A DNA stretch of 64,000 nt from positions 44,157 through 108,156 of the forward strand of contig CAMJBC010000004.1 of the NCBI GenBank assembly GCA_946403755.1, in the 5' to 3' direction. Shown piece after piece: positions 1 to 64,000 of the stretch; positions within the stretch are counted from its first letter, which is position 1; the number at the start of each line of letters is the position of its first letter. Origin of the DNA: an uncultured Mycoplasmatota bacterium (GTDB lineage Bacteria; Bacillota_I; Bacilli_A; RF39; UBA660). The translations under genes were made by a program, and so were the position numbers. The notes below the pieces were generated by a model. The model made no database searches. It had not been told where the DNA came from and saw nothing but the letters and a program-made list of their open reading frames with translations.

Positions 1-894
1 ACATGGTGAAACAGGATGAGTTGCCTTTGAAAGATCCACACATACTTTTTCATCTGAATCTGTTCCTTCTAATTCTCCTTTTGTTTTTTCTACTCCTTTT
101 GTACATTCCATTTTAGCTGCTATTGCGTTTACGGTTTCTCTAAAATAGCATTTGCCATCTTCTAAAACCCAATCTCTATTACAAACTAATTTCTCAGTTG
201 TTGTTCCTTCTGCTTGTTCATAACATTTACCATCTTGTTCAAAATATCCTTCTGGACATACTTGCCCATCTTTTAATGGCTCTCTTCTTAATTCTTTAAT
301 ACAAAAATCTCCATCTAAAGTATATCCAGTATCACAATATACACCTCTTTGTTTTGTTTCTTCTAATTCATCAACTGGTTTTTCTATTAATACTTCTGCA
401 TCAATATTTTCATTTTCTTTAGTAATAGTATTTATGTATGATGCTTTAGCAGGTGAAACACCATGTTTACTTGCAAACTCTTCATCTTCTTTTGTAACAT
501 TTTCTACAACAATGATATTCGTTTGTATATTTCTTTCTTCAAATGATTTTGATAATACTGTTTCAACTTCTCTATTATTTATTCCTTCAGCATGAATAAT
601 TATTGTAGTAAAATCTTTTACAAAACCTTTATCAATAACATTATGAGTTATTTTATCTAATGCATTATTTAGATCTAATCCTTCTAGACTATCATCAACA
701 ATAACTTTAGCGTCATCATTTAATGGTATTACATTTACTACTTCATTATTCTTGTTTAGTTGCAATTCTATACTTGGATTAATATCTAATGTAATAGTAG
801 ATACAATTTTATTATTATTTAATATAAACCAAGTTAACCCACAAATTACCAATACTAATAATATTACAATTGGTATTATTATTTTCTTTTTCAT
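1..894 (-). CDS. Signal-anchored extracellular protein with Cys-repeat units (5' part only; gene runs off the left edge)
   Basis: Absent from the ORF track because it is open at the window edge. Hand translation of the minus strand from ATG 894-892 (RBS AGGTGA 5 nt upstream) gives MKKKIIIPIVILLVLVICGLTWFILNNNKIV... It has one N-terminal TM helix, then repeated C-x2-G-Y-x(4-6)-C units (CDTGYTLDGDFC, CPEGYFEQDGKC, CNRDWVLEDGKC). I checked all 298 in-frame codons down to position 1 and found no stop. Confidence 0.7.
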   Translation of the reverse strand, partial: MKKKIIIPIVILLVLVICGLTWFILNNNKIVSTITLDINPSIELQLNKNNEVVNVIPLNDDAKVIVDDSLEGLDLNNALDKITHNVIDKGFVKDFTTIIIHAEGINNREVETVLSKSFEERNIQTNIIVVENVTKEDEEFASKHGVSPAKASYINTITKENENIDAEVLIEKPVDELEETKQRGVYCDTGYTLDGDFCIKELRREPLKDGQVCPEGYFEQDGKCYEQAEGTTTEKLVCNRDWVLEDGKCYFRETVNAIAAKMECTKGVEKTKGELEGTDSDEKVCVDLSKATHPVSPC

Positions 895-920
895 ATTATT
901 CACCTATTTTAATTATAATA

Positions 921-950
921 AAAAAACACTTTTAAGAAAAGTGTTTTTTA
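921..950 (-). terminator. Rho-independent terminator after the M48 protease gene
   Basis: Hairpin ACACTTTT-aag-AAAAGTGT flanked by an A-run and a T-run; it overlaps the stop codon at 948. Confidence 0.6.
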
Positions 951-2531
951 TAAAACTGATAATGCAATTAATACAATTGCTACTATTCCAAAAGTAATAT
1001 ACATAGATTTAGATAATCCATATGTCCATATTTTCTTAGTTTGTCCATCTACTGTATATTCTTTTATTTCTACATATGGAACAGGACTTCTTCTGTACCA
1101 TCCTTTTACTGTTACTTCTTTATCAAAATATTCTTTTGATTTAAATATAGCAAATATTTTATTAATAATATTTAATGGTTGATTATAATCTAAAAATATA
1201 ATACCTGTTTTATCTTTTACAATAAAATCTTCATTAAATATACATCCTGGATTTCCTCTACCAATAATAGTACCAGTTAATATACAAGGTATTGAAGTAA
1301 CATGTGAAACTTTAACTTCACCAAGTAAATCTCTTACAGTTGTTTCTTTATAATCTTTATTTTTATGTGCTCTATTAAATCCAATATAAGCTGTAGCTAC
1401 AGTTAATAATAAACCTATTCCAACTACCATCATAATTCTAGTATTAAATATAAATGCAGCTACTACTGTTAATAATACACAAAGTGTTGGTAAAAATTTA
1501 ATTAATAATTCAATAAAGAAATCATCAACATAACTTTCTGGTTTTTCTAAATCAAATACAATATATGGTCTTTGATTAAATTCTTCACTACGTTTAGAAA
1601 TAGCAATTAGTCTTCTTGAAATTAATGGGTGAGTAGAATTTAATTGGAACCATAATGCCCATGGATTCCACATTTCCCATTTCATAGCATTTTTAATATG
1701 TGTCTCTGATATTTGATTATTTTCATCTGTACATGTTACTACTAAAGATTTAGATGTTGCTGAATCAAATATACCTAAAGCATTCTTTTTATTAACATCA
1801 TGTTTTCCTTTTTTCTCTGCTGTACTTAATCCAAAACCTATTTTAACTAATGCACTAGCTAATGAATTAGGATTTTTAGTTTCTTCAAGTGAGAATTCAT
1901 CAGCATAATACTCTCTTGTTCTAGATAACCATAAAATAATATATTGACTAATTATATATAAAATATATGCTATCCAACCTACTATAGCTGCTTTATTATT
2001 ATCACTATCACTACTATTGCTTCTTGCAAATATTTCATAAATTGCATATAAAACTAATGGTACTACTTGTACTGCAGTCATAAATAACATATCGTAATGT
2101 ACTACATGTCCAAGTTCATGAGCAACTACTGCTTTTACTTCTTCTTCTGTTAATAATTCATATATTCCTCTTGTAATAACAATTCTAGCATCATTTTTAG
2201 TTCTACCATATGTAAATGCATTTGGTCCACCATCATCTATAACTGCTACACGAGGATTTTTCATATTATATTTTTTACATTCATCAAATAAGAATGATTT
2301 TAAATATTCTGGTAATTCAGCCTTAAAGTCAGCTTTATAAAATAATCTCATTGATAAATCTGTTAACCATGGAGATATTAAGAATTGAATAAATAATATA
2401 CAAATACTTATACCTACTCCAATTAACATATCAGCACCAATTAATTTAAATATTAATAATATTACTGCTGCTAAAAGTCCATATAAACAAGTTATTGTAA
2501 GTAATGAAACTCCTAATAATTTACTTTTCAT
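948..2531 (-). CDS. M48-family (HtpX/Ste24-like) membrane zinc metalloprotease with a long C-terminal extension
   Basis: HExxH motif in AVVAHELGHVVHYD and a downstream Glu in REYYADEFS. Several hydrophobic TM segments. RBS AAGGAGGA. The start lies 15 nt after the EF-Tu-like ORF. Confidence 0.8.
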   Translation of the reverse strand: MKSKLLGVSLLTITCLYGLLAAVILLIFKLIGADMLIGVGISICILFIQFLISPWLTDLSMRLFYKADFKAELPEYLKSFLFDECKKYNMKNPRVAVIDDGGPNAFTYGRTKNDARIVITRGIYELLTEEEVKAVVAHELGHVVHYDMLFMTAVQVVPLVLYAIYEIFARSNSSDSDNNKAAIVGWIAYILYIISQYIILWLSRTREYYADEFSLEETKNPNSLASALVKIGFGLSTAEKKGKHDVNKKNALGIFDSATSKSLVVTCTDENNQISETHIKNAMKWEMWNPWALWFQLNSTHPLISRRLIAISKRSEEFNQRPYIVFDLEKPESYVDDFFIELLIKFLPTLCVLLTVVAAFIFNTRIMMVVGIGLLLTVATAYIGFNRAHKNKDYKETTVRDLLGEVKVSHVTSIPCILTGTIIGRGNPGCIFNEDFIVKDKTGIIFLDYNQPLNIINKIFAIFKSKEYFDKEVTVKGWYRRSPVPYVEIKEYTVDGQTKKIWTYGLSKSMYITFGIVAIVLIALSVL

Positions 2532-2546
2532 ATTTTCCTCCTTATT

Positions 2547-4067
2547 TTATTCTATTACCTTATTAATTATACCAGCACCAACTGTTCTACCACCTTCACG
2601 AATAGAAAAATATGTTCCTTTTTCTATTGCCATTGGAGTGATTAATTCAACAGTCATATCAACATTGTCACCAGGCATAACCATTTCAGTACCTTCTGGT
2701 AATGTAACTACGCCAGTAACATCAGTTGTTCTAAAATAGAATTGTGGTCTATAGTTATTGAAGAACGGGGTATGACGTCCACCCTCTTCTTTAGATAATA
2801 TATATACAATAGCATTAAATTTTTTATATGATTTAATGCCACCTGGAACACTTAAAACTTGTCCACGCTCAACATCTTCTCTATTAATACCACTAAGAAT
2901 TATACCTACAGTATCACCAGCTACAGCTTTATCTGTTGTTTTTTGAAACATTTCAACACTTGTTACAGTGGATTTTTGTGTGTCCTTAATACCAACTATT
3001 TCAACAGGATTATTTACACTAATTTTACCTGTTTCAACACGACCTGTAACAACAGTTCCACGTCCTGTAATAGTAAACACATCTTCAATGCCCATTAAGA
3101 ATGGTTTTTCCTCTTTTGTTTGAGGACTTTCTATCCATTTATCTGTTGCTTCTATTAACTGCTTAACAGCATTAGTATCATTTGCTTTTCCAACAGTCAT
3201 TGGTGTAGCATTTGGATCAAAATTATAACTCTTTAGCAATTCTTTTACATCATCTTTCACAAGATTTATTGCACTATCATTTGATACATCATCATTTATA
3301 TATATTGAAACTTTTGATGCTCCTACTTTATTTAATATAGATAATTCTTCTCTCAATTGTGGTTGTATCCCAGCTGAAGCTTTTACAACTAATATAGCTC
3401 CATCTACTTCAATTCTACCTGTAATAGCTGATTTTACAAAATCTGCAAACCCACAATTATATGAAAAATACATTTTTCTACTTCCAACACTAATTTTTAC
3501 ACGTGTTAAATTTGTTAAAATGCCATTATCTACAGATCCAGCACATTTTTCAATGTCAGAAGCACTTACTTCTTTTCCATAAACTTTTGTAACTGTTGAT
3601 AATACTTCTTCTTTACCACTATTCACGTCACCAGTAAAAAATAAAGATAAATAGTCTTTGCTTCCCTTAACAAATGTATTACTTTCTGGGCTAGTAATAT
3701 TATTTAAATTATTATTGTTACTAGAATTATTATTTGTATTATCATTATTTTGAATATTGTTTTGATTTGTATTTATATTATTATTTTCTTTAGTTTTATT
3801 ACCATTCATTTTTAAAACTAATACTATTATTACAATTACCAATACTGCTATAACAGCTATAAAAATTATTGTATTATTTTTCTTCTTTTCTCCAACATTA
3901 TTTGAATTATCATTATTTGTATTACTCATTGGAGTAACACTTTCAATATTATTTTGAATAGATTCATTATTTTGAACCACTTCACCATTATTTTGAATTT
4001 GTTCTTGGCCAGGTGCATTATTTGTAACTGGTTCACTATTATTTTGATTAAAATTATTATCTTCCAT
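2547..4067 (-). CDS. Membrane-anchored EF-Tu paralogue with degenerate G motifs (pseudo-GTPase)
   Basis: Preferred start is ATG 4067 (RBS AGAGGA 5 nt upstream) rather than the track start 4097, which overlaps dtd. Order of parts: Asn-rich head, TM helix IIFIAVIAVLVIVIIVLVL, Asn-rich linker, EF-Tu-like body. G1 is GDVNSGKE (tuf GHVDHGKT), G3 is NCGFA (DCPGH), G4 is INDD (NKCD). Domains II/III are about 140/186 identical to the tuf at 24351-25520 by hand alignment. Confidence 0.85.
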   Translation of the reverse strand: MEDNNFNQNNSEPVTNNAPGQEQIQNNGEVVQNNESIQNNIESVTPMSNTNNDNSNNVGEKKKNNTIIFIAVIAVLVIVIIVLVLKMNGNKTKENNNINTNQNNIQNNDNTNNNSSNNNNLNNITSPESNTFVKGSKDYLSLFFTGDVNSGKEEVLSTVTKVYGKEVSASDIEKCAGSVDNGILTNLTRVKISVGSRKMYFSYNCGFADFVKSAITGRIEVDGAILVVKASAGIQPQLREELSILNKVGASKVSIYINDDVSNDSAINLVKDDVKELLKSYNFDPNATPMTVGKANDTNAVKQLIEATDKWIESPQTKEEKPFLMGIEDVFTITGRGTVVTGRVETGKISVNNPVEIVGIKDTQKSTVTSVEMFQKTTDKAVAGDTVGIILSGINREDVERGQVLSVPGGIKSYKKFNAIVYILSKEEGGRHTPFFNNYRPQFYFRTTDVTGVVTLPEGTEMVMPGDNVDMTVELITPMAIEKGTYFSIREGGRTVGAGIINKVIE

Positions 4068-4080
4068 TTTTATCCTCTTT

Positions 4081-4530
4081 TCATTTAAATAACTCATTAC
4101 TATCTAAAACAATAGTAACTGGTCCATCATTATATATTTCTACTTTCATATCAGCACCAAATATTCCTGTTTCTACTATTACATATTCTCTTAGTTTTTC
4201 ATTGAACATATCATATAATTTAGTAGCTTCAGCAGGATTTAATGCTTCTGTGAAAGATGGACGTCTTCCTTCTTTACAATTAGCATATAAAGTAAATTGA
4301 CTAATACTTAATATACTTCCATTAACATCAAGAATACTTAAATTTATTTTACCTTGATCATCTTCAAATATTCTTAAGTTAACTATTTTATTAACCATTT
4401 TATCTATAATAGCTTCATTGTCACCTTCAGTAAAGCCTACAAGAACTACATATCCATGATCAATTTCTCCATTTACTTTACCATCTATTGTAACTTTACT
4501 TTTTTTACTTCTTTGTATTACTGCTCTCAT
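4081..4530 (-). CDS. dtd: D-aminoacyl-tRNA deacylase
   Basis: 149 aa reading MRAVIQR...VVLVGF...SQFTLYA...GRRPSF...GPVTI, typical of Dtd. TAATG overlap with the rel stop, the classical rel-dtd pairing. Ends in TGA. Confidence 0.9.
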   Translation of the reverse strand: MRAVIQRSKKSKVTIDGKVNGEIDHGYVVLVGFTEGDNEAIIDKMVNKIVNLRIFEDDQGKINLSILDVNGSILSISQFTLYANCKEGRRPSFTEALNPAEATKLYDMFNEKLREYVIVETGIFGADMKVEIYNDGPVTIVLDSNELFK

Positions 4531-6602
4531 TAAATAAATATCCTTTCTACTTCTCTAACATTACTTATTGTTTTAACTTCATCTAGGAAATTTGTAAGAG
4601 AAGAAATATTTTTAACTTTAACACTCAAATCATAAAATAATTCTTTATTTCTATTTATTAAATTAATTGAGTCAACAATAATATCTGATTTAGTAGCAAG
4701 TGTAATAATTTTAAGAAGTATATCACTAACATCTTCTACATATACTTTTACTTTAGCAGAATATCTATTATCTAAATTTTCTTCCCATTTAGCTTCAATA
4801 ATTCTTTCACTATCCAAGTCTATATTAGGACAGTTTTTAGAGTGAATTTTAACTCCATATCCACGAGTTATATATCCTACTATTTCTTCTCCATAAACTG
4901 GATTACAACATGTAGCAAGAGTTGATAATATATCTGTTGAACCTGCTATTATAATACCATTTGAATTTTTATTACCTTTCTTTGGTAATTGTTTAATTTT
5001 TGGTTTTTCTTCTTTTACTTCTAATTTATTTAATAATGTAGATGGAAGAACTTTAAATGTTGATACTGAGAAATATATATCATCTAAATTATCTAATTTA
5101 TATGCTTTACATAATTTATCTATATTTTCATCATTAAATAATTCATTTAAATCAACATTTCTCTTCTTACATTCATTATTAAGCATTTCATGTCCAGTAG
5201 CAATATATTTTTCTCTTTCTTTTTTGTAATAGTATGCTTTAATTCTACTTTTAGCTGTATCAGTTTTAACTATTTTTAACCAGCCTTTTGATGGAGCATG
5301 TCCTTTTTGAGTAATTAATTCTACTAAATCTCCATCTTGTAATTCATAGTCTAATTTAACCATTTTTCTATTAACTAAAGCACCTGTTGTTGTATTACCT
5401 ACTTCACTATGAATTTTATATGCAAAATCTATTGGTGTTGCTCCACTAGGTAGTTCAATAATATCTCCTTTTGGAGTATAAACATATATTTCACTTCTTT
5501 TTAATTCATCTTTTATATTAACAAAGAAATCCATATTTTGTTCAATATCATTTGCTTCTACTAATACTCTAAATTGTTCTAATATTTTATCTAAATTATT
5601 TTTAACACTACCATCTGTTTTTTCTTTATAGCTCCAGTGTGATGCTACACCTTTTTCAGCTATTTCATCCATTTCATAAGTTCTTACTTGAACTTCATAT
5701 ATTCTTTTATCTTCACCAAAAACAGTAGTATGTAAACTTTGATATAAATTTGGTTTTGGATTTGCTATATAGTCTTTAAATCTATTTGGTATTGGTGAAT
5801 ATTTAGCTTGTACTAAGCCTACTACTCTATAACAATCTTCAACTGTATCTACTAAAACTCTTAGTCCTAGTAAATCATATATATCATTCCAAGCTTTACC
5901 TGCTTTTAATTTATTATAAATTCCACGAACAGATTTTACTCTTGATAATATTTCATATTTAATATTATGCTCATTTAATATTTGCATAATTTCATATTTC
6001 ATTTTTGATAATGATTTTTCAAGTTCTGTTTTAGAAGAATTAATTCTATCTAATACTCTATTATATTCTTCTGGATCAGTGTATTGAAGACATAAATCTT
6101 CCATTTCACTTTTCATTTTTTTCATACCAAGTCTATGTGCTATTGGTATATATATATTTTGAGTTTCATCAATTATGTATTGTTGATGAACTTCATCATG
6201 TACTTTTAATGTTCTTAAATTATGAAGTCTATCTGCAAATTTAATAAATAAAGTTGCTGGATTTTCAGATAAACCTACTATAATTCTTCTATATTTTTCT
6301 GGATTATTTATTTTAAATGTTTGTTTTAAATTACTTATTTTAGTAATTGATAAAACTATATCAGCTGCATCTTTTCCAAACATTTCTTCTATTTCTTCAT
6401 AAGTCATTTTATTTAAAGAAATAGCTTCGTGTATTAATGCACAACCTATTGTTTCTGAATCCATTTTTAAAGCAGCTAAAATATAAGCTACATTTATAGG
6501 ATGAAGAATATAATCATCACCTGTTTTTCTCTTCATCCCATCATATATTATTTTAGCTTGTTCATAATACCTATCAATATAGTCTATATATTCTTGTTCC
6601 AT
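4530..6602 (-). CDS. relA: Long RelA/SpoT-homologue (p)ppGpp synthetase; hydrolase motifs look degenerate
   Basis: Synthetase signature DYIANPKPNLYQSLHTTV...YEVQVRTYEMDEIAEKGVASHW. TGS- and ACT-like C-terminal half. The N-terminal HD region reads HPINVA...LIHEAISLN where Firmicute Rel has LHDVVEDT. No obvious SD before the ATG. Confidence 0.85.
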   Translation of the reverse strand: MEQEYIDYIDRYYEQAKIIYDGMKRKTGDDYILHPINVAYILAALKMDSETIGCALIHEAISLNKMTYEEIEEMFGKDAADIVLSITKISNLKQTFKINNPEKYRRIIVGLSENPATLFIKFADRLHNLRTLKVHDEVHQQYIIDETQNIYIPIAHRLGMKKMKSEMEDLCLQYTDPEEYNRVLDRINSSKTELEKSLSKMKYEIMQILNEHNIKYEILSRVKSVRGIYNKLKAGKAWNDIYDLLGLRVLVDTVEDCYRVVGLVQAKYSPIPNRFKDYIANPKPNLYQSLHTTVFGEDKRIYEVQVRTYEMDEIAEKGVASHWSYKEKTDGSVKNNLDKILEQFRVLVEANDIEQNMDFFVNIKDELKRSEIYVYTPKGDIIELPSGATPIDFAYKIHSEVGNTTTGALVNRKMVKLDYELQDGDLVELITQKGHAPSKGWLKIVKTDTAKSRIKAYYYKKEREKYIATGHEMLNNECKKRNVDLNELFNDENIDKLCKAYKLDNLDDIYFSVSTFKVLPSTLLNKLEVKEEKPKIKQLPKKGNKNSNGIIIAGSTDILSTLATCCNPVYGEEIVGYITRGYGVKIHSKNCPNIDLDSERIIEAKWEENLDNRYSAKVKVYVEDVSDILLKIITLATKSDIIVDSINLINRNKELFYDLSVKVKNISSLTNFLDEVKTISNVREVERIFI

Positions 6603-6664
6603 GTATGTTTTTAATAGGTCTTTTAATTCTCTGTATTCGTGATCTTTGATAATATCACATCCTT

Positions 6665-8914
6665 TTAATCATTTATTCCTTTAATCTTTAATTCTTGAGG
6701 ACCATCATCATCATCTTCTTCAGGTCTATTCATAGTTTTGCTTTCAAGAACCATCCAAATTCTAGGACCAATTAATAATGATGAAATAGTACCTGCGATT
6801 AATCCTATTAAAATAGCTAAATTAAATGTAAAAATATCATTTAAACCTACACTTAATAATGTAATAACAGAAACAACAGTAGTTACACTAGTCCATAAGT
6901 TTCTATTAAATGTTGTTGAACTAGATTCATTTACAAGTTTTTCTAATTCATCATATGTAAGTTTCTTTCTATTATGATATAGTTTTTTCTTATTAGCTCT
7001 AATTCTATCAAATACAACAATAGTATCATTAATAGAATAACCAATTATTGTAAGAAGAGCTGCTACTATAATAAAATCTACACTAACATTAAATATAGCA
7101 AATAATGCAAGTATTATTAATACATCATGTATTAACATTAATATACCAGTAATAGCATAATTAAAGTTAAATCTAATTACCATATATATTACTATTGCAA
7201 TAATTGCATATATTAATGACATAATAGCATTCTTAGTTAAACTTTCTGTTACTAAAGTACTAATTTCACTAGAAGAAGATTCAATACCTAAATCAAGTAA
7301 TTTATTTTTTACTTCTATTTCATTTTCTTCTTCTAATATATTATTAAGAACAATATATCCTTCTTTTTGAGTACCTACATAGTAATCATAATCTCTTATA
7401 TCATAATCTTTAACTATTTCTTTTACTTTATCAAAATTAATATCTTTTTCACTAGATAAAACAATATTAGTTCCACCAGTAAAATCTACTCCAAAGTTAA
7501 ATCCTCTTACTATTGCAAAAGCTATACCTACAGCTATTATACATACAGATAATATCATAGGTCTTCTAGCTTGTTTAACATAATCTATATCTCTATGTCC
7601 TCTAATTTTACCAAATAATGCACTTTGTTTTTCATTAAAGAATTTAGAGTTAACTGCCATACTTAATAATAATCTATAAAGAATTACTGCAGCAAAAACA
7701 GTTACAAATATAGTAATTATTAACATAGTAGCAAATCCTTTTACTGAAGATTCACCAAATATATATAAAACTATACCTGCTATTAATGTAGTAATATTAG
7801 CATCTACTATAGCTACTAAACTACTCTTAATACCTTCTTTATATGATTTAACTAAATTACTATTACCATATAATTCATCTTTAATTCTTTCATTAGAAAT
7901 AATTATTGAATCTACAGCCATACCAATACCTAGTACTAATGCTGCAATACCAGTTAATGTTAAAACTCCATCAACTGCATTAAATAATACAAATACAAGT
8001 AATGCATATACAAATAAGCATATACTTCCTAGAAGTCCACTTACTCTATATTTAAATATTAAAATAAGTGAAATAATAATAAATGTAATAATACCAGCAA
8101 GTCCAGTTTTAGAAATTGTTTCTGATCCAAATGCTGGAGAAACACTTTTTGGTGTTGCTTCTTCAACTAATTTAGTTGGTAAAGATCCACTATTAATTAA
8201 ATCAGCTAAATATTGAGCATCATCTTTAGTGAAGTTTCCTGTAATAACAACACTCTTACTACTTAAACCTTCATTTACATATGCTGCTGATATACATCTC
8301 ATATCATTACAAGCATTTTTTTCACCATAGTCTTCTACTCTTCTTTTATATGAATCATTTTCTTCATCAAAATCTAACCAAGTAATCATCAAATTTTCAC
8401 CTGTTCCAGATTTTGCTGCTATTGCTTTAGTTACTTCATAAAATTTAGAAGTATCTTTTATATCTAATTTAACTTGATAAGTAAATATTTGACCACTAGA
8501 AGAAGTATTTTGTTCAATAGTTGCTCTATTACCTAACACTTCACTTGTTAATAATAAATTATCATCTACGTCTCTAAAAGATAGTACAGCTGTTGTACTA
8601 ATTCTTTGTCTTGCTTCTTCTTCATTAGATACTCCAGGTAATTGTATTCTAATTAAATTATCTCCTTCAAAATTAATAACTGGTTCTGAAACACCTAATG
8701 TATCTATTCTATTAGAAATAGCTGTATAAGTATTTTTTAAATCAGTTTCATCTATAGTATCATTAGCATCAAGTGGTTCTATTCTATAAAGAATTTCAAA
8801 TCCTCCTTGTAAATCAATACCATAAGATATATCTTTAATAGTAGGTTTTATTAAGTATGCTCCTGCTAATAAAATGATGATTATAACTATTAGTAATTTG
8901 TATATTTTTTTCAT
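6665..8914 (-). CDS. secDF: Protein translocase subunit SecDF (fused)
   Basis: 749 aa. Signal anchor, large periplasmic-type loop, then two blocks of six TM helices with SecD/SecF motifs (GIGMAVDSIII, GYSINDTIVVFDRIR). RBS AGGAGG. Confidence 0.9.
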   Translation of the reverse strand: MKKIYKLLIVIIIILLAGAYLIKPTIKDISYGIDLQGGFEILYRIEPLDANDTIDETDLKNTYTAISNRIDTLGVSEPVINFEGDNLIRIQLPGVSNEEEARQRISTTAVLSFRDVDDNLLLTSEVLGNRATIEQNTSSSGQIFTYQVKLDIKDTSKFYEVTKAIAAKSGTGENLMITWLDFDEENDSYKRRVEDYGEKNACNDMRCISAAYVNEGLSSKSVVITGNFTKDDAQYLADLINSGSLPTKLVEEATPKSVSPAFGSETISKTGLAGIITFIIISLILIFKYRVSGLLGSICLFVYALLVFVLFNAVDGVLTLTGIAALVLGIGMAVDSIIISNERIKDELYGNSNLVKSYKEGIKSSLVAIVDANITTLIAGIVLYIFGESSVKGFATMLIITIFVTVFAAVILYRLLLSMAVNSKFFNEKQSALFGKIRGHRDIDYVKQARRPMILSVCIIAVGIAFAIVRGFNFGVDFTGGTNIVLSSEKDINFDKVKEIVKDYDIRDYDYYVGTQKEGYIVLNNILEEENEIEVKNKLLDLGIESSSSEISTLVTESLTKNAIMSLIYAIIAIVIYMVIRFNFNYAITGILMLIHDVLIILALFAIFNVSVDFIIVAALLTIIGYSINDTIVVFDRIRANKKKLYHNRKKLTYDELEKLVNESSSTTFNRNLWTSVTTVVSVITLLSVGLNDIFTFNLAILIGLIAGTISSLLIGPRIWMVLESKTMNRPEEDDDDGPQELKIKGIND

Positions 8915-8925
8915 AAATCCTCCTG

Positions 8926-9192
8926 TTATTTTTCTTTTTCTTCTAGAATTTTATTTGAGACATACTCATCTATTTTATCTTTATCTGCAAATAAAATATC
9001 ACTTACTACATCACTTAATTCTAATTCCTTTTTATCTTTCCATTCCTCATCTATTAAATATAACCATATATCTTTTCCAGTAATATGTTTCATACCTAAC
9101 TGACGTAATTCTAAGCATTTAGAATATAAAGCTGGGCTAACCCTTTTATATAATTCTTTTATATTTTTAAACTCAATAACTTCCTTATTCAT
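8926..9192 (-). CDS. comN: ComN/YrzD-like post-transcriptional regulator
   Basis: Small acidic protein directly upstream of secDF, as in B. subtilis. Contains the motif GKDIWLYLIDEEW...VVSDIL. Preferred start is ATG 9192 with GGAGG 5 nt upstream; the track start 9204 is a TTG. Confidence 0.6.
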   Translation of the reverse strand: MNKEVIEFKNIKELYKRVSPALYSKCLELRQLGMKHITGKDIWLYLIDEEWKDKKELELSDVVSDILFADKDKIDEYVSNKILEEKEK

Positions 9193-9282
9193 AAATGCCT
9201 CCAATCCATATTAATTATACAATGATTACTATTAAAAATAAACTATTAATTATATATTTTAATATGGTATTAAATTCTTCAA

Positions 9283-9293
9283 TGTGATAAAAT
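9283..9293 (+). promoter_or_regulatory. Extended -10 promoter element TGTGATAAAAT upstream of the 925-aa gene
   Basis: TRTG-type -16 element plus TAAAAT, about 21 nt before ATG 9315, just ahead of RBS AAGGAG. The same consensus precedes ezrA, essC and the 1331-aa gene. Confidence 0.45.
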
Positions 9294-9314
9294 TAATATA
9301 AGGAGTAATAGATA

Positions 9315-12092
9315 ATGGCACTAGTAAAATTAAATTCAATAAATGATATAATTGGCAAAAAAGCTGGTACTTATAATATACCATTTAAGTGTAATGGTAG
9401 AAACTACACTTTTATTATAACTATAGGCAATAACATTGATAGCAATACTAGTATTACTCTTCAAGGGTATGGCCAAGGTGGTAATGGAAATAGCGTTTTA
9501 CAACATTTAAATACTGGTGGCAATAATATAGACGTAATCGTACAAGCTGGTCAAGGTGGTAATGCTTATGAATCATCAGGATGGCAAGATGCTACAACTA
9601 GTTTTATTCAATCATTATCAAAAAAATTAAATTTAAATAAAAATAATACTGTTTTAACAGGGTTTAGTTTAAGTGCAGAAATGACTGCTAAATATGCTGC
9701 ATCATTTGCTAAAAAAACAGGAGCAAATAATTTTTGTGCTGTAATTACTGAATCTTCTTGGGGTGCTCCTTTAAAATTAAGTGAAAGTGAAAGAAAATCT
9801 TTAATAAATAATAATGTTACTCTATTTAACGTATATCAAAATAAAAATCGTAGTTTAACAAGCCATGTATCAAATACCAATGGTGTTCATATTATTGATG
9901 TTAATATTAAACATTCTGGTGGAGACATGCATGCTTTACCATATTTATTATTGATGAATAAAGGTATCAATAATATAGCTAATGGTAAATTTAATTTTAC
10001 TTCTCTTCCAAAAACATTTAAATATTATGGACAAAATGTAAAATTAGACTATGAATTTATTGAACATTATGTTAATAAAAATGGAAAATATGTTAGTAGA
10101 GTTTTAAGTGCTGAAGAAGTACAACAAAAAGTTGATGAAATGTATAAAGCAAATCTTGAGTCACTTTATAAAAATAATAAAAATTTATCAGAATTTGCTC
10201 AAAACTTTACTGATGGTATTGGTACTAACCTAGCATCAAATCTTTCATATGTATCAAATGCTATGAATTCCTTAAAAGGAAAAATAACTAGTCATTCAGA
10301 CTTAAATTATACAAAAGGATCTAGTAATGAAGCTGGAATAATTGGTGCTATGTATTCAGCAACTAATTATTATGGCGCAGTTACTAATGTATTATATGGA
10401 AATTTAAGTTCTGAAGCAGATGCAGTATATGCAATAGCAAATGCTATATATCAAATGGATGGATGTGCTGCTGTAATAGCAGATGAAACTCTAACTAATG
10501 GTGTTAGTAGTTTATTTAACTCACCTAACCTTTCTTCACAATTAAATGCATTAAAAAATACTACTGCAAACTTAGTTAATACTGCTAAAAACGCTGTTAT
10601 GGCTAATGGTAGATATGCTGAATTATCAAACTTATTAACTGGAAGTATAACAGCTGGTAACGTTGGAAAAATAAGTATTACTGCTTTAGAAAGTGCAGTA
10701 AACTCTGTTATTCCATCATTAAATAATGAAGTAGAAAAAGCTCAAGGATTAAAATCTAGTGTTGATGAATTCATGAGTGGAATTGGTTCATCTAATATAT
10801 TACAAGGTGGAGTTTGGAATGATGTTAAGACAAACATGGAATCATACCAAAACTTACTAGATTGTAATATGAAAGCATCTAGTTTTATATCAGATACTAT
10901 TAAAACTGCTATGGGAGTTGTAGTAGACTACATTAATGGATCATCTGATGCTATTAGTGCTGTATCAGGAACAGATTATAGTAGTTTAGTAACAGCTGGT
11001 GAACTTGATGATTCTAAATTACCTCAAATACAAGCATTACTTGAAGAAATAGATAAACAAGTTAACATTGTAAAATCAACCATAACTGAGATGGAAAATG
11101 CTAAGGAACAATCTTGCTCAACCCCAATAGGTACAGAAGCACCATCTTGTGTATGGGTAAATAAATATAGTTCATCAGATATACAACCATTTAGAGATTC
11201 ACTTACAAAATATGAAACTGAGCAAGCTGCATTAAATGCATATTCAGCTAGATTAGAAGGTTTAGCACCACTAGTTGAAAATGCACAAAAAATGATTAAT
11301 GATGCTATAAGTCAAGTTAAGAATATGTATGAAAATCCAGTAACAAATGCACAAGGAAATCAAACATTTAATGCTGACTTTAAGCTAGATATGAGTGCAT
11401 ATAAATTTGAAAAAGATGGATCATATTATAAAAATTTAATAAATGATTATTATGATAAATTAAATTCAAAAACTCCAGATGAGGTTACACCTACAGCTGA
11501 TTATGATAGTGGTTCTTCTTATGGGGATGAATATTATGGTGGTAATAATACTCCTACTCCAACACTTGAACCAACTACTGAAGAACCTACAATAATGATT
11601 GAAGTAATAACTGAAGTTCCTTCAGAGGTTGCTAGTTTTGATGAAATATTTGAACCATCCACTGAAATTGCTACAACATATTCTGAAGTAACAACTGAAA
11701 TATCTTATGATACAGAACCTGTTATTCAAAATAATGTAGAAAATAAAGTCATTGGAAATAATAATAAAAGACAAACTAATACTAATATAGAAACTCCTAC
11801 TATACCTGTTGAAATTCCTCCTGAAGAAATTAAAGAAGTTCCAATGGAAAATGAATATTCTGGAAATAGTGATTATGTTGAAGAAATAATAACACAACCA
11901 GAAATAATAGAAATTCATGAAGAACCTATTGTTGAAGAAACTATAAACATAGATACTGATAGAACAGTTAAAACAATGGGTGTCGCTGCTAGTATAGGAG
12001 TAGCACTTGGAGCAGTTAGTCTTGGTGCTCATTCAATAATTAAAAATAAAAATAATGAAGATGAAGAATCTGATTATGGATATGATAAATAA
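9315..12092 (+). CDS. 925-aa protein without a signal peptide: N-terminal alpha/beta-hydrolase-like domain, LXG/WXG-like helical module, P/T/E linker, C-terminal TM tail anchor
   Basis: Nucleophile-elbow-like VLTGFSLSAEM. The helical module (aa 305-716) is collinear with aa 720-1112 of the 1347-aa ORF. C-terminal TM KTMGVAASIGVALGAVSLGAHSII followed by KNKNNEDEESDYGYDK. Confidence 0.8.
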   Translation: MALVKLNSINDIIGKKAGTYNIPFKCNGRNYTFIITIGNNIDSNTSITLQGYGQGGNGNSVLQHLNTGGNNIDVIVQAGQGGNAYESSGWQDATTSFIQSLSKKLNLNKNNTVLTGFSLSAEMTAKYAASFAKKTGANNFCAVITESSWGAPLKLSESERKSLINNNVTLFNVYQNKNRSLTSHVSNTNGVHIIDVNIKHSGGDMHALPYLLLMNKGINNIANGKFNFTSLPKTFKYYGQNVKLDYEFIEHYVNKNGKYVSRVLSAEEVQQKVDEMYKANLESLYKNNKNLSEFAQNFTDGIGTNLASNLSYVSNAMNSLKGKITSHSDLNYTKGSSNEAGIIGAMYSATNYYGAVTNVLYGNLSSEADAVYAIANAIYQMDGCAAVIADETLTNGVSSLFNSPNLSSQLNALKNTTANLVNTAKNAVMANGRYAELSNLLTGSITAGNVGKISITALESAVNSVIPSLNNEVEKAQGLKSSVDEFMSGIGSSNILQGGVWNDVKTNMESYQNLLDCNMKASSFISDTIKTAMGVVVDYINGSSDAISAVSGTDYSSLVTAGELDDSKLPQIQALLEEIDKQVNIVKSTITEMENAKEQSCSTPIGTEAPSCVWVNKYSSSDIQPFRDSLTKYETEQAALNAYSARLEGLAPLVENAQKMINDAISQVKNMYENPVTNAQGNQTFNADFKLDMSAYKFEKDGSYYKNLINDYYDKLNSKTPDEVTPTADYDSGSSYGDEYYGGNNTPTPTLEPTTEEPTIMIEVITEVPSEVASFDEIFEPSTEIATTYSEVTTEISYDTEPVIQNNVENKVIGNNNKRQTNTNIETPTIPVEIPPEEIKEVPMENEYSGNSDYVEEIITQPEIIEIHEEPIVEETINIDTDRTVKTMGVAASIGVALGAVSLGAHSIIKNKNNEDEESDYGYDK

Positions 12093-12119
12093 AAAAGAAT
12101 AGTTTAACTATTCTTTTTC
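12092..12119. terminator. Bidirectional rho-independent terminator between convergent genes
   Basis: AAGAATAGT-tta-ACTATTCTT hairpin with an A-run on one side and a T-run on the other. It sits between the 925-aa gene (+) and the M16 peptidase gene (-). Confidence 0.65.
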
Positions 12120-13388
12120 TATGCATTTAACAATACTATAATTATCAAATTTTAATAATTTAATTATTCTTAATGCTTCTTCATAATCTAAATTTATTAT
12201 TTGTGAATATTCTTTATAATTAATATATCCATCAACCATTAAAGACATGCATATATTATATTCAATATCTTCTATATTATCAAAATCCATAATATAAGAT
12301 TTTAAATATAATTTTTTCTTTCTTTCAAAATCTTCTTTATTAATATTAAGTTTTTTAATATCTTTTAATACTTCTTTTATGAATCTATCTGCATTAATAC
12401 AAGCAGCACTTACTATTATAACTATTTTATCTTCTACTAGTGTTACACCATATCCACCATCATAAAATAATTCTTCATTTTTATATTTTTCAAATATTTT
12501 ACTAGTTGGTGATATATAACATGAAAATATTATATCTAAATAATATCTAATTAAATTATCATCTGATATACCTAGTATATCTTTATTAAATTTAAATCCT
12601 ATTTTTACTCTTTCACATTCTACATTTTTTTCTATTTGAACAAAATTTTTATTAACTTTTAATGGTTCTTTTTCTATTACTTTTTCTGGTAATTCTTTTT
12701 TAATAGGATTATATTTTTTAATTTGTTTTTTAATCAAATCTAAACATTTTTTATTATCAAAATCTCCACATACAATTATAAATGTATTATTAGGAATATA
12801 ATAATCATTATATATTTTGTTTAAACTATCTGCAGTTATTTTTTCAATATCGGATCTTTCACCTACTGTTGTATTTTTAGGATATGCATTTTTAAATACA
12901 CTCTTACATAATGTTTCAGTCATGTACATATTTATTTTATCTTTGTACATGTCTATTTCTTCCCCTATTATACCTTTTTCTTCTTTCACATTTTTATCAT
13001 TAATATTTGTATTATAGAAAATATCTAATAATAGTTTAATGTTTTCATAAATGTTTTTACTACCAAATATATTATAATTAGTACCATAACTATTTGTCCA
13101 TGCATTAGCTATGCTTCCATATTCTTTAATCTTTTTAGAAAATTTTTTGTTTTCTGAAATAGCCATTACTTTATGTTCTAAGAAATGAGCACTACCTGGT
13201 ATTATTTCATTTACTTCATTATTAACTTTATATTTTAATACAGAAGAACCATATTTTACAGAAATAGTAATATAAAAATTTTTTGTTTTTTTATTAGGAT
13301 ATAAATATACTTCTAATCCATTATCTAATACTTCTTTATATATACATTCATCTACTTTTTCAAATATACATTTTTCCATATTACTCAT
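12108..13388 (-). CDS. M16-family zinc peptidase (pitrilysin/insulinase-like), catalytic subunit
   Basis: Inverted zinc motif HxxEH in GSAHFLEHKV. 426 aa. 8-nt overlap with the upstream M16 partner. Confidence 0.8.
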   Translation of the reverse strand: MSNMEKCIFEKVDECIYKEVLDNGLEVYLYPNKKTKNFYITISVKYGSSVLKYKVNNEVNEIIPGSAHFLEHKVMAISENKKFSKKIKEYGSIANAWTNSYGTNYNIFGSKNIYENIKLLLDIFYNTNINDKNVKEEKGIIGEEIDMYKDKINMYMTETLCKSVFKNAYPKNTTVGERSDIEKITADSLNKIYNDYYIPNNTFIIVCGDFDNKKCLDLIKKQIKKYNPIKKELPEKVIEKEPLKVNKNFVQIEKNVECERVKIGFKFNKDILGISDDNLIRYYLDIIFSCYISPTSKIFEKYKNEELFYDGGYGVTLVEDKIVIIVSAACINADRFIKEVLKDIKKLNINKEDFERKKKLYLKSYIMDFDNIEDIEYNICMSLMVDGYINYKEYSQIINLDYEEALRIIKLLKFDNYSIVKCIEKE

Positions 13389-14634
13389 CTCCCCTCATAA
13401 AAAATATAACATTTAAATATAACTTTTTACTTAGTTCAATTACTTCATCAGATGTTACTTTATTTATATTATCTCTTAGTTCTTCTACTCCTTCAGCAAA
13501 ATTAAATTCTTCATAGAAATAATGATTTATTTGACTAAATATATCATCATAAAAACTATTAGTATATGTATTAAATGTTTCTTTAGCTTGTGTAATATAT
13601 TTATCAATAATAGATTTATCTTTCATTAATTCAACTGTTTCAAATATTCTTTTTTTAGCTTCTTCAAAATTATTTCTATTTATTCCTGCTGATACAGTTA
13701 ATACTGGAGTATATCTATTAAATGATGAATTAATACTATAACATAATGAATATTTTTCTCTAACATTATCAAATAATAATGAATCAGTCATACTTCCTAA
13801 TATTAAATTATATACTCTTAATACATGTTTTCTTTCATGATAACTTAAATCTTTTAAACTATATCCTATATATAATCTTGATTGTTTAAAACTATATGAT
13901 TCAGATTTTTCTATTACTTCATCAGTAAAAGATCTTTCTATATCAAAAGTTATATCATCATTATTACCTTTAATATCTTTAAATCTATTAGATAATTTAT
14001 CTACTATAGATTCAGCATCTTCACCATGAATAATTATATTTATATTATAGCTTCCATCAAATAATTTTTTGTAATATTCATATAAATCTTTTCTACTTAT
14101 TTTTTCTATTTCTTCTATACTAGGAATACATTTTTCAAGTAATGTTCCTTTGAAAATAATTCTATCATATAGAATACTACCTATTTCATTTGGATTTTCT
14201 TTAATAGATTTAATACTATTAATATAATCATTTTTAGTTATATTAAAGAATGTTTCATCAAAACCTTCTTCATCTACATTTGGATTAAATAATATTTCAT
14301 ATAAAAAATCTAATGATTCATCTAAATATTCTTCTGCAGTATACTTTGGATTTAACATTTGAAGTCCAACTACATAAGATTGTGAATTACCATTATAACC
14401 AAAAGATGTACTTACTTTAGCACCAAATAATTCTTCTCCTCTTATAGCAATTTTACTTTTAGTATTATATTTTTTACATGTATATGTCATATTAGGACAT
14501 AATAAATTACCTAATGCCATTTCATCATTATTTGCTTTTTTAGTAAAATAAATTGCGATATGCATCTCTTTAAATCTATTACTATCTATTACATGAATAG
14601 TATTATTTTTATTTTTAATTTTCTTATATGTCAT
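13381..14634 (-). CDS. M16-family peptidase-like protein, non-catalytic partner (no HxxEH)
   Basis: Same size and architecture as the neighbouring M16 gene but lacks HxxEH. Preferred start is ATG 14634 with GGAGGG upstream; the track start 14646 is a TTG. Confidence 0.7.
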   Translation of the reverse strand: MTYKKIKNKNNTIHVIDSNRFKEMHIAIYFTKKANNDEMALGNLLCPNMTYTCKKYNTKSKIAIRGEELFGAKVSTSFGYNGNSQSYVVGLQMLNPKYTAEEYLDESLDFLYEILFNPNVDEEGFDETFFNITKNDYINSIKSIKENPNEIGSILYDRIIFKGTLLEKCIPSIEEIEKISRKDLYEYYKKLFDGSYNINIIIHGEDAESIVDKLSNRFKDIKGNNDDITFDIERSFTDEVIEKSESYSFKQSRLYIGYSLKDLSYHERKHVLRVYNLILGSMTDSLLFDNVREKYSLCYSINSSFNRYTPVLTVSAGINRNNFEEAKKRIFETVELMKDKSIIDKYITQAKETFNTYTNSFYDDIFSQINHYFYEEFNFAEGVEELRDNINKVTSDEVIELSKKLYLNVIFFMRGDE

Positions 14635-14677
14635 ATTACCCTCCAATGGATATTATACCAATTAAAAAGAAGTATTT

Positions 14678-15385
14678 CTACTTCTTTATTATAGAATCTA
14701 GAGCTAAAACAATCATTTCATCTAATGTTTTTTCTCTTTGAGTTGAATCCATTACTTCATGTGTAATTAAATTATCACTTATTGTTAATAAAGCAGTTGC
14801 TTGTCTTTTAAATTTCTTAGCATTAAAGAATAATGCAAATGCTTCCATTTCAACAGCTACACATCCTTTATCAGTAAATTTAGAATAATCTTTACTTTCA
14901 GTATAGAATGCAACTGTAGTATGTACTCTTCCTTGAGTTAATTTCATTCCTTTTAATGCTGCTGTATCTTGAATAACACCATTTAATTCAAATGATGAAT
15001 TTAAAATATCTACATTTTCTATTCCTGATTCATCATCATAAACAGTATTTGAATAAGCTGAATCAACAAGTAAAACATCATATAGATTTAAATCTTTAGT
15101 ATAAGCACCTGCTGTACCTATTCTAATTATATTTTGAACATCATAATCATTAAATAATTCATAACTATAGATGCCCATACTACCTACTCCCATACCACTT
15201 GAGAATATAGTTACATCTACATCTTTATATTTACCTGTGTATGCTAGTTCACCTCTAACTTTGTTTACTAATTTTGGATTTGTTAAATACTTTTGAGCAA
15301 TATAATATGCTCTATTTGGATCCCCTGGCATTAACACTCTTGGTGCTATATCTTCCTTATTACTTTCAATATGTACTGTTGCCAT
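14678..15385 (-). CDS. deoD: Purine nucleoside phosphorylase, DeoD type (PNP/UDP family)
   Basis: 235 aa. Contains VLMPGDPNRAYYIA, GMGVGSMGIY and VEMEAFALF, typical of hexameric PNP. Confidence 0.8.
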   Translation of the reverse strand: MATVHIESNKEDIAPRVLMPGDPNRAYYIAQKYLTNPKLVNKVRGELAYTGKYKDVDVTIFSSGMGVGSMGIYSYELFNDYDVQNIIRIGTAGAYTKDLNLYDVLLVDSAYSNTVYDDESGIENVDILNSSFELNGVIQDTAALKGMKLTQGRVHTTVAFYTESKDYSKFTDKGCVAVEMEAFALFFNAKKFKRQATALLTISDNLITHEVMDSTQREKTLDEMIVLALDSIIKK

Positions 15386-15388
15386 AAC

Positions 15389-15970
15389 TCACTCCTTTTC
15401 TTCATATTTGGTAAAATCACTACCAAATCTTGATATATATATTGAATCATCTTTTGTTTTTAAATAAACTGTTGGATACCTATAATCAGTTTTAGAATCA
15501 TATTCATTTACTATTGCAAGAGCAACTGGATCTTCAACTGGAACTTCAGTAAATGATGTTCTTAACTTAGAATTAGCTGTACTTTCATATTCAGTATCTT
15601 TTATGTAATATAATTTATTAGTTGTAAGAACATAAACCATATTAAATTCTTCTTCTGTTATAGCATGTTCTACTCTAACTGATATTGGATTTCCAAAATT
15701 ATTTAAAACATGTTCATTTCCATTAATAGTTAAATATACATTACTATTCATAATTTTAGCAGATGTCTCATTTTCTAAATTTCCATCTATATCATATAAA
15801 TAATGAGAAAAATTTAAAGTATCCATATCTACATCTTCTACTGTAGTATTATTTTCTATTGGTTCTTCTTCAACAGAAGGAGTTTTAATATACATAATTA
15901 CATATCCAAATATAATAGCTATTATTAATGCTACAATAACAATTATTACATTTCTACCCTTTTCATCCAT
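15389..15970 (-). CDS. Signal-anchored hypothetical protein
   Basis: Preferred start is ATG 15970 (RBS AGAGGAG), which avoids overlap with ftsK. One TM helix (VIIVIVALIIAIIFGYVIMYI), then a soluble domain with no recognisable motif. Confidence 0.55.
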   Translation of the reverse strand: MDEKGRNVIIVIVALIIAIIFGYVIMYIKTPSVEEEPIENNTTVEDVDMDTLNFSHYLYDIDGNLENETSAKIMNSNVYLTINGNEHVLNNFGNPISVRVEHAITEEEFNMVYVLTTNKLYYIKDTEYESTANSKLRTSFTEVPVEDPVALAIVNEYDSKTDYRYPTVYLKTKDDSIYISRFGSDFTKYEEKE

Positions 15971-15977
15971 AATATGA

Positions 15978-18218
15978 TTACTCCTCTTCTGAATTAGAAG
16001 AATCACCTTCTAATTTAACAAGAACTTCTCTAGGTTTTGAGCCTTTAGCAGGACCAACAATTCCTCTTTCTTCAAAGTTGTCAATAATACGTGCTGCTCT
16101 ATTATATCCAATAGAGTATTTTCTTTGAATTAATGATGCACTTATTTGACCCATACGAATTGCATATTCAAGTATTTCATCATATAAAACATCTTTAGGT
16201 TCATTAGATCCTCCACCACCCATAGATCCATTTCCACCACTAGAAGCATTAGAATCTAAGTTTTGGAATTTTTCACTATATTTAGGTCCAGAACATCTCT
16301 TCTTAATAAAATCTACCACACGTTTTATTTCATCATCTGAAACAAAACTTCCTTGAATTCTTGTTGGATTATTATCATCTTGAGGTTTATATAACATATC
16401 ACCTTTACCAAGTAATTTTTCTGCTCCAGTCATATCTAAAATAGTTCTACTGTCTATAGATGATGAAACAGCAAATGATACACGAGTTGGTATGTTAGAT
16501 TTAACAACACCAGTGATTACATCAGTAGATGGTCTTTGAGTTGCAACTATTAAATGTATACCAGCTGCACGAGCAAGTTGAGTAATTCTCATAATTGATT
16601 CTTCTACTTCTTTAGCAGCAACTAACATCAAGTCAGCTAACTCATCAATAATTACTAATATAAATGGCATTCTCTTTAAACCACAATCTGGATTTTTCTT
16701 TAATTCTTTATCTATATATTCATTATATGTTTGAATGTTTTTAGTTCCACTATTTTTAAATGTTTCATATCTATCATCCATCTCTACAACAATCTTTTGT
16801 AAAGCAGCACTTGCTTTTTTAGGATCTGTAACAACTGGTGTTAATAGATGAGGTATTCCTTCATAAACATTAAATTCAACTTTTTTAGGGTCTACTAAGA
16901 CCATTTTAACTTCATCTGGAGTTGTTCTCATTAATATAGAAAGAATAATATTATTTATACATACAGATTTACCACTACCAGTAGCACCAGCTACTAACAT
17001 ATGTGGTGTTTTATTAATTTCTACATATTTAACATTACCCATAATATCTCTACCAAGAGGAGCAGCAAGTGGAGAATTTTCTAATTTCTTTTCTAACTTC
17101 ATTGCTTCCATTATTTCTCTCATTGATACAGGTACTATAGTTTGATTTGGAATTTCTACACCAACTGTATTTTTACCAGGGATTGGTGCTTCAATTCTAA
17201 CTTCTTTAGCTGCTAAAGCAAGAGCTATTTCACGAGAAATACTAAGTACTTTATTTACTCTTGTTCCTTTAGATATTTCCATTTCATATTGAGTAACAGC
17301 AGGTCCAGCATGAACCTCTATTACTTTAACGTGCATTTCAAAATCTAAGAAAACTTGTTCTAATGCTTTTATATTATTAGCAATTGTTTCATTAGAATTT
17401 GTTTTAACATTTTTATTTTTATTAGGATCTAATAAATTAATTGATGGTTTAACATAAACCCCAGGTGTTTCATCAACTACTGCTTCATCATTATGTTCAT
17501 TTATTGGTTCTGGTCCAGTTAAATCATTAATTGATGTAATAACAACTTTTTTATCACTGAATCCATCTTCTTTTATATCTCCAATAACTCCATCTTCATC
17601 TTCTTCTTCAGTCTCTTCTTCTTCACCTTCAGATTTACTAAATAATCCTTTGAAGAATTCAGCTATTGCTGAGAATAAATTAGCTAAATTGATATCAAAG
17701 ATCATAATTACACCAAATGCTAAAAATGCTGCTACTAAAATATATGTACCAACTTTATCAAATAATGACATAGCAGCCCATGTAAATAATGCTCCTACCA
17801 TACCACCACCTGTAGTTTTAACAAGCGTAGCATCTTTAAATGCTGATTTAATATAATTCATTGATACATGTAATAATTCTTTAACATTAATACTATTATC
17901 TACAACCATTTTTGTATGGGATAAAACAAGTATTGCTATTATTAGGCAATATATTCCTATTAATCTTGCGGTAAAATAATTTGGTTTTCCTCTTTTAATT
18001 ATCATAAATACACCTAATCCTAGGGTAAATATTAAAAATAAGAAATACCAAGAACCAAACATAAATACTGCAAAGTTTTTAATCCATCCGCCTACTATAC
18101 CTGAGGAAGCTAATCCTACAGCAGACAATAGTATCATTATTAAACCTATTACTTCACTAGTATATGCAAAACCACTTTTTTCTTCTGTATGTTGTCTTCT
18201 TCTACGTCTTCTTGCCAT
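15978..18218 (-). CDS. ftsK: DNA translocase FtsK/SpoIIIE
   Basis: N-terminal TM block, acidic linker, motor domain with P-loop GATGSGKS and Walker B IIDELADL, and a C-terminal gamma winged-helix (LYDEILEYA...IQRKYSIGYNRAARI). Confidence 0.9.
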   Translation of the reverse strand: MARRRRRRQHTEEKSGFAYTSEVIGLIMILLSAVGLASSGIVGGWIKNFAVFMFGSWYFLFLIFTLGLGVFMIIKRGKPNYFTARLIGIYCLIIAILVLSHTKMVVDNSINVKELLHVSMNYIKSAFKDATLVKTTGGGMVGALFTWAAMSLFDKVGTYILVAAFLAFGVIMIFDINLANLFSAIAEFFKGLFSKSEGEEEETEEEDEDGVIGDIKEDGFSDKKVVITSINDLTGPEPINEHNDEAVVDETPGVYVKPSINLLDPNKNKNVKTNSNETIANNIKALEQVFLDFEMHVKVIEVHAGPAVTQYEMEISKGTRVNKVLSISREIALALAAKEVRIEAPIPGKNTVGVEIPNQTIVPVSMREIMEAMKLEKKLENSPLAAPLGRDIMGNVKYVEINKTPHMLVAGATGSGKSVCINNIILSILMRTTPDEVKMVLVDPKKVEFNVYEGIPHLLTPVVTDPKKASAALQKIVVEMDDRYETFKNSGTKNIQTYNEYIDKELKKNPDCGLKRMPFILVIIDELADLMLVAAKEVEESIMRITQLARAAGIHLIVATQRPSTDVITGVVKSNIPTRVSFAVSSSIDSRTILDMTGAEKLLGKGDMLYKPQDDNNPTRIQGSFVSDDEIKRVVDFIKKRCSGPKYSEKFQNLDSNASSGGNGSMGGGGSNEPKDVLYDEILEYAIRMGQISASLIQRKYSIGYNRAARIIDNFEERGIVGPAKGSKPREVLVKLEGDSSNSEEE

Positions 18219-18225
18219 AATACAC

Positions 18226-19935
18226 CTAACTTTCCATTCTACTTAGAAGTTTTTTATAGATTCCAGGTTCTATAATATTTAGAGCATTCAAAACAGTCTC
18301 TAAAGATGTTTTATAATCACCTTTATAGAATGCTTTTTCTGCTTCTTTTAGTCCTGTTTCTACTTCTTTATTACTTGATCTATATCTATTACCATAAACA
18401 ATAGCCATTTCTGCCATAGCAGCTGTTTTTATTGTTTCTGATGCTGTTTGATATAATTTTAATGATAAATCTCTTGATGTATCTACTCTTAAATTTAATG
18501 TTTTAATAGATATTGGTTTCTTTTCTATTTCAACATTTATTTCTCTTACTGAATCATAAGCTTCTTTTAATTCAATATAAAATCTTTCAGGAATAATTGG
18601 TAAATTATATTCTTTAATCTTATATTTAGAATTATTAATAATATTTTTAATTTCAAATAATTGTTCTCTAGCTCTAGCCTCATCTTCTTTAAGACTTCCT
18701 AAATTTTTAAGTGTTGTTTCTAATTTATCTTCTACTTTTGATAAATTAACAGCAACTAACTCACATTCATTAGCAAGTTTAGAATATGGCATTACTTTCG
18801 CTAAAGTTCTATCATTAATTAATTTAAAACTATCTTTTACTTCAATTAATTCTTTATTTATTTCATCTATTACTTCTATTTCATCATCATTAAGATCATA
18901 TGTATCTTTAATATTATCTATTTCTGCATATAAATTTCTAACTATACTACTTGTTTTAGATAATCTATCACTAATATTAATGATACCTCTTTCATATTCT
19001 TTTTTACCACGTTTTTCAGCATCAAAATCACTATATAGTCCTTCATAATAATCTAATAACGTTTTTAAATCAAAGATTGAATCTTGTAGATTTAAAACAT
19101 TTAATCTATCCATTATTTCACCAATAGTTTTATTAGTTTCTTCAATATTATAATCAATATTTAAATATTCTAAATTATATCCATCTCTAGTTAATTTAGT
19201 ACTTATAGTTTTAATATCATTCATCTTCTTAGGTAAAATCATAGTGGCCATCATAACTATAGTTGGTGCTTCTTCTATAACTATACTAATATTATTAATC
19301 ATATCATCTAATACTTTAACTATTTTAGATAATTCTTCATATTCTTTATTTTGAATTGCCACTTCAAAAGCACTAAATAATTTATCTATATTTTCAAATT
19401 GTAATTCTATTCTAGAAGATACTTCTTGATAATCATTTTTATTTTTATTATATTTGAATACAACTTCTCTATATATACTTTTTAATTTAGTAACAGCTTC
19501 TCTATTTCTATCTTCACTTTCAGTTAATTCTTTTATTTCACCTAATAATTTAATAGATTTAGCTTTAACTCTTAATATATTCTTTTCACATTGTTCTAAT
19601 TTATCTAAAGATTCATTATATTGTTTATCCATTAATGAAGTTTCTATATCAACTAATTCATCAGTTAAACTTGGTAAATCTTTATTTTCTATTTCATCAA
19701 ATCTTTCATGCCATTCAGCAACTTCTTTTTCAGTCTTTTTATTATTAACTAACTTCTCTGCTTTAGCAAGTTCAGTTATTAAAGAAGATGAAATAATTAG
19801 ATTCTTTTCAGTAGTTAATCTATCTATATTACGAAGGACATTTTTCTTTTTCTTATTTTTTAAAAGATATTTTATTCCAAAATAAAGAATAACAGCTAAT
19901 AAAATAATAACTATGATTATAACTGCTTTTCTCAT
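18226..19935 (-). CDS. ezrA: Septation ring formation regulator EzrA
   Basis: 569 aa. A single N-terminal TM helix followed by long coiled-coil repeats. Size and architecture are typical of EzrA. Confidence 0.7.
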   Translation of the reverse strand: MRKAVIIIVIILLAVILYFGIKYLLKNKKKKNVLRNIDRLTTEKNLIISSSLITELAKAEKLVNNKKTEKEVAEWHERFDEIENKDLPSLTDELVDIETSLMDKQYNESLDKLEQCEKNILRVKAKSIKLLGEIKELTESEDRNREAVTKLKSIYREVVFKYNKNKNDYQEVSSRIELQFENIDKLFSAFEVAIQNKEYEELSKIVKVLDDMINNISIVIEEAPTIVMMATMILPKKMNDIKTISTKLTRDGYNLEYLNIDYNIEETNKTIGEIMDRLNVLNLQDSIFDLKTLLDYYEGLYSDFDAEKRGKKEYERGIINISDRLSKTSSIVRNLYAEIDNIKDTYDLNDDEIEVIDEINKELIEVKDSFKLINDRTLAKVMPYSKLANECELVAVNLSKVEDKLETTLKNLGSLKEDEARAREQLFEIKNIINNSKYKIKEYNLPIIPERFYIELKEAYDSVREINVEIEKKPISIKTLNLRVDTSRDLSLKLYQTASETIKTAAMAEMAIVYGNRYRSSNKEVETGLKEAEKAFYKGDYKTSLETVLNALNIIEPGIYKKLLSRMES

Positions 19936-19956
19936 ATTTCCTTATCCTCCTTATAC

Positions 19957-19967
19957 ATTTTATCACA
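19957..19967 (-). promoter_or_regulatory. Extended -10 promoter TGTGATAAAAT for ezrA
   Basis: The minus strand reads ATATGTGATAAAATGTATAAGGAGGATAAGGAAATATG, giving a very short leader. Confidence 0.45.
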
Positions 19968-19995
19968 TATTATTGTTTTTTTAAAGTTTTTGACA

Positions 19996-20024
19996 TAAAA
20001 AAAGAGAAATATAATTTCTCTTTT
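19996..20024 (-). terminator. Rho-independent terminator after the sigma factor gene
   Basis: AAAGAGAAAT-ata-ATTTCTCTTT hairpin followed by a T-run on the minus strand. Confidence 0.65.
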
Positions 20025-20032
20025 ACACTTAA

Positions 20033-21397
20033 TTAGAAATAAACATTTGAAGTCCAAGTTTTAGATTTATTAAGTCTTGGAACAAAACCACTTTTTTCTT
20101 CTCTCTTTGGAAGTTCTGGAACAACTGGATTATTTTGTGGTTTATTAAAGTTTCTATATGCTTTAGGTGTAGCTTCACTACGTTCTTCAAATCTTTCTCT
20201 AAATTTACTATTTCTTCTTAATTTTCTTATAGCTTTATTCTCAACTTGTCTAACATTTTCTCTTGTACAACCTAATTCTTGACCCACAGCTTCTAAAGTC
20301 ATAGGTCCTCCTTCTCTACCTATTCCAAATCTTAACATAAGAATTTTTCTTTGTTTATCAGTAAGAACAGTAGGATCCATTAATATTTCTCTTAAATCTT
20401 TAGCATCCATTTCTTTCATTGCATCTTCTTCTAGATTATAATCAGCACTAAATGTATCTCCTAAAGTCATATCACTATCTTCCATATCACCAACTTTTTG
20501 GTCCATAGAAGCAACAACTGTTGCAAATGATAATAATTCTCTTACTCTATCTTCTTCTAAATTAAATTCAGCAGCTATTTCTTCAACAGTTGGATCACAT
20601 CCACATAATGTATTATATTGTTTTATCCAAAAATCAATTTTATTATATACTTCACACATATGAACTGGAATTCTAATAGTTCTTGATTGATCTGCTATTG
20701 CACGAGTAATACCTTGTCTAATCCACCAAGTAGCATAAGTTGAAAATTTATAACCTTTAGTATAATCAAATTTATCAGCAGCATCAAAAAGTGCCATATT
20801 TCCTTCTTGAATTAAATCATCAAATTCTAAACCTCTACCAATATATCTTTTAGCACGAGATACTACTAATCTAAGATTACTTTCAACAAATTTGTTTCTA
20901 GCGTATTCTCTTTGAGTTTTGTTTCCTTCATTCATCATACGGCCATAATATAATTCACCTTCAGGTGTTAACATTTTAGTTTGATCCATATCTTGAAAAT
21001 AATATGAAAGATTATTTTCTTCTCTATATATACCGCTTTTTGAACCTTGTTTAGTACTTTCAAAGCTTTCTTTTTCTTCTTCTTCGAATTCATCTTTTAC
21101 TTCAATGTTGTTTCTTCTACAATATTCTAAATATAATGTATATATATTTTCATCATCTAGTTCTTGATTTCTTTTAGATGAATAAATACATCCCATTGTT
21201 CTATTTAATAATGGACAATTATCTAATAATATAGCAGCATCTTCTAAAGATAAATTAATTACTACTTCAACATCTTGTGCTTCATCTTTAACAGCTAAAA
21301 ATGTGACAAGTCTTCTAATATTATATAGATAATCTTTAGGACTATTCATCTTAAATTTTGCGTTAACAAATTCTATTATTTTATTAATATCTAACAT
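20033..21397 (-). CDS. Sigma-70 family factor, group 1/2-like, with non-canonical N-terminal domain and C-terminal extension
   Basis: Regions 2-4 are clear: NLRLVVSRAKRYIGRG, DLIQEGNMALFDAADKFDY, YATWWIRQGITRAIADQSRTIRIPVHM and TLEAVGQELGCTRENVRQVENKAIRKLR. The first ~130 aa are unlike region 1.1. A basic tail of about 45 aa extends past region 4.2. Confidence 0.8.
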   Translation of the reverse strand: MLDINKIIEFVNAKFKMNSPKDYLYNIRRLVTFLAVKDEAQDVEVVINLSLEDAAILLDNCPLLNRTMGCIYSSKRNQELDDENIYTLYLEYCRRNNIEVKDEFEEEEKESFESTKQGSKSGIYREENNLSYYFQDMDQTKMLTPEGELYYGRMMNEGNKTQREYARNKFVESNLRLVVSRAKRYIGRGLEFDDLIQEGNMALFDAADKFDYTKGYKFSTYATWWIRQGITRAIADQSRTIRIPVHMCEVYNKIDFWIKQYNTLCGCDPTVEEIAAEFNLEEDRVRELLSFATVVASMDQKVGDMEDSDMTLGDTFSADYNLEEDAMKEMDAKDLREILMDPTVLTDKQRKILMLRFGIGREGGPMTLEAVGQELGCTRENVRQVENKAIRKLRRNSKFRERFEERSEATPKAYRNFNKPQNNPVVPELPKREEKSGFVPRLNKSKTWTSNVYF

Positions 21398-21434
21398 TTC
21401 TATGCCCCCTTTTTAAAGCGAATAAATTATACCA

Positions 21435-21466
21435 CAAAAAAAGAGAAAAGTCAATTATTTCTCTTA
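21435..21466 (-). terminator. Rho-independent terminator after the 80-aa ORF
   Basis: AAGAGAAAA-gtcaatt-ATTTCTCTT hairpin plus a T-run on the minus strand. Confidence 0.55.
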
Positions 21467-21473
21467 TTTTAGC

Positions 21474-21716
21474 CTATAATGTATGAGTATGAAGTTCATC
21501 TTCAGATTCTATTCCAAGTCCTTTTTGCATTTCAGAAGTCATAACATTTAACATATGTGAAGCTATTGCTCCAGCTTTTTGTGTTTCTTCTAAATCATTT
21601 TCAAACTGTTTATTTTTAGCATCAAATGCATTTTTTAGAGCACTAATTTGTTCTGGAGTTAAATCATCTTTTCGAACTCCAAAGTTTCTATTTAGGTAGT
21701 CTTCAAAATTCTCCAT
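21474..21716 (-). CDS. Small acidic hypothetical protein (80 aa)
   Basis: Clean ORF followed by a terminator. No recognisable motif. Confidence 0.45.
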   Translation of the reverse strand: MENFEDYLNRNFGVRKDDLTPEQISALKNAFDAKNKQFENDLEETQKAGAIASHMLNVMTSEMQKGLGIESEDELHTHTL

Positions 21717-21795
21717 AATAAAAGCCTCCTTGTCTTATAACTCTATTTTACCATATTTAGGGTTATTTTTGAGTAAGAAGGCATAAACTTTACAC

Positions 21796-22977
21796 TTATT
21801 TCTTAATAGTTTTATATGCTATTAAAAGAAGTATTATTTGAATAGTTGTTGTAATTGCTGCTCCTAAGAATATATTTTTAAATGCACTAACAATTAATAC
21901 GCCTGCTAAGAAAGCTCCAATACCCTCTCCTATGCAAGCAACAAAATATCTAATATTTCCAAATAAGAATTGATCTTCATTTTTAACTCTTTGTAAAAAT
22001 GTACCTGTTGATTTATCTTCAAGTAATCTAGATGTAATGTAAGATACTACTATTGATATTATAAATGCATTTATATCTTCAGTTAAATATGCAATTATAA
22101 ATGTTAATAATCTTGTTCCAAATTTAATAAATATACCAAGGTTAAAACTAATCTTTTTACTAAATTTATTAAACATTGAACAAAATACACTACCTAAGAA
22201 ATTACATACTATTATAAATATTGATGCTATTGAAACTTCAAAATTAATATAGGATTCACCTGTTAATATAAGCATCATTAAATCAAATATTATTCCATAT
22301 GATATATCTATAAATAATACACTTATTAAATATATTCTATTTGTTTTATCTTTTAAAATATTTTTAAATGATTTTAATAAAGCTCCATGTTCTTGACTTA
22401 TTTTTTCATTAGCTTTAAAAAATAACAAAAATAATCCACTTAATGTGTTAGCAATTAATGCTATTATTAAACAACCTTGATATGTTAATAATGGAATATT
22501 ATGAATGCTAATTCCAAGTAATATACCACATCCTATAATACCTATATCTCTAGCTATATAATCTACTAAAGATTTCTTTTTAAACATTTCATCACTTTTA
22601 TTAACATATGCAAGAAGTGGATAATAACTAACACTAAATATTACTTCACACATTACTGTTAATAATATTCCTATTTTTATTACAAAAATATCTTTAGTAA
22701 AAAATAAAACTATCATAGCTAATAATCTAATAAATATAGATTCTATTATTACATTTTTAATCTTAATTTTAGATGAAAATAAACTAATTATAAAAGATAT
22801 TACAGCACTGCATATTAAAGCAACAGAAAATATTCTGCTTATATCTGTTAAACTAAATAATCTATCTTTAAGCCATAATTGTCTATAATTACCCCATATT
22901 CCCATAGAAAAAGACATTAAAAATAGAACAATTAGTATTAATCTTTCATTTCCTATTTTATTAATCTTTTCTGTCAT
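21796..22977 (-). CDS. Polytopic membrane protein, MFS-transporter-like
   Basis: 393 aa, about 10-12 hydrophobic helices throughout. No catalytic motif recognised. Confidence 0.5.
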   Translation of the reverse strand: MTEKINKIGNERLILIVLFLMSFSMGIWGNYRQLWLKDRLFSLTDISRIFSVALICSAVISFIISLFSSKIKIKNVIIESIFIRLLAMIVLFFTKDIFVIKIGILLTVMCEVIFSVSYYPLLAYVNKSDEMFKKKSLVDYIARDIGIIGCGILLGISIHNIPLLTYQGCLIIALIANTLSGLFLLFFKANEKISQEHGALLKSFKNILKDKTNRIYLISVLFIDISYGIIFDLMMLILTGESYINFEVSIASIFIIVCNFLGSVFCSMFNKFSKKISFNLGIFIKFGTRLLTFIIAYLTEDINAFIISIVVSYITSRLLEDKSTGTFLQRVKNEDQFLFGNIRYFVACIGEGIGAFLAGVLIVSAFKNIFLGAAITTTIQIILLLIAYKTIKK

Positions 22978-22984
22978 ATTTCCT

Positions 22985-24268
22985 CTATTTTATTTTAATA
23001 GTATCCTTATCCATATATATAGCACTACTTATATTAACAACAGGTCTAATAGCATTTCCATTAGTAAATGTATCACCTATTGAACTATATAATATATTGC
23101 CACTTACAGTATTATCATAAATATTAAAAAGTCCAAATAATGCATAACTATCAAATGCGTTTACATATCTACTAGATAACCATGTATTATATTTTGGATT
23201 CATAAATATATCATAATATGTTCCATTAAAATTAGAGTATTCCATTTCATGAGTCCAATAATCAACATTTATTTCTAAAAATTCTTCTTTTGTATAAGGC
23301 TCTTCAGTAATTAATTCACCTGGTTCACTTTTTGATAATTTATTTAAATATTGTTTTGGAGTATATGTATTTATCTCATATTTAATATATCCATTATTTG
23401 TTTGTGGATTATAGTATGTTTTATAATCCCATAGTTTGCTTAAATTAGATTCTATGTCTTCTATAGCTAAATTTCTAGCTGAAGCATTATAACTACCATA
23501 TAATTTATTACATATATCATTCAATAAATAAACTCCATTATTATATCCATTACTTCCACTTAAATATAATAGATTATTTTTATTATCTATAGTTATTGGT
23601 TGCTCAGAAATAATATTAATACTTCCATCATCTAATACATTTAATAGTTTCCATTTAGATGATTTTTTTATTACATTTTGATCTTTATTATATCCAGATA
23701 ATTCTTTTTCAACTACATATTTATCATTAGAATTAACAGGTGAATAATTTACATTTGTTCCAACTAAAAGAGTATTAGTTATTTCACTATATCCTTCTTT
23801 AACTTTAACATCTTCAAGAGGATTATTAGAGTATCCACTTGCTACATCAAATTTAATTTTAATTAATTTATCACTTGTATTACTAACAAATAATTTGATT
23901 TTTTTGCTTTCATTAGGTAATATACTTCCACTTGGTGCTTCATTTAAATAAAAGATACTAATACCACTATTATTTAAATAAGATAATTTATATTTAGTTT
24001 CTACTTCATTTAGTGATGTAAGTTCAGTATTTAAAATAATATTACCTGGTTTAATAGATATTTCATTAGTATAAACATTGTTTATTTTAAATTCATAATC
24101 AAGTTTATTAACTAACATCTCTACTGCTCTATGATTTGAAGATTTATAAATAAAGTTAGAGTAAGACGTACTAAAAGAAATACATACCAAAATTAGGAAT
24201 GCAGTTAAAAGTATAATTCTATTTCTAATTATTTTTATATACCTTCTATCTTTCATAGTTTTCCTCAT
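22985..24268 (-). CDS. Signal-anchored secreted/surface protein of unknown function
   Basis: N-terminal basic stretch, then TM IILLTAFLILVCISF followed by STSYSNF. Beta-rich body. C-terminal ...WLSSRY...NAIRPVVNIS motif. Confidence 0.6.
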   Translation of the reverse strand: MRKTMKDRRYIKIIRNRIILLTAFLILVCISFSTSYSNFIYKSSNHRAVEMLVNKLDYEFKINNVYTNEISIKPGNIILNTELTSLNEVETKYKLSYLNNSGISIFYLNEAPSGSILPNESKKIKLFVSNTSDKLIKIKFDVASGYSNNPLEDVKVKEGYSEITNTLLVGTNVNYSPVNSNDKYVVEKELSGYNKDQNVIKKSSKWKLLNVLDDGSINIISEQPITIDNKNNLLYLSGSNGYNNGVYLLNDICNKLYGSYNASARNLAIEDIESNLSKLWDYKTYYNPQTNNGYIKYEINTYTPKQYLNKLSKSEPGELITEEPYTKEEFLEINVDYWTHEMEYSNFNGTYYDIFMNPKYNTWLSSRYVNAFDSYALFGLFNIYDNTVSGNILYSSIGDTFTNGNAIRPVVNISSAIYMDKDTIKIK

Positions 24269-24304
24269 TATAATTATAATATTTTAAGTATTATTTTTCA
24301 AGCA

Positions 24305-24333
24305 AATAAAAAACTCTAGATTGCTCTAGAGTT
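24305..24333 (-). terminator. Rho-independent terminator after tuf
   Basis: AACTCTAG...CTAGAGTT hairpin followed by TTTTTATTT on the minus strand. Confidence 0.7.
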
Positions 24334-24350
24334 AATTTATTGCTTAGTAA

Positions 24351-25520
24351 TTATTCTAAAATTTCAGAAACTACACCAGCACCAACTGTTCTACCACCTT
24401 CACGAATTGAGAAGTTTGTTCCGTTTTCAATTGCGATTGGAGTGATTAATTCAACAGTCATATCAACATTGTCACCAGGCATAACCATTTCAGTACCTTC
24501 TGGTAATGTAATTACACCAGTAACATCAGTTGTTCTAAAGTAGAATTGTGGTCTGTAGTTGCTGAAGAATGGAGTATGACGTCCACCTTCTTCTTTAGAT
24601 AATACATAAACGCTAGCTTTGAATTTCTTATGTGGTGTAACACTACCTGGTTTACATAGAATTTGTCCTCTTTCAACATCTTCTCTGTTAATTCCACGAA
24701 GTAAAACTCCAGCATTATCTCCAGCTTCAGCATAATCTAAAGATTTTCTGAACATTTCAATACCAGTAACAACTGTTTTTCTAGTATCTCTAATACCAAC
24801 AATTTCAACTTCATCGTTAAGATTTAATCTACCTCTTTCAACACGACCTGTAACAACAGTTCCACGTCCTGTGATAGTAAATACATCTTCAATGCTCATT
24901 AAGAATGGTTTTTCTGTATCTCTTACTGGAGTATCAATCCATGTATCAACAGCAGCCATAAGATCTTTAATAGGTTGTACCCATTTTTCATCTCCTTCAA
25001 GAGCCTTAAGAGCTGAACCACGAATAACTGGAGTATTGTCTCCATCAAATCCGTATTCATTTAATAATTCTCTAACTTCCATTTCTACTAAATCAAGAAG
25101 TTCTGCGTCATCAACCATATCACATTTATTGATGAATACTACCATTTTTGGTACACCAACTTGACGTGATAATAAGATGTGCTCTCTAGTTTGAGGCATT
25201 GGACCATCTGTAGCAGAAACTACTAAGATAGCTCCATCCATTTGAGCAGCACCAGTAATCATATTTTTTACATAGTCTGCGTGTCCTGGACAGTCAACGT
25301 GAGCATAGTGACGTTTGTCAGTTGAATACTCAACGTGAGCAGTATTAATAGTAATACCTCTTTCCTTTTCTTCTGGTGCTTTATCGATTTGATCATAAGC
25401 CATAAATTCACCAAAATATTTAGTAATAGCAGCTGTTAATGTTGTTTTACCATGGTCAACGTGTCCAATAGTACCAATATTAACATGTTCTTTAGAACGA
25501 TCGAATTTTTGTTTTGCCAT
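24351..25520 (-). CDS. tuf: Elongation factor Tu
   Basis: Canonical [21 protein letters not shown] and SALKA motifs. 389 aa. Last gene of the str operon. Confidence 0.98.
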
Positions 25521-25552
25521 TTTACTTTCCTCCTTTTTTCTAACATAAATAT

Positions 25553-25581
25553 ATTTTATCTAATACTTGATTAGTTTTCAA
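25553..25581 (-). promoter_or_regulatory. Internal sigma-A-type promoter in the fusA-tuf spacer
   Basis: The minus strand reads TTGAAA, a 17-nt spacer, then TAAAAT, about 30 nt upstream of RBS AAGGAGG. Confidence 0.5.
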
Positions 25582-25618
25582 GTATAAATAACTAAATTGG
25601 CAATACTAGTGTACTAAA

Positions 25619-27691
25619 TTATTGTACACCATTTCTTTTAATAATTTCTTCAGATATACCTTTAGGTACTTCTTCATAATGATCGAAGATCATTTGATAT
25701 GTTCCACGACCTTGAGTATTACTTCTAAGTACTGTCATATATCCAAACATTTCTGAAAGTGGAACCATTGCTTTAATATCAATGTCTTTTCCAATATTTT
25801 CATTTCCAAGAGGTTTACCTCTTCTACTAGTTAAATCTCCCATAACTGTACCCATGAATTCTTCTGGAACTCTTACGTCTACTAACATAATTGGTTCTAA
25901 AATACATGGATTACATTTATTTTTAGCTTCTTTTAATGCCATAGATGCTGCAATTTTGAATGCCATTTCATTTGAGTCTACATCATGGTAAGATCCATCA
26001 AATAATGTACATTTAACATCTATCATTGGATATCCTGCTAGTACACCACCAGCAAGTGCTTCTTGAAGACCTTTGTCTACAACTGGAATGTATTCACGAG
26101 GAACAACTCCACCAACAACTTCATCAACGAATTCATATCCTTTATCTTTATTAGGTTCAAATTTAACCCAAACATGTCCGTATTGTCCACGTCCACCTGA
26201 TTGTTTGATGTATTTTCCTTCACATTCTGCAGTAGATTTTAATGTTTCTCTATAAGCAACTTGTGGTTTACCAACATTTGCTTCAACACCAAATTCTCTT
26301 TTCATTCTGTCAACTAATACATCTAAGTGTAATTCACCCATACCAGCAATAATTGTTTGACCAGTTTCATGATCAGTTTTTGCTCTGAATGATGGGTCTT
26401 CTTTAGCTAATTTTTGAAGAGCTAAGCTCATTTTTTCTTGATCAGCTTTTGATTTTGGTTCAATAGCAAGTTCAATAACTGGTTCTGGGAATACCATTTT
26501 TTCTAAGATAACTTGAGATTTTTCATCACAAAGTGTATCTCCAGTTGTAGTATCTTTTAAACCTACTGCTGCTGCTATTTCACCAGCATAAACTTCTTGA
26601 ATTTCTTTTCTTTGATTAGCATGCATTTGAAGAATACGTCCGATTCTTTCTTTTTCTCCATTAGTTGAGTTCATTACATAACTTCCACTCTTTAAAACAC
26701 CTGAATATACACGGAAGAATGTTAAGTTTCCTACAAATGGGTCATTCATAACCTTGAATGCTAATGCTGCGAATGGTTCAGAATCACTAGCTTTTCTAGT
26801 AACTTCTTTATCATTCATATCGATACCTTTAACAGCTTCGATATCAGTTGGTGCAGGTAAATAATCAATAACTGCATCCATCATTGCTCTAGTTCCTTTG
26901 TCATCTAAAGCATCTGCACATAAGATTGGATAGAACTTACCAGCAATAGTAGCTGTTCTAATAGCTTTCTTAAGCATATCTACAGTTACTTCATTACCTT
27001 CTAAGTAAGTTTCCATTAATTCATCATCATAGTCAGCAACAGCTTCGATTAATTTATTTCTATAATCTTCAGCTTTACTTACCATATCTGATGGAATATC
27101 TATTTCTTTTACAGTTTGTTCTGGTTTTCCATCATACTCATATGCTTTATTAGTAACTAAATCAACATATCCAGTATAATGATCTTCTGCACCTATTGGT
27201 AACATAATAGGTTCTGCATTATTTGCAAGTCTATTATGAATTGAATCTAATGAATAATAGAAGTCAGCTCCTATTTTAGTCATTTTGTTTGCACAAATCA
27301 TTCTAGGTACATTATAGTCATTAGCTTGTCTCCAAACTTGTTCAGTTTGAGTTTCTACACCAGCTTGAGCATCTATAAGTGCGATAGCACCATCTAATAC
27401 TCTTAAACTACGAGCAACTTCAATAGTAAAGTCTACGTGTCCAGGAGTGTCTATGATATTAAATCTATATCCATTCCAGTGAACAGTAGTTGCTGCACTA
27501 GTAATTGTAATTCCTCTTTCTTTTTCTTGATCCATCCAGTCCATTTGAGACTCACCATCATGAGTTTCACCAATTTTATGGATGTTTCCACCTAAATATA
27601 GAATTCTCTCAGTTGTTGTTGTTTTACCAGCATCAATGTGAGCCATAATTCCTATATTACGAGTTTTTTCGATTGATACATCACGAGCCAT
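25619..27691 (-). CDS. fusA: Elongation factor G
   Basis: [17 protein letters not shown] and NKMT/D motifs. 690 aa. Lies between rpsG and tuf. Confidence 0.97.
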
Positions 27692-27706
27692 AAATATTCT
27701 CCCTTC

Positions 27707-28174
27707 TTACCATCTATAATGTGCATAAGCTTTATTAGCCTCTGCCATCTTATGAGTGTCTTCTCTTTTCTTAACTGCTCCACCAACACCATTTGAAGCA
27801 TCTATTATTTCAGCAGCTAAATTTTCTGCCATTCCTTTTCCATTTCTATTTTTAGCATATTGAATTAACCATCTAAGAGTTAAAGCATTTGCTCTATCTT
27901 CTCTTACTTCCATTGGTACAGAATAGTTACTTCCACCAATTCTTCTACTCTTTATTTCTAAAGCTGGTCTGATATTATCAAAAGCTACATTTAAAACTTC
28001 TAAAGGATCTTTATTTGTTTTTTCTTTAACTATATCAAGTGCGCTATATAAAATCTTTTGAGCAGTTCCTTTTTTACCATCTAACATAATTCCATTGATT
28101 AATTTAGTAACCATTTTAGAATTATATATTGGATCTGCTAAAACATCTCTTTTAATTGCTTGTCTTTTACGCAT
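27707..28174 (-). CDS. rpsG: 30S ribosomal protein S7
   Basis: 155 aa; [19 protein letters not shown]...AHYRW is typical of S7. Confidence 0.97.
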
Positions 28175-28207
28175 TTTATTGTCTCCTTTCTTCTTTTAAA
28201 TTAATTA

Positions 28208-28621
28208 TTAGTTTTTAGGTTTTTTAGTACCATATTTACTTCTACCTTGTCTTCTTTTATCAATACCAGCAGTATCTAATGTACCACGAACAATATGATA
28301 ACGAACACCGATTAAGTCTTTAACACGACCACCACGAATTAGAACAACACTATGTTCTTGTAGGTTGTGTCCTTCTCCACCTATATAGCAAGTAACTTCC
28401 ATTCCATTACTTAATCTAACTCTTGCTATTTTTCTTAAAGCTGAGTTTGGTTTTTTAGGTGTTTTAGTAGAAACACGAGTACAAACTCCACGTTTTTGTG
28501 GTGATGAGTTATTAGTTCTAACTTTATCTTTAGAGTTATATCCAATATTTAAAACTGGGCTTTTACTCTTTTTAGTTTTCTTTCCTCTACCATTTCTAAC
28601 TAGTTGATTGATTGTAGCCAT
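28208..28621 (-). CDS. rpsL: 30S ribosomal protein S12
   Basis: MATINQLVR...[10 protein letters not shown]...[18 protein letters not shown] is typical of S12. Confidence 0.97.
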
Positions 28622-28711
28622 AAAAATCTCCTTTCTAATTACACATTTCCAGGTGTATCAAAATCTTTATTTTTTTTGGTTTTCTACATGAGAAAACCCG
28701 AAATCTATTTG

Positions 28712-28740
28712 ATTTTAACACTATTTATATACTATGTCAA
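28712..28740 (-). promoter_or_regulatory. str operon promoter
   Basis: The minus strand reads TTGACA, a 17-nt spacer, then TAAAAT. A leader hairpin GGTTTTCT-catgt-AGAAAACC lies before the rpsL RBS AAAGGAG. Confidence 0.6.
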
Positions 28741-28748
28741 TAGAAAAA

Positions 28749-29324
28749 TTAATTATTTTTTACACATAAACTTATATCTTCAGAATCGTAAGATTTCACC
28801 CCTACTCTAGCTACTAATTTTGTATTTAACATATCCATTTGATCTACATTTTCATCATAACTAATCCAAATATATAAATTATATTTATTTGATGTATTTT
28901 TTTCTAAAAAAATGTTTTCAGCTATTACCATATTATCTATATCATTTGCATTTTTAAAATTGCCTTCTACTATATTATCTTTTGATACTAATTTATATTT
29001 CAAATATTCACTTTTTAATGAATCAGATATTTCACTAATATCTAAATATATACTAGCACAAGAATTTAAAGATTCTTCACTTGATACAATAGTAAAATCT
29101 TTTTTATATGCTGACTTGCTATAATCTCTATCATATATAGGAGGTAAAACTACATCTTCTAGTTTATTATCTATTATTTTCACATCAACTTTTCCTGTTT
29201 TAAAACTAGTTGGTGAAACATTCTCTCTATTAACTTTAGTTCCAAAATAAGACAAAGATACACTAAATGTACCAATAAATAATATTACTAATAATGAATA
29301 CAATATTAAATACTTTTCTTTCAT
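28749..29324 (-). CDS. Signal-anchored secreted protein of unknown function
   Basis: Preferred start is ATG 29324 (RBS GAGGA); the track start 29408 overlaps the upstream gene and its terminator. The N-terminus reads MKEKYLILYSLLVILFIGTFSVSLSYFGTK, followed by a beta-rich body. Confidence 0.6.
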   Translation of the reverse strand: MKEKYLILYSLLVILFIGTFSVSLSYFGTKVNRENVSPTSFKTGKVDVKIIDNKLEDVVLPPIYDRDYSKSAYKKDFTIVSSEESLNSCASIYLDISEISDSLKSEYLKYKLVSKDNIVEGNFKNANDIDNMVIAENIFLEKNTSNKYNLYIWISYDENVDQMDMLNTKLVARVGVKSYDSEDISLCVKNN

Positions 29325-29349
29325 CTTATCCTCAATTAAATTATAAGGC

Positions 29350-29381
29350 AAAAAAAAACATTTGTAAATAATCACAAATGC
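29350..29381 (-). terminator. Rho-independent terminator after the 223-aa gene
   Basis: CATTTGT-gattattt-ACAAATG hairpin followed by a 9-nt T-run on the minus strand. Confidence 0.65.
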
Positions 29382-29388
29382 TTCTTTA

Positions 29389-30060
29389 TTATTCAGCTGA
29401 TTCTTCAACTACGTCGCCTGCTGGTTCATCATCAACTACTACTGAATAATCATCTGTAGAATAATTAAGATTAAAATCAGTATCGTCTTGAACTTCTACT
29501 GTATTATCATCATAATTAAATTCAATAGAACCGTCTTCAATACCATTAGCAACTCCAGACATAAATCCACCAATCATAGCTGCGAATACAAATACATATA
29601 GAATAATCATAATAACTTGAAGTATTACTGCTACTAATGCACCGATTCCAGCTTTTTTAGCATCTCCATGTCTAGTATTTTTCCAAACTAAGAATAAAAT
29701 TAAACCTATTAATGGGAAGAAGAAACCTAATACTGCCCATCCAAAGCTTCCTTTATCTTCAACTGGTGCTGCAGGAGCAGCTGCCTCTGGAGCTGGTGCT
29801 TCCATTGGAGTTACAGGAGTTGGAGCTTCTGGTGCAGCAGCAACTTCTGGCATTGCTGGGGCTTCTGGCATCATTGGTGTTTCAGGCATTGCTGGTGCTT
29901 CTGGCATTACAGGAGCTTCAGGCATTGCTGGGGCTTCTGGTGCAGCTGGCATTTCTGGTGCAACTGGCATCGCAGGCATTTCTGGTGCTTCTGGCATCAT
30001 TGGTGCTTGATCCATCATAGGTTGTGTATTGTCAACATTATTTAAATTCTCCTCGTTCAT
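29389..30060 (-). CDS. Membrane protein with an N-terminal (M/A)PEAP repeat region and a conserved TM-hairpin domain
   Basis: About 80 aa of MPEAP-type repeats, then [40 protein letters not shown], a second TM helix and an acidic C-terminal domain. Paralogue of the 124-aa ORF upstream. Confidence 0.7.
29761..30006 (-). repeat. In-frame degenerate 15-nt tandem repeat encoding (M/A)PEAP units
   Basis: Encodes [50 protein letters not shown]. Visibly GC-richer than the flanks. Confidence 0.8.
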
Positions 30061-30133
30061 CTTTTTCCTCCTATTATATTTCTATTATATAAAAAAAAGA
30101 TGTTTAGGTAAACACTTTTTTTATTTTACTTTA

Positions 30134-30508
30134 CTATTCTGCTGTATTAATACGAATTGTTTCGCCTGTAACAGTGTTATAGCATTCCCAAACACCCTTT
30201 ACTTCTCTAGCTTCATAATTAGCTCCATATGTATCACATGTTTGTTGTACAACACTATTTTGAATACTATTCCATCCAAAGAAATAGAATAAAGCACCTA
30301 ATATTATAGGCATAAATACACTTACAAGAAAACCAACTAATGCTCCTACTCCAGCTTTCTTAGCATCTCCATGTTTAGTATCTTTCCAAACTAAGAATAA
30401 TATTAAACCTATTAATGGAAAAAAGAAGCCTAATACTGCCCATCCAAAGTTTCCTTTATCAGTTTTTTCTTCTGGTGCTATTCCTGGCATGTAATTTTGA
30501 TTATCCAT
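30134..30508 (-). CDS. Small membrane protein, paralogue of the TM-hairpin domain of the 223-aa ORF
   Basis: [40 protein letters not shown] is nearly identical to the neighbour, including at the nucleotide level (about 30381-30450 vs 29690-29760). Confidence 0.7.
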   Translation of the reverse strand: MDNQNYMPGIAPEEKTDKGNFGWAVLGFFFPLIGLILFLVWKDTKHGDAKKAGVGALVGFLVSVFMPIILGALFYFFGWNSIQNSVVQQTCDTYGANYEAREVKGVWECYNTVTGETIRINTAE

Positions 30509-30535
30509 AAAAATCCTCCTATAATTTAATTATAT

Positions 30536-30568
30536 TAAAAAAAGATATTATTAAAAATATCTTTTTAT
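30536..30568 (-). terminator. Rho-independent terminator after der
   Basis: AAAGATATT-attaaa-AATATCTTT hairpin followed by a T-run on the minus strand. Confidence 0.65.
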
Positions 30569-30573
30569 TAATT

Positions 30574-31890
30574 TTACAAATCTTGTTCACCTTTATTCTT
30601 AAATTGAATAATTATTGGTGTACCACTAAAATCTATATTTTCTCTTATTTTATTTTCAAGGTATCTATAATAACTAAAATGTACTAATCCTTTAGAGTTA
30701 ACTTCTATATCAAACCTTGGTGGTTTAATTCCAGATTGATGAGTAAAATATACTTTTAATTTTTTACCTTTAAATGATGCTGGTGGTGTTTCTATAAATG
30801 CATCTCTTATTACATCATTTATTACATTAGTTTTAACTTCTTTAATGCTATTATTATAAGATGTTAATACTTCTGGCATTAATGTATGTATTCTTTTTTT
30901 AGTTTGTGCACTTAAGAAAACTATCTTAGCATAATCCATAAATTGGAAATTATTTTTAATAGTTTTAGTCCATTCTTTAATAGCATCATCTTTTTCTTCT
31001 ATTGTGTCCCATTTGTTAACAACTATTACTGTAGGTTTTCCTGCTTCTAGAGCATAACCTGCTATATGTTTATCATGTTCTACTATTCCTGTAGTTGCAT
31101 CAAGTACTAATAAACATACATCACTTCTATCAATAGCTTTCATACTTCTTAATAATGAATATTTTTCTACTGATTCAAAGATCTTACCTTTTTTTCTTAA
31201 ACCAGCTGTATCTATTAAAGTATATTCTTCTTTATTATAAGTAAATTTTGTATCTATAGCATCTCTTGTAGTACCAGCAACATCACTAACAATAACTCTT
31301 TCTTCATTTAATAATGCATTTACTAAACTAGATTTACCAACATTAGGTCTACCAATAACAGCTATTTTGATGTTGTCATCATCATCTTCATATCCTTCTT
31401 CATAACCTTCAGTAAGATTTTTTAATAAATCATTTACTCCAGTGCCATGTTCAGCTGATATAGGATAATATTCATCAAATCCTAATGAATAGAATTCATA
31501 AATATTTTTTTGTCCTGTACTATTATCTACTTTATTAATAGCTACAACTACTCTTTTATTTTGCTTTTTTAACATATCACGAATAATCATATCATTATTA
31601 GTGATTCCATCTTTAGAGTCTACAATAAAAACAATAGTATCTGCTTCTTCAATACCAATTTCTACTTGAGCTTTTATTTCATCATTAAAATCTCCATCTT
31701 TAATATCAATACCACCAGTATCAATTAAATAAAATGGAATATTATTATATGATGCTTGACTATATATTCTGTCTCTAGTAATTCCAGGAGCATCTTCAAT
31801 AATAGCTACTTTTTTACCAACAATTCTATTAAATAATGTTGATTTACCAGTATTTGGTCTACCAACTAAACATATAGTTTGCTTTGCCAT
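30574..31890 (-). CDS. der: Ribosome-biogenesis GTPase Der (EngA), double G domain
   Basis: Two G domains (GRPNTGKST...DTGG...NKVD and GRPNVGKSS...DTAG...NKWD) plus a KH-like C-terminus. Preferred start is ATG 31890; the track start 31899 is a GTG. Confidence 0.93.
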   Translation of the reverse strand: MAKQTICLVGRPNTGKSTLFNRIVGKKVAIIEDAPGITRDRIYSQASYNNIPFYLIDTGGIDIKDGDFNDEIKAQVEIGIEEADTIVFIVDSKDGITNNDMIIRDMLKKQNKRVVVAINKVDNSTGQKNIYEFYSLGFDEYYPISAEHGTGVNDLLKNLTEGYEEGYEDDDDNIKIAVIGRPNVGKSSLVNALLNEERVIVSDVAGTTRDAIDTKFTYNKEEYTLIDTAGLRKKGKIFESVEKYSLLRSMKAIDRSDVCLLVLDATTGIVEHDKHIAGYALEAGKPTVIVVNKWDTIEEKDDAIKEWTKTIKNNFQFMDYAKIVFLSAQTKKRIHTLMPEVLTSYNNSIKEVKTNVINDVIRDAFIETPPASFKGKKLKVYFTHQSGIKPPRFDIEVNSKGLVHFSYYRYLENKIRENIDFSGTPIIIQFKNKGEQDL

Positions 31891-32054
31891 ATCCTCCACC
31901 TCGCATACATTATAATCTAAAACTTATTATTTTTCTAGTATTTTTAATATATTTAACTATAATGAATGTAATAAAAAAACATGTTTTTAAGTGTCAACTT
32001 ATAGTAAAAATATTAATTTATTATTTTTAATTATATATAATATAGATAAAGAAG

Positions 32055-33065
32055 GTGATACATTTGAAAGTAAAAAAGAAACAAGATAACACAACATTAT
32101 ATATTGTTATAATTATTTTACTTGCATGTATTATTACCTATTTAACTATTATAACAATTCATGAAGATAAACAAGTTGGTGTTGATAATGAAACACCAAT
32201 TACAGTAATTGAAGGAAAGGATACTACTAAAGAAGAATATATCTATAAAGAAGATCTTTTAACTTTAGGTTATACAAATAATGATGTTATGGAAATAGAA
32301 AAAACATTTACTAAAGATGAAGTAAAAAATAATTTATTAGATAAAAAGTATAATAATTTATTAAAATTTAAAGAATCTAAATATTTTAATATAAATAATT
32401 TAAATAGATATCAAAATTATTTTGATAAAAATAAATATACTGAAGAACAAGCTGTTATGTATGTTGAGATTGGATTAGATGTTCCATTCTATACTAATAT
32501 CAAAAGTGCTGATACTTCTAAAGGTTCATTAATTCTTGTTAATAAATACTACTCTATTAATGAAAGTTATGATGCTAACCTTGAAACATTAGGTGATGGA
32601 TATGGAAAAGGAAAATTAAATAAAGAAGCTGCTAAACATTTTAGAGAAATGGTTGATGCTGCTAAAAAAGATGGAATTAAATTAAGAAGTATTTCTGCAT
32701 ATAGAAGTTATTCAAGTCAAAAAAGCATATATAATAATTATGTTAGCAAAGATGGTAGAACTAAAGCTGATACATATTCTGCAAGACCAGGTCATTCTGA
32801 ACACAATACTGGATTAGCAGTTGATATTAATACAGCTAGTTCATCAGCTCACTTTGAAAAAACTAAAGAATATGAATGGTTAATAAATAATTCTTATAAA
32901 TATGGATTTATATTAAGATATCCAGAAGATAAAATGTTTATAACTGGTTATAAATATGAACCTTGGCATTATAGATATTTGAATGTTGAAGTTGCTACTG
33001 AAATACATGAACTTAATGTTACATATGAAGAATATTTAGTTATGGCAAGAGAAAAGGAAGTTTAA
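32055..33065 (+). CDS. VanY/M15B-family D-alanyl-D-alanine carboxypeptidase, signal-anchored
   Basis: SAYRSYSSQ, ARPGHSEHNTGLAVDI and EPWHYRY motifs with an N-terminal TM helix. The start is uncertain: GTG 32055 or TTG 32064 after AAGGTG. Confidence 0.8.
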   Translation: MIHLKVKKKQDNTTLYIVIIILLACIITYLTIITIHEDKQVGVDNETPITVIEGKDTTKEEYIYKEDLLTLGYTNNDVMEIEKTFTKDEVKNNLLDKKYNNLLKFKESKYFNINNLNRYQNYFDKNKYTEEQAVMYVEIGLDVPFYTNIKSADTSKGSLILVNKYYSINESYDANLETLGDGYGKGKLNKEAAKHFREMVDAAKKDGIKLRSISAYRSYSSQKSIYNNYVSKDGRTKADTYSARPGHSEHNTGLAVDINTASSSAHFEKTKEYEWLINNSYKYGFILRYPEDKMFITGYKYEPWHYRYLNVEVATEIHELNVTYEEYLVMAREKEV

Positions 33066-33075
33066 AAACTTCCTT

Positions 33076-34353
33076 TTATTTTACTGTACTAATAATAATC
33101 TTTTTAACTTGTCTTTTTCTCTTTTCAATATTAAATGCATCTTTAAAGATATTTTCCATATCTTCAACTTTCTTATTGTAATAAATTACACCTAATATTT
33201 CACCTTTATTAACCTTTTCACCAAGTTGTTTATTTAATATTACTCCACAAGCATAATCTATACCATCTGTTTTCTTTTTTCTACCTGCTCCTAAATCAAA
33301 TACTAATTTAGCTATTACATTAGAATCTATAGAATTAACATATCCAGTTTTATCACTAACAACAATATATTTTTTAGCTTTTTCTTTTAATTTAGTTAAA
33401 TCTCCACCTTGATATTTAATCCATTGATAGAATTTAGTTTTAGCATAACCATTTTCAAGAAGGTTTAATACTATTGATTTAGCTCTTCTAAATGATATAT
33501 TTTTAGCACTACTAATCATTAAACTAGAAATATATACTGATAATTCATATAATCTTTTATCATGTTTACCAGCAAAGAAATCCATAGCTTCTCTAACTTC
33601 TAGTGCATTACCAATATTTCTACCTAATGGGATATTCATATCACTTAAAGTACAAATAACTTTTTTATTATAAGCCTTTCCAATTTTAACCATTGTTTTA
33701 GCAAGTTTAGTAGCTTCTTTTACATTCTTCATGAATGCACCTTTACCTACTTTAAGATCTATGATAATAATATCACTACCACTTGCTATCTTTTTAGACA
33801 TTATAGAACTAGCTATTAATGGAATAGAATCAACTGCTCCTATTTCATTTCTAAGAGCATATATTTTTTTATCTGCTACCGCTATTTTTTCACTTTGAGA
33901 TATAACAGCACATCCTACTTTAGATAGCGCTTCAATAAATTGTTTTCTATTAAGATTTAATTTATATCCTGGTATACTTTCTAATTTATCAACTGTTCCT
34001 CCAGTAAGACCTAAACCTCTACCACTCATTTTAGGAACACATACACCTGCAGCAGCAACAATTGGAGAAACTATTAAAGTAATTTTATCTCCTACACCAC
34101 CAGTTGAATGTTTATCAACAACTGGCATTTTTAAGCTACTTAAATCTATCTCTTCTCCACTTTTAATCATTACATCTGTAAGAGCTACTGTTTCATCTAA
34201 AGTAAGTCCATTATTATAAATAAGCCATAAGAAATCTGACATAGTCTTATCATTTATTTTACCCTTAACATATGAATTAACCATATATTGTATTTCATCA
34301 TATTCTAATATTTCATTTTTTTGTTTCTTTTCTATAATATCTATTGCTTTCAT
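33076..34353 (-). CDS. pdp: Pyrimidine-nucleoside (thymidine) phosphorylase
   Basis: DKHSTGGVGDK, GRGLGLTGGT and IPLIASSIMSKK motifs. 425 aa. Confidence 0.9.
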   Translation of the reverse strand: MKAIDIIEKKQKNEILEYDEIQYMVNSYVKGKINDKTMSDFLWLIYNNGLTLDETVALTDVMIKSGEEIDLSSLKMPVVDKHSTGGVGDKITLIVSPIVAAAGVCVPKMSGRGLGLTGGTVDKLESIPGYKLNLNRKQFIEALSKVGCAVISQSEKIAVADKKIYALRNEIGAVDSIPLIASSIMSKKIASGSDIIIIDLKVGKGAFMKNVKEATKLAKTMVKIGKAYNKKVICTLSDMNIPLGRNIGNALEVREAMDFFAGKHDKRLYELSVYISSLMISSAKNISFRRAKSIVLNLLENGYAKTKFYQWIKYQGGDLTKLKEKAKKYIVVSDKTGYVNSIDSNVIAKLVFDLGAGRKKKTDGIDYACGVILNKQLGEKVNKGEILGVIYYNKKVEDMENIFKDAFNIEKRKRQVKKIIISTVK

Positions 34354-34407
34354 ATAGCCTCCTATTATTACTATCTTATTATAACAAAAAAGTAGACCTT
34401 AGTCTAC

Positions 34408-36303
34408 TTATTCGAGTTCAAATTTTCCAGTATATAATTCATAATATCTACCCTTTTGAGCCATTAATTCTTCATGATTACCTCTTTCAATTATTTTACC
34501 ATTTTCCATAACCATAATTGCTTTAGAATTTTGTATTGTAGATAATCTATGAGCTATTACAAATACTGTTCTACCTTGCATTAATTTATCCATACCATCT
34601 TGTACTATTTTTTCAGTTCTTGTATCTATTGAAGAAGTTGCTTCATCAAGAATCATAGCTGGTGGATTAGCAACAGCACATCTTGCGATAGACAATAACT
34701 GTCTTTGTCCTTGTGATAAATTAGCTCCATTACCAGTTATTTTAGTATTATATCCATCTGGTAACATTTCGATAAAATCATGTGCATTAGCAAGTTTAGC
34801 TGCTTCTATACATTCTTCATCAGTAGCATATTTTTTACCATATTTAATGTTTTCCATAATAGTTCCATCAAATAAATTAGTATCTTGTAAAACCATTCCT
34901 AAACTTCTTCTTAAATCTTTTTTATTTATTTCATTAATATCAATACCATCATATGTAATAGTACCCTTATCAACATCATAAAATCTATTTAATAAATTAG
35001 TTATTGTAGTTTTACCTGCTCCAGTTGAACCAACAAATGCTATTTTTTGACCTGGTTTAGCATATAAACTAATATCATGTATTACTTCTTTTCCTTTTAC
35101 ATAACTAAAGTGTACATTATGAAATCTTACATCACCTTTTAATGGAATTAATTCATCATCTTTTTTCCATGCCCAAAGTCCTGTATATTTATCACTTTCT
35201 ATTAATTCACCTTTATCTTCTTTAACAAATACTAATCTTACTTTACCATTGTTTTCTTCTACAGGTTCATCAATTAAAGCAAATATTCTTTCTGCTCCTG
35301 AAAGACCCATAATAATTGAATTAAATTGACTAGTAACTTGCATTATTGGCATTGTAAAACTTCTTGTTAAAGTTAAAAATGCAGCTACACTACCAAGAGT
35401 TAAATTATGATATTTAATAGCAAATATTCCACCAATAAATGCTATTACTACATATATTAAATTACCTATATTATGAGTAACTGGTCCCATTATATTACCT
35501 AATGCGTTAGCAGTACTAGAATTAACAAATAATTTATCATTTAATTTATCAAATGCTTCTTTTGCTTCTTCTTCATAAGTAAATACTTTTACTACTTTTT
35601 GACCAGAAATCATTTCTTCAATATATCCATTTAATTCACCAAGTGATTCTTGTTGTTTTTTAAAATATATTCTAGATTTAACCATAATATTTTTAGTAAG
35701 AGTTATCATTAAGATTATTCCTACTATTACTATTAAAGTTAAAGGTATATTTAATATTAACATAGATACAAATGTTACTGTTAGAGTAATACTTGATTGA
35801 ATCATACTTATTATTGATTGAGATATCATTTGTCTTAATGTATCAGTATCATTAGTATATTTACTCATAATATCTCCATATAGATTTTGATCAAAATAAG
35901 ATATTGGTAAATCTTGCATATGATTAAACATATCATCTCTAATATTTTTAAGTATTCCTTGAGATACATAAATCATTATTCTATTTTGAGTAAATGAAAA
36001 TATTACTCCTAATAAATATATACTTGCCATAATACATAAGAAATGAATTAGTCCTGTATAAACTGGATTTTCCATTCCTACAAGTGGTGTAATATAATCA
36101 TCTATCAATGTCTTAATAAATAATTGACTAGCTACTGTTGCTAGTGAACTAATAATAATACATATAAATACAATAATATATTGCCATTTATATTTTTTCA
36201 TATAACTTAATACTCTTAAAAAAGTATTTTTATTAAATTTAGGTTTTTCAGTAGCTATTCTCATTCCTCTAGGTCCTTGAGGTAATTTTTTACTTTCTTT
36301 CAT
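34408..36303 (-). CDS. ABC exporter, fused permease/ATPase, subunit with the consensus site
   Basis: Six-TM domain plus an NBD with GSTGAGKTT, LSQGQRQLL and ILDEATS. Confidence 0.9.
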   Translation of the reverse strand: MKESKKLPQGPRGMRIATEKPKFNKNTFLRVLSYMKKYKWQYIIVFICIIISSLATVASQLFIKTLIDDYITPLVGMENPVYTGLIHFLCIMASIYLLGVIFSFTQNRIMIYVSQGILKNIRDDMFNHMQDLPISYFDQNLYGDIMSKYTNDTDTLRQMISQSIISMIQSSITLTVTFVSMLILNIPLTLIVIVGIILMITLTKNIMVKSRIYFKKQQESLGELNGYIEEMISGQKVVKVFTYEEEAKEAFDKLNDKLFVNSSTANALGNIMGPVTHNIGNLIYVVIAFIGGIFAIKYHNLTLGSVAAFLTLTRSFTMPIMQVTSQFNSIIMGLSGAERIFALIDEPVEENNGKVRLVFVKEDKGELIESDKYTGLWAWKKDDELIPLKGDVRFHNVHFSYVKGKEVIHDISLYAKPGQKIAFVGSTGAGKTTITNLLNRFYDVDKGTITYDGIDINEINKKDLRRSLGMVLQDTNLFDGTIMENIKYGKKYATDEECIEAAKLANAHDFIEMLPDGYNTKITGNGANLSQGQRQLLSIARCAVANPPAMILDEATSSIDTRTEKIVQDGMDKLMQGRTVFVIAHRLSTIQNSKAIMVMENGKIIERGNHEELMAQKGRYYELYTGKFELE

Positions 36304-36304
36304 T

Positions 36305-38020
36305 TTATTTACCTCCTTTCACTTGTGAATGATATACTTCTTGATATATTTTGTTATTCTTTAGTAAATTCTTTGGAGTATCAAAAGCATTTATTTTTCC
36401 ATTATCAAGTACTATTACTTTATCAGCATGTTCAATTGAATTAATTCTTTGAGCAATAATAATCTTAGTAACTTCAGGAATATATTTTTTAAATGCTTCT
36501 CTTATTTTAGCATCAGTTGCTGTATCAACAGCACTTGTTGAATCATCTAATATTAATATTTTAGGTCTTTTTAATAATGCTCTAGCGATACATAATCTTT
36601 GTTTTTGTCCACCAGAAAAATTATTACCACCTTGTTCAACTTCACTGTCATATTTATCAGGTAATTCTTCTATAAATTCATCAGCACATGCTATAGCGCA
36701 AGCTTCTTGCATTTCAAGTAATGTTGCTGTTTTATTACCCCATTTTAAATTATCTTTTATTGTTCCACTAAATAATACATTCTTTTGTAAAACAACTGAT
36801 ACATTATCTCTTAAATAATCTAAATCATAGTCTCTTACATCAACATTACCAACTAATACTTTTCCCTTTTGAACATCATATAATCTACTTATTAAACTAA
36901 CAAGTGATGATTTTGAACTACCTGTTGATCCTATGATTCCAATAGTTTCTCCACTCTTAATATTAAGATTAATATTTTTTAATACTAATTTATCTTTATA
37001 TCCAAATGAAACATTATCAAAAATAATACTTCCATCTTTCATATCTTTAACTGGATTTTCTGGAGATTTTAAATTAGATTTTTCTTCTAATATTTCTACT
37101 ATTCTCTCTCCACTAGAAAGTGCCAATGTTAAGAAAACCATAGTCATAGATATCATCATTAAACTACCTAAAATACTACCACCATAAGTAATTAAACTAG
37201 TTAGTTCTCCTGCTGTTAATTCTGAATTAACAATCATTCTAGCACCAAACCAAGATATTAATATAATTCCTGTATACATGCAAAGTTGCATAACAGGTCC
37301 ATTATAAGCAACTAACTTTTCAGCAGATAAGAATCTATCATATATTAGCTTAGATACTTTAGCAAATTTATCTTTTTCATATTCTTCTTTAACAAAAGAT
37401 TTAACTACCCTAATACCTCTAACATTTTCTTGAACACTTTCATTTAACTCATCATATGTTTTAAATACTTTTTCAAATAATGGATGAGCTTTTCTAATAA
37501 TTAAGAATAATGCTGTTGCTAAAACAGGTATTAAACATAAAAATATAACAGATATTCTTTTATTAATTTTAAATGCCATAAATAATGAAAATAATAACAT
37601 TAAAGGTGCTCTTACTGTAATTCTAATTAACATTTGATATGCACCTTGTACATTAGATACATCTGTTGTAAGTCTTGTAATAATACTTGATGTTGAAAAC
37701 TTATCAATATTATTAAATGAAAAATCTTGAACATTATAATACATATCTTGTCTTAGGTTCTTAGCAAAACCACAACTAGCACGAGATGCAAAAACACCTG
37801 CAAGAGTTCCAAATAATAATGAACATAATGCATATATAATTAATGTAATTCCACACTTAGTAACTACATCCATATTACCTGCACTTATTCCATTATCAAG
37901 TAAATCAGCCATAGTATATGGAATTATTACTTCAACTAATACTTCTAATATAATAAATATAATTGAATATATAGATACTTTTTTATATTCTCTAACACTT
38001 TTAAATAGTTTTTTAAACAT
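36305..38020 (-). CDS. ABC exporter, fused permease/ATPase, subunit with the degenerate site
   Basis: The NBD has GSTGSSKSS (Gly to Ser in Walker A), FSGGQKQRL and ILDDSTS (catalytic Glu to Asp). This is the classic heterodimeric exporter with one non-canonical site. Confidence 0.88.
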   Translation of the reverse strand: MFKKLFKSVREYKKVSIYSIIFIILEVLVEVIIPYTMADLLDNGISAGNMDVVTKCGITLIIYALCSLLFGTLAGVFASRASCGFAKNLRQDMYYNVQDFSFNNIDKFSTSSIITRLTTDVSNVQGAYQMLIRITVRAPLMLLFSLFMAFKINKRISVIFLCLIPVLATALFLIIRKAHPLFEKVFKTYDELNESVQENVRGIRVVKSFVKEEYEKDKFAKVSKLIYDRFLSAEKLVAYNGPVMQLCMYTGIILISWFGARMIVNSELTAGELTSLITYGGSILGSLMMISMTMVFLTLALSSGERIVEILEEKSNLKSPENPVKDMKDGSIIFDNVSFGYKDKLVLKNINLNIKSGETIGIIGSTGSSKSSLVSLISRLYDVQKGKVLVGNVDVRDYDLDYLRDNVSVVLQKNVLFSGTIKDNLKWGNKTATLLEMQEACAIACADEFIEELPDKYDSEVEQGGNNFSGGQKQRLCIARALLKRPKILILDDSTSAVDTATDAKIREAFKKYIPEVTKIIIAQRINSIEHADKVIVLDNGKINAFDTPKNLLKNNKIYQEVYHSQVKGGK

Positions 38021-38064
38021 CTAATCACTTCCCAAACATATAAAAAGAGTATATGTCTTAAAAC

Positions 38065-38093
38065 ATTATACCCTATTAATAATCTATTTACAA
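38065..38093 (-). promoter_or_regulatory. Candidate promoter of the ABC exporter operon
   Basis: The minus strand reads TTGTAA, a 17-nt spacer, then TATAAT, upstream of the start at 38020. Confidence 0.45.
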
Positions 38094-39038
38094 TTAATAT
38101 GTTTTAATTGATATGAAATTAGAAGAACCGCCAGAAGCCTCACCTGATGCTGTTAAAACATCTCCTGTTTTTTTATCAATAACTTTTCCATTTTCTATTG
38201 TTAATGTGTGTACATAAAATTCATTACCAGAGAATTGATCAGATTCACTAGTATCGTCATCTGACTCTCTATATTTTGCTTCTAGATAGTTAATTTTATC
38301 ACCCTTTATTGCATAATAATGGAAGTAAGAATAATCTTCCCCTTCATCAGCATATACAAATTCTTTTTTAGCATCACCTGTTATTTTTCCATAACCAAGG
38401 TTTAAATCAATATACATATATACTAAAGCATTACTGGAATCATCAATAACATATAGTTTTTCAGAATCTTGTGGTCCTCCACCATCTAATCTTACAGTAA
38501 CATATTCTTTTTTATTATTGTCAGTTACTTTATTTAATTCTAATAAATCATTTGTGTAAGAAGATAGTCTTTCTTTAGTTAAAGTACAATCTTCACTATC
38601 ATCATCTATATAATCACATTCATCATAATATACACCATTTTTATTACCATTTTTAACTGCCTTATCATTAAGATATATATCATAATATAGATTATAAAAA
38701 CTTTTTTCTAATTCTTTATCATATTCTTTTAAAATATAGTATTTTAAACTAACAGTTACATCTTTTCCATTTAGTTTAATCTTTTTAGATTCTATATCGA
38801 AAATTTCATTTTCTTTAACATCAACTACAACCTCTTCTTCATCTTCATCTTCTTCAGTAAGTGTTACTTCAGTTTGAGTTGGTTTAGTTGTTTCATTATT
38901 AATTGGATCTGAAGTTTGATTATTTTTTAAACCAAATATTATATAACAAGCTAATCCAACTACTATAAATGATAAAATAACTATAATTATTATTAATACC
39001 TTTCTATTATTATTTGATACTTCAACATTATTATCCAT
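38094..39038 (-). CDS. Signal-anchored acidic hypothetical protein
   Basis: TM helix VLIIIIVILSFIVVGLACYIIFGL, an acidic linker (EEDEDEEE), then a Tyr/Asp-rich domain. No motif recognised. Confidence 0.55.
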   Translation of the reverse strand: MDNNVEVSNNNRKVLIIIIVILSFIVVGLACYIIFGLKNNQTSDPINNETTKPTQTEVTLTEEDEDEEEVVVDVKENEIFDIESKKIKLNGKDVTVSLKYYILKEYDKELEKSFYNLYYDIYLNDKAVKNGNKNGVYYDECDYIDDDSEDCTLTKERLSSYTNDLLELNKVTDNNKKEYVTVRLDGGGPQDSEKLYVIDDSSNALVYMYIDLNLGYGKITGDAKKEFVYADEGEDYSYFHYYAIKGDKINYLEAKYRESDDDTSESDQFSGNEFYVHTLTIENGKVIDKKTGDVLTASGEASGGSSNFISIKTY

Positions 39039-39051
39039 ATTATCTAATCTC

Positions 39052-40500
39052 CTATTTTATAAATATGTCATTAAATCCTTCATATAATTTTTCATTAAAT
39101 GTATATTTAAATTTCATATCTTTATTAGCATATATTTTTTTAGCAAATTCTACTAATTTATCTTTATTTTCTTCATCAAAGTATTCAAATGGTACTACAA
39201 AACCATTTTTACCATCTTCTACACCTATTTCATCATATACTTCTAAAGGCGTAACAATTACTTTTGTATTAACAGATAAAGCTTCTACTACACTATATGA
39301 AAATGATTCACTATCACTTAATAATACAAAATAATCACTATCATTAACATATGGCATTGGATTTAATAATCTTCTTCTATATATTAATCCATTAATATTA
39401 GTATTTTCATTTTTATCAGTAAATACATTCCATGTATATGGTATTTCAAGTTCATCAAATATTTTTGCTAAAGCAACTATTCTTTCAGGTCTTTTAATAT
39501 CTGATGTTCTCATAGTAGTACATAATGTAATATGAGGTTTAACTCTTGTTTCATCCAATTTATATGGATTATATACTACTTTAATATCTTCTGTTGGATA
39601 ATATCCTATTGATTTTTGTGCAGCTATTTTAGATACAGCAGCGTAAACTGAAAAAACATCATCTCTATAATGTTTAGAGCGAGGATAATCACTAGGATTA
39701 CCATGTATAAATAAATAATTTTTATCTATACAAATAATATTTCTAGGATAAAAGTATGTTGAATAAGTAACTAATACTCTATCACATATATAGTTAGTAT
39801 CATTTTCTTCTTTTACACATTTAAACCATTTAGAAAAATCTTCATATAAATGTCCTGACATTTCATCATATAGAATTGTTATATCATATTTTTTAGAAAA
39901 ACATACACCTATATTTCTAACCCAACTTACATATCCATTAAATGTTCCACTACATCCAGAACCTACATAAATAGCATTTTTTATATGAGTAAAACTCTTT
40001 TTATCAACATAAAACATGTTATCTTCTTTTATTATTTTATTAGCATTTGGTTTGTGATAATATACTATTTCTGGAATACAATCTGTTACTACAAAAACAT
40101 TTTTAATATATTCATTAAATGATTTAGCATCTTTATATTTATATCCAAATAATTTTAATAATTTTTCTGTTTTAAAAATAAAACTCCATATATAACTATT
40201 ATATTCTGGTTTTGTTCCCTTTATTTCTTTAGCATCAGTAGGTATTTTTTGTTTATCATAGTTTAAATAATTACATTTATAATTTATAAAACAACAGTCA
40301 AAATCATTCTTTGTTTTTTTAATTACATTCTTAAAATAATTATCTCCTAGATAATCTGTACTTTTTACAAACAAAACATATTTTGTTTTTACTTTTTTAA
40401 CTGTATCTCTTAAGTGGCCATTATAATATATTATTTCAAAAGGAGGTTCCTTTTCTAAATTGAATTCATTGCCTAAAACTATTAATGTAAAATCATACAT
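39052..40500 (-). CDS. Putative glycosyltransferase (GT-B/GT4-like C-terminal half)
   Basis: The C-terminal half has an E-x7-E-like motif, SDSESFSYSVVEAL, with ...GKNGFVVP typical of GT4 enzymes. The N-terminal half resembles a GT2-like Rossmann fold. Confidence 0.55.
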   Translation of the reverse strand: MYDFTLIVLGNEFNLEKEPPFEIIYYNGHLRDTVKKVKTKYVLFVKSTDYLGDNYFKNVIKKTKNDFDCCFINYKCNYLNYDKQKIPTDAKEIKGTKPEYNSYIWSFIFKTEKLLKLFGYKYKDAKSFNEYIKNVFVVTDCIPEIVYYHKPNANKIIKEDNMFYVDKKSFTHIKNAIYVGSGCSGTFNGYVSWVRNIGVCFSKKYDITILYDEMSGHLYEDFSKWFKCVKEENDTNYICDRVLVTYSTYFYPRNIICIDKNYLFIHGNPSDYPRSKHYRDDVFSVYAAVSKIAAQKSIGYYPTEDIKVVYNPYKLDETRVKPHITLCTTMRTSDIKRPERIVALAKIFDELEIPYTWNVFTDKNENTNINGLIYRRRLLNPMPYVNDSDYFVLLSDSESFSYSVVEALSVNTKVIVTPLEVYDEIGVEDGKNGFVVPFEYFDEENKDKLVEFAKKIYANKDMKFKYTFNEKLYEGFNDIFIK

Positions 40501-40544
40501 ATAATCTACCTCTATTATTCTCTATTCTATTGTACTAAAAAAAT

Positions 40545-40579
40545 GACAAAAATAAAAGTAGATTATTCATCTACTTTTT
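40545..40579 (-). terminator. Rho-independent terminator after the 165-aa ORF
   Basis: AAAAGTAGA-tgaata-ATCTACTTTT followed by ATTTTT on the minus strand. Near-copy of the hairpin at the 3' end of ssb (41122-41146). Confidence 0.6.
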
Positions 40580-41054
40580 AAAATTGTTGTTTTTTACCAA
40601 ACATTCTATGTAATGTATTATTCTTTTTCTTAATTGGTTTCATTATAGAAACTTCTTTTGGTTCTCTTGGACCACTATTAATAAAGTATTCTAAAGATTC
40701 AAAACTACTAATAACTTCGCTAGACATAAACCCTACCATTTGACTAGCTAATACAGAAAATTTTTGATCTGCATGAAAAGCTATATTACAAAACATACTT
40801 GAGTTAATTGATTCTACTGAACAATCAAATAATAAATAATTTGATAAATCATCTTCATTACCTAATTGAATTCCTATTACACTCTTACCTTGCGAATTTC
40901 TTTTATAAAATATTTTTTTATCTTTTGGATTAATATGCATTCTTTTAAATAACACTTGTAATTTTCCTGCTAATTCATCTATTACAGGATATTCTACTTC
41001 ACTTTCTTGCATATCATTAAGATTAATTTCATCTGTATAATATTCTAGTTCCAT
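40578..41054 (-). CDS. Cytoplasmic hypothetical protein
   Basis: Preferred start is ATG 41054 (RBS AGAGGTGG). No TM helix and no recognisable motif. Confidence 0.5.
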   Translation of the reverse strand: MELEYYTDEINLNDMQESEVEYPVIDELAGKLQVLFKRMHINPKDKKIFYKRNSQGKSVIGIQLGNEDDLSNYLLFDCSVESINSSMFCNIAFHADQKFSVLASQMVGFMSSEVISSFESLEYFINSGPREPKEVSIMKPIKKKNNTLHRMFGKKQQF

Positions 41055-41130
41055 TATTCCACCTCTTATCAACAATATATGATAAATTTAATAGTTTTAA
41101 AAGTCAATAAATAATCATTTTAAAAGCAGA

Positions 41131-41463
41131 TTATTCATCTGCTTTTTTACTACTTAAGAAAGATACTTTCTCTGCAATTACATCCGTTACGTAAACTTTT
41201 TCTCCATCATCTTTTTCGTAATTGGATGTTTGAAGTCGTCCTTTGACACCTACAATATCTCCTTTTTGGCAATATTCGCATGTGGATTCTGCTATACCAC
41301 CCCATAATATGCATCTTATGAAATCAGTATCATATGTGCCATTTACGTTTTTATAGCTTCTTGGGACTGCTACAGTTACAATTGTTCTTTTTTTATTATT
41401 ATCTGTTGTGACTATTTCAGGATCACTAACTAGTCTCCCAGCTATAACTACTTGATTTAACAT
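41131..41463 (-). CDS. ssb: Single-stranded DNA-binding protein (short OB-fold only form)
   Basis: MLNQVVIAGRLVSDPE...RCILWGGIAE...GDIVGVKGRLQTSNYE is a typical SSB OB fold. It lacks the long Gly/Pro tail. RBS AAAGGAGG. Confidence 0.8.
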   Translation of the reverse strand: MLNQVVIAGRLVSDPEIVTTDNNKKRTIVTVAVPRSYKNVNGTYDTDFIRCILWGGIAESTCEYCQKGDIVGVKGRLQTSNYEKDDGEKVYVTDVIAEKVSFLSSKKADE

Positions 41464-41695
41464 TTAACCTCCTTTCAAATGCAATATATCATTTGAAAAA
41501 ATTCATATCAAATCAGTAAAATTTAATAATTGATTGCTGTTTTATATTAAAAAAATAATAATGTTATAGAAATTAATCAATTTTATATTTAAATGTCATA
41601 TTAATAATTAAAATATATATAAATTTAATAATTTACAACGTTTTTACATTTGAAGTTAATTATAAATTAATATATAATAATTCTAGGTGATTGAA

Positions 41696-42058
41696 ATGGA
41701 TTGTTTATTTTGTAAAATTAATAATGGAGATATTCCTTCATATACTATATATGAAAATGATTATGTTAGATGTTTTTTAGATATTAATCCTATGTCTAAT
41801 GGTCATACTTTAATTGTTCCTAAGAAACATTTTTTAGATGTTAATGATATTGATTTAGAATATTTAACTGAAATTAATAAAGCTAGTAAAATAATAGTTA
41901 AATTATTAGATGAAAAATTAAAACCTAATGGATTTAGACTATTACAAAATAATGGTAAGTTACAAGAAGTAAAACATTATCATTTACATATTATTCCATC
42001 TTATAATAGAAATACTAAAAAAGATGTGGAAAGTATATATAAAATGTTAACAAAATAA
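41696..42058 (+). CDS. HIT-family nucleotide hydrolase/transferase
   Basis: Histidine triad HYHLHIIP. Preferred start is ATG 41696 after AGGTGA; the track start is a GTG. Confidence 0.85.
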   Translation: MDCLFCKINNGDIPSYTIYENDYVRCFLDINPMSNGHTLIVPKKHFLDVNDIDLEYLTEINKASKIIVKLLDEKLKPNGFRLLQNNGKLQEVKHYHLHIIPSYNRNTKKDVESIYKMLTK

Positions 42059-42112
42059 TTGTTAAAATGGCGCTAATATTGTATAATTATCATATAAAAA
42101 GGAAGTGTTTAA

Positions 42113-43279
42113 ATGGATACTAAAAAGTTATTACTCATTTGTGGTGGTATTGTTGGTGGCTTTCTTATTCTATTATTAGTTATATGGCTAATATCTTTAT
42201 CAAAACCAAGATACATTACATATGAAGCATTAGAAGCAAAGATGGTTGCAGCTTCTAAAAATTATGTTAAAGATAATGAAAGTAAATTTGCTAATGATAA
42301 TGCTAGATATAATTTAGGTTATCAAACTTTAGTAGCAGGTGAATATATTAAACCTATAGATGAACTAATTGAAGATTATGAAAAATGTTCAGCTACAGTT
42401 ACAATTATTAAAACTAATGGAGAATATTCATATGTACCATATTTAAATTGTGGTGATAAATATACTACTGTTGAATTGTATAAGCAAATATTAAATGATA
42501 ATAAAACTGTTACAAGTGGTAGTGGTTTATATAGAGATGCTAATGGTACCTATTATTTTAAAGGTAAAAATTTAAATAATTATGTAGCATTTGGTTCTAT
42601 GGAAAAAAGAAATAAAATGATAGATAACATATGGCAAATAATTAGTATATCTAATGACCATACAGTTAAATTAAGAGCAACATTTGCTATTAATGATACT
42701 AAAACTCAATGGGATGATAGATATAATGTTACTGAAGATAAATATGTTGGATATAACTTATTTGATGATAGCATTATTCAAGAAATATTAACAAATACAT
42801 ATGAAAAGAAATATATATTAAATGAAGAACAAAGATCAAAATTAGTACCTAGACGTTTATGTGTAGCGCCAAGAGCTGTAGAAGATCCTTCTAAAGATGG
42901 TTCTACAGAATGTTCTGTATTAAGTAAAAAATATTATTATTTCAGTACTCTTACTCCATATGAAATAATAAGAATAAGTACTGATGAAAATTGTAAGGAT
43001 ATGTCAAGTTATTCATGTTCTAACTTTAACTACTTATCTCAAAATAGTCAAAGTGAAGAATGGTTAATAACTTCAGCTATCGGAACTGATTACCAAGCTT
43101 GGGCTTATGATGGATTCTCATTTAATCCTGTTAAAACAAAAAATACTAAGAATTTATACTTAGTAATTGAATTAAATGAATATTCATTCTATAAAACTGG
43201 TGATGGTTCACTTGAAAATCCTTATAGATTGAAATTATCTTCTGAAACAAAAGAAACTGAAGAAAAAACTGAAAAATAA
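42113..43279 (+). CDS. Signal-anchored surface protein of unknown function
   Basis: TM helix LLLICGGIVGGFLILLLVIWLISL followed by an extracellular Cys-containing domain. Ends ...GDGSLENPYRLKL. Confidence 0.55.
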   Translation: MDTKKLLLICGGIVGGFLILLLVIWLISLSKPRYITYEALEAKMVAASKNYVKDNESKFANDNARYNLGYQTLVAGEYIKPIDELIEDYEKCSATVTIIKTNGEYSYVPYLNCGDKYTTVELYKQILNDNKTVTSGSGLYRDANGTYYFKGKNLNNYVAFGSMEKRNKMIDNIWQIISISNDHTVKLRATFAINDTKTQWDDRYNVTEDKYVGYNLFDDSIIQEILTNTYEKKYILNEEQRSKLVPRRLCVAPRAVEDPSKDGSTECSVLSKKYYYFSTLTPYEIIRISTDENCKDMSSYSCSNFNYLSQNSQSEEWLITSAIGTDYQAWAYDGFSFNPVKTKNTKNLYLVIELNEYSFYKTGDGSLENPYRLKLSSETKETEEKTEK

Positions 43280-43282
43280 AAA

Positions 43283-45130
43283 CTATTGAAATGTTTCAAT
43301 AGTTTTTTTATCGTCTATTGTTTGTTGCATTGACTTAGCAACTTGTGGTGCATTACTGTTAGTTCCAGTTACTTTAACAAACCATTGATTAGTAACAGAA
43401 ACATTATTAGATGTTGGCGTTGGATTTGGTTTGTCTATCTTGGCATATACAGGCATTTTAAAGGCTGTACCAAAGCACATTGCTGTTCCTGAAGTCAATG
43501 TCTTTAATTTATCAATATCGTGCTCAGAAACGCTATGAGTAATGCTTTTAATGATACTTAAATCATCTGGATGGAACATACGAAGTACTATATAGTTTGA
43601 ACATTGACTAAGTGCAGTTGTTGATAATTCACTAGGTCTTTGTGTTACTAAACCAAGTAATACACCATATTTTCTACCCTCTTTAGTAATTCTATCAAAT
43701 ATATTATATCCAAGGACTTCTAAATCACTATCATTCTTAACATATCTGTGTGCTTCTTCTAAAATAATATCTACTGAGAACTCTGAATTATCAGATAAAG
43801 TAACAGCATAATCTAAGAATATTTTTGAATATAATTTTGTTAATGTTTTAGCAAATCTTTCATCAACATAGTTTAAGTTGAAGTTAACAATTTGTACTTT
43901 TTCTCCTGAAGGAGAAGTAAATAATCTTTTAATAAAATCCGCTTTTGTTATATATTCATCTACTTCAAAATATTTACCATAATTACCATGAATAATACTA
44001 TCTAATCTAACTTTTAATACATTATTCATATCATACACAGTATCACTTTTTAATACACCTTCACTAATAAGTGCAAATTCAAATGCATTATACAAATCTT
44101 TTAAACCATAGAATTTAGGTTTCATATCACTTGATAATGAAAGTTCTGTATTAATAAATGATTCTAAGAATTCTGTTACTAATTGAATAGTATTTAATTT
44201 ACCTGTTGCATCTATATTTAAACATTGCATCAATGTTCTAACATATCCAGGTTGAGCTATCTCACTATTTAAATTTAAATCAGCTGTATTAAATGTAGTT
44301 AAAACTGCTATAATTTGATCCCTTATTTGAGTAGAGTTTCTACCACTAGTTAAAATATCTAATGCTGCTTTAGCAATAATATTGTTTTTATATGCTCTAA
44401 CCTTTTCTTCTTCTTCAGTAAATAAATATACATATTTTAATGCTTTTTCAATTAGAGGAAGTTGCATAGGACTAGTAGCATTTAATAATAAAGCTATATC
44501 ATCTACTTCTAATAAATATGGTGGTATTTTTACTATATTATCAAATGATTTAGAAGTATCTGTAGTTAAATATTTACATCTACAATAATCAGTTCTATTA
44601 ATCATATCTAAAGCTACATGATATTCACCATATATATCAAATAAAGCAAAACGAGAGTTTATAGGAACATTCTCTCTTCTATAAAATAGGTTTTGAAATA
44701 ATCTTGCTACCGTACATGATTTACCACTACCAGAGTTACCTATAATTGCAAAGTGGTTTGAAAATAATTCGTTTATATCTGCTGATACATTGAATCCTTC
44801 ATAAGTGATATTTTTACCAATATATAAACTATTAGGAGTATCAATTGATTGTTCACCAAGTAAATTAATAACTTCTTCTTTACCAACTGGTCTTATTTCA
44901 GAGTTAGGAGATATTTTATGTTCTAAACCACCTTGGAATTCTCCATCTATAAATTCTCCAACTAAAAGACATGTGATAGTTTTATCATCTACTGCTGAAA
45001 TTTCTCCTACTATTTTATATTTTTCTTCAAAAACTACATGAACACCTAAAATAGATGTTTGTACTTTACCACTTATATTTTCAACTTTTACTGAGTCTTC
45101 AGTAATTTCTAGTATTCTACCAAATAACAT
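43283..45130 (-). CDS. HerA-like (DUF87, FtsK-HerA superfamily) P-loop ATPase
   Basis: N-terminal HAS-barrel-like region, Walker A IIGNSGSGKS, Walker B IILEEAHRY, and LVTQRPSEL. It has its own promoter-like TATGATATAAT and RBS AGGAGG. Confidence 0.7.
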   Translation of the reverse strand: MLFGRILEITEDSVKVENISGKVQTSILGVHVVFEEKYKIVGEISAVDDKTITCLLVGEFIDGEFQGGLEHKISPNSEIRPVGKEEVINLLGEQSIDTPNSLYIGKNITYEGFNVSADINELFSNHFAIIGNSGSGKSCTVARLFQNLFYRRENVPINSRFALFDIYGEYHVALDMINRTDYCRCKYLTTDTSKSFDNIVKIPPYLLEVDDIALLLNATSPMQLPLIEKALKYVYLFTEEEEKVRAYKNNIIAKAALDILTSGRNSTQIRDQIIAVLTTFNTADLNLNSEIAQPGYVRTLMQCLNIDATGKLNTIQLVTEFLESFINTELSLSSDMKPKFYGLKDLYNAFEFALISEGVLKSDTVYDMNNVLKVRLDSIIHGNYGKYFEVDEYITKADFIKRLFTSPSGEKVQIVNFNLNYVDERFAKTLTKLYSKIFLDYAVTLSDNSEFSVDIILEEAHRYVKNDSDLEVLGYNIFDRITKEGRKYGVLLGLVTQRPSELSTTALSQCSNYIVLRMFHPDDLSIIKSITHSVSEHDIDKLKTLTSGTAMCFGTAFKMPVYAKIDKPNPTPTSNNVSVTNQWFVKVTGTNSNAPQVAKSMQQTIDDKKTIETFQ

Positions 45131-45172
45131 AGCAAGCCTCCTATTTTATTCATAATTATTATATCATAATCC

Positions 45173-45203
45173 AAATAAAAAACGCTAGTTTTTTCTAGCG
45201 TTT
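45173..45203 (-). terminator. Rho-independent terminator after the 1347-aa gene
   Basis: ACGCTAG-aaaaaa-CTAGCGT hairpin followed by a T-run on the minus strand. Confidence 0.7.
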
Positions 45204-45206
45204 TTA

Positions 45207-48200
45207 TTATTTTTCATAACCGTAGTCAGCATCTTCATCATCGTCTTCTCTACTCTTGATGATTGTATGTGCTCCAAGAGCACTAGCTCCTACTGCTAAA
45301 CCTATTCCAGCTGCGATACCCATTGTCTTAATACCATTGTTTTTCTTAACAGGTTCTGGTTCTGTTGGTATATCTATATCTATATCGTATTCATCAATAC
45401 TTGGCTCTTCAATTATTGGCTCTTCATATTCATCAATACTTGGTTCTTCAATAATTGGTTCAGTTTCAATTGGTAATTCCTCAGTTGGTGTTTCTACTGG
45501 AAGTGTTGGATTTTCATCAACTGGATCTTTTGGTTTCTTATTTGATCCGCCACCGCCACCAGGTTTTTTCTTACCAGGTTTATTTGTTGGAGGTTCTGTT
45601 GCTTCAGTTGGAGGTTCTGTTGCCCCTGTTGGAGGTTCAGTTCCTTCAGTTGGAGGTTCTGTTGCCTCTGTTGGAGGTTCAGTTGCTTCTGTTGGAGGTT
45701 CTGTTTCCTCTGATGGAGGCTCTGTTGTTGATGGTGGCTCTGTTGTTGTAGAAGGTTCAGGTGTATCTGGTCCTCCAATTGGTCCAGTATAAGTATCATC
45801 GTCATCGTCATCATCGTCATCATCATTACCAGTTGTTGGTTCATCTTGACCAGTTGTTGGCTCATCTTGTCCAGTTGTTCCTTCAGTTGCTGGAGGAGTT
45901 TGACCTTCTGCTTCAGCTTTTACTTTATCATAGAAATCTTTAAATATTTGATTGAAGTCAGTGCCTTTAGCTAGTCCATACGCTGATAAATCTACTTGTA
46001 ATGTATTAAATGATTTATTATTTTGAACAAAGCCTACAGGATCTGCATATGCAGCCTTAATTTGGTTAACAGCATCTAAAATTACATTTTGTGCTTCAGT
46101 TAATACAGCTGATAGTCCTCTTAATTTTTCTACTAATTTTGTTAATTCATCAAATACAGTTTTTGCATTATCAAGTGCTGCTTTAGCAGCTCCTACATCT
46201 GGACAAGTTACTGCTGGAGAAATTACTGTTCCATCAGTTGCAACTTCTGCTGCTTTTGGTACGCAAGATAATGCTGCTTGATATGCTGCTTCTGCATCAT
46301 TATATGCTGTTTCTGCTTCTTTCAAAGCTTGTTCTTTTGCTTCTAATTCACTATCATCTAATGAATCATAATCACCCATGTATGCGATAATTATGCCCAT
46401 AGCTGTTTGCATAGCTTCTTGTAAGAATTCAGCAGATTGTTGACTAACTTTTAACATATCTTTATATGTTGCAAGATTTGTTGCTACATCTTCCCAAACT
46501 CCACCTGCTAATAAATTTCCAGCTCCTATTCCAGCCATGAAGTCATCTACGCCTTGAGATAAAGCTTTAGCTCTATCTATTTCAGCATCTAAAGTTGGTG
46601 TGATTGCAGATACTGCTGCTTTAAGGGCATCTACACTAATCTTTCCAGATTTTCCGGCTTCTAATTGTTGAGTTAATGTATTTGCTAATTCATCATATCT
46701 TCCGCCTGCATTTAATGCTTCTTGAGACATGCTTAATTGTAACGCATCAGATGCAGCTTGTAATCTATCTAATTGATCGCGCATTCCAGGATTATCAGCA
46801 TTATATAAATCTGTCATTCCTTGAGATAATGTTGAATCAGCTAAAAGTGCAGCACATTCATCCATTTGATAAATTAAGTTAGCTATTCCATAAATTGCAT
46901 CAGCTTCTGCGCTTAAATTATCATATAATCTATTAGTTACAGCACCATAATAATTAGCTGCTCCATATAAAGCTCCTACTACAGAAGCTTCATTATCAGA
47001 TCCTTTTGTATATTGTAAATCATTATGAGCACCTATTTGACCTTTAATACTTTGCATGTGATCGCTAACAAAGCATAAGTTAGATGCTAATGTTTTATCA
47101 TCTTTAGTTGCATATCCTGATGAGAAAGAACTTAATGATGGTTTTGTTTTAGTATCTTCGACTGTTACTCCATCTTCATTAATAATTTCAATTACAGTCT
47201 CATTATCATAATATGTTCTTCTTTCTATTTTTCCTGTTACTGGATCTTTAACTTCTACTGTTCTAGCATATTTTTCAATTAATCCATCTTTATTATAAAC
47301 AATTTGTGTTGTTACTATACCATGTCCATTGTCTTCTGTTGTTACAACAGTCTTATTTCCTTCTGCATCTCTTGTTACAGTTGTAGTTGATACAGTAACT
47401 CCACCTTTGGCAACAGATGTTTCTTCACTAATAATTTCGCCTTTATCATTTGTTTTAATAATTGTTGTTTGTTTATATTCATTTTCTGTATCCAAGTTAA
47501 TAGCTTGAGTTGTTTCAGTTGTTGTTACTCCATTTGTTGTGATAGTTCTTGTAACTGAAACTGAACCGTCTTCTTCTAATGTGATTTTTTCAGTTAGTTC
47601 TCCATCTGGAGTATCATATATATTTGTTTGTACTGTTGCTTTTGATCCGTCATTTCTTACTATATCTTGAGTATCAGATTTTTTAGGAGTAGTGTTAGGA
47701 GCTAGTGACCCCTCAGGATTTTCCTCTGTTGAAACTTCCCCAGTAGGTACTTCCTCTGTTGAGACTTCCCCAGTAGGTGTTTCCTCTGTTGGAACTTCCC
47801 CAGTAGGTGTTTCCTCTGTTGGAACTTCCCCAGTAGGTATTTCCTCTGTTGGAACTTCTTCTACTGGAGTTTCTGCAGGGATGACTGCAGCATCTCTTTC
47901 TAAAGCATACTCAGGGTCAGTTTCTGCTAATGCTGCTATAAAATTATCAGCATTATACGTACGTGTTACAGGTGCTCCTGATCCTGATTCATATGTTGTT
48001 ATTGTTCCACCTACTAGGCGTCCATTTTGATCATAAGTTGAAACTACTACTCTATCATTGCTGGTATTATCCCACATGTTTCCACCTAAAAATCCATTGC
48101 TATCATTTCTATGATAAAATTGTGTTGTTACTGTTGTTTGTTGTGTTTCCGGATCAACATAAAATATCTCTCTTGCTACAACTTCTCCACTATCATGTCT

Positions 48201-49250
48201 TGCATAAACCCTTACTATAGTATTCTCATCAGCACGTTGGTCTTTAGTTAAATATCCATATCGTGCATCTGGCATATTAGAGTACTCTTTTGGTGATTCA
48301 TGTCTATCGCCACCCCAATACACATCTCCACCTTCTAAAATTCCTGAAGCTTGAGGTGGAATATTTGGTGCTTCATTTGTAGGTGCTCCAACTGATTGAA
48401 CAGGTCCATCTTTCTGTGGTGTACTTACAACTCCTTGTCCATCTGTTGGATGATTATTTGGATTTTCTCCACTGGCTGGTTGTTCTGCTGTTGCCGCAGG
48501 TGGTTGTGTACTTACAACTCCTTGTCCATCTGTTGGATGATTATTTGGATTTTCTCCACTGGCTGGTTGATCTGCTGTTGCCGCAGGTGGTTGTGTACTT
48601 ACAACTCCTTGCCCATCTGTTGGATGATTATTTGAATTTGTACCACCAATTGGTTGTTCTGCTGGTGTCGCTGTTGGTATACTAGTTTGGTTAGTAACTG
48701 AAGGAGGATCTTGGTGAGCTGGTGCTCCAACTCTAACATAATCAGGTACTTGTGCACTTATTTGTTCCCTCATTTCTGTAGCGCCATAACTTCTTTCTAC
48801 ACCTGCTGTACTTACAGAATAATCTTTAATTGTTCCTCCAGTCATAACACCATTTGCATCATAATTTACAGTCATAACTAAATCATTGCTTGTATGATCA
48901 TAAGTATTAAAAACTCTTCCAGTATCATGATAAAATTGAGTAGTTACAGAGAATGAACCATCTGGGTTAATGTGTTTTACTTCTCTAGCACATACTTCAA
49001 ATCTTAATTGACTTCCATTTGTGTTAAGATCCGCAGAATAAACCGTTACAAACGTATTATCATCTACTTTTTCAGTATGATGATAATGCAATGGCACATT
49101 AGAATATGGATCTATTGGTTCTGTTAAATTTGCTTGCCAACTATTTGCTCCAGTTTGTACTCCATATCCAGGAGGACTTGTGGGCTCTATTACGCCTAAA
49201 TCCCCTTCCATAAATTTAAAAGTTTTATAATTTTTTAACATAGCGATCAC
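45207..49250 (-). CDS. 1347-aa repeat-rich protein without a signal peptide: duplicated N-terminal beta domain, tandem repeats, YD-like beta region, LXG/WXG-like helical module, P/T/E linker, C-terminal TM tail anchor
   Basis: RBS AGGTGA. Paralogue of the 925-aa ORF across aa 720-1112 and in the tail (KTMGIAAGIGLAVGASALGAHTIIKSREDDDEDADYGYEK). Contains a poly-Asp run and three in-frame tandem repeat arrays. Confidence 0.85.
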   Translation of the reverse strand: MIAMLKNYKTFKFMEGDLGVIEPTSPPGYGVQTGANSWQANLTEPIDPYSNVPLHYHHTEKVDDNTFVTVYSADLNTNGSQLRFEVCAREVKHINPDGSFSVTTQFYHDTGRVFNTYDHTSNDLVMTVNYDANGVMTGGTIKDYSVSTAGVERSYGATEMREQISAQVPDYVRVGAPAHQDPPSVTNQTSIPTATPAEQPIGGTNSNNHPTDGQGVVSTQPPAATADQPASGENPNNHPTDGQGVVSTQPPAATAEQPASGENPNNHPTDGQGVVSTPQKDGPVQSVGAPTNEAPNIPPQASGILEGGDVYWGGDRHESPKEYSNMPDARYGYLTKDQRADENTIVRVYARHDSGEVVAREIFYVDPETQQTTVTTQFYHRNDSNGFLGGNMWDNTSNDRVVVSTYDQNGRLVGGTITTYESGSGAPVTRTYNADNFIAALAETDPEYALERDAAVIPAETPVEEVPTEEIPTGEVPTEETPTGEVPTEETPTGEVSTEEVPTGEVSTEENPEGSLAPNTTPKKSDTQDIVRNDGSKATVQTNIYDTPDGELTEKITLEEDGSVSVTRTITTNGVTTTETTQAINLDTENEYKQTTIIKTNDKGEIISEETSVAKGGVTVSTTTVTRDAEGNKTVVTTEDNGHGIVTTQIVYNKDGLIEKYARTVEVKDPVTGKIERRTYYDNETVIEIINEDGVTVEDTKTKPSLSSFSSGYATKDDKTLASNLCFVSDHMQSIKGQIGAHNDLQYTKGSDNEASVVGALYGAANYYGAVTNRLYDNLSAEADAIYGIANLIYQMDECAALLADSTLSQGMTDLYNADNPGMRDQLDRLQAASDALQLSMSQEALNAGGRYDELANTLTQQLEAGKSGKISVDALKAAVSAITPTLDAEIDRAKALSQGVDDFMAGIGAGNLLAGGVWEDVATNLATYKDMLKVSQQSAEFLQEAMQTAMGIIIAYMGDYDSLDDSELEAKEQALKEAETAYNDAEAAYQAALSCVPKAAEVATDGTVISPAVTCPDVGAAKAALDNAKTVFDELTKLVEKLRGLSAVLTEAQNVILDAVNQIKAAYADPVGFVQNNKSFNTLQVDLSAYGLAKGTDFNQIFKDFYDKVKAEAEGQTPPATEGTTGQDEPTTGQDEPTTGNDDDDDDDDDDTYTGPIGGPDTPEPSTTTEPPSTTEPPSEETEPPTEATEPPTEATEPPTEGTEPPTGATEPPTEATEPPTNKPGKKKPGGGGGSNKKPKDPVDENPTLPVETPTEELPIETEPIIEEPSIDEYEEPIIEEPSIDEYDIDIDIPTEPEPVKKNNGIKTMGIAAGIGLAVGASALGAHTIIKSREDDDEDADYGYEK
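45585..45740 (-). repeat. In-frame 21-nt tandem repeat (EPPTEAT units, about 7 copies)
   Basis: Encodes TEPPSTTEPPSEETEPPTEATEPPTEATEPPTEGTEPPTGATEPPTEATEPPT. Confidence 0.85.
47721..47870 (-). repeat. In-frame 30-nt tandem repeat (TPTGEVPTEE units, 5 copies)
   Basis: Encodes TPVEEVPTEEIPTGEVPTEETPTGEVPTEETPTGEVSTEEVPTGEVSTEE. Confidence 0.85.
48417..48656 (-). repeat. In-frame 87-nt tandem repeat (29-aa units, about 2.75 copies)
   Basis: The string gtacttacaactcc recurs at 48421, 48508 and 48595. Encodes ENPNNHPTDGQGVVSTQPPAATA(D/E)QPASG. Confidence 0.9.
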
Positions 49251-49297
49251 CTATTATTCATATTTTTACATTCTATAATTAGTTTAACATATTTTAT

Positions 49298-49330
49298 AAA
49301 AAAACACTAGTGTTTTTTTACACTAGTGTT
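49298..49330 (-). terminator. Rho-independent terminator after valS
   Basis: Two copies of the palindrome ACACTAGTGT separated by an A-run, then a T-run on the minus strand. Confidence 0.7.
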
Positions 49331-51859
49331 CTATTTTAATAACTCTTCTAATTTAGCCTTTTCTTCTTTTAATTTTTCTTTATCCATTTCAACTATATTA
49401 GCAGGAGCTTTATTAACATAATTCTCATTTGAAAGCAATTTTTCTCTTCTTGCGATTGAATCTTGTAAAGCTTTTATTTGGGCTTCTTTAGCTTGCTTAT
49501 CAGCTTCTGTTTCAATTCTTTCAAAGAATATTTGTGCCTTTATTCTATTAGATAATACTTTATATGATTTAATATCTAATGGTTTATCTATTAAACTATC
49601 TTCTAGTTTTAACATTTTAATAATTAAATCATTAATATCTTTAGTTTCAAATAATACTTTCATATCTTTAGTGATATTATTTTCTGCTTTAATATTTCTA
49701 AAGTTTCTAATGAATTCAACTAAATCATCTATTTCAGCTTCTTCATCATTAAATACTAACTTTTTATCAAAAGTTGGATATTCACTAATCATAATAGATT
49801 CTGAATCTTTTATTGGTAACATTGAATAAATTTCTTCTGTTACAAAAGGCATAAATGGATGTAGCATTTTTAATATACCTGTTAATATGAAACATAATGT
49901 TGATTTTGTAGATATAGAATCTAATGAATATTTAGCCATTTCAATATAATAATCACAGAAATAATTCCATGTAAATTCATATATTTCAGATCCTGCTAGA
50001 TTAAATTCATATTTATCCATATGTTTAGTTACTCTTTTAACAACATTTTCATATTTAGTAATAATCCATTTATCTTCAGGTTTTAAGTCTTTTAATTCTA
50101 TTTTTGTAATATCTTCCATATTCATTAATGCAAATCTAGAAGCATTCCATATTTTATTAATGAAATTCCATGTTGAAGATAATTTTACTTCATCAAATCT
50201 TAAGTCTAATCCCATAGATCCATCAGTAGTTAAATAGTATCTTAAAGAATCTGCTCCATATTTATCTACCATATCAAATGGATCTACTCCATTACCTAAT
50301 GATTTAGACATTTTTCTTCCTTGTTTATCTCTAATTAAACCATGAATTACACAATCTTTAAATGGTCTAGCATTAAGAGTATATTCAGTTTGAAAAGCCA
50401 TTCTAGCTACCCAGAAGAATATAATATCATATCCTGTAACTAAACAATCTGTTGGGAAATATCTTTCTAAATCTTTAGTTTTTTCTGGCCAACCTAATGT
50501 TGAGAAAGGCCATAGTGCACTTGAAAACCATGTATCTAATACATCTTCATCTTGTACCCAGCCTTCTCCCTTAGGAGCTTCCATTCCTACATATACTTCA
50601 TCGCCTTTATACCATGCTGGAATTCTGTGCCCCCACCATAATTGTCTTGAAATACACCAATCATGTGATATATCCATCCAGTGTCTTAATACTTTTTCAA
50701 ATCTTTTTGGTACAAAATTAATTTTCTTTTCTTTATCATCTTGAAAATCTAAAACTGTTTTAGCAAGTGGTGCCATTTTAACAAACCATTGTTCTTTAAC
50801 CATTGGTTCTACCATAACACCAGTACGTTCTGAATGACCTACTTCGTGTACTAAAGGTTCTATTTCAAGTAATAATCCTAATTTTTCTAAATCTTTAACT
50901 ACTTTTTCTCTACAATCTTCTCTAGTCATTCCTTCATAACCAGGAGCATTTTCATTCATAGTAGCATCATCATTCATAATAACAATACGTTCTAAATTAT
51001 GTCTTTCTCCTACTTCAAAGTCATTAGGGTCATGTGCTGGAGTTATTTTAACAACACCTGTTCCTTTAGTCATATCGGCATGTTCATCTGTTATAACTGG
51101 TATTGGTTTATTAACAAGTGGAAGAATAACATTCTTTCCTACAAACTTTTTATATCTTTCATCATTTTCATTTACTGCTACTGCTGTATCACCAAATAAT
51201 GTTTCTGGTCTTGTAGTAGCAACATCTAAATATTCTTCTGAATCTTCAAGTTTATATTTAATATGATAGAAAGCACTCTTTTCAGATTTATAAATAACTT
51301 CTTCATTAGAAAGTGCAGTCTGAGCAGCTGGATCCCAGTTTATAATTCTTTCTCCTCTATAGATTAATCCTTTATTATAATAATCTACAAAAATTTTTCT
51401 AACTGCTTTATTTAAATCTTCATCTAAAGTAAATCTTTCTCTTGTATAATCTACAGAAAGTCCAAGTCCTGCCCATTGACTTCTTATACTATCCCCATAT
51501 TCATGAGTCCAATCCCAACAAGCTTTTAAGAAATTTTCTCTTCCATATTCGTATTTATCAATACCTTCATCTTTTAATTTTTTAACAACTTTTGCTTCTG
51601 TTGATATAGCAGCATGGTCCATTCCTGGTAACCATAATGTATCAAAACCTTGCATTCTTTTATATCTTATAATTACATCTTGAATAGCTGTATCATAAGC
51701 ATGACCAATATGTAATTTTCCTGTTACATTTGGTGGTGGTATAACTATACAGAAAGGTGGTTTTTTAGATTGATTATCTGCTTTAAAATAACCTTTTTCT
51801 TTCCATATATCATATTTACCTTTTTCTGTTTCTATATGATTATATTTTTTATCTAACAT
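49331..51859 (-). CDS. valS: Valine--tRNA ligase
   Basis: HIGH-type motif PPPNVTGKLHIGHA, KMSKS motif KMSKSLGN, and a C-terminal coiled coil. 842 aa. Confidence 0.95.
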   Translation of the reverse strand: MLDKKYNHIETEKGKYDIWKEKGYFKADNQSKKPPFCIVIPPPNVTGKLHIGHAYDTAIQDVIIRYKRMQGFDTLWLPGMDHAAISTEAKVVKKLKDEGIDKYEYGRENFLKACWDWTHEYGDSIRSQWAGLGLSVDYTRERFTLDEDLNKAVRKIFVDYYNKGLIYRGERIINWDPAAQTALSNEEVIYKSEKSAFYHIKYKLEDSEEYLDVATTRPETLFGDTAVAVNENDERYKKFVGKNVILPLVNKPIPVITDEHADMTKGTGVVKITPAHDPNDFEVGERHNLERIVIMNDDATMNENAPGYEGMTREDCREKVVKDLEKLGLLLEIEPLVHEVGHSERTGVMVEPMVKEQWFVKMAPLAKTVLDFQDDKEKKINFVPKRFEKVLRHWMDISHDWCISRQLWWGHRIPAWYKGDEVYVGMEAPKGEGWVQDEDVLDTWFSSALWPFSTLGWPEKTKDLERYFPTDCLVTGYDIIFFWVARMAFQTEYTLNARPFKDCVIHGLIRDKQGRKMSKSLGNGVDPFDMVDKYGADSLRYYLTTDGSMGLDLRFDEVKLSSTWNFINKIWNASRFALMNMEDITKIELKDLKPEDKWIITKYENVVKRVTKHMDKYEFNLAGSEIYEFTWNYFCDYYIEMAKYSLDSISTKSTLCFILTGILKMLHPFMPFVTEEIYSMLPIKDSESIMISEYPTFDKKLVFNDEEAEIDDLVEFIRNFRNIKAENNITKDMKVLFETKDINDLIIKMLKLEDSLIDKPLDIKSYKVLSNRIKAQIFFERIETEADKQAKEAQIKALQDSIARREKLLSNENYVNKAPANIVEMDKEKLKEEKAKLEELLK

Positions 51860-52592
51860 TTTTAATCTCTCCTTTTAAATATTTCTTTACCTCATCTACA
51901 TAAGGTTTAAATAATTTTTTATTTTTTAAACTTGCTAACATTTTACCTAAATAATCCTCATTGTAGACTCGTTCTTTACTATAATCATAATTAAGATCAA
52001 AACATAGAGCAAACATTGAAACAATTTTATCATTTTTAGATATTATTTCTTTATTTAATGTTTCTTTATGTTCAAAGAAATCTTCTTTTATTTTAGGATT
52101 AATTTCACTATCATCTTCATTTAATTCAAGTAATCTATTTGTTGAAAAAGCATATAATATATCTACTTTATCAGCATCTCTAACTATATTACAATGTAAT
52201 TTTTCTCTTTCTGTTAATTCATCATAATTAAGATCAAATTTATTGTGATAATATATAGCTTTTTTAACTACTTCATAATCATCTTTATCAATAATATAAT
52301 TCTCTATTTCGCCTTCATCAAATAAAATTTTAACGCCTTCTTCTCCATGATCAAAAGATTCTCTATCGTTAAATGTTTTATATTTAGTCCATTGTCTAAA
52401 TCTAGCTATATCATGTAAAAGTGCTATATTAGATGCTAAATCTCTTTCAACTGTATCTAAATTTAAACTTCTACATATTTCTTCTGCCTGATGAACAACT
52501 CTATATGAATGATTATATTTATATTCAATCATCTTTTCGTTTAAATCATATTGTTGTACATATTTGTCAAATTCATCAAAATTCTCATTCAT
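51849..52592 (-). CDS. HD-domain metal-dependent phosphohydrolase
   Basis: H...LLHDIARF...DADKVD motifs. Preferred start is ATG 52592 (GGAGG 5 nt upstream); the track start is a TTG. Its 3' end overlaps the valS start by 11 nt. Confidence 0.7.
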   Translation of the reverse strand: MNENFDEFDKYVQQYDLNEKMIEYKYNHSYRVVHQAEEICRSLNLDTVERDLASNIALLHDIARFRQWTKYKTFNDRESFDHGEEGVKILFDEGEIENYIIDKDDYEVVKKAIYYHNKFDLNYDELTEREKLHCNIVRDADKVDILYAFSTNRLLELNEDDSEINPKIKEDFFEHKETLNKEIISKNDKIVSMFALCFDLNYDYSKERVYNEDYLGKMLASLKNKKLFKPYVDEVKKYLKGEIKNVR

Positions 52593-52602
52593 TCTTTCCT
52601 CC

Positions 52603-52815
52603 AAAAATAAAAGGTGATACCAAAGGACGAATAAATCGTGGTACCACCTTAATTAAACTCATTTATTTAACGCATAATCACGTAATATCTTACTCTTTTC
52701 AGATATTAAACTCCCAAGCTACCTTCATTTATTTCATTTAAGAAAAGCTCTCACCCGCTGACTTTTCATCTCTCATAAACTACGTAAATTACTCCTCTTG
52801 TTCCTTGTTTGTACA
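52603..52815 (-). promoter_or_regulatory. T-box riboswitch leader controlling the HD-gene/valS operon
   Basis: The minus strand carries the conserved T-box sequence AAGGTGGTACCACG (52637-52650). It also has the competing terminator GGTGGTACC...GGTATCACC followed by TTTTATTTTT, stem-I-like AGAGA/GGTGAGAG elements, and a candidate specifier in GAAGGTAGC (GUA Val, overlapping GGU). Confidence 0.75.
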
Positions 52816-52821
52816 TGTGAA

Positions 52822-52850
52822 AGTATACAATAAATAATATTTTTTGTCAA
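52822..52850 (-). promoter_or_regulatory. Promoter of the T-box/valS transcription unit
   Basis: The minus strand reads TTGACA (52850-52845), a 17-nt spacer, then TATACT (52827-52822). Confidence 0.65.
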
Positions 52851-52863
52851 TAATATTACGTTA

Positions 52864-52944
52864 TTAAGCTTTAGACCAACCTGATGGACAACTTGATTGA
52901 TTATATTTATAACAATATCCATTTGAATAAGTATATTTAAACAT
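52864..52944 (-). CDS. Candidate 26-codon Cys/Tyr-rich mini-ORF (MFKYTYSNGYCYKYNQSSCPSGWSKA)
   Basis: Below the ORF-track size cutoff. ATG 52944 is preceded by GGGAGA with a 5-nt spacer, and the stop is TAA 52866-52864. It lies between the terminator of the 1331-aa gene and the T-box promoter. It shares CPSG[LW]S with the Cys cluster of the 1331-aa protein. Confidence 0.3.
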   Translation of the reverse strand: MFKYTYSNGYCYKYNQSSCPSGWSKA

Positions 52945-52981
52945 AATAATCTCCCAAAAAGATTTTATCATATATTTTTTT

Positions 52982-53011
52982 AAACAAAAAGAGTGATTTT
53001 ATTCACTCTTT
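52982..53011 (-). terminator. Rho-independent terminator after the 1331-aa gene
   Basis: AAGAGTGA-ataaaa-TCACTCTT hairpin followed by TTTGTTT on the minus strand. Confidence 0.65.
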
Positions 53012-53020
53012 TCTCATTTT

Positions 53021-56000
53021 TTAAAATTGAATAGTTCCTGTCATTTCATTACAATTGTCCCAACCAAAGTTTGCATAATGATTATCTCCTTTTATACAAC
53101 CATGATTATCTACAATAGCAGCATATGTATATCTTGTACCTGCTGCTGGTGTATTGAATGTTATATTGCAATAATCATCCCAAGGACCAGGTACATTATT
53201 GGTTTTTGAATCATTAGTATATGGTTTAATTGAACATTCATCTCTTGATGTTACTACATTACCGCTACTATTGTATATTTTTATATACATAAAATTTTCC
53301 CATGCATTATATCCACCTGATTTTCTTACATGTGTATTAAATCTACATGTTGTAGTTCCATTTGAATTAGCAGTACATACTATTGAAGTAATCTGTGCCC
53401 ACAATATTCTCCAACACTTAGTTCTACCAGTTTCGTCAGGTCCACATGATCCAGTTTGAATTTCATTGCTTGAACCGACAGTAATTGTACTAGGTACACA
53501 TTTATTATTACTTATTGTATAACCACTATTACAACTGTTTATTGTACAACCGTCTCCCCAAGTTGCAACATTTGTGCTATTAGAACATGCTGTACATGAT
53601 GCATTATATTGTCCGCTATTAGATAATGTATATCCTGCAGAACAACTTGTTGTATATGTACATGATGCATCATCACTAATTGATAAAGTACATGCCGTAC
53701 TTGATGTACAACTTCTACACCATTTTGCAGTTACTGATGTAGCCGATGTAAAGCTTGTATTACCTGATTTTATTGTACCTCCTTTATCAATAACTCTTGT
53801 TGAACCATTAAAATATCCTGCAAATGTATAATCTGATTTTGTTGGATTTGTGATACCAGTTATACTTGTTGTTGCTCCACTATTTAAATACCATCCTGTA
53901 TTATATTTTTCATAAATAGTATCAGTTCCACCTGATCCACCATCTTTTGCTAATGTAATAGCAATTACATTAGGAGTACAAGATGCTGTGAAGTTAGTTT
54001 GAGTAGGTCCTCCACTAGCTGCTGGTGTATATGTTGATCCAGATGCTTGATTTGATGCTCCACCTGTCCATACACATGTATATCCAGTCTTTGTTACAGT
54101 TGGTAATTTAATTGAAGGAGCTTGCCATGTTGCTGTTAATGTAACGGTTCCAGAACCTGTTCTTAAATTCTTAAAGTATTGATTTGTTGTTGCGGTTCCT
54201 GTCCAAGCAGAACTTGGATTTGTTCCAGTACCAGTTTTTGCTGTTGATGCTAAACCAGCACTTTCGCTTGAAGTCCATCCTTTAAATGTATATGAATGTT
54301 CTGAATTATTTGCAGCAGCACCACTATAACCAATTGTTGCACCTGTACTTCCGGCACTAAATGTAACTTTAACTTTCTTTGTTGGTGCTGAAATTTGTTG
54401 TGCTTCATCAAACTTCCAAGCAGTTGGTGCACTTGATCCGGCTGTACCACCATCTCTGGCATATGCAACTGTATATGAATTCTTTTGCCAATTTACTTGT
54501 AGTGCAACTTCGCAATCACTTGTTTTAGCACTACAGAAATCATTTATATTATATTGTGTATTTTGATTATACTTTTTACTGCTATCATTCTTGTTTGCCC
54601 ATTCCGCACCAGATACAGCAGTATAACCAATTTTAGTTATTTGAATATAGCCACTATTATTATAGTTTGGCAATCCATCTGTTGTAAGAGTTTCATTATA
54701 ATTTCTTACTATAGTTAAAATTGTTCCATTTTTATAAATATATTTATTAGAATCTATTGTCCAGTTATATGTTCCGTTTGAATTAGATGTTGGTGTTTTA
54801 ATTGTTTCACCACTATTTAATACAAATTTGATAGTTGCTTTATTTTGAACACATTGATTATTAACTAGAGAATATCCATTATTACAAGATTTTATTTTAC
54901 AATTATTAGTTACTGTATTATCATTATTCCAAACTGCTATTTCCCATTCTTTTACATTTGCTTTATTTGAACATTCAATATCACAAACCGATTTACCATC
55001 AACAGTATTCGTTAGTCCAGCATTACAAGCTTCACAACTAGTTGCTCCATACATACCTTGGTTAGATTCTTTTATACAAGAAATACAACTAGTTTGATGT
55101 TTTTGATTTTGATATTTTCCAGGTTCACAAGGTTTTGTAGTGTTGTCTCCAGGGCAATAATTACCAGCCTCACATTCTATCCAATAAGCATATAACGTAT
55201 ATGGTGGTGTAGCGCTTGGTAATATAGATCTTATATCACTTTCAGCGATAAATCCTTCTGTTGTCGTCTTAGCATTAATTATTTTGGTTCCTCCACCATT
55301 TACTGCAGTATAATATCCAGCAAATACATATCCAGCTCTTGTTGGAGTTTCAATAGCTGTAGATGCAATACTTGGTGAATCTCCATAGTATGTTACTGAA
55401 TATCCATTTGAGCCTCCGGTTCCTCCTTGTTTATTAAAATTAACATCATATGTTACCCCATCTACACACGAGTTATTATATACATATCCACCTGTACAAG
55501 ATCCTGTGGTATACTTACAACTACTACAGTTATCACAATATGTATCACTACAAGTACCATACACTAAACAACCTCTAAATTGACTATTATAATAATATTG
55601 TGAACAGCATTGATAACTATAATCATAGCAATCACAGCCATAATGACATTCTAATGTATTATATAAGCATGAATCATAGTACCTACATTGTTTGCAAGAA
55701 ATTGATCCTGTAGTTTCAGTTGATAATCCTGATGGACATGGATGTTCTACATTATCTCCGGGGCAAAAGTAGTCTTTAGTACATATTTTCCATTTAGCAT
55801 AAAGTGTTGTATGTGCTGGTTCTTCCCATATTTTTGCTTCACTTCCATCAGCATTATAGTATTGTGTTCCTGCTCCATTTTTTTCAGTAAAGTATCCTTC
55901 AAATATATATCCTTTTCTTTTTGGCCTTACTATTGAAGGTAAATCATGTTCATATAATACTGTTGCTGATGGTGTTCCAGCACCATTTAATTCACCTGAT

Positions 56001-57016
56001 GGTGCATCTGGATCAAATGTTATTGTATATTCATTTGCATGTCCTTTAGCAACTATATCTTTATGTGTTTCATCTATTAGTGTATATGTTGTTTCATATA
56101 CTCCACTTGGACTTACAAATTCTGTAGTTCCTACAAAATATCCATCAAATGTCCATCCAGTTCTAGCTGGTATTGATGTAAATTTACCAACTCTTACTGT
56201 TAAGTTTCTATCATTATAATATCCAAGTCCATATCTATAGAAGAATTGATTATTAACTGGATCACTAAAACATCTTGAATTTGTTCCAAATTTTGTTGTT
56301 ACACTAAAGCATGGTGTTGGTAATGTAACAGAATCTCTTGATTCAGATAACACTACTTCACATGTTATATCTTTTTCAACTGAACTAAATGTTAATATAT
56401 TATTTTCTACTTTTGCACTACTTCCACATGTATGATTAGCATATGCCCATCCTGAATCAGGTTTTATTGTAAATGATACTGGTACATTTGCTCTTACTTC
56501 TTGCATTTTACTTTCTGCTGGTGTATCAGCACCTACTTGTAGTTTTCCATGGCTTCTTACTTTTACTGTTACTTTATATGAATCTAAGAATATCCATGGA
56601 TCTTCTTTTGTTCCTATTCCACTTACAGTAGTATCATGTTTTACATATTCAGTTGGTTTTGTTTTAGCATCAGACCCACTTATAAAATTTTCACTTACTA
56701 TTTTATTTTCTATAGTCCATATTTTTGTTCCATCATATATATATGAAAATGACATTGGATTTGTATTTTTCTTTCTTGTTATTTCCATTTCTTTTTGTGT
56801 TATTAATCCACCAGTACTAAAACCATTTATTTTTATTGGTCTTATATTTCCGTCTAGTCCCCAAGTATCTGTTCTTGATACTAAATATCTATCTGGACTT
56901 AAAAATTTAGATTGATAATTGTTAACAATTTGTTTAGCATCACCAAAACTACTAGCATTTACTAGTATTGGTATTATTAATAATACGATAAATAAACACT
57001 TCAATATCCTTTTCAT
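53021..57016 (-). CDS. 1331-aa secreted Cys-rich protein with Listeria-Bacteroides (InlB B-repeat-like) repeats and GCC2/GCC3- or furin-like Cys modules
   Basis: Sec-type signal peptide MKRILKCLFIVLLIIPILVNASS. Repeats of the form G(Y/W)xFxG(Y/W)...LYA(K/Y)W, for example RKGYIFEGYFTEKNG...TLYAKW and RAGYVFAGYYTAVNG...TLYAYW. Cys modules CPGDNVEHPCPSG...CKQC and CPGDNTTKPCEPGKYQ...CISC. CxxGY(S/T)(L/I)xNxxC units. No LPXTG motif and no TM anchor. Confidence 0.8.
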   Translation of the reverse strand: MKRILKCLFIVLLIIPILVNASSFGDAKQIVNNYQSKFLSPDRYLVSRTDTWGLDGNIRPIKINGFSTGGLITQKEMEITRKKNTNPMSFSYIYDGTKIWTIENKIVSENFISGSDAKTKPTEYVKHDTTVSGIGTKEDPWIFLDSYKVTVKVRSHGKLQVGADTPAESKMQEVRANVPVSFTIKPDSGWAYANHTCGSSAKVENNILTFSSVEKDITCEVVLSESRDSVTLPTPCFSVTTKFGTNSRCFSDPVNNQFFYRYGLGYYNDRNLTVRVGKFTSIPARTGWTFDGYFVGTTEFVSPSGVYETTYTLIDETHKDIVAKGHANEYTITFDPDAPSGELNGAGTPSATVLYEHDLPSIVRPKRKGYIFEGYFTEKNGAGTQYYNADGSEAKIWEEPAHTTLYAKWKICTKDYFCPGDNVEHPCPSGLSTETTGSISCKQCRYYDSCLYNTLECHYGCDCYDYSYQCCSQYYYNSQFRGCLVYGTCSDTYCDNCSSCKYTTGSCTGGYVYNNSCVDGVTYDVNFNKQGGTGGSNGYSVTYYGDSPSIASTAIETPTRAGYVFAGYYTAVNGGGTKIINAKTTTEGFIAESDIRSILPSATPPYTLYAYWIECEAGNYCPGDNTTKPCEPGKYQNQKHQTSCISCIKESNQGMYGATSCEACNAGLTNTVDGKSVCDIECSNKANVKEWEIAVWNNDNTVTNNCKIKSCNNGYSLVNNQCVQNKATIKFVLNSGETIKTPTSNSNGTYNWTIDSNKYIYKNGTILTIVRNYNETLTTDGLPNYNNSGYIQITKIGYTAVSGAEWANKNDSSKKYNQNTQYNINDFCSAKTSDCEVALQVNWQKNSYTVAYARDGGTAGSSAPTAWKFDEAQQISAPTKKVKVTFSAGSTGATIGYSGAAANNSEHSYTFKGWTSSESAGLASTAKTGTGTNPSSAWTGTATTNQYFKNLRTGSGTVTLTATWQAPSIKLPTVTKTGYTCVWTGGASNQASGSTYTPAASGGPTQTNFTASCTPNVIAITLAKDGGSGGTDTIYEKYNTGWYLNSGATTSITGITNPTKSDYTFAGYFNGSTRVIDKGGTIKSGNTSFTSATSVTAKWCRSCTSSTACTLSISDDASCTYTTSCSAGYTLSNSGQYNASCTACSNSTNVATWGDGCTINSCNSGYTISNNKCVPSTITVGSSNEIQTGSCGPDETGRTKCWRILWAQITSIVCTANSNGTTTCRFNTHVRKSGGYNAWENFMYIKIYNSSGNVVTSRDECSIKPYTNDSKTNNVPGPWDDYCNITFNTPAAGTRYTYAAIVDNHGCIKGDNHYANFGWDNCNEMTGTIQF

Positions 57017-57032
57017 ATCTTCACCTATGATA

Positions 57033-57043
57033 ATTTTATCACA
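57033..57043 (-). promoter_or_regulatory. Extended -10 promoter TGTGATAAAAT for the 1331-aa gene
   Basis: The minus strand reads TTATTGTGATAAAATTATCATAGGTGAAGATATG, directly after the esaB terminator. Confidence 0.45.
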
Positions 57044-57044
57044 A

Positions 57045-57068
57045 TAAAAAAAGGACTTAAAGTCCTTT
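57045..57068 (-). terminator. Rho-independent terminator ending the essC-esaB unit
   Basis: AAGGACT-tta-AGTCCTT hairpin followed by a 7-nt T-run on the minus strand. Confidence 0.7.
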
Positions 57069-57079
57069 TTTAAAATCCA

Positions 57080-57331
57080 TTAAATTAATATCAATCTAGT
57101 TCCATTTTTAATATTTGTATTTTTTATTACTACATTCATATCATACAGTTCTCCAGTAGTTTTACCCATTATTACTGGTTCTCTTCTTTCATAAAAGTCA
57201 TCAGATAATTCAGGTAAAGCTTTTTTTAGAACTGTTATTAAATCATGTATTCTTCTATCTATTGGAACTAATAATTCATATTTTTTATCCAAAACTGGCA
57301 TTTCTACAATTACATATACTCTAAAATCCAT
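57080..57331 (-). CDS. esaB: YukD/EsaB-like ubiquitin-fold T7SS accessory protein
   Basis: 83 aa. The beta-grasp-like pattern ends ...IKNGTRLILI. RBS AGGAGGG overlaps the essC stop. Size and position next to essC are typical. Confidence 0.65.
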   Translation of the reverse strand: MDFRVYVIVEMPVLDKKYELLVPIDRRIHDLITVLKKALPELSDDFYERREPVIMGKTTGELYDMNVVIKNTNIKNGTRLILI

Positions 57332-57340
57332 ATAACCCTC

Positions 57341-60300
57341 CTAATCCTTAGTATAGAAATCTAGCATCTTAGTGAATCTAGCATTTCCTCTATCTACGTT
57401 GTAACCAAAGTCAACTGGTATTTGACTTCTAGTTTGTTTATTATATGTTGATGATTTAATAGTAAATTGATCTGTAATTCCAGAACCTACCCAAATTGCA
57501 TTAATTGGTTGAACATTATTTCTATAGAATTCTTCAAATTCATAAAGTTTAATTTTAGTAACTGCGTCTGCAATAATAACTTTAATATTTGGAATATCTT
57601 TAAGACTAGCAAGAGCATCTTTAACACCTTTTTGCTCTTCTTTTGGATACATATTAATAAATGCTTCAATTCCAAGAAGAATTACAACATGTGTCTTATC
57701 AGCCTCTGCTTTCATTTGTTCAAACATTGGTATTAAATCTGTACATTTATCACTAAAGTAATGTTTAAATGATGCAGGATCTAATACTGTTTCACCTGGG
57801 TCTGCTAAGTATACTTCTACGTTATACATATTTTGGATAACTTTTGCAAGTGAAGGTATAAATCTATCAAGTACAGATATTTCTTGACAAGATACAAGTG
57901 AAATTGGATTCTTAGAGAAGTTGAATGTACTAACTTCAAGACTACTCTTATAGATACCAATTGGTGTATTCTTAAGATCTGTAATCTTATTAGATATATC
58001 TTCCATACGTACATGATTTGGTAATACTGCGATTGTTTCTGCACGTTTTTTAACTTTTTCACTTAATTGATTACAAATGTTCTTAATGAATATATTAATT
58101 TCATCCCACTTATATGGATAAGCAGTTTGGAATTCATATATAGTACCATCTAGTTTTACTAAACCTCTACCATCTATAGCACTAGGTATTAATCCATGTA
58201 CTGGTCCTAGAACACTTGAATAATCTCCATCATCATTAAATTGTAAGCAGAATGTATTGCTGAAGTTTTGTGTTGTTTTTCCTCTTACTCCATTTGCTCC
58301 AGTAGCACTTATTACAAAATAAATACCATACTTTTCACATTCACGAGTCATTGAAGAAATAATTCCAACAAAGTCTTCATATGTTTCAGCTAACATTTCA
58401 TAGTTACTAATCATAACAATGATTCTTGGTAATGTTTGTCCACTATTCTTGATATAGATATTATAGTTACCATTATAAGTAGAGAATAATTTCTTTCTTC
58501 TTTCTAATTCTTTTGCAATTGTTGCAAATAAGTTAACTATTTTTTCATCTTCATTTAAGAATACTACATCACCTACTTGAGGTGCGGCCATAAATGAACC
58601 AAACATTTCATTACCAAAGTCTAGTATATAAATATTAACTTCATCAGATGAGTGATTAATTATTAAACTATATACTATTGATGTTAACATTATTTCTTTT
58701 CCAATAGCACCATATACAAGTGTATTACCTGTTTCACCAAAGTTTACAGTTAGTAATCCTTGTTTTTGGTTATTTGGATCATCATATTCACCTACTACAG
58801 CAGTTAGTTCCCAAAGTTTAGGAACAAATGAATATTTTCTAATTAAGTTAGTAACAAATATTTCAGCAGGAATCTTATCAAGCCATAATTTTTTAGCTTT
58901 TAAATCTTTAGAAGCAGCAGCATCACATATATATTTTAATATGTTAGGCAACTCTTCTCCTAAACTAATTCCTTCTACTCTTTGTATTGTTTCTATATTT
59001 CTATATGTATCTCCAATATTATTTATAAATGATACATTTCTATCAACAGTTTTAGCTATTTTATCCTTAGGAATATATTTAGCTCCCGCATAAGCAGCTT
59101 GTCCCATTGCAAAGTAATCATTATAACCTACTTGTAAATAGAAACGACCTGGGTTCTTTAATGTAACAGCATCAGGACATTTAATAACATCCATTGAGTC
59201 TGCTCTTTCTTGAACTTTTAAACAAACTTTAAATTTAGAGTTTGACCAGATTTGATCATCTACAATACCACTTGGTTTTTGTGTTGCTAGAATTAAGTGA
59301 ACTCCAAGTGAACGACCAATACGAGCAGTACTAATTAACTCTTGCATGAATGATGATTGTTGAGATTTTAATTCTGCGAACTCATCTGAGATGATAAATA
59401 AGTGTGAAACAGGTTCATCTATTTTTCCATCTCTATACATTTGTTGATATTTATAAATATCTAAAGTACTTTCATTTAATTTAATTTTAGCTTGATTAAA
59501 TAATTCTTGTCTTCTTTTTAATTCTGATTGAATACTAGCAAGTGCTCTATTAATCTCAGCTTTATCTAAGTTTGTAATAGTACCTGCTAAGTGTGGTAAT
59601 TTAACTCCAGTTAATTTGTTTTCAAATGCTCCTGTTAAGCCACCACCTTTATAGTCGATAAGTACGAATGATACTTCTTCTGGACTATAATTTAAACACA
59701 TAGATAACATAAATGTAATAATGAATTCTGATTTACCTGAACCAGTCATACCTGCTATTAAACCATGTGGCCCATGGAATTTTTCATGTAAGTCTAGAGT
59801 AAATAATTCTCCATCACCTCTAATTCCAATTGGAACACTTAGTGAGTTAACAGGATCTGATTTAGCCCATCTATCTAATACATTTAATTGTTCTATTTTA
59901 CCAACTTTACACATCTCTAAGAATCCAATTGATTTAGAGAAGTTTTCAAATACTAAATCTGATTTAATTGGTATATTTGATAATTTTTCACATAATAATG
60001 GTAAATTAATATCTTCAAATTTATCCATTACAAATGAACGTTGATTATCTTTATTTAAGTCATTTGTAACTATAGCACATGTTTTAGCATCTGCTGTTAA
60101 GAAGTTGTTACATTCATTAGGTAAATTAGAAATTCCATCATTAAGAATAATTAAACCAAATCCTAAATTACCAGGTTCTTTTAATATTTTGTTAATAATT
60201 TCAACATTTTTATTTTTCTTTATATTATCAACTACTATTAAATAATATGGTTTAACATTTTTATATGTAATATTTCCATCTTCATTAGCATTTTTTCTAG

Positions 60301-61897
60301 CCATATAAACTTGCTCTAAATAATATGATATTTTAGACATATCATCATAGTTATTAGCGAAGAATCTTATATCTCTAGCATCACTCCATGTATGTGGTAA
60401 CATTTTAAATGATTCCCATATATCACTAGTAGTATCACTAATCATATAAACTAATTTTAAATCATCATATGCATGATAAGTTGCTAATTGAAGCATTATA
60501 TTTTTTAACATTATCTCTTTATATTGAGATTCACCTATTAATACTAATTTATTTTTAGCTGCTAAATTAATAGTAACTGGTGCATTAGGTATTTCTTTAC
60601 CTGTATCTGCTACATTATTAAGAGCATCTTTTAAGTTATCTTCACTCATTGTAAAGTCTTCTACTGAATAAGATAATGCTAGTTTTAATGGAATTGTTCC
60701 TAAACCAACTCTAACTTCTAAGAAATCTTCACTATCTATTTTTCTTTGCCATAAAGTTCTTGTTTTATTTAAGATAACATTCTTTAAATATTTTGGTTCT
60801 GGATATAATTCTAAAAGTATTTGATGTTGATTATGTTTAATAGCAGATATTTTATTTCTTTTTTCTGCTAAATAATCACTATACTTTCTTTGTCTTTCTG
60901 CTTCTTTCTTTTGTTGTCTCTTCTTTTGGAATCTTCTTGATAAAGATGGCCATAATATACATGAAGCCATCATAGCAGCTGCTATTAATATAGCTGGTCC
61001 TGCTTTACTCCAAGTAGATGTACCATTAGAAACATTCATTATTGTTGTTGATAAACTAACTGCAGAAGAAGCAGTCATTGTAATCATAGGTCCTACAGTT
61101 AATATAAGAGGTTGTTCTTCTGGTTCTTGTTTTCCTGGAGGACTATCTATTTTCATATTTTCTTCAGTAACTGATGTTATAAATCGTGGTTGTCTTGAAT
61201 AATAATCGTTTTCAACATATAAAACAGCAGCATCATCTTCTTCAGTTGGTTTTGGATCTGAAGTATATGATGGTAATACATTTTCTACTAGTAAATCTGA
61301 GTTAATTCTCATTTTGTTATTATAATTATTTATTAAAACACTATCATTAACAACTATAAACGTATAACCAAATATAAATATGATATCTCCATTTTCTAGT
61401 TTTCTTTCTATTGTTCTAACATCATTAACATAAATACCATTCTTAGTGTCTATTGCTTTTACAGAAAATCCTTTTTCATCTTTTATTAAAACAGCATGAG
61501 ATTCATTAATATATTCATTATTTATAACAATACTTTGACTAGGATTTTTACCTATAGTATATTCTCCTGGTCTTACTACTTTATAAGTTCTATATGACTC
61601 ATCATTTTCTTTATAAATATATAATAAAACTGAAGAATAGTTATCATTATTATCTCTTATTTTTAAAGGATAGAAACTATTTAAAGATAATGATAGTTTT
61701 TCTACTTTAGCTCCACTTATTTCTAAATAGCAAGTACTATTAGACAACAAAAACCAAGAGTCTTCTATTTTCTCTAATGAAATTAGTTCCCTCTCGTTAC
61801 CATTATCATCAATATCTTTAATCCAATATGAATCTACGTTTTCACTTGGAAATGGATATTTATATAGTTTGTCATGTTTAATAACAACTATTTGCAT
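57341..61897 (-). CDS. essC: T7SSb FtsK/SpoIIIE-family ATPase EssC/YukBA
   Basis: 1518 aa. FHA-like N-terminal domains and two TM helices (LILTVGPMITMTASSAVSL, AGPAILIAAAMMASCILWPSL). The D1 P-loop is GLIAGMTGSGKSEF (nt 59729-59752) with Walker B LFIISDEFAEL, followed by two further ATPase-like repeats. Confidence 0.9.
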   Translation of the reverse strand: MQIVVIKHDKLYKYPFPSENVDSYWIKDIDDNGNERELISLEKIEDSWFLLSNSTCYLEISGAKVEKLSLSLNSFYPLKIRDNNDNYSSVLLYIYKENDESYRTYKVVRPGEYTIGKNPSQSIVINNEYINESHAVLIKDEKGFSVKAIDTKNGIYVNDVRTIERKLENGDIIFIFGYTFIVVNDSVLINNYNNKMRINSDLLVENVLPSYTSDPKPTEEDDAAVLYVENDYYSRQPRFITSVTEENMKIDSPPGKQEPEEQPLILTVGPMITMTASSAVSLSTTIMNVSNGTSTWSKAGPAILIAAAMMASCILWPSLSRRFQKKRQQKKEAERQRKYSDYLAEKRNKISAIKHNQHQILLELYPEPKYLKNVILNKTRTLWQRKIDSEDFLEVRVGLGTIPLKLALSYSVEDFTMSEDNLKDALNNVADTGKEIPNAPVTINLAAKNKLVLIGESQYKEIMLKNIMLQLATYHAYDDLKLVYMISDTTSDIWESFKMLPHTWSDARDIRFFANNYDDMSKISYYLEQVYMARKNANEDGNITYKNVKPYYLIVVDNIKKNKNVEIINKILKEPGNLGFGLIILNDGISNLPNECNNFLTADAKTCAIVTNDLNKDNQRSFVMDKFEDINLPLLCEKLSNIPIKSDLVFENFSKSIGFLEMCKVGKIEQLNVLDRWAKSDPVNSLSVPIGIRGDGELFTLDLHEKFHGPHGLIAGMTGSGKSEFIITFMLSMCLNYSPEEVSFVLIDYKGGGLTGAFENKLTGVKLPHLAGTITNLDKAEINRALASIQSELKRRQELFNQAKIKLNESTLDIYKYQQMYRDGKIDEPVSHLFIISDEFAELKSQQSSFMQELISTARIGRSLGVHLILATQKPSGIVDDQIWSNSKFKVCLKVQERADSMDVIKCPDAVTLKNPGRFYLQVGYNDYFAMGQAAYAGAKYIPKDKIAKTVDRNVSFINNIGDTYRNIETIQRVEGISLGEELPNILKYICDAAASKDLKAKKLWLDKIPAEIFVTNLIRKYSFVPKLWELTAVVGEYDDPNNQKQGLLTVNFGETGNTLVYGAIGKEIMLTSIVYSLIINHSSDEVNIYILDFGNEMFGSFMAAPQVGDVVFLNEDEKIVNLFATIAKELERRKKLFSTYNGNYNIYIKNSGQTLPRIIVMISNYEMLAETYEDFVGIISSMTRECEKYGIYFVISATGANGVRGKTTQNFSNTFCLQFNDDGDYSSVLGPVHGLIPSAIDGRGLVKLDGTIYEFQTAYPYKWDEINIFIKNICNQLSEKVKKRAETIAVLPNHVRMEDISNKITDLKNTPIGIYKSSLEVSTFNFSKNPISLVSCQEISVLDRFIPSLAKVIQNMYNVEVYLADPGETVLDPASFKHYFSDKCTDLIPMFEQMKAEADKTHVVILLGIEAFINMYPKEEQKGVKDALASLKDIPNIKVIIADAVTKIKLYEFEEFYRNNVQPINAIWVGSGITDQFTIKSSTYNKQTRSQIPVDFGYNVDRGNARFTKMLDFYTKD

Positions 61898-61929
61898 CTA
61901 ATAAACTCCCTCTTCTTCTTTTTTATTAT

Positions 61930-62421
61930 TTAATCTTCATCATTATACATTCTTTTTAATTCTTCCATGGTTTTTTCCATATCAGATTTTTCTACTTCAG
62001 TATTTCTTTCTACTGATGGAACTTCTGTTTGTTCTTCATATAAATGTTCTTTTTCATCTTGTTCTCTATATAATTGTTTTCTTTCTCTTTCTGCTGCATC
62101 TTTAGCATCATATAATTCTTTTAATTCTTTTTTAGCATCTTCTTTTTGATCATCTATATTAGACATAACATTTCTTAAATACATTTTATTGCTATCACTA
62201 ATATCTGCTAGTTTTCTTTCTATTTTGTTACCTTTCATAGAGGCACCAAGTAATTCTACACACTTTTCAACACTTTTAGATAAAGATGCAAAACCTTCTT
62301 CTAGAGTGTTTAGTGTTTTCATTTTTTCTTTGTTACTATCTATTCGGTTATCAATATTATTTATCTTAATTTTATTAACATAAATTCTATTGTCTGCTAC
62401 TTTTAAATCAGTATCATCCAT
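61930..62421 (-). CDS. Acidic coiled-coil protein in the T7SS locus (possible adaptor or substrate)
   Basis: 163 aa with no TM helix and heptad-like Lys/Glu-rich sequence. First gene after the post-esx terminator and promoter. Confidence 0.55.
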   Translation of the reverse strand: MDDTDLKVADNRIYVNKIKINNIDNRIDSNKEKMKTLNTLEEGFASLSKSVEKCVELLGASMKGNKIERKLADISDSNKMYLRNVMSNIDDQKEDAKKELKELYDAKDAAERERKQLYREQDEKEHLYEEQTEVPSVERNTEVEKSDMEKTMEELKRMYNDED

Positions 62422-62454
62422 AGTGCACCTCTATTTTATTCCATTATTAATTCC

Positions 62455-62465
62455 ATTGTATCACA
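62455..62465 (-). promoter_or_regulatory. Extended -10 promoter TGTGATACAAT for the 163-aa/essC/esaB unit
   Basis: The minus strand reads AAAAATGTGATACAATGG, about 30 nt before the start at 62421. Confidence 0.45.
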
Positions 62466-62474
62466 TTTTTTACA

Positions 62475-62504
62475 AATAAAAAAGAAGTATTTTCATACTT
62501 CTTA
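62475..62504 (-). terminator. Rho-independent terminator after the WXG100-like gene pair
   Basis: AAGAAGTAT-gaaa-ATACTTCTT hairpin followed by TTTTATTT on the minus strand. This mirrors the esxA-terminator arrangement of other T7SSb loci. Confidence 0.7.
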
Positions 62505-62516
62505 TATTTTTTTTGA

Positions 62517-62831
62517 TTAACCTTGTAATTGTTCTGCTTGAGCAGCCATTTGTCTTTCCATATAAGCTGTTTCTTCTGAAGCTCCAGTTATATTATCAGC
62601 AAATTGTTGCACTAAATTGCAATAATCATCAAATTTTTGTTTTAAAGAATCATATCTTTGTTTTAGAGATTCACTAGCATCTCCAACAAAAGCATCTTCG
62701 CCACCTACTCTTGCCATTTCAGCTCCGAAGTCATTGAAAATTCCGTTCATAGCATCTTTGCAAGCAACGATTTCTTCAGCATGTGCTTTAGTTTGTGGAT
62801 ATGATAAATATGTACTATTACTATCTGCCAT
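62517..62831 (-). CDS. WXG100-superfamily-like small helical protein (F-x-G in place of W-x-G)
   Basis: 104 aa, two predicted helices, central turn GGEDAFVGDASE. RBS AGGAGG. Confidence 0.6.
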   Translation of the reverse strand: MADSNSTYLSYPQTKAHAEEIVACKDAMNGIFNDFGAEMARVGGEDAFVGDASESLKQRYDSLKQKFDDYCNLVQQFADNITGASEETAYMERQMAAQAEQLQG

Positions 62832-62852
62832 TTTTAAATTCCTCCTTACTTA

Positions 62853-63158
62853 CTAATTTGCATTTACTTTGAAAGTATCAGCAATATTTTGTTCATTACG
62901 TTCTACAGTAGCTCCTGAACTTGTACAATAATTTCCGTAATCTTCAATTACTTTTGCCATATTTTCTAATTCATCTTTATAAGTTAAGATGTCAGCTGCA
63001 ATTGCTCTTGCACCGTCAGAAATATATGATCTTTCAACCATTTCAGCAATGTTACTATAGATCTTCGCTGTGTTTACACGGAAGTTTCCTGCTGATTCAA
63101 TCATTTTTCCACCCTCAGCTCTAAGTATAGCTGGGTCTGCTAAAAATACATTTGACAT
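62853..63158 (-). CDS. WXG100-like/Lap-like small helical protein without a W-x-G
   Basis: 101 aa helical hairpin with central turn ERSYISDGARA. RBS AAGGAGG. First gene of the locus. Confidence 0.5.
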   Translation of the reverse strand: MSNVFLADPAILRAEGGKMIESAGNFRVNTAKIYSNIAEMVERSYISDGARAIAADILTYKDELENMAKVIEDYGNYCTSSGATVERNEQNIADTFKVNAN

Positions 63159-63251
63159 AATCGTCCTCCTTTATCTTCTAACTTATATATCTAATATATC
63201 ATTTTTTAAAATTGAAGTAAATAAATTTTACACATTTATGACAAATTTACA

Positions 63252-63479
63252 TTATTCCTTTACTTCGAAATCACTTATCTTACCATTCTCATCTACTAAC
63301 TTATTAATTGTCTTAGTAGCAGAATTCAATTTTTTTTCACAAAAATCTATTAATTTCATAGCTTCTGTATACTTAGAAATAGACTTATCTAAATCTAAAT
63401 CTCCGCTTTCTAATTCTCCTACTATTTTCTCTAAATTCTTAACTGCATCTTCAAATGATTGTTCTTTCTTTTCTGCCAT
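63252..63479 (-). CDS. xseB: Exodeoxyribonuclease VII small subunit
   Basis: 75 aa. SFEDAVKNLEKIVGELESGDLDLDKSI is typical of XseB. It directly follows xseA. Confidence 0.9.
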   Translation of the reverse strand: MAEKKEQSFEDAVKNLEKIVGELESGDLDLDKSISKYTEAMKLIDFCEKKLNSATKTINKLVDENGKISDFEVKE

Positions 63480-63480
63480 A

Positions 63481-64000
63481 TTATTCCACTCCTTTTACAC
63501 TAGCAGTTATCTTACCTTTATTAACTACTATTTTTATTTCATCATTTTCTTTTAATTTACTAGAATCTTTAACAATCTTATCTTCTTTATATACTATTGA
63601 ATAACCTTTATCAAGAATATTTTGTGGATTTAATAATTCTGCTTTTACTTTTAAATGTTCTATTTTAGTTTTATATCCTTCTAATAATACTTGTGGATTA
63701 TTTAATATATAATTACTTTTATATTTATCTAAAACATGATTTGCTTTATCAAGTTTACCGAGTATTGCATTATTAATTCTGTCAAATAAATTATCTAATT
63801 TTTGTTCTTTCATTTCATATAAAGCTTTAGGATTATTTAATAAATAATTTGTTTTAAATTTTAATACTGTTTGAGTACAATTATTAAGTAAATTTAATAT
63901 TGCATTATTACTTCTTTCTAAAGCATTTTTAAAATATATTTGTACTTCATTTATATCTGGTACAGCAAGCATTGCTGCTCCTGTTGGAGTTGGCGCTCTA
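63481..64000 (-). CDS. xseA: Exodeoxyribonuclease VII large subunit (3' part; gene continues beyond the right edge)
   Basis: The frame is open to the window end (…RAPTPTGAAMLAVPD…, the XseA catalytic-domain motif), followed by a C-terminal coiled coil. The track Met at 63972 is internal. Confidence 0.8.
   Translation of the reverse strand, partial: RAPTPTGAAMLAVPDINEVQIYFKNALERSNNAILNLLNNCTQTVLKFKTNYLLNNPKALYEMKEQKLDNLFDRINNAILGKLDKANHVLDKYKSNYILNNPQVLLEGYKTKIEHLKVKAELLNPQNILDKGYSIVYKEDKIVKDSSKLKENDEIKIVVNKGKITASVKGVE

Follow-up and report, generated by a model that had tools for sequence, protein, structure and literature searches.

A 64,000-nucleotide stretch of genomic DNA (the window) was found to carry, besides a genuine tuf gene, a gene for a membrane-anchored paralogue of elongation factor Tu (EF-Tu) with a destroyed GTPase centre, a description first put forward in an initial annotation of the same DNA and upheld here by the transmembrane (TM) helix, the homology to tuf and the loss of the G motifs. 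The protein has the three-domain EF-Tu fold, belongs to a family of TM-anchored EF-Tu-like proteins, is under purifying selection and has a mosaic history, and its gene is an insertion between dtd and a gene for an M48-family peptidase. We propose, with moderate confidence, that it is a type II membrane protein displaying a nucleotide-independent EF-Tu-fold binding module at the cell surface, with no role in translation.

The mechanical open reading frame covers 2547..4097 on the reverse strand (516 aa) and includes two candidate start codons. A Shine-Dalgarno sequence (SD), AAGAGGA, precedes the ATG at 4067, whereas the alternative ATG at 4097 has none and overlaps dtd, so the start was assigned to 4067. 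The resulting 506-aa coding sequence has the coordinates given in the initial annotation (2547-4067) and is the same as public gene call P0004. The tuf gene at 24351-25520 scored 220, 78 and 137 bits against Pfam GTP_EFTU, D2 and D3, respectively, and shares a 90% cluster with an entry named 'MAG: elongation factor Tu [Mollicutes bacterium]'. An Rfam scan of the window detected no rRNA and had a T-box as its sole match, so that the taxonomic placement was taken from names given to protein clusters ('Mollicutes bacterium', 'Bacilli bacterium').

Table 1 Coordinates of the EF-Tu-like gene, its encoded domains and motifs, and relevant genes in the window
Feature	Coordinates	Strand	Description
Complete CDS, membrane-anchored EF-Tu-like protein	2547..4067	-	506 aa + stop; ORF list; public P0004
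Shine-Dalgarno AAGAGGA	4073..4079	-	5 nt before ATG 4067, inside the 13-nt spacer behind the dtd stop codon (4081-4083); sequence read directly
Head, residues 1-66	3870..4067	-	32% Asn; net charge -6; pLDDT <50; GEKKKNN end just before TM helix; probably cytoplasmic
TM helix IIFIAVIAVLVIVIIVLVL, residues 67-85	3813..3869	-	Mean Kyte-Doolittle 3.9; AlphaFold2 helix 66-87
Linker/stalk, residues 86-135	3663..3812	-	44% Asn; disordered (pLDDT <50)
Degenerate G domain, residues 136-320	3108..3662	-	Pfam GTP_EFTU 54 bits; pLDDT >90
G1 GDVNSGKE	3609-3632	-	tuf: GHVDHGKT
G2 NGILT	3513-3527	-	tuf: RGITI
G3 YNCGFA	3444-3461	-	tuf DCPGH to NC-GF, one residue deleted
G4 YINDDV	3285-3302	-	tuf NKCD to IN--DD
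Domain II beta-barrel, residues 321-410	2838..3107	-	Pfam GTP_EFTU_D2 69 bits; 68% identity to tuf; dS 0.61
Domain III beta-barrel, residues 411-506	2550..2837	-	Pfam D3 128 bits; 84% identity to tuf; dS 0.34
dtd (D-aminoacyl-tRNA deacylase)	4081..4530	-	Pfam Tyr_Deacylase; upstream flank of insertion
M48-family membrane peptidase	948..2531	-	Pfam Peptidase_M48; downstream flank of insertion; 15-nt spacer with own SD
Genuine tuf	24351..25520	-	389 aa; every G motif intact; downstream of rpsG-fusA; ORF list

From the N-terminus, the protein consists of a disordered Asn/Gln-rich head, a KKK motif, a single TM helix, an Asn-rich linker and a three-domain EF-Tu body. A single TM helix had been noted before at nucleotides 3813-3872; hydropathy and the AlphaFold2 model agree with it and place it at 3813-3869. 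In the model, residues 1-64 of the head and 88-130 of the linker have pLDDT values below 50, as expected for disorder, while the body, in which all three Pfam domains (the G domain and two beta-barrels) are present, is modelled with pLDDT above 90. When compared to open GDP-form EF-Tu structures by Foldseek, the modelled body gave TM-scores of 0.92-0.94 and an rmsd of 1.5 Å, bearing out the full-length EF-Tu-like body that had been read from the sequence. The protein contains only two cysteines, C175 (3543-3545) and C205 (3453-3455), both in the G domain.

The G domain is markedly degenerate. The breaks in G1 to G4 described in the initial annotation were confirmed (Table 1), and in G5 the SAL of tuf is replaced by KAN. 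Eleven nucleotide- or Mg-contacting residues were scored (K24, T25, D50, T61, D80, G83, H84, N135, K136, D138 and S173); four of these are kept, and T25, T61, D80, H84 and K136 are among those lost. The G2 threonine is missing and the glycine equivalent to G83 is retained. Dead switch regions and an Arg in place of His66 argue against GTP-dependent delivery of aminoacyl-tRNA (aa-tRNA) by the protein. The protein scored 411.7 bits against TIGR00485, below the curated EF-Tu equivalog cut-off of 522.4, and also fell below the cut-off of PRK00049 (417 against 449). At the level of sequence, it appears to be a pseudo-GTPase in which the GTPase fold is kept and the nucleotide-binding and catalytic residues are lost.

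Destroyed G motifs could also mean that the gene is a functionless, decaying duplicate of tuf or an assembly chimera with it, and the tuf-like 3′ end, with one run of 76 identical nucleotides, as well as the presence of chimeric EF-Tu entries in public data (P0005 and P0006), would be in line with such an origin. This explanation is very improbable, as at least five assemblies, obtained independently from different samples, carry an uninterrupted reading frame, and the differences from tuf are scattered through domains II and III instead of leaving one 100%-identical block. The gene also has its own SD and a high-confidence predicted fold, and at least 24 related clusters have the same architecture. 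Intact alleles, with no frameshift in sister strains, include four in one 90% cluster (P0124, P0125 and P0126 among them) as well as those at loci L004, L012 and L011. Comparison with a sister strain gave a dN/dS of 0.22 for the whole protein and 0.17 for the G domain, values much like those of the genes nearby, indicating that even the 'dead' G domain is under constraint. The gene is under purifying selection and is neither an artefact nor a pseudogene. The entries P0005 and P0006 were considered as long relatives and rejected, both being internally duplicated, chimeric versions of true EF-Tu.

BLASTP against the window tuf gave 54% identity (E = 5e-147) over residues 146-516 in the 516-aa numbering. 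Identity rises along the protein from 36% in the G domain through domain II to domain III (Table 1), and dS falls in the same order, from 1.09 to 0.34. In neighbor-joining (NJ) trees, bootstrapped with our own implementation (200 replicates), the G domain groups with the TM-anchored family (100% bootstrap), while domain III groups with genuine Bacilli EF-Tu and not with the family in 85% of bootstraps. Domain III also has a third-position identity to tuf of 0.8-0.93, contains the identical 76-nt run, and uses the same codon as tuf at a fraction of 0.84 where 0.55 was expected. These data indicate that the 3′ half was homogenised with tuf-type sequence by gene conversion, the G domain being of separate, family origin, and the window tuf is the likely conversion partner. 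The initial annotation had counted about 140 identities in 186 positions of domains II and III, close to the values computed here, and had taken them to mean that aa-tRNA binding was preserved. That reading did not hold: because dS drops so steeply and domain III clusters with real EF-Tu, the high conservation of both domains is attributed to gene conversion and not to selection for tRNA binding. It is further opposed by the family, in which domain II is missing from about half of the members, many keep 0-3 of the seven residues of domain III that contact the T-stem, and only one member, not the window protein, still has His66. The window protein itself keeps 7/7 of these T-stem contacts and 6/10 of the tRNA-contact residues in domains I and II. 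The gene is a clear example of partial conversion in which an essential gene and its neofunctionalised paralogue take part, and conversion of this kind can mislead the inference of function from conservation.

The family was found by an exhaustive phmmer search against 1.84 billion representatives, in which TM-anchored EF-Tu-like proteins ranked above ordinary EF-Tu. Among the best 150 of 300 hits (E <= 1e-10), from which the family size was taken, at least 24 clusters have the head-KKK-TM-linker layout. The window protein has this layout as well, with GEKKKNN, a TM helix at 67-85 and a 50-aa Asn linker all N-terminal to the G domain, and a PKK or KKK motif before the helix is common to the family. 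The G domains of the family and the window protein were monophyletic in 200/200 NJ bootstraps, with P0130 and P0133 as the nearest relatives of the window protein, although these are trees of fast-evolving sequences in which long-branch attraction is possible. The hosts are uncultured low-GC Bacilli/Mollicutes-like bacteria. Other routes did not recover the family: a word-indexed search with the G domain alone returned only three ordinary EF-Tu fragments, one with the full-length protein only its own cluster and ordinary EF-Tu, and one with a 16-sequence family G-domain alignment was dominated by partial genuine EF-Tu; in a scan of genome contigs with the G domain the sole match was an Acidimicrobiales tuf. 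The initial annotation knew of no described family with this architecture, and curated NCBIfam models and the literature likewise yielded none for a head-TM-linker-EF-Tu protein. Membership in a family and the accessory status of the gene both go beyond what had been noted before.

Members of the family vary in what they retain of EF-Tu. Most of them, though not all, have lost the G2 threonine, and the same holds for the G3 glycine; P0151 and P0134, with near-intact G1, G4 and G5, might still bind nucleotide. Wherever domain II is present, its pocket residues E215, D216, F218, T228, R262, N273 and R288 are well kept, so that a ligand resembling the tRNA end could perhaps be retained. One subclade is marked by a cysteine at the A52-equivalent position together with the retained C81 and few other cysteines, a pair that corresponds to C175 and C205 of the window protein; it occurs in 10/11 subclade members and in none of 14 others, P0153 keeping the first cysteine only. 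We speculate that a C175-C205 disulfide serves as a staple in place of Mg-nucleotide. The confinement of the cysteine pair to one clade means that few evolutionary events are involved.

In nine related loci (L013-L016, L024, L018, L022, L043 and L048), dtd directly abuts the M48 gene and the EF-Tu-like gene is absent, so that close relatives are polymorphic for its presence. It is a recent, lineage-restricted, accessory insertion between dtd and the M48 peptidase gene, and its linkage to relA and dtd is incidental. Functional coupling to relA-dtd-M48 was considered and rejected on finding these empty-site loci. Six other family members lie in unrelated contexts, so that the neighbourhood is not conserved; P0134, for example, is next to genes for Zn-ribbon membrane proteins. 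P0133, one of the two nearest relatives, comes from a bioreactor metagenome, which excludes host adhesion as the general role of the family. Presence/absence polymorphism is typical of surface proteins. It would also suit a role in conflict with phages, as would the fast divergence of the family, its varying contexts and the recruitment of EF-Tu by capsid-sensing defence systems (PMC12803255). The protein would then be an EF-Tu decoy or a sensor that intercepts EF-Tu-binding phage proteins, such as the major capsid proteins known from Lit/Gol or Avs7, or it would block or attract phages at the cell surface. We consider this quite improbable: against PADLOC-DB, the protein gave no match apart from a low-complexity hit at E = 1.2e-3, and three family members and the neighbouring peptidase gave none; the protein has no effector domain, and the nearby genes are housekeeping genes with no defence island or prophage among them. 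A body outside the cell, moreover, could not meet an intracellular capsid protein.

The orientation of the protein in the membrane was deduced from the N-termini of the family. In three members the N-terminus is a zinc ribbon of the CxxC...CxxC type, five have acidic heads of 150-220 aa with conserved linear motifs, and in three others a hydrophobic helix directly follows only 4-10 residues (MKNK, MNKK, MNYSNNKNTK), in the manner of a signal anchor. Zinc ribbons reside in the cytoplasm, and an N-tail that is long and charged is not carried across the membrane. Given such N-termini on the inside and a single TM helix, the EF-Tu body should lie outside, and we infer an N-in/C-out topology with an extracytoplasmic body. 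That nucleotide binding has been lost is in keeping with a location where no GTP is present. The positive-inside rule gives no answer by itself, since the 15-residue flanks of the helix are positive on both sides (family sums of +51 for the N-terminal and +41 for the C-terminal flank). Two functional options, a surface adhesin and a membrane tether or sensor for aa-tRNA or ribosomes, had been offered in the initial annotation, and the zinc ribbons, long acidic heads and MNKK-type N-termini make surface display the better fit.

The second of these options would require the opposite topology (N-out/C-in), with a cytoplasm-facing body that, with no turnover of GTP, binds away or monitors aa-tRNA, ribosomes, EF-Ts or a cytoskeletal partner. 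The tRNA-binding cleft of EF-Tu is formed only in the closed GTP state, which the window protein is unlikely to reach with dead switch regions, and its model resembles the open GDP-form structures. The gene seems to share an operon with relA and dtd, which are linked to translation and tRNA, and this speaks for such a tether, but this linkage is a recent accident in view of the nine empty loci and the six members in unrelated contexts. The tRNA contacts kept by the window protein speak for it as well, but those of domain III are explained by conversion and are poorly kept in many members, and the family-wide losses of domain II and His66 count against it. The positive charge on both TM flanks would permit this orientation, yet the zinc-ribbon or acidic heads of up to 220 aa would then need export without a signal peptide. 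Also in favour of a tether, EF-Tu is known to act as a scaffold for partners in the cytoplasm (PMC12803255). Taken together, we consider a cytoplasm-facing tether unlikely.

In the surface-display model that we favor, a signal-anchor (type II) protein would keep its Asn/Gln-rich head in the cytoplasm and cross the membrane with one TM helix, and the Asn-rich stalk of ~50 residues would hold the three-domain EF-Tu body at the outer face of the membrane. There, the body would neither bind Mg-GTP nor take part in translation, and would act as a binding module without nucleotide dependence, for example as an adhesin or receptor; such a binding or adhesion role is speculative. As for its history, insertion of the gene between dtd and the M48 gene in this lineage was followed by homogenisation of the 3′ half with tuf-type sequence. 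The protein would in effect be an exported, dedicated counterpart of surface-moonlighting EF-Tu. A broader version of this proposal, which we put forward tentatively, is that EF-Tu moonlighting has been turned into a gene family of Sec-inserted, signal-anchored, nucleotide-independent surface folds, in three-domain and domain-II-less forms, in which a disulfide may replace Mg-GDP in one clade, conversion from tuf has recurred, and the gene travels as a mobile accessory surface-protein cassette.

Canonical EF-Tu (TIGR00485; Pfam GTP_EFTU + D2 + D3) shares the three-domain fold with the window protein, and domain III shares recent DNA ancestry with tuf. Canonical EF-Tu, however, is a soluble, cytosolic protein of ~390-400 aa encoded downstream of fusA, whereas the window protein, at 506 aa, has an added head, TM helix and stalk and is encoded by an accessory gene outside the rpsL-rpsG-fusA-tuf cluster. 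Known extra tuf copies, such as tufA/tufB of enterics and tuf3 of Streptomyces, are cytosolic and are functional or near-functional GTPases. They have in common with the present case a second tuf-derived gene in the genome and gene conversion between the copies, but the window gene encodes a diverged, anchored paralogue with conversion in its 3′ half only. For tuf gene conversion, a review cites Lathe and Bork 2001 (in PMC6822514), and low-GC Gram-positives are described in it as having a single tuf (PMC6822514). Surface moonlighting of EF-Tu is documented in Mycoplasma, Lactobacillus, Staphylococcus and others, with repeated reports of surface EF-Tu as an adhesin for host ligands (fibronectin, plasminogen, mucin, factor H) and as an immune target. 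The protein has no signal peptide and its export route is unexplained, and it is still debated whether its surface exposure has biological meaning or merely results from lysis (PMC6822514). The window protein and moonlighting EF-Tu would share an EF-Tu fold presumed to be surface-exposed in low-GC Gram-positive or Mollicutes-type bacteria, the exposure being predicted here from sequence. Moonlighting EF-Tu is the translational tuf product itself, in contrast to the separate gene described here, whose product is 54% identical, has its own anchor and has lost the GTPase. In overall layout, the closest analogy is to TcaA-type Firmicutes proteins (NCBIfam NF053815), which have a Zn-ribbon or low-complexity head, a single TM helix and an extracellular domain; the N-terminus of family member P0149 matches the TcaA model weakly (E = 1.2e-4). 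The window protein differs in having no zinc ribbon and an EF-Tu-fold module, and the analogy is one of architecture, not of homology of the body.

With pseudo-GTPases the window protein shares a G fold kept with high confidence and degenerate G1-G5, known here from sequence and model, and a literature search found no paper uniting pseudoGTPase, bacteria and elongation factor. If the proposal is true, this would be a bacterial pseudo-GTPase derived from a translational GTPase, a class that we did not find described, and would provide independent evolutionary evidence for the usefulness of the EF-Tu fold outside the cell. It would also offer an experimental handle, with a putative surface function separated from the essential translation function. 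Such genes are likely to be annotated automatically as 'elongation factor Tu', and for gut metagenome-assembled genomes this could lead to errors in typing by tuf and in phylogenies built from marker genes. The host of the window gene is an uncultured gut bacterium, and peptides unique to the G domain of the EF-Tu-like protein include FFTGDVNSGK and MYFSYNCGFADFVK.

The mechanical open reading frame of the anchored EF-Tu-like gene, 2547..4097 (-), would encode 516 aa. Its ATG at 4097 overlaps dtd and has no ribosome-binding site, whereas AAGAGGA at 4073-4079 precedes the ATG at 4067, and the protein is therefore 506 aa long, in agreement with the initial annotation (2547-4067) and the public gene call P0004. 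BLASTP against the product of the resident tuf gave 54% identity across the entire EF-Tu body (E = 5e-147), with 36% in the G domain, 68% in domain II, and 84% in domain III. All three EF-Tu domains were detected by Pfam, the G domain at 54 bits vs 220 in tuf. In the AlphaFold2 model, the head (residues 1-64) and the linker (88-130) are disordered and are separated by a helix (66-87); the body has pLDDT above 90 and superposes on EF-Tu crystal structures in the open GDP form (TM-score 0.92-0.94, rmsd about 1.5 A).

Alignment with tuf bore out the claim that the G motifs are broken: G1 reads GDVNSGKE for GHVDHGKT, G2 NGILT for RGITI, G3 NC-GF for DCPGH, G4 IN--DD for NKCD, and the G5 region KAN for SAL. 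Four of the 11 residues that contact nucleotide or Mg2+ in E. coli EF-Tu (E. coli numbering) are kept; wherever positions were checked, the E. coli reference sequence agreed with the residue list. The protein falls under both EF-Tu cut-offs in NCBIfam.

The gene is intact in at least five independent assemblies. Its 90% cluster comprises four alleles (501-506 aa), drawn from NCBI and ENA assemblies and all intact; gene order is preserved on an independent ENA contig of 35 kb (L004), secDF-relA-dtd-EF-Tu-like gene-M48-mutS, and a scan of the JGI collection added a full-length copy (L012, 96%) and a 3' end (L011, 97%). Between the window and L004, dN/dS was 0.22 for the whole gene, 0.17 for the G domain, 0.42 for domain II, and 0.11 for domain III, values resting on small counts (in the G domain, 8.5 synonymous changes and 5.5 non-synonymous), and 0.06-0.18 for neighbouring genes. 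A decaying tuf duplicate is contradicted by the intact frames across assemblies together with the low dN/dS. An assembly chimera would match tuf at 100% over a contiguous stretch; the differences are instead scattered, with a longest identical run of 76 nt, and this origin is likewise contradicted. Neither the chimera nor the frameshifted sister copies that the initial annotation had named as refutations were seen, and its core description of an anchored, GTPase-dead, intact protein was confirmed by the transmembrane helix, the broken G motifs, and the intact alleles.

No relatives were found in word-indexed searches or in a scan of species-representative genomes. An exhaustive phmmer search of 1.84 billion cluster representatives with the G domain as query gave best matches which, two fragmentary or chimeric EF-Tu entries aside, are ~340-540 aa long and align from residue 115-270, not residue 10. 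Among the best 150 of 300 hits (E <= 1e-10), at least 24 clusters (50% identity level) share one layout, as judged by sequence reading and hydropathy: the head is rich in N/Q/P/E and is followed by a PKK/KKK motif, a single transmembrane helix, a low-complexity linker, and an EF-Tu-like G domain. The body is G + II + III in the window protein, P0127, P0130, P0132, P0133, P0134, P0153, and P0169, and G + III, without domain II, in P0131, P0139, P0149, P0154, P0160, P0163, P0203, P0206, P0135, P0166, P0172, P0261, and others; for one member lacking domain II, a confident two-domain fold was predicted (pLDDT above 90). G motifs range from near-intact (P0151, P0134) to obliterated, and the G2 threonine and the G3 glycine, the latter kept in the window protein, are each gone in most members.

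In neighbour-joining G-domain trees, the window protein and the family were monophyletic in 200/200 bootstraps, with long-branch attraction as a caveat, and were placed among EF-Tu of Bacilli-type MAGs, with P0130 and P0133 closest to the window protein. Shared derived characters point the same way: G1 reads GDxNS(G/T)K, Pro82 is gone, switch I has gained a Cys, and the SALKALEGD region carries a deletion. The source is an uncultured gut bacterium, and proteins of the window are on record from a 138-kb contig in NCBI and ENA. The tuf and fusA genes of the window share 90% clusters with entries named 'MAG: Mollicutes bacterium' and 'MAG: Bacilli bacterium'. The window protein is thus very likely a real member of a new family of anchored pseudo-GTPases. 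The view that no such family had been described held up: NCBIfam has no model covering it, full-text literature searches gave no description of a membrane-anchored EF-Tu, and a 2015 survey of translational GTPase subfamilies makes no mention of transmembrane, Firmicutes or Mollicutes EF-Tu subfamilies. A 2019 review of EF-Tu moonlighting describes EF-Tu as lacking signal sequences and low-GC Gram-positives as having a single tuf (PMC6822514). What is known here is the EF-Tu fold; what is new is the anchored architecture, which sets these proteins apart as a separate, probably extracytoplasmic, family.

Among the other library hits, P0193 has intact G motifs, an N-terminal zinc ribbon, and a ~130-aa spacer with no transmembrane helix, and P0235 has intact G motifs and a ~150-aa C-terminal extension with repeated EQEYL...EGEI motifs. 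P0005, P0006, and P0128 were rejected as extended paralogues; each is genuine EF-Tu in internally duplicated or chimeric form, probably through misassembly, and such entries can mimic extended paralogues in length-based screens.

Flank charges around the helix are positive on both sides (family sums +51 N-terminal, +41 C-terminal) and by themselves favour neither orientation. Among the matches listed, three members (P0149, P0163, P0186) carry an N-terminal CxxC...CxxC zinc ribbon, and zinc ribbons require a reducing cytoplasm; the P0149 N-terminus weakly matches that of the TcaA model. P0141, P0147, and P0206 have just 4-10 residues (MKNK, MNKK, MNYSNNKNTK) ahead of a signal-anchor-like hydrophobic helix. 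Five listed members (P0135, P0166, P0172, P0261, P0270) have acidic heads of 150-220 aa, presumed cytoplasmic, with conserved linear motifs (one EEPVMIAxNIDEM and, as a rule, two copies of VPTFQQMPE), which suggests a conserved intracellular partner; to our knowledge, a long charged N-tail needs a signal peptide to be translocated. A separate motif, NYxFDPMTGQPIQQ, is common to P0134 and P0151. Together, the ribbons, short N-termini, and acidic heads indicate a cytoplasmic N-terminus, which with a single transmembrane helix would put the EF-Tu body outside the membrane, a topology we consider likely. An outside body would make sense of the loss of the nucleotide site, as we know of no GTP outside the cell, and of the Asn/Ser/Thr-rich stalk and the accessory, fast-evolving character of the gene.

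The only two cysteines of the window protein, C175 (in switch I, at A52 in E. coli numbering) and C205 (equivalent to C81), are both present in 10/11 members of its subclade and in 0/14 others. In EF-Tu-GDP, the Mg2+ waters are held by D50 together with D80, so C175 and C205 may lie within disulfide-bonding distance; such a bond would substitute for the lost Mg-nucleotide staple. We propose that the protein is a surface-tethered, nucleotide-independent binding module with the EF-Tu fold. A role as an adhesin or receptor is a tentative suggestion; host adhesion cannot be universal in the family, since P0133 comes from a bioreactor metagenome. PADLOC gave no defence-system match.

The alternative of an N-out/C-in tether, its body facing the cytoplasm to sense or sequester aa-tRNA or ribosomes, runs against the topology indicated by the N-termini and draws on the domain II pocket residues, which are well conserved wherever domain II is present. 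Domain II is often missing across the family, T-stem contact residues number 7/7 in the window protein and only 0-3/7 in many members, and His66 is substituted in the window protein and in every member except one. Divergence from tuf falls from the G domain through II to III: dS was 1.09, 0.61, and 0.34, the same-codon fraction at identical amino acids 0.45, 0.72, and 0.84 (0.55 expected from codon usage), and third-position identity 0.3-0.6, 0.63-0.83, and 0.67-0.93, with the maximum of 0.93 near residues 454-484 (516-aa numbering). Trees of domain III placed the window protein beside genuine Bacilli EF-Tu in 85% of bootstraps, against 4% for a grouping with the family. The 3' half of the gene has thus been overwritten by tuf-type sequence, and gene conversion is known between tuf copies (Lathe and Bork 2001, as cited in PMC6822514). 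The domain II/III identity is therefore no evidence for retained aa-tRNA binding, and the preserved binding proposed in the initial annotation is undercut by both the conversion and the family comparison.

With the M48 peptidase as probe, 80 related loci were retrieved. In five close relatives (L013-L016, L024; relA 92-94% and dtd 91-97% amino-acid identity to the window), M48 begins 15-18 nt after dtd with no detectable EF-Tu-like sequence, and four more distant loci (L018, L022, L043, L048; relA 74-80%) also have dtd-M48 without the gene. The empty site reads TTATTTAATAAATAGGAGGAAAATATG; the filled site has a 1.53-kb gene with its own Shine-Dalgarno sequence between TTATTTAAATGA and AATAAGGAGGAAAATATG, and the junctions are clean, with no repeats or mobility genes seen. 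Because the site is empty in both close and distant relatives, absence is ancestral and the gene was acquired within a narrow lineage. The apparent operon with relA and dtd, which has no terminator and spacers of 13 and 15 nt around the gene, is therefore incidental. The neighbourhoods of six further family members are unrelated and feature a sulfatase-family gene, a YitT-family gene, Zn-ribbon membrane proteins, DUF362, and an HTH regulator. Across the cluster (948-8914), dS between the window and L004 spans a ~ten-fold range: 0.05 in dtd, 0.09 in the EF-Tu-like gene, 0.22 in relA, and 0.52 in M48 and secDF. Two M48 allele classes, ~96-97% and ~84% identical, occur beside near-identical EF-Tu-like genes (window, L004, L012). 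This variation, with the allele classes, suggests recombination breakpoints at the edge of the insertion.

Coordinates of features in the window
Feature	Position (nt)	Strand	Remarks
TM helix, residues 67-85	3813-3869	-	hydropathy
925-aa ORF	9315-12092	+	no Pfam match
427-aa ORF	22985-24268	-	directly downstream of genuine tuf; no Pfam match
Resident tuf	24351-25520	-	
1347-aa protein	45207-49250	-	no Pfam match; near EssC-like gene
Class I tRNA synthetase, Val-tRNA-synthetase C-terminal arm	49331-51859		downstream of T-box leader
HD-domain protein	51849-52604		downstream of T-box leader
T-box leader, 105 bits	52620-52814	-	upstream of HD-domain protein gene
1331-aa protein, one Listeria-Bacteroides repeat	53021-57016	-	near EssC-like gene
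1518-aa protein, FHA + FtsK/SpoIIIE ATPase domains	57341-61897	-	resembles type VII secretion EssC

The window also encodes EzrA and FtsK in addition to the EssC-like ATPase. The 427-aa ORF has a signal-anchor-like helix at its N-terminus. The 925-aa ORF, the sole long plus-strand gene in its stretch of the window, has a Glu/Pro/Thr/Ile-rich C-terminal part and a terminal hydrophobic anchor (VAASIGVALGAVSLGAHSII).

Follow-up and report, generated by a model that had tools for sequence, protein, structure and literature searches.

Type VII secretion in Firmicutes is seen as a system for toxin delivery, with cargo carrying an N-terminal LXG domain, small partner proteins and paired immunity genes. 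The LXG toxins (Pfam PF04740; TelA-C, YxiD and EsaD-type proteins) have no signal peptide and place a helical domain with an L-x-G turn at the N-terminus and a toxin domain at the C-terminus. They are modular, variable domains such as hydrolases being fused to the conserved targeting domain, and several paralogues occur per genome. TelC is an example of a toxin with the lipase or peptidoglycan-hydrolase domains typical of these systems. ElaB, YqjD and YgaM (DUF883) are helical, signal-less proteins that are tail-anchored in the inner membrane by a single C-terminal glycine-zipper helix; DUF883 proteins are about 100 aa long and cytoplasmic, and extend 2-3 residues beyond the helix. EsaA has one N-terminal and several C-terminal membrane helices. 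To our knowledge, only two 'reverse' families of type VII cargo have been described so far. TslA and TslM/Tsl2 of Staphylococcus aureus are 'reverse' T7SSb lipase toxins (PMC10730906, PMC13560087), signal-less and with several paralogues per genome, in which a lipase-type alpha/beta-hydrolase is followed by an LXG-like helical domain. In TslA this domain has a G-x-L turn and ends the protein, which depends on TlaA/WXG100 partners encoded next to it and leaves the cell; immunity is provided by adjacent TilA lipoproteins for TslA and by DUF1433 membrane proteins for TslM. In TelE, EsxX and TspA, an N-terminal LXG domain is followed, towards the C-terminus, by a small-xxx-small zipper helix that can sit in the membrane and belongs to a membrane-depolarising region (PMC10434224, PMC12744356). 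The large proteins EsaA/YueB and TsdI/TseI/TsjI have a C-terminal membrane helix and are thought to cross the cell wall as parts of type VII machinery. Among them, TsdI is encoded within a T7SS locus and bears Ig-like domains as well as a Sec signal peptide (PMC11217815).

Two paralogous genes of an uncharacterised multigene family lie in a 64-kb stretch of DNA (the window, meaning the whole stretch that was analysed). Their features are:

9315-12092, plus strand: gene for a 925-aa protein, with an ATG start and an AAGGAG Shine-Dalgarno sequence upstream
9315..10109, plus strand: predicted alpha/beta-hydrolase (esterase/lipase-like) head, aa 1-265, from AlphaFold2, Foldseek and conserved residues
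10188..10667, plus strand: first half of the helical module, aa 292-451, from family alignments
10668..11357, plus strand: LXG-like domain, aa 452-681, from hhalign, Pfam LXG matches, invariant columns and AlphaFold2
11463..11972, plus strand: low-complexity spacer rich in Glu, Thr and Pro, aa 717-886, from composition
11973..12089, plus strand: glycine-zipper helix TMGVAASIGVALGAVSLGAHSII and acidic tail KNKNNEDEESDYGYDK, aa 887-925, from composition and a survey of tails
45207-49250, minus strand: gene for a 1347-aa protein, with a GTG start as called
47151..49250, minus strand: unrelated head, aa 1-700, with no Pfam match and no signal peptide
45915..47150, minus strand: shared helical module, aa 701-1112, from BLASTP (E 2e-94)
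46020-46643, minus strand: LXG-like part of the module, about aa 870-1077, with the turn NLLAGGVW at aa 912
45210..45914, minus strand: spacer, helix and tail, aa 1113-1347, from sequence and composition
45258-45326, minus strand: glycine-zipper membrane helix, aa 1309-1331, followed by the 16-aa tail KSREDDDEDADYGYEK

Both open reading frames exist as a preliminary description of this DNA had claimed. For the 1347-aa protein, an ATG three codons downstream (MLKN...) is more likely to be the start, since orthologues favour it. By BLASTP, aa 286-748 of the 925-aa protein align with aa 701-1139 of the 1347-aa protein at 37% identity and 60% positives (E 2e-94), giving a common module of about 430 aa that contains all the stretches quoted in the preliminary description, while no N-terminal similarity between the two heads was detected by the same method. 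These are the only two copies that tblastn finds in the window. Pfam and NCBIfam scans of both proteins gave nothing significant, and inspection by eye agrees with the earlier claim that neither has a signal peptide at its N-terminus. The 925-aa gene adjoins genes for a post-transcriptional regulator and an M16 peptidase, and the 1347-aa gene adjoins valS and herA. The GC content of the 1347-aa gene is 37% versus about 26%, which raised the suspicion of horizontal transfer; this was rejected because its GC3 of 0.11 matches the rest of the genome.

The preliminary description had predicted that the module is helical and had likened it to LXG proteins. An AlphaFold2 model of aa 1-716 of the 925-aa protein, built from 51 sequences (pLDDT 87.3), consists in this region of long helices plus two small beta-hairpins. 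It replaced an earlier model from 9 sequences (pLDDT 70), with which Foldseek returned only non-significant helical-bundle matches. The likeness to LXG can be followed through intermediate sequences. A profile of the family retrieves a set of proteins of about 200 aa, six of 31 of which match PF04740 at E <= 0.001 (P0115 reaches 36.4 bits against a cut-off of 26.5), and aa 452-681 align to this set, which was picked with the family's own profile, at an hhalign probability of 99.7% (E 5e-27). Direct Pfam LXG matches occur in 12 of 51 family members, all below threshold (best E 3.6e-4), so the link rests on the intermediates and on profile comparison; the two window proteins themselves gave no PF04740 match at E <= 1. 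In the model, the domain is a helical hairpin with its turn, two further long helices and a beta-hairpin bearing Cys601 and Cys612. The turn, L496-Q-G498-G-V-W501, lies between helices 455-492 and 500-542, and L496, G498 and W501 are invariant across the 51 sequences. These observations together point to the second half of the module being a remote homologue of the LXG domain, beyond a mere resemblance. In both window proteins it sits mid-protein, after a large head (aa 452-681 of 925; about aa 870-1077 of 1347). Conservation across the family peaks in the first half of the module, at the stretch NYYGxVTNxLYGNLSxEADAVYxIANAIYxMD; this half has no detectable relatives by hhalign against the LXG-like set and the window WXG100 protein (probability <1%) or in Pfam; the idea that it is a cis-fused Lap/WXG100-like partner is unsupported for the same reason. 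The conserved loop with paired cysteines that was noted earlier is present (C601/C612 in the 925-aa protein), and the number of cysteines in this stalk loop is even in 121 of 124 relatives, counted per loop (a column-wise test of pairing was dropped as alignment-dependent). As evidence that the bulk of the protein is extracellular, for which it had been used, the pairing carries little weight, because loops with four cysteines read CxxC...CxC and could bind zinc.

The heads differ from protein to protein. That of the 925-aa protein is modelled as an esterase-like alpha/beta-hydrolase, which does not imply lipase specificity: Foldseek against the PDB (E about 3e-4, probability 1.0) matches it to the arylesterase 5l2p, the feruloyl esterase 7z2v, the catalytic domain of DPP4 and a PHB depolymerase. 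Ser118 sits in G-F-S-L-S, and both it and H206 are found in 42 of 51 sequences. Three family members have weak Pfam Esterase matches. PDB sequence searches with the module, the LXG-like set and the full family profile gave no significant match, and only weak hints for the head (a carboxylesterase and RtxA-ABH, E about 0.4). In the 1347-aa head Pfam recognises no domain; it consists of a beta-rich unit of about 130 aa present twice, Pro/Thr-rich in-frame tandem repeats and a Thr-rich beta-repeat region. Most relatives have an enzyme-like head. One (in locus L002) carries an Amidase_2 domain (peptidoglycan amidase, 47 bits), and in P0026, P0029 and P0032 an NlpC/P60 domain replaces the anchor. 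These domains, together with the esterase-like head of the 925-aa protein, make it plausible that the heads act outside the cell; both Amidase_2 and NlpC/P60 families also contain some cytoplasmic members.

The C-terminal parts follow a common plan. The Pro/Thr/Glu-rich spacers claimed earlier are borne out by counting: that of the 925-aa protein has 170 aa (E 18%, T 14%, P 9%) and that of the 1347-aa protein (aa 1113-1308) has 196 aa (P 20%, E 18%, T 17%). Spacer length and sequence vary among relatives. A membrane helix follows, at aa 887-909 and aa 1309-1331, and then a 16-aa tail in each, also as previously described. The helix fits the glycine-zipper pattern (G/A/S)xxxGxxxG, with A892-xxx-G896-xxx-G900 within TMGVAASIGVALGAVSLG and an equivalent in 71 distinct tails; weak matches to the Pfam DUF883_C 'glycine zipper' occur in 14 of 51 members, all below cut-off (best E 0.012). 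Both window tails are acidic and end in DYGY(D/E)K, and DYGY(D/E/N)K is the commonest ending in the family. Even where two members share 22-27% identity, no other part is conserved as well as anchor and tail. The preliminary description had invoked the positive-inside rule for an extracellular bulk. This argument fails, since over the 71 distinct tails there are Lys/Arg on both sides of the helix: within 6 aa, the N-side has 1.8 K/R and 0.5 D/E and the C-side 2.3 K/R and 2.3 D/E. The net charge of the whole tail is -4.

The family comprises 148 clusters at 50% identity and is apparently found in uncultured Bacilli from rumen and gut metagenomes; a scan of reference genomes gave one MAG with distant members and no other. 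Of 62 family ORFs from the window and related loci, all that reach the C-terminus end in the same anchor and tail, and none has a signal peptide visible by eye. Members occur in several copies per genome, at conserved core-genome positions, and their identifiable neighbours in related loci are housekeeping genes. No Lap-like, WXG100 or recognisable immunity gene adjoins a family gene in about 60 loci, nor does a Lap/WXG100-like partner or immunity gene flank either of the window genes.

The window also holds a type VII locus, as had been claimed (57-63 kb):

57080..63158, minus strand: minimal type VII locus, candidate exporter that may act on the family proteins
62853-63158, minus strand: WXG-like protein, 101 aa
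62517-62831, minus strand: WXG100 protein, 104 aa
61930-62421, minus strand: coiled-coil protein, 163 aa
57341-61897, minus strand: EssC with an FHA domain (TIGR03928, 963 bits against a cut-off of 778)
57080-57331, minus strand: 83-aa protein, EsaB/YukD-like by eye

The EssC gene is 8 kb from the nearer family gene. The trio of coiled-coil protein, EssC and 83-aa protein is kept in three other loci (L057-L059), and EssC and the 83-aa protein also in L060; none of these four EssC loci contains a family gene. In L057, whose EssC is 70% identical to that of the window, herA directly follows valS with no family gene between them, so the pairing of family gene and EssC locus in the window is a matter of positional chance. 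The same gene order led to the rejection of the HerA/DUF87 ATPase, encoded 3' of the 1347-aa gene, as a dedicated partner. Neither EssC nor WXG100 genes were found in 53 related loci (550 kb, first set), and the earlier proposal of a link between the module proteins and EssC thus finds no genetic linkage behind it.

Our tentative explanation, which we consider quite possible, is that these proteins are type VII-exported, membrane-tethered surface hydrolases. Their body plan begins with a variable head at the N-terminus and a helical stalk that has the LXG domain as its second half, and continues through the Pro/Thr/Glu-rich spacer into a glycine-zipper helix and a short acidic tail. The protein would be synthesised in the cytoplasm, with no Sec signal, and the LXG-like domain, as recognition element of type VII cargo, would direct it to the EssC translocon. 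Head and stalk would be exported while the helix is kept in the membrane of the producer with the acidic tail in the cytoplasm, giving an N-out/C-in topology. The spacer would then cross the wall, so that the head is held by the stalk on the wall surface or further out; the 925-aa protein would present an esterase/lipase-like hydrolase there, the 1347-aa protein a beta domain rich in repeats, and one relative a peptidoglycan amidase. Pro/Thr-rich stretches before an anchor are typical of wall-spanning regions in Gram-positive surface proteins, and the spacers here, directly before the anchor, may be read by the same analogy. The surface-enzyme reading is further favoured by head types whose substrates usually lie outside the membrane, by the even number of cysteines in the stalk loop, and by the presence in the same genome of a genuine EssC, two WXG100-like proteins and a putative EsaB-like protein. 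It also has a possible parallel in the reverse T7SS substrates with an N-terminal lipase, which are experimentally established (PMC10730906, PMC13560087). Against export by EssC count the absence of linkage between family genes and EssC or WXG100 genes and the absence of the family from the four EssC loci. We know of no type VII system that releases a membrane helix sideways into the bilayer. A broader reading, possible but rather doubtful, is that a pared-down T7SS made of EssC, the putative EsaB-like protein, the coiled-coil protein and the WXG100 proteins serves as a general biogenesis route for signal-less, N-out, C-terminally anchored proteins of this family: head and stalk would pass through EssC by virtue of the LXG domain in mid-protein, the helix would be let out into the membrane of the producer, and the DYGY(D/E)K tail would remain on the cytoplasmic side.

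It is unlikely, but worth weighing, that the proteins are secreted LXG toxins of the TelE/EsxX/TspA kind that leave the producer, with the zipper helix as a warhead that depolarises the membrane of a competitor and the hydrolase as a second toxic domain. There is an established class of LXG effectors whose glycine zipper is C-terminal (PMC10434224, PMC12744356); the helix studied here lies downstream of an LXG domain in the same way and fits the zipper pattern (A/G/S)xxxGxxxG as defined in PMC12744356, and lipase and peptidoglycan-hydrolase domains are typical of T7SS toxins (PMC10730906, PMC13560087). The family genes, however, lie at conserved positions among housekeeping genes and without adjacent immunity-like, Lap or WXG100 genes, and the supposed warhead and tail are what is most conserved across paralogues, whereas in polymorphic toxins such domains are the variable part. 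The missing partner and immunity neighbours and the conservation of anchor and tail thus disfavour a polymorphic toxin warhead. Moreover, the 170-200 aa Pro/Thr-rich spacer and the terminal DYGY(D/E)K have no counterpart in TelE or EsxX in the accessible parts of their descriptions.

Less probable again is that these are classical tail-anchored proteins with a cytoplasmic bulk (N-in, tail out), inserted post-translationally, for example by YidC; on this account the LXG-like bundle would be a membrane-proximal scaffold or a docking or regulatory element and no secretion signal. The lack of a signal peptide and of linkage to EssC, the neutral charge bias around the helix and the weak matches to DUF883_C, the anchor of the tail-anchored ElaB/YqjD family, would all fit. 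Translocation of small acidic tails by the membrane potential is established, and the 16-aa tail would be favoured by its net charge of -4. The CxxC...CxC loops resemble zinc ribbons, and the cytoplasmic members of Amidase_2 and NlpC/P60 fit too. On the other hand, long Pro/Thr-rich spacers beside the anchor typify wall-spanning segments, varied hydrolase heads tethered inside the cell would have no obvious role, loops with two cysteines are more easily explained as disulfides, and the L-x-G-x-x-W turn, which never varies, corresponds to the motif that matters for secretion in LXG proteins. That the family instead belongs to a different machine linked to type IV pilin-like genes, for example as partners or cargo of a Com/type IV pseudopilus with the LXG-like fold as a stalk only, is very improbable: at least 15 loci, representing two genomic contexts, do have a prepilin-type (PF07963) gene directly upstream of the family gene (with a gap of 11 nt in L055), additional pilin-like genes are found downstream of it in L004, L029 and L048 and near P0184, and L055 has T2SSF and prepilin peptidase genes 6-9 kb away, but many family loci have no pilin-like gene, neither window gene has a pilin-like neighbour and the 64 kb contain no prepilin motif, the adjacency may be inherited synteny because the loci come from closely related genomes, and we know of no pseudopilus that exports signal-less membrane-anchored proteins.

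Set beside the described systems, the family shares with LXG toxins the homologous helical domain, the lack of a signal peptide and the modular, multi-copy organisation. The domain is central, however, with a head of 265-700 aa before it and an extra helical region of 160 aa without known relatives; spacer and anchor stand where the toxin domain would be, Lap and immunity genes are absent, and the genes lie outside T7SS/immunity islands. The order of hydrolase and helical domain is that of TslA and TslM, from which the family is set apart, by comparison with their descriptions rather than their sequences, by a forward L-x-G-x-x-W turn, by the spacer (170-196 aa), helix and tail that follow, and by the lack of partner and immunity genes nearby. 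TelE, EsxX and TspA, in so far as the accessible parts of the reports describe them, have no enzyme head, long Pro/Thr spacer or acidic DYGY(D/E)K tail; TipE, ExiAB/ExiCD and TsaI are their dedicated immunity proteins, and the zipper of these effectors is a toxin, whereas that of the family would be an anchor. DUF883 proteins show no similarity outside the helix, and all Pfam matches to them are below threshold. Unlike the EsaA/TsdI group, the family is signal-less, multi-copy and dispersed in the genome, with variable, mostly enzyme-like heads.

The preliminary description held tail-anchored T7SS cargo to be an undescribed class. As far as our searches reach, the full combination is undescribed, namely a head, a mid-protein LXG domain, a spacer like that of wall-spanners, a conserved anchor and tail, and no partner or immunity genes, and a literature search for LXG together with tail-anchored found no paper. 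Since reverse LXG lipases (TslA, TslM) and glycine-zipper LXG toxins (TelE, EsxX) are already known, the family is a new variation on these and no new class. Its architecture suggests a new, as yet unproven, way of putting enzymes on the cell surface. The family would widen the picture of T7SS by an internal LXG domain, by cargo without partner or immunity genes, and by a conserved anchor after a wall-spanner-like spacer. If export by EssC is true, these systems would build the cell's own surface, placing esterases and peptidoglycan hydrolases on stalks, beyond attacking neighbours, and the question would arise of how the membrane helix leaves the channel. If the T7SS is in fact a general biogenesis route, there would be a new class of cargo, self-anchored surface enzymes instead of released toxins, and a new mechanism of surface anchoring in Gram-positive bacteria, with a T7SS channel that can open sideways. 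The family also gives a handle on the surface biology of uncultured Bacilli that carry an unusually minimal EssC locus.

Two large open reading frames in the window encode proteins that share a helical module, here also called the stalk:

9315-12092, + strand: 925-aa ORF, with an ATG start and an AAGGAG ribosome-binding site upstream
45207-49250, - strand: 1347-aa ORF, with a GTG start; the ATG three codons past it is more likely to be the true start

BLASTP aligns aa 286-748 of the 925-aa protein with aa 701-1139 of the 1347-aa protein at 37% identity (E 2e-94) and detects no similarity between their N-terminal parts; tblastn over the 64-kb window found no third copy. The module is followed by a Pro/Thr/Glu-rich spacer (170 aa in the 925-aa protein, 196 aa in the 1347-aa protein), then by a hydrophobic helix of 23 residues rich in glycine and alanine (aa 887-909 and aa 1309-1331) and a 16-residue C-terminal tail (KNKNNEDEESDYGYDK and KSREDDDEDADYGYEK, respectively). 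By eye, no signal peptide is apparent at either N-terminus. The preliminary description had reported this layout, from the unrelated N-termini to the helix and tail, as well as the missing signal peptide; BLASTP, ORF coordinates and composition bear out the former, inspection the latter. Since the GC3 of both genes is the same as that of the genome, they are native. The 1347-aa gene contains in-frame tandem DNA repeats at 45429-45879, 47720-47858 and 48419-48678, with units of 87 bp (3 copies), 30 bp (4.6), 42 bp (3.4) and 21 bp (2.9); these encode the Pro/Thr-rich segments of the protein, which could vary in length from strain to strain.

Neither protein has a match in Pfam, NCBIfam or the PDB sequences. 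An exhaustive search of 1.8 billion representative proteins with a profile of the family retrieved 148 relatives, about 25 of them full-length (900-1150 aa), in which module, spacer, helix and tail all recur. Weaker matches fall into two groups: proteins of ~200 aa that cover only profile positions ~190-410, starting from their own N-terminus, and proteins of 700-900 aa that match through their extreme C-terminus. Against Pfam LXG (PF04740), six of 31 short proteins reach E <= 0.001, and P0115 among them scores 36 bits where the cut-off is 26.5. A profile-profile comparison of the family with the short proteins, a set itself retrieved by the family profile, gives 99.7% probability (E 5e-27) over aa 452-681 of the 925-aa protein, beginning at residue 3 of the short proteins. 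When family members are scanned individually, 12 of 51 give sub-threshold LXG matches (best E 3.6e-4) and 4 of 51 weak WXG100 matches. The L-x-G-G-x-W turn that had earlier been called reminiscent of LXG is indeed invariant at L496, G498 and W501 in an alignment of 51 sequences. In an AlphaFold2 model of aa 1-716 of the 925-aa protein, built with these 51 sequences (pLDDT 87.3, pTM 0.70), this turn sits between two ~40-residue helices, and the hairpin is followed by two further long helices and a small beta-hairpin. Together, the profile matches, the LXG matches of the short proteins, the invariant turn and the model show the second half of the module to be a distant homologue of the LXG domain rather than a lookalike, a relationship established at profile level. 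Conservation within the family peaks in the first half (aa 292-451), for which comparison with the LXG-like set, the window's WXG100 protein and Pfam revealed no similarity.

The heads, N-terminal of the module, differ between members. In the 925-aa protein, the modelled head (aa ~1-265) finds esterases and further alpha/beta-hydrolases in Foldseek (E ~3e-4, probability 1.0): arylesterase 5l2p, feruloyl esterase 7z2v, a PHB depolymerase and the catalytic domain of DPP4. Ser118, in a G-F-S-L-S motif, is present in 42 of 51 sequences, as is His206, and most relatives of ~900 aa have variants of this head. The 1347-aa protein has an unrelated, beta-rich and repetitive head with in-frame Pro/Thr tandem repeats. 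A distant member in the related locus L002 has an Amidase_2 peptidoglycan amidase at its N-terminus (47 bits), and in three other members (P0026, P0029, P0032) an NlpC/P60 domain follows the module and replaces the anchor.

In a scan of one genome per species, distant members were found in only one MAG ('Bacilli bacterium'), and a metagenome scan yielded 51 loci with the family, many of them on contigs that are apparently rumen-derived, judged from accession prefixes. The window and these loci contain 62 family ORFs, and each of those that extend to their C-terminus has the shared helix and tail; the sources name none of the members. Many contigs have two copies, in some cases in tandem. The 925-aa gene is always found with a secDF / post-transcriptional regulator pair on one side and M16 peptidases on the other. 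The 1347-aa gene lies between valS and a HerA/DUF87 ATPase gene; in L057, a related locus with 70% EssC identity to the window, herA directly follows valS, so the family gene represents an insertion or deletion at this site, and HerA was rejected as a partner of the 1347-aa protein. The gene for the HerA/DUF87-type ATPase (615 aa) is itself convergent with one whose 388-aa product is anchored in the membrane at its N-terminus and contains no known domain (window 42113-45130, L057 19891-22903), a pair kept in at least 10 related contigs. Identifiable neighbours of family genes have housekeeping roles (SecA, UvrA, RNase Y, MgtC, ABC transporters), and nothing resembling a Lap, WXG100 or immunity gene was seen beside the family in the related loci. 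Small proteins of 163-170 aa that match nothing in Pfam and have one hydrophobic helix at either end recur next to family genes, either between SecA and a pilin-like gene or just downstream of the family gene (for example L008 c10, L005 c18, L055 2670-3182). The window also encodes a 516-aa EF-Tu paralogue (2547-4097, - strand) that contains each of the three EF-Tu domains and is extended at its N-terminus by ~145 aa. The canonical tuf is a separate gene at 24351-25520, and L013 has a 96%-identical copy of the paralogue at the same position.

The EssC locus, earlier proposed as candidate exporter, is genuine as regards EssC itself:

57080-63158, - strand: type VII locus, with WXG100-like proteins, a coiled-coil protein, EssC and an EsaB/YukD-like protein
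57341-61897, - strand: EssC (TIGR03928, 963 bits), with FHA and FtsK domains

Its neighbours are a coiled-coil protein (163 aa), two proteins of WXG type, one a WXG100 protein and the other a weaker match, and an 83-aa protein resembling EsaB/YukD by eye. No EssA, EssB or EsaA was found in the window, and the locus, which lies between xseA/xseB and housekeeping genes, is unusually small for its kind. The coiled-coil / EssC / 83-aa trio is kept in L057-L059 (64-70% EssC identity), relatives that include human-gut contigs also encoding Spo0A, and EssC and the 83-aa protein are still paired at 43% EssC identity in L060; all four loci are embedded among housekeeping genes. The 53 related loci first fetched contain no EssC or WXG100 gene, and the EssC clade seems to extend beyond the family. 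Directly after the EsaB-like gene lies a gene for a 1331-aa Cys-rich protein (53021-57016, - strand) with a Sec signal peptide and Listeria-Bacteroides repeats; since homologues follow a HerA-like ATPase in L031 and L041, it moves between EssC and HerA neighbourhoods.

The reading we prefer, tentatively and at somewhat short of even odds, is that the family comprises EssC-exported surface proteins, mostly hydrolases, which would be tethered in the producer's own membrane. Tail-anchored cargo of this kind had been thought undescribed. No literature pairing 'LXG' with 'tail-anchored' was found, but reverse and glycine-zipper LXG effectors are already known: TslA (PMC10730906) represents the reverse architecture, TslM is described as 'only the second' such T7SS family (PMC13560087), and TelE (PMC10434224), EsxX and TspA (PMC12744356) are LXG effectors with a C-terminal glycine-zipper helix that inserts into membranes. 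TsdI, an envelope-spanning T7SS component, has a C-terminal helix and a Sec signal (PMC11217815). The family joins elements of all three kinds and differs from each, TslA and TslM being compared by description: its LXG domain lies within the protein and retains the forward L-x-G-x-x-W motif, a long spacer precedes a strictly conserved anchor and tail, and its genes are multi-copy, among housekeeping genes and without partner or immunity genes. That the members are TelE-like toxins released from the cell, as their glycine/alanine-rich helix might suggest, is in view of these differences rather unlikely.

A slightly less probable alternative is that these are truly cytoplasmic tail-anchored proteins. 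The positive-inside argument for an extracellular bulk fails: across 71 distinct tails, mean counts are 1.8 K/R and 0.5 D/E in the six positions preceding the helix and 2.3 of each in the six that follow it, and the whole tail has a net charge of -4, so K/R flank the helix on both sides. The argument from paired cysteines is weak. In 121 of 124 members the Cys count of the stalk beta-hairpin loop (aa 596-616 of the 925-aa protein, window ~11100-11162) is 0, 2, 4 or 6, an even number that fits disulfides, but the four-Cys forms read CxxC...CxC and the loop could thus be either disulfide-clamped or zinc-binding. An extracellular bulk is favoured, though not proved, by the Pro/Thr spacer that adjoins the anchor, by the invariant LXG turn and by the occurrence of hydrolase, amidase and NlpC/P60 domains in the family.

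Dependence on a pilin-associated route is improbable: in at least 15 loci (including L055 at 3219-3713, L007, L008, L012, L029 and L050), the family gene is directly preceded by one for a type IV prepilin-like protein (PF07963 N_methyl; KKGFTLVELL...), arranged either as SecA / 170-aa protein / pilin / family gene / UvrA or as NrnA / EngB / pilin / family gene / ABC transporter, and in L055 the gap is 11 nt and T2SSF and a prepilin peptidase are encoded 6-9 kb downstream, but the 64-kb window has no such gene. On a case built wholly on inference from sequence, the family is one of interest to specialists in type VII secretion.
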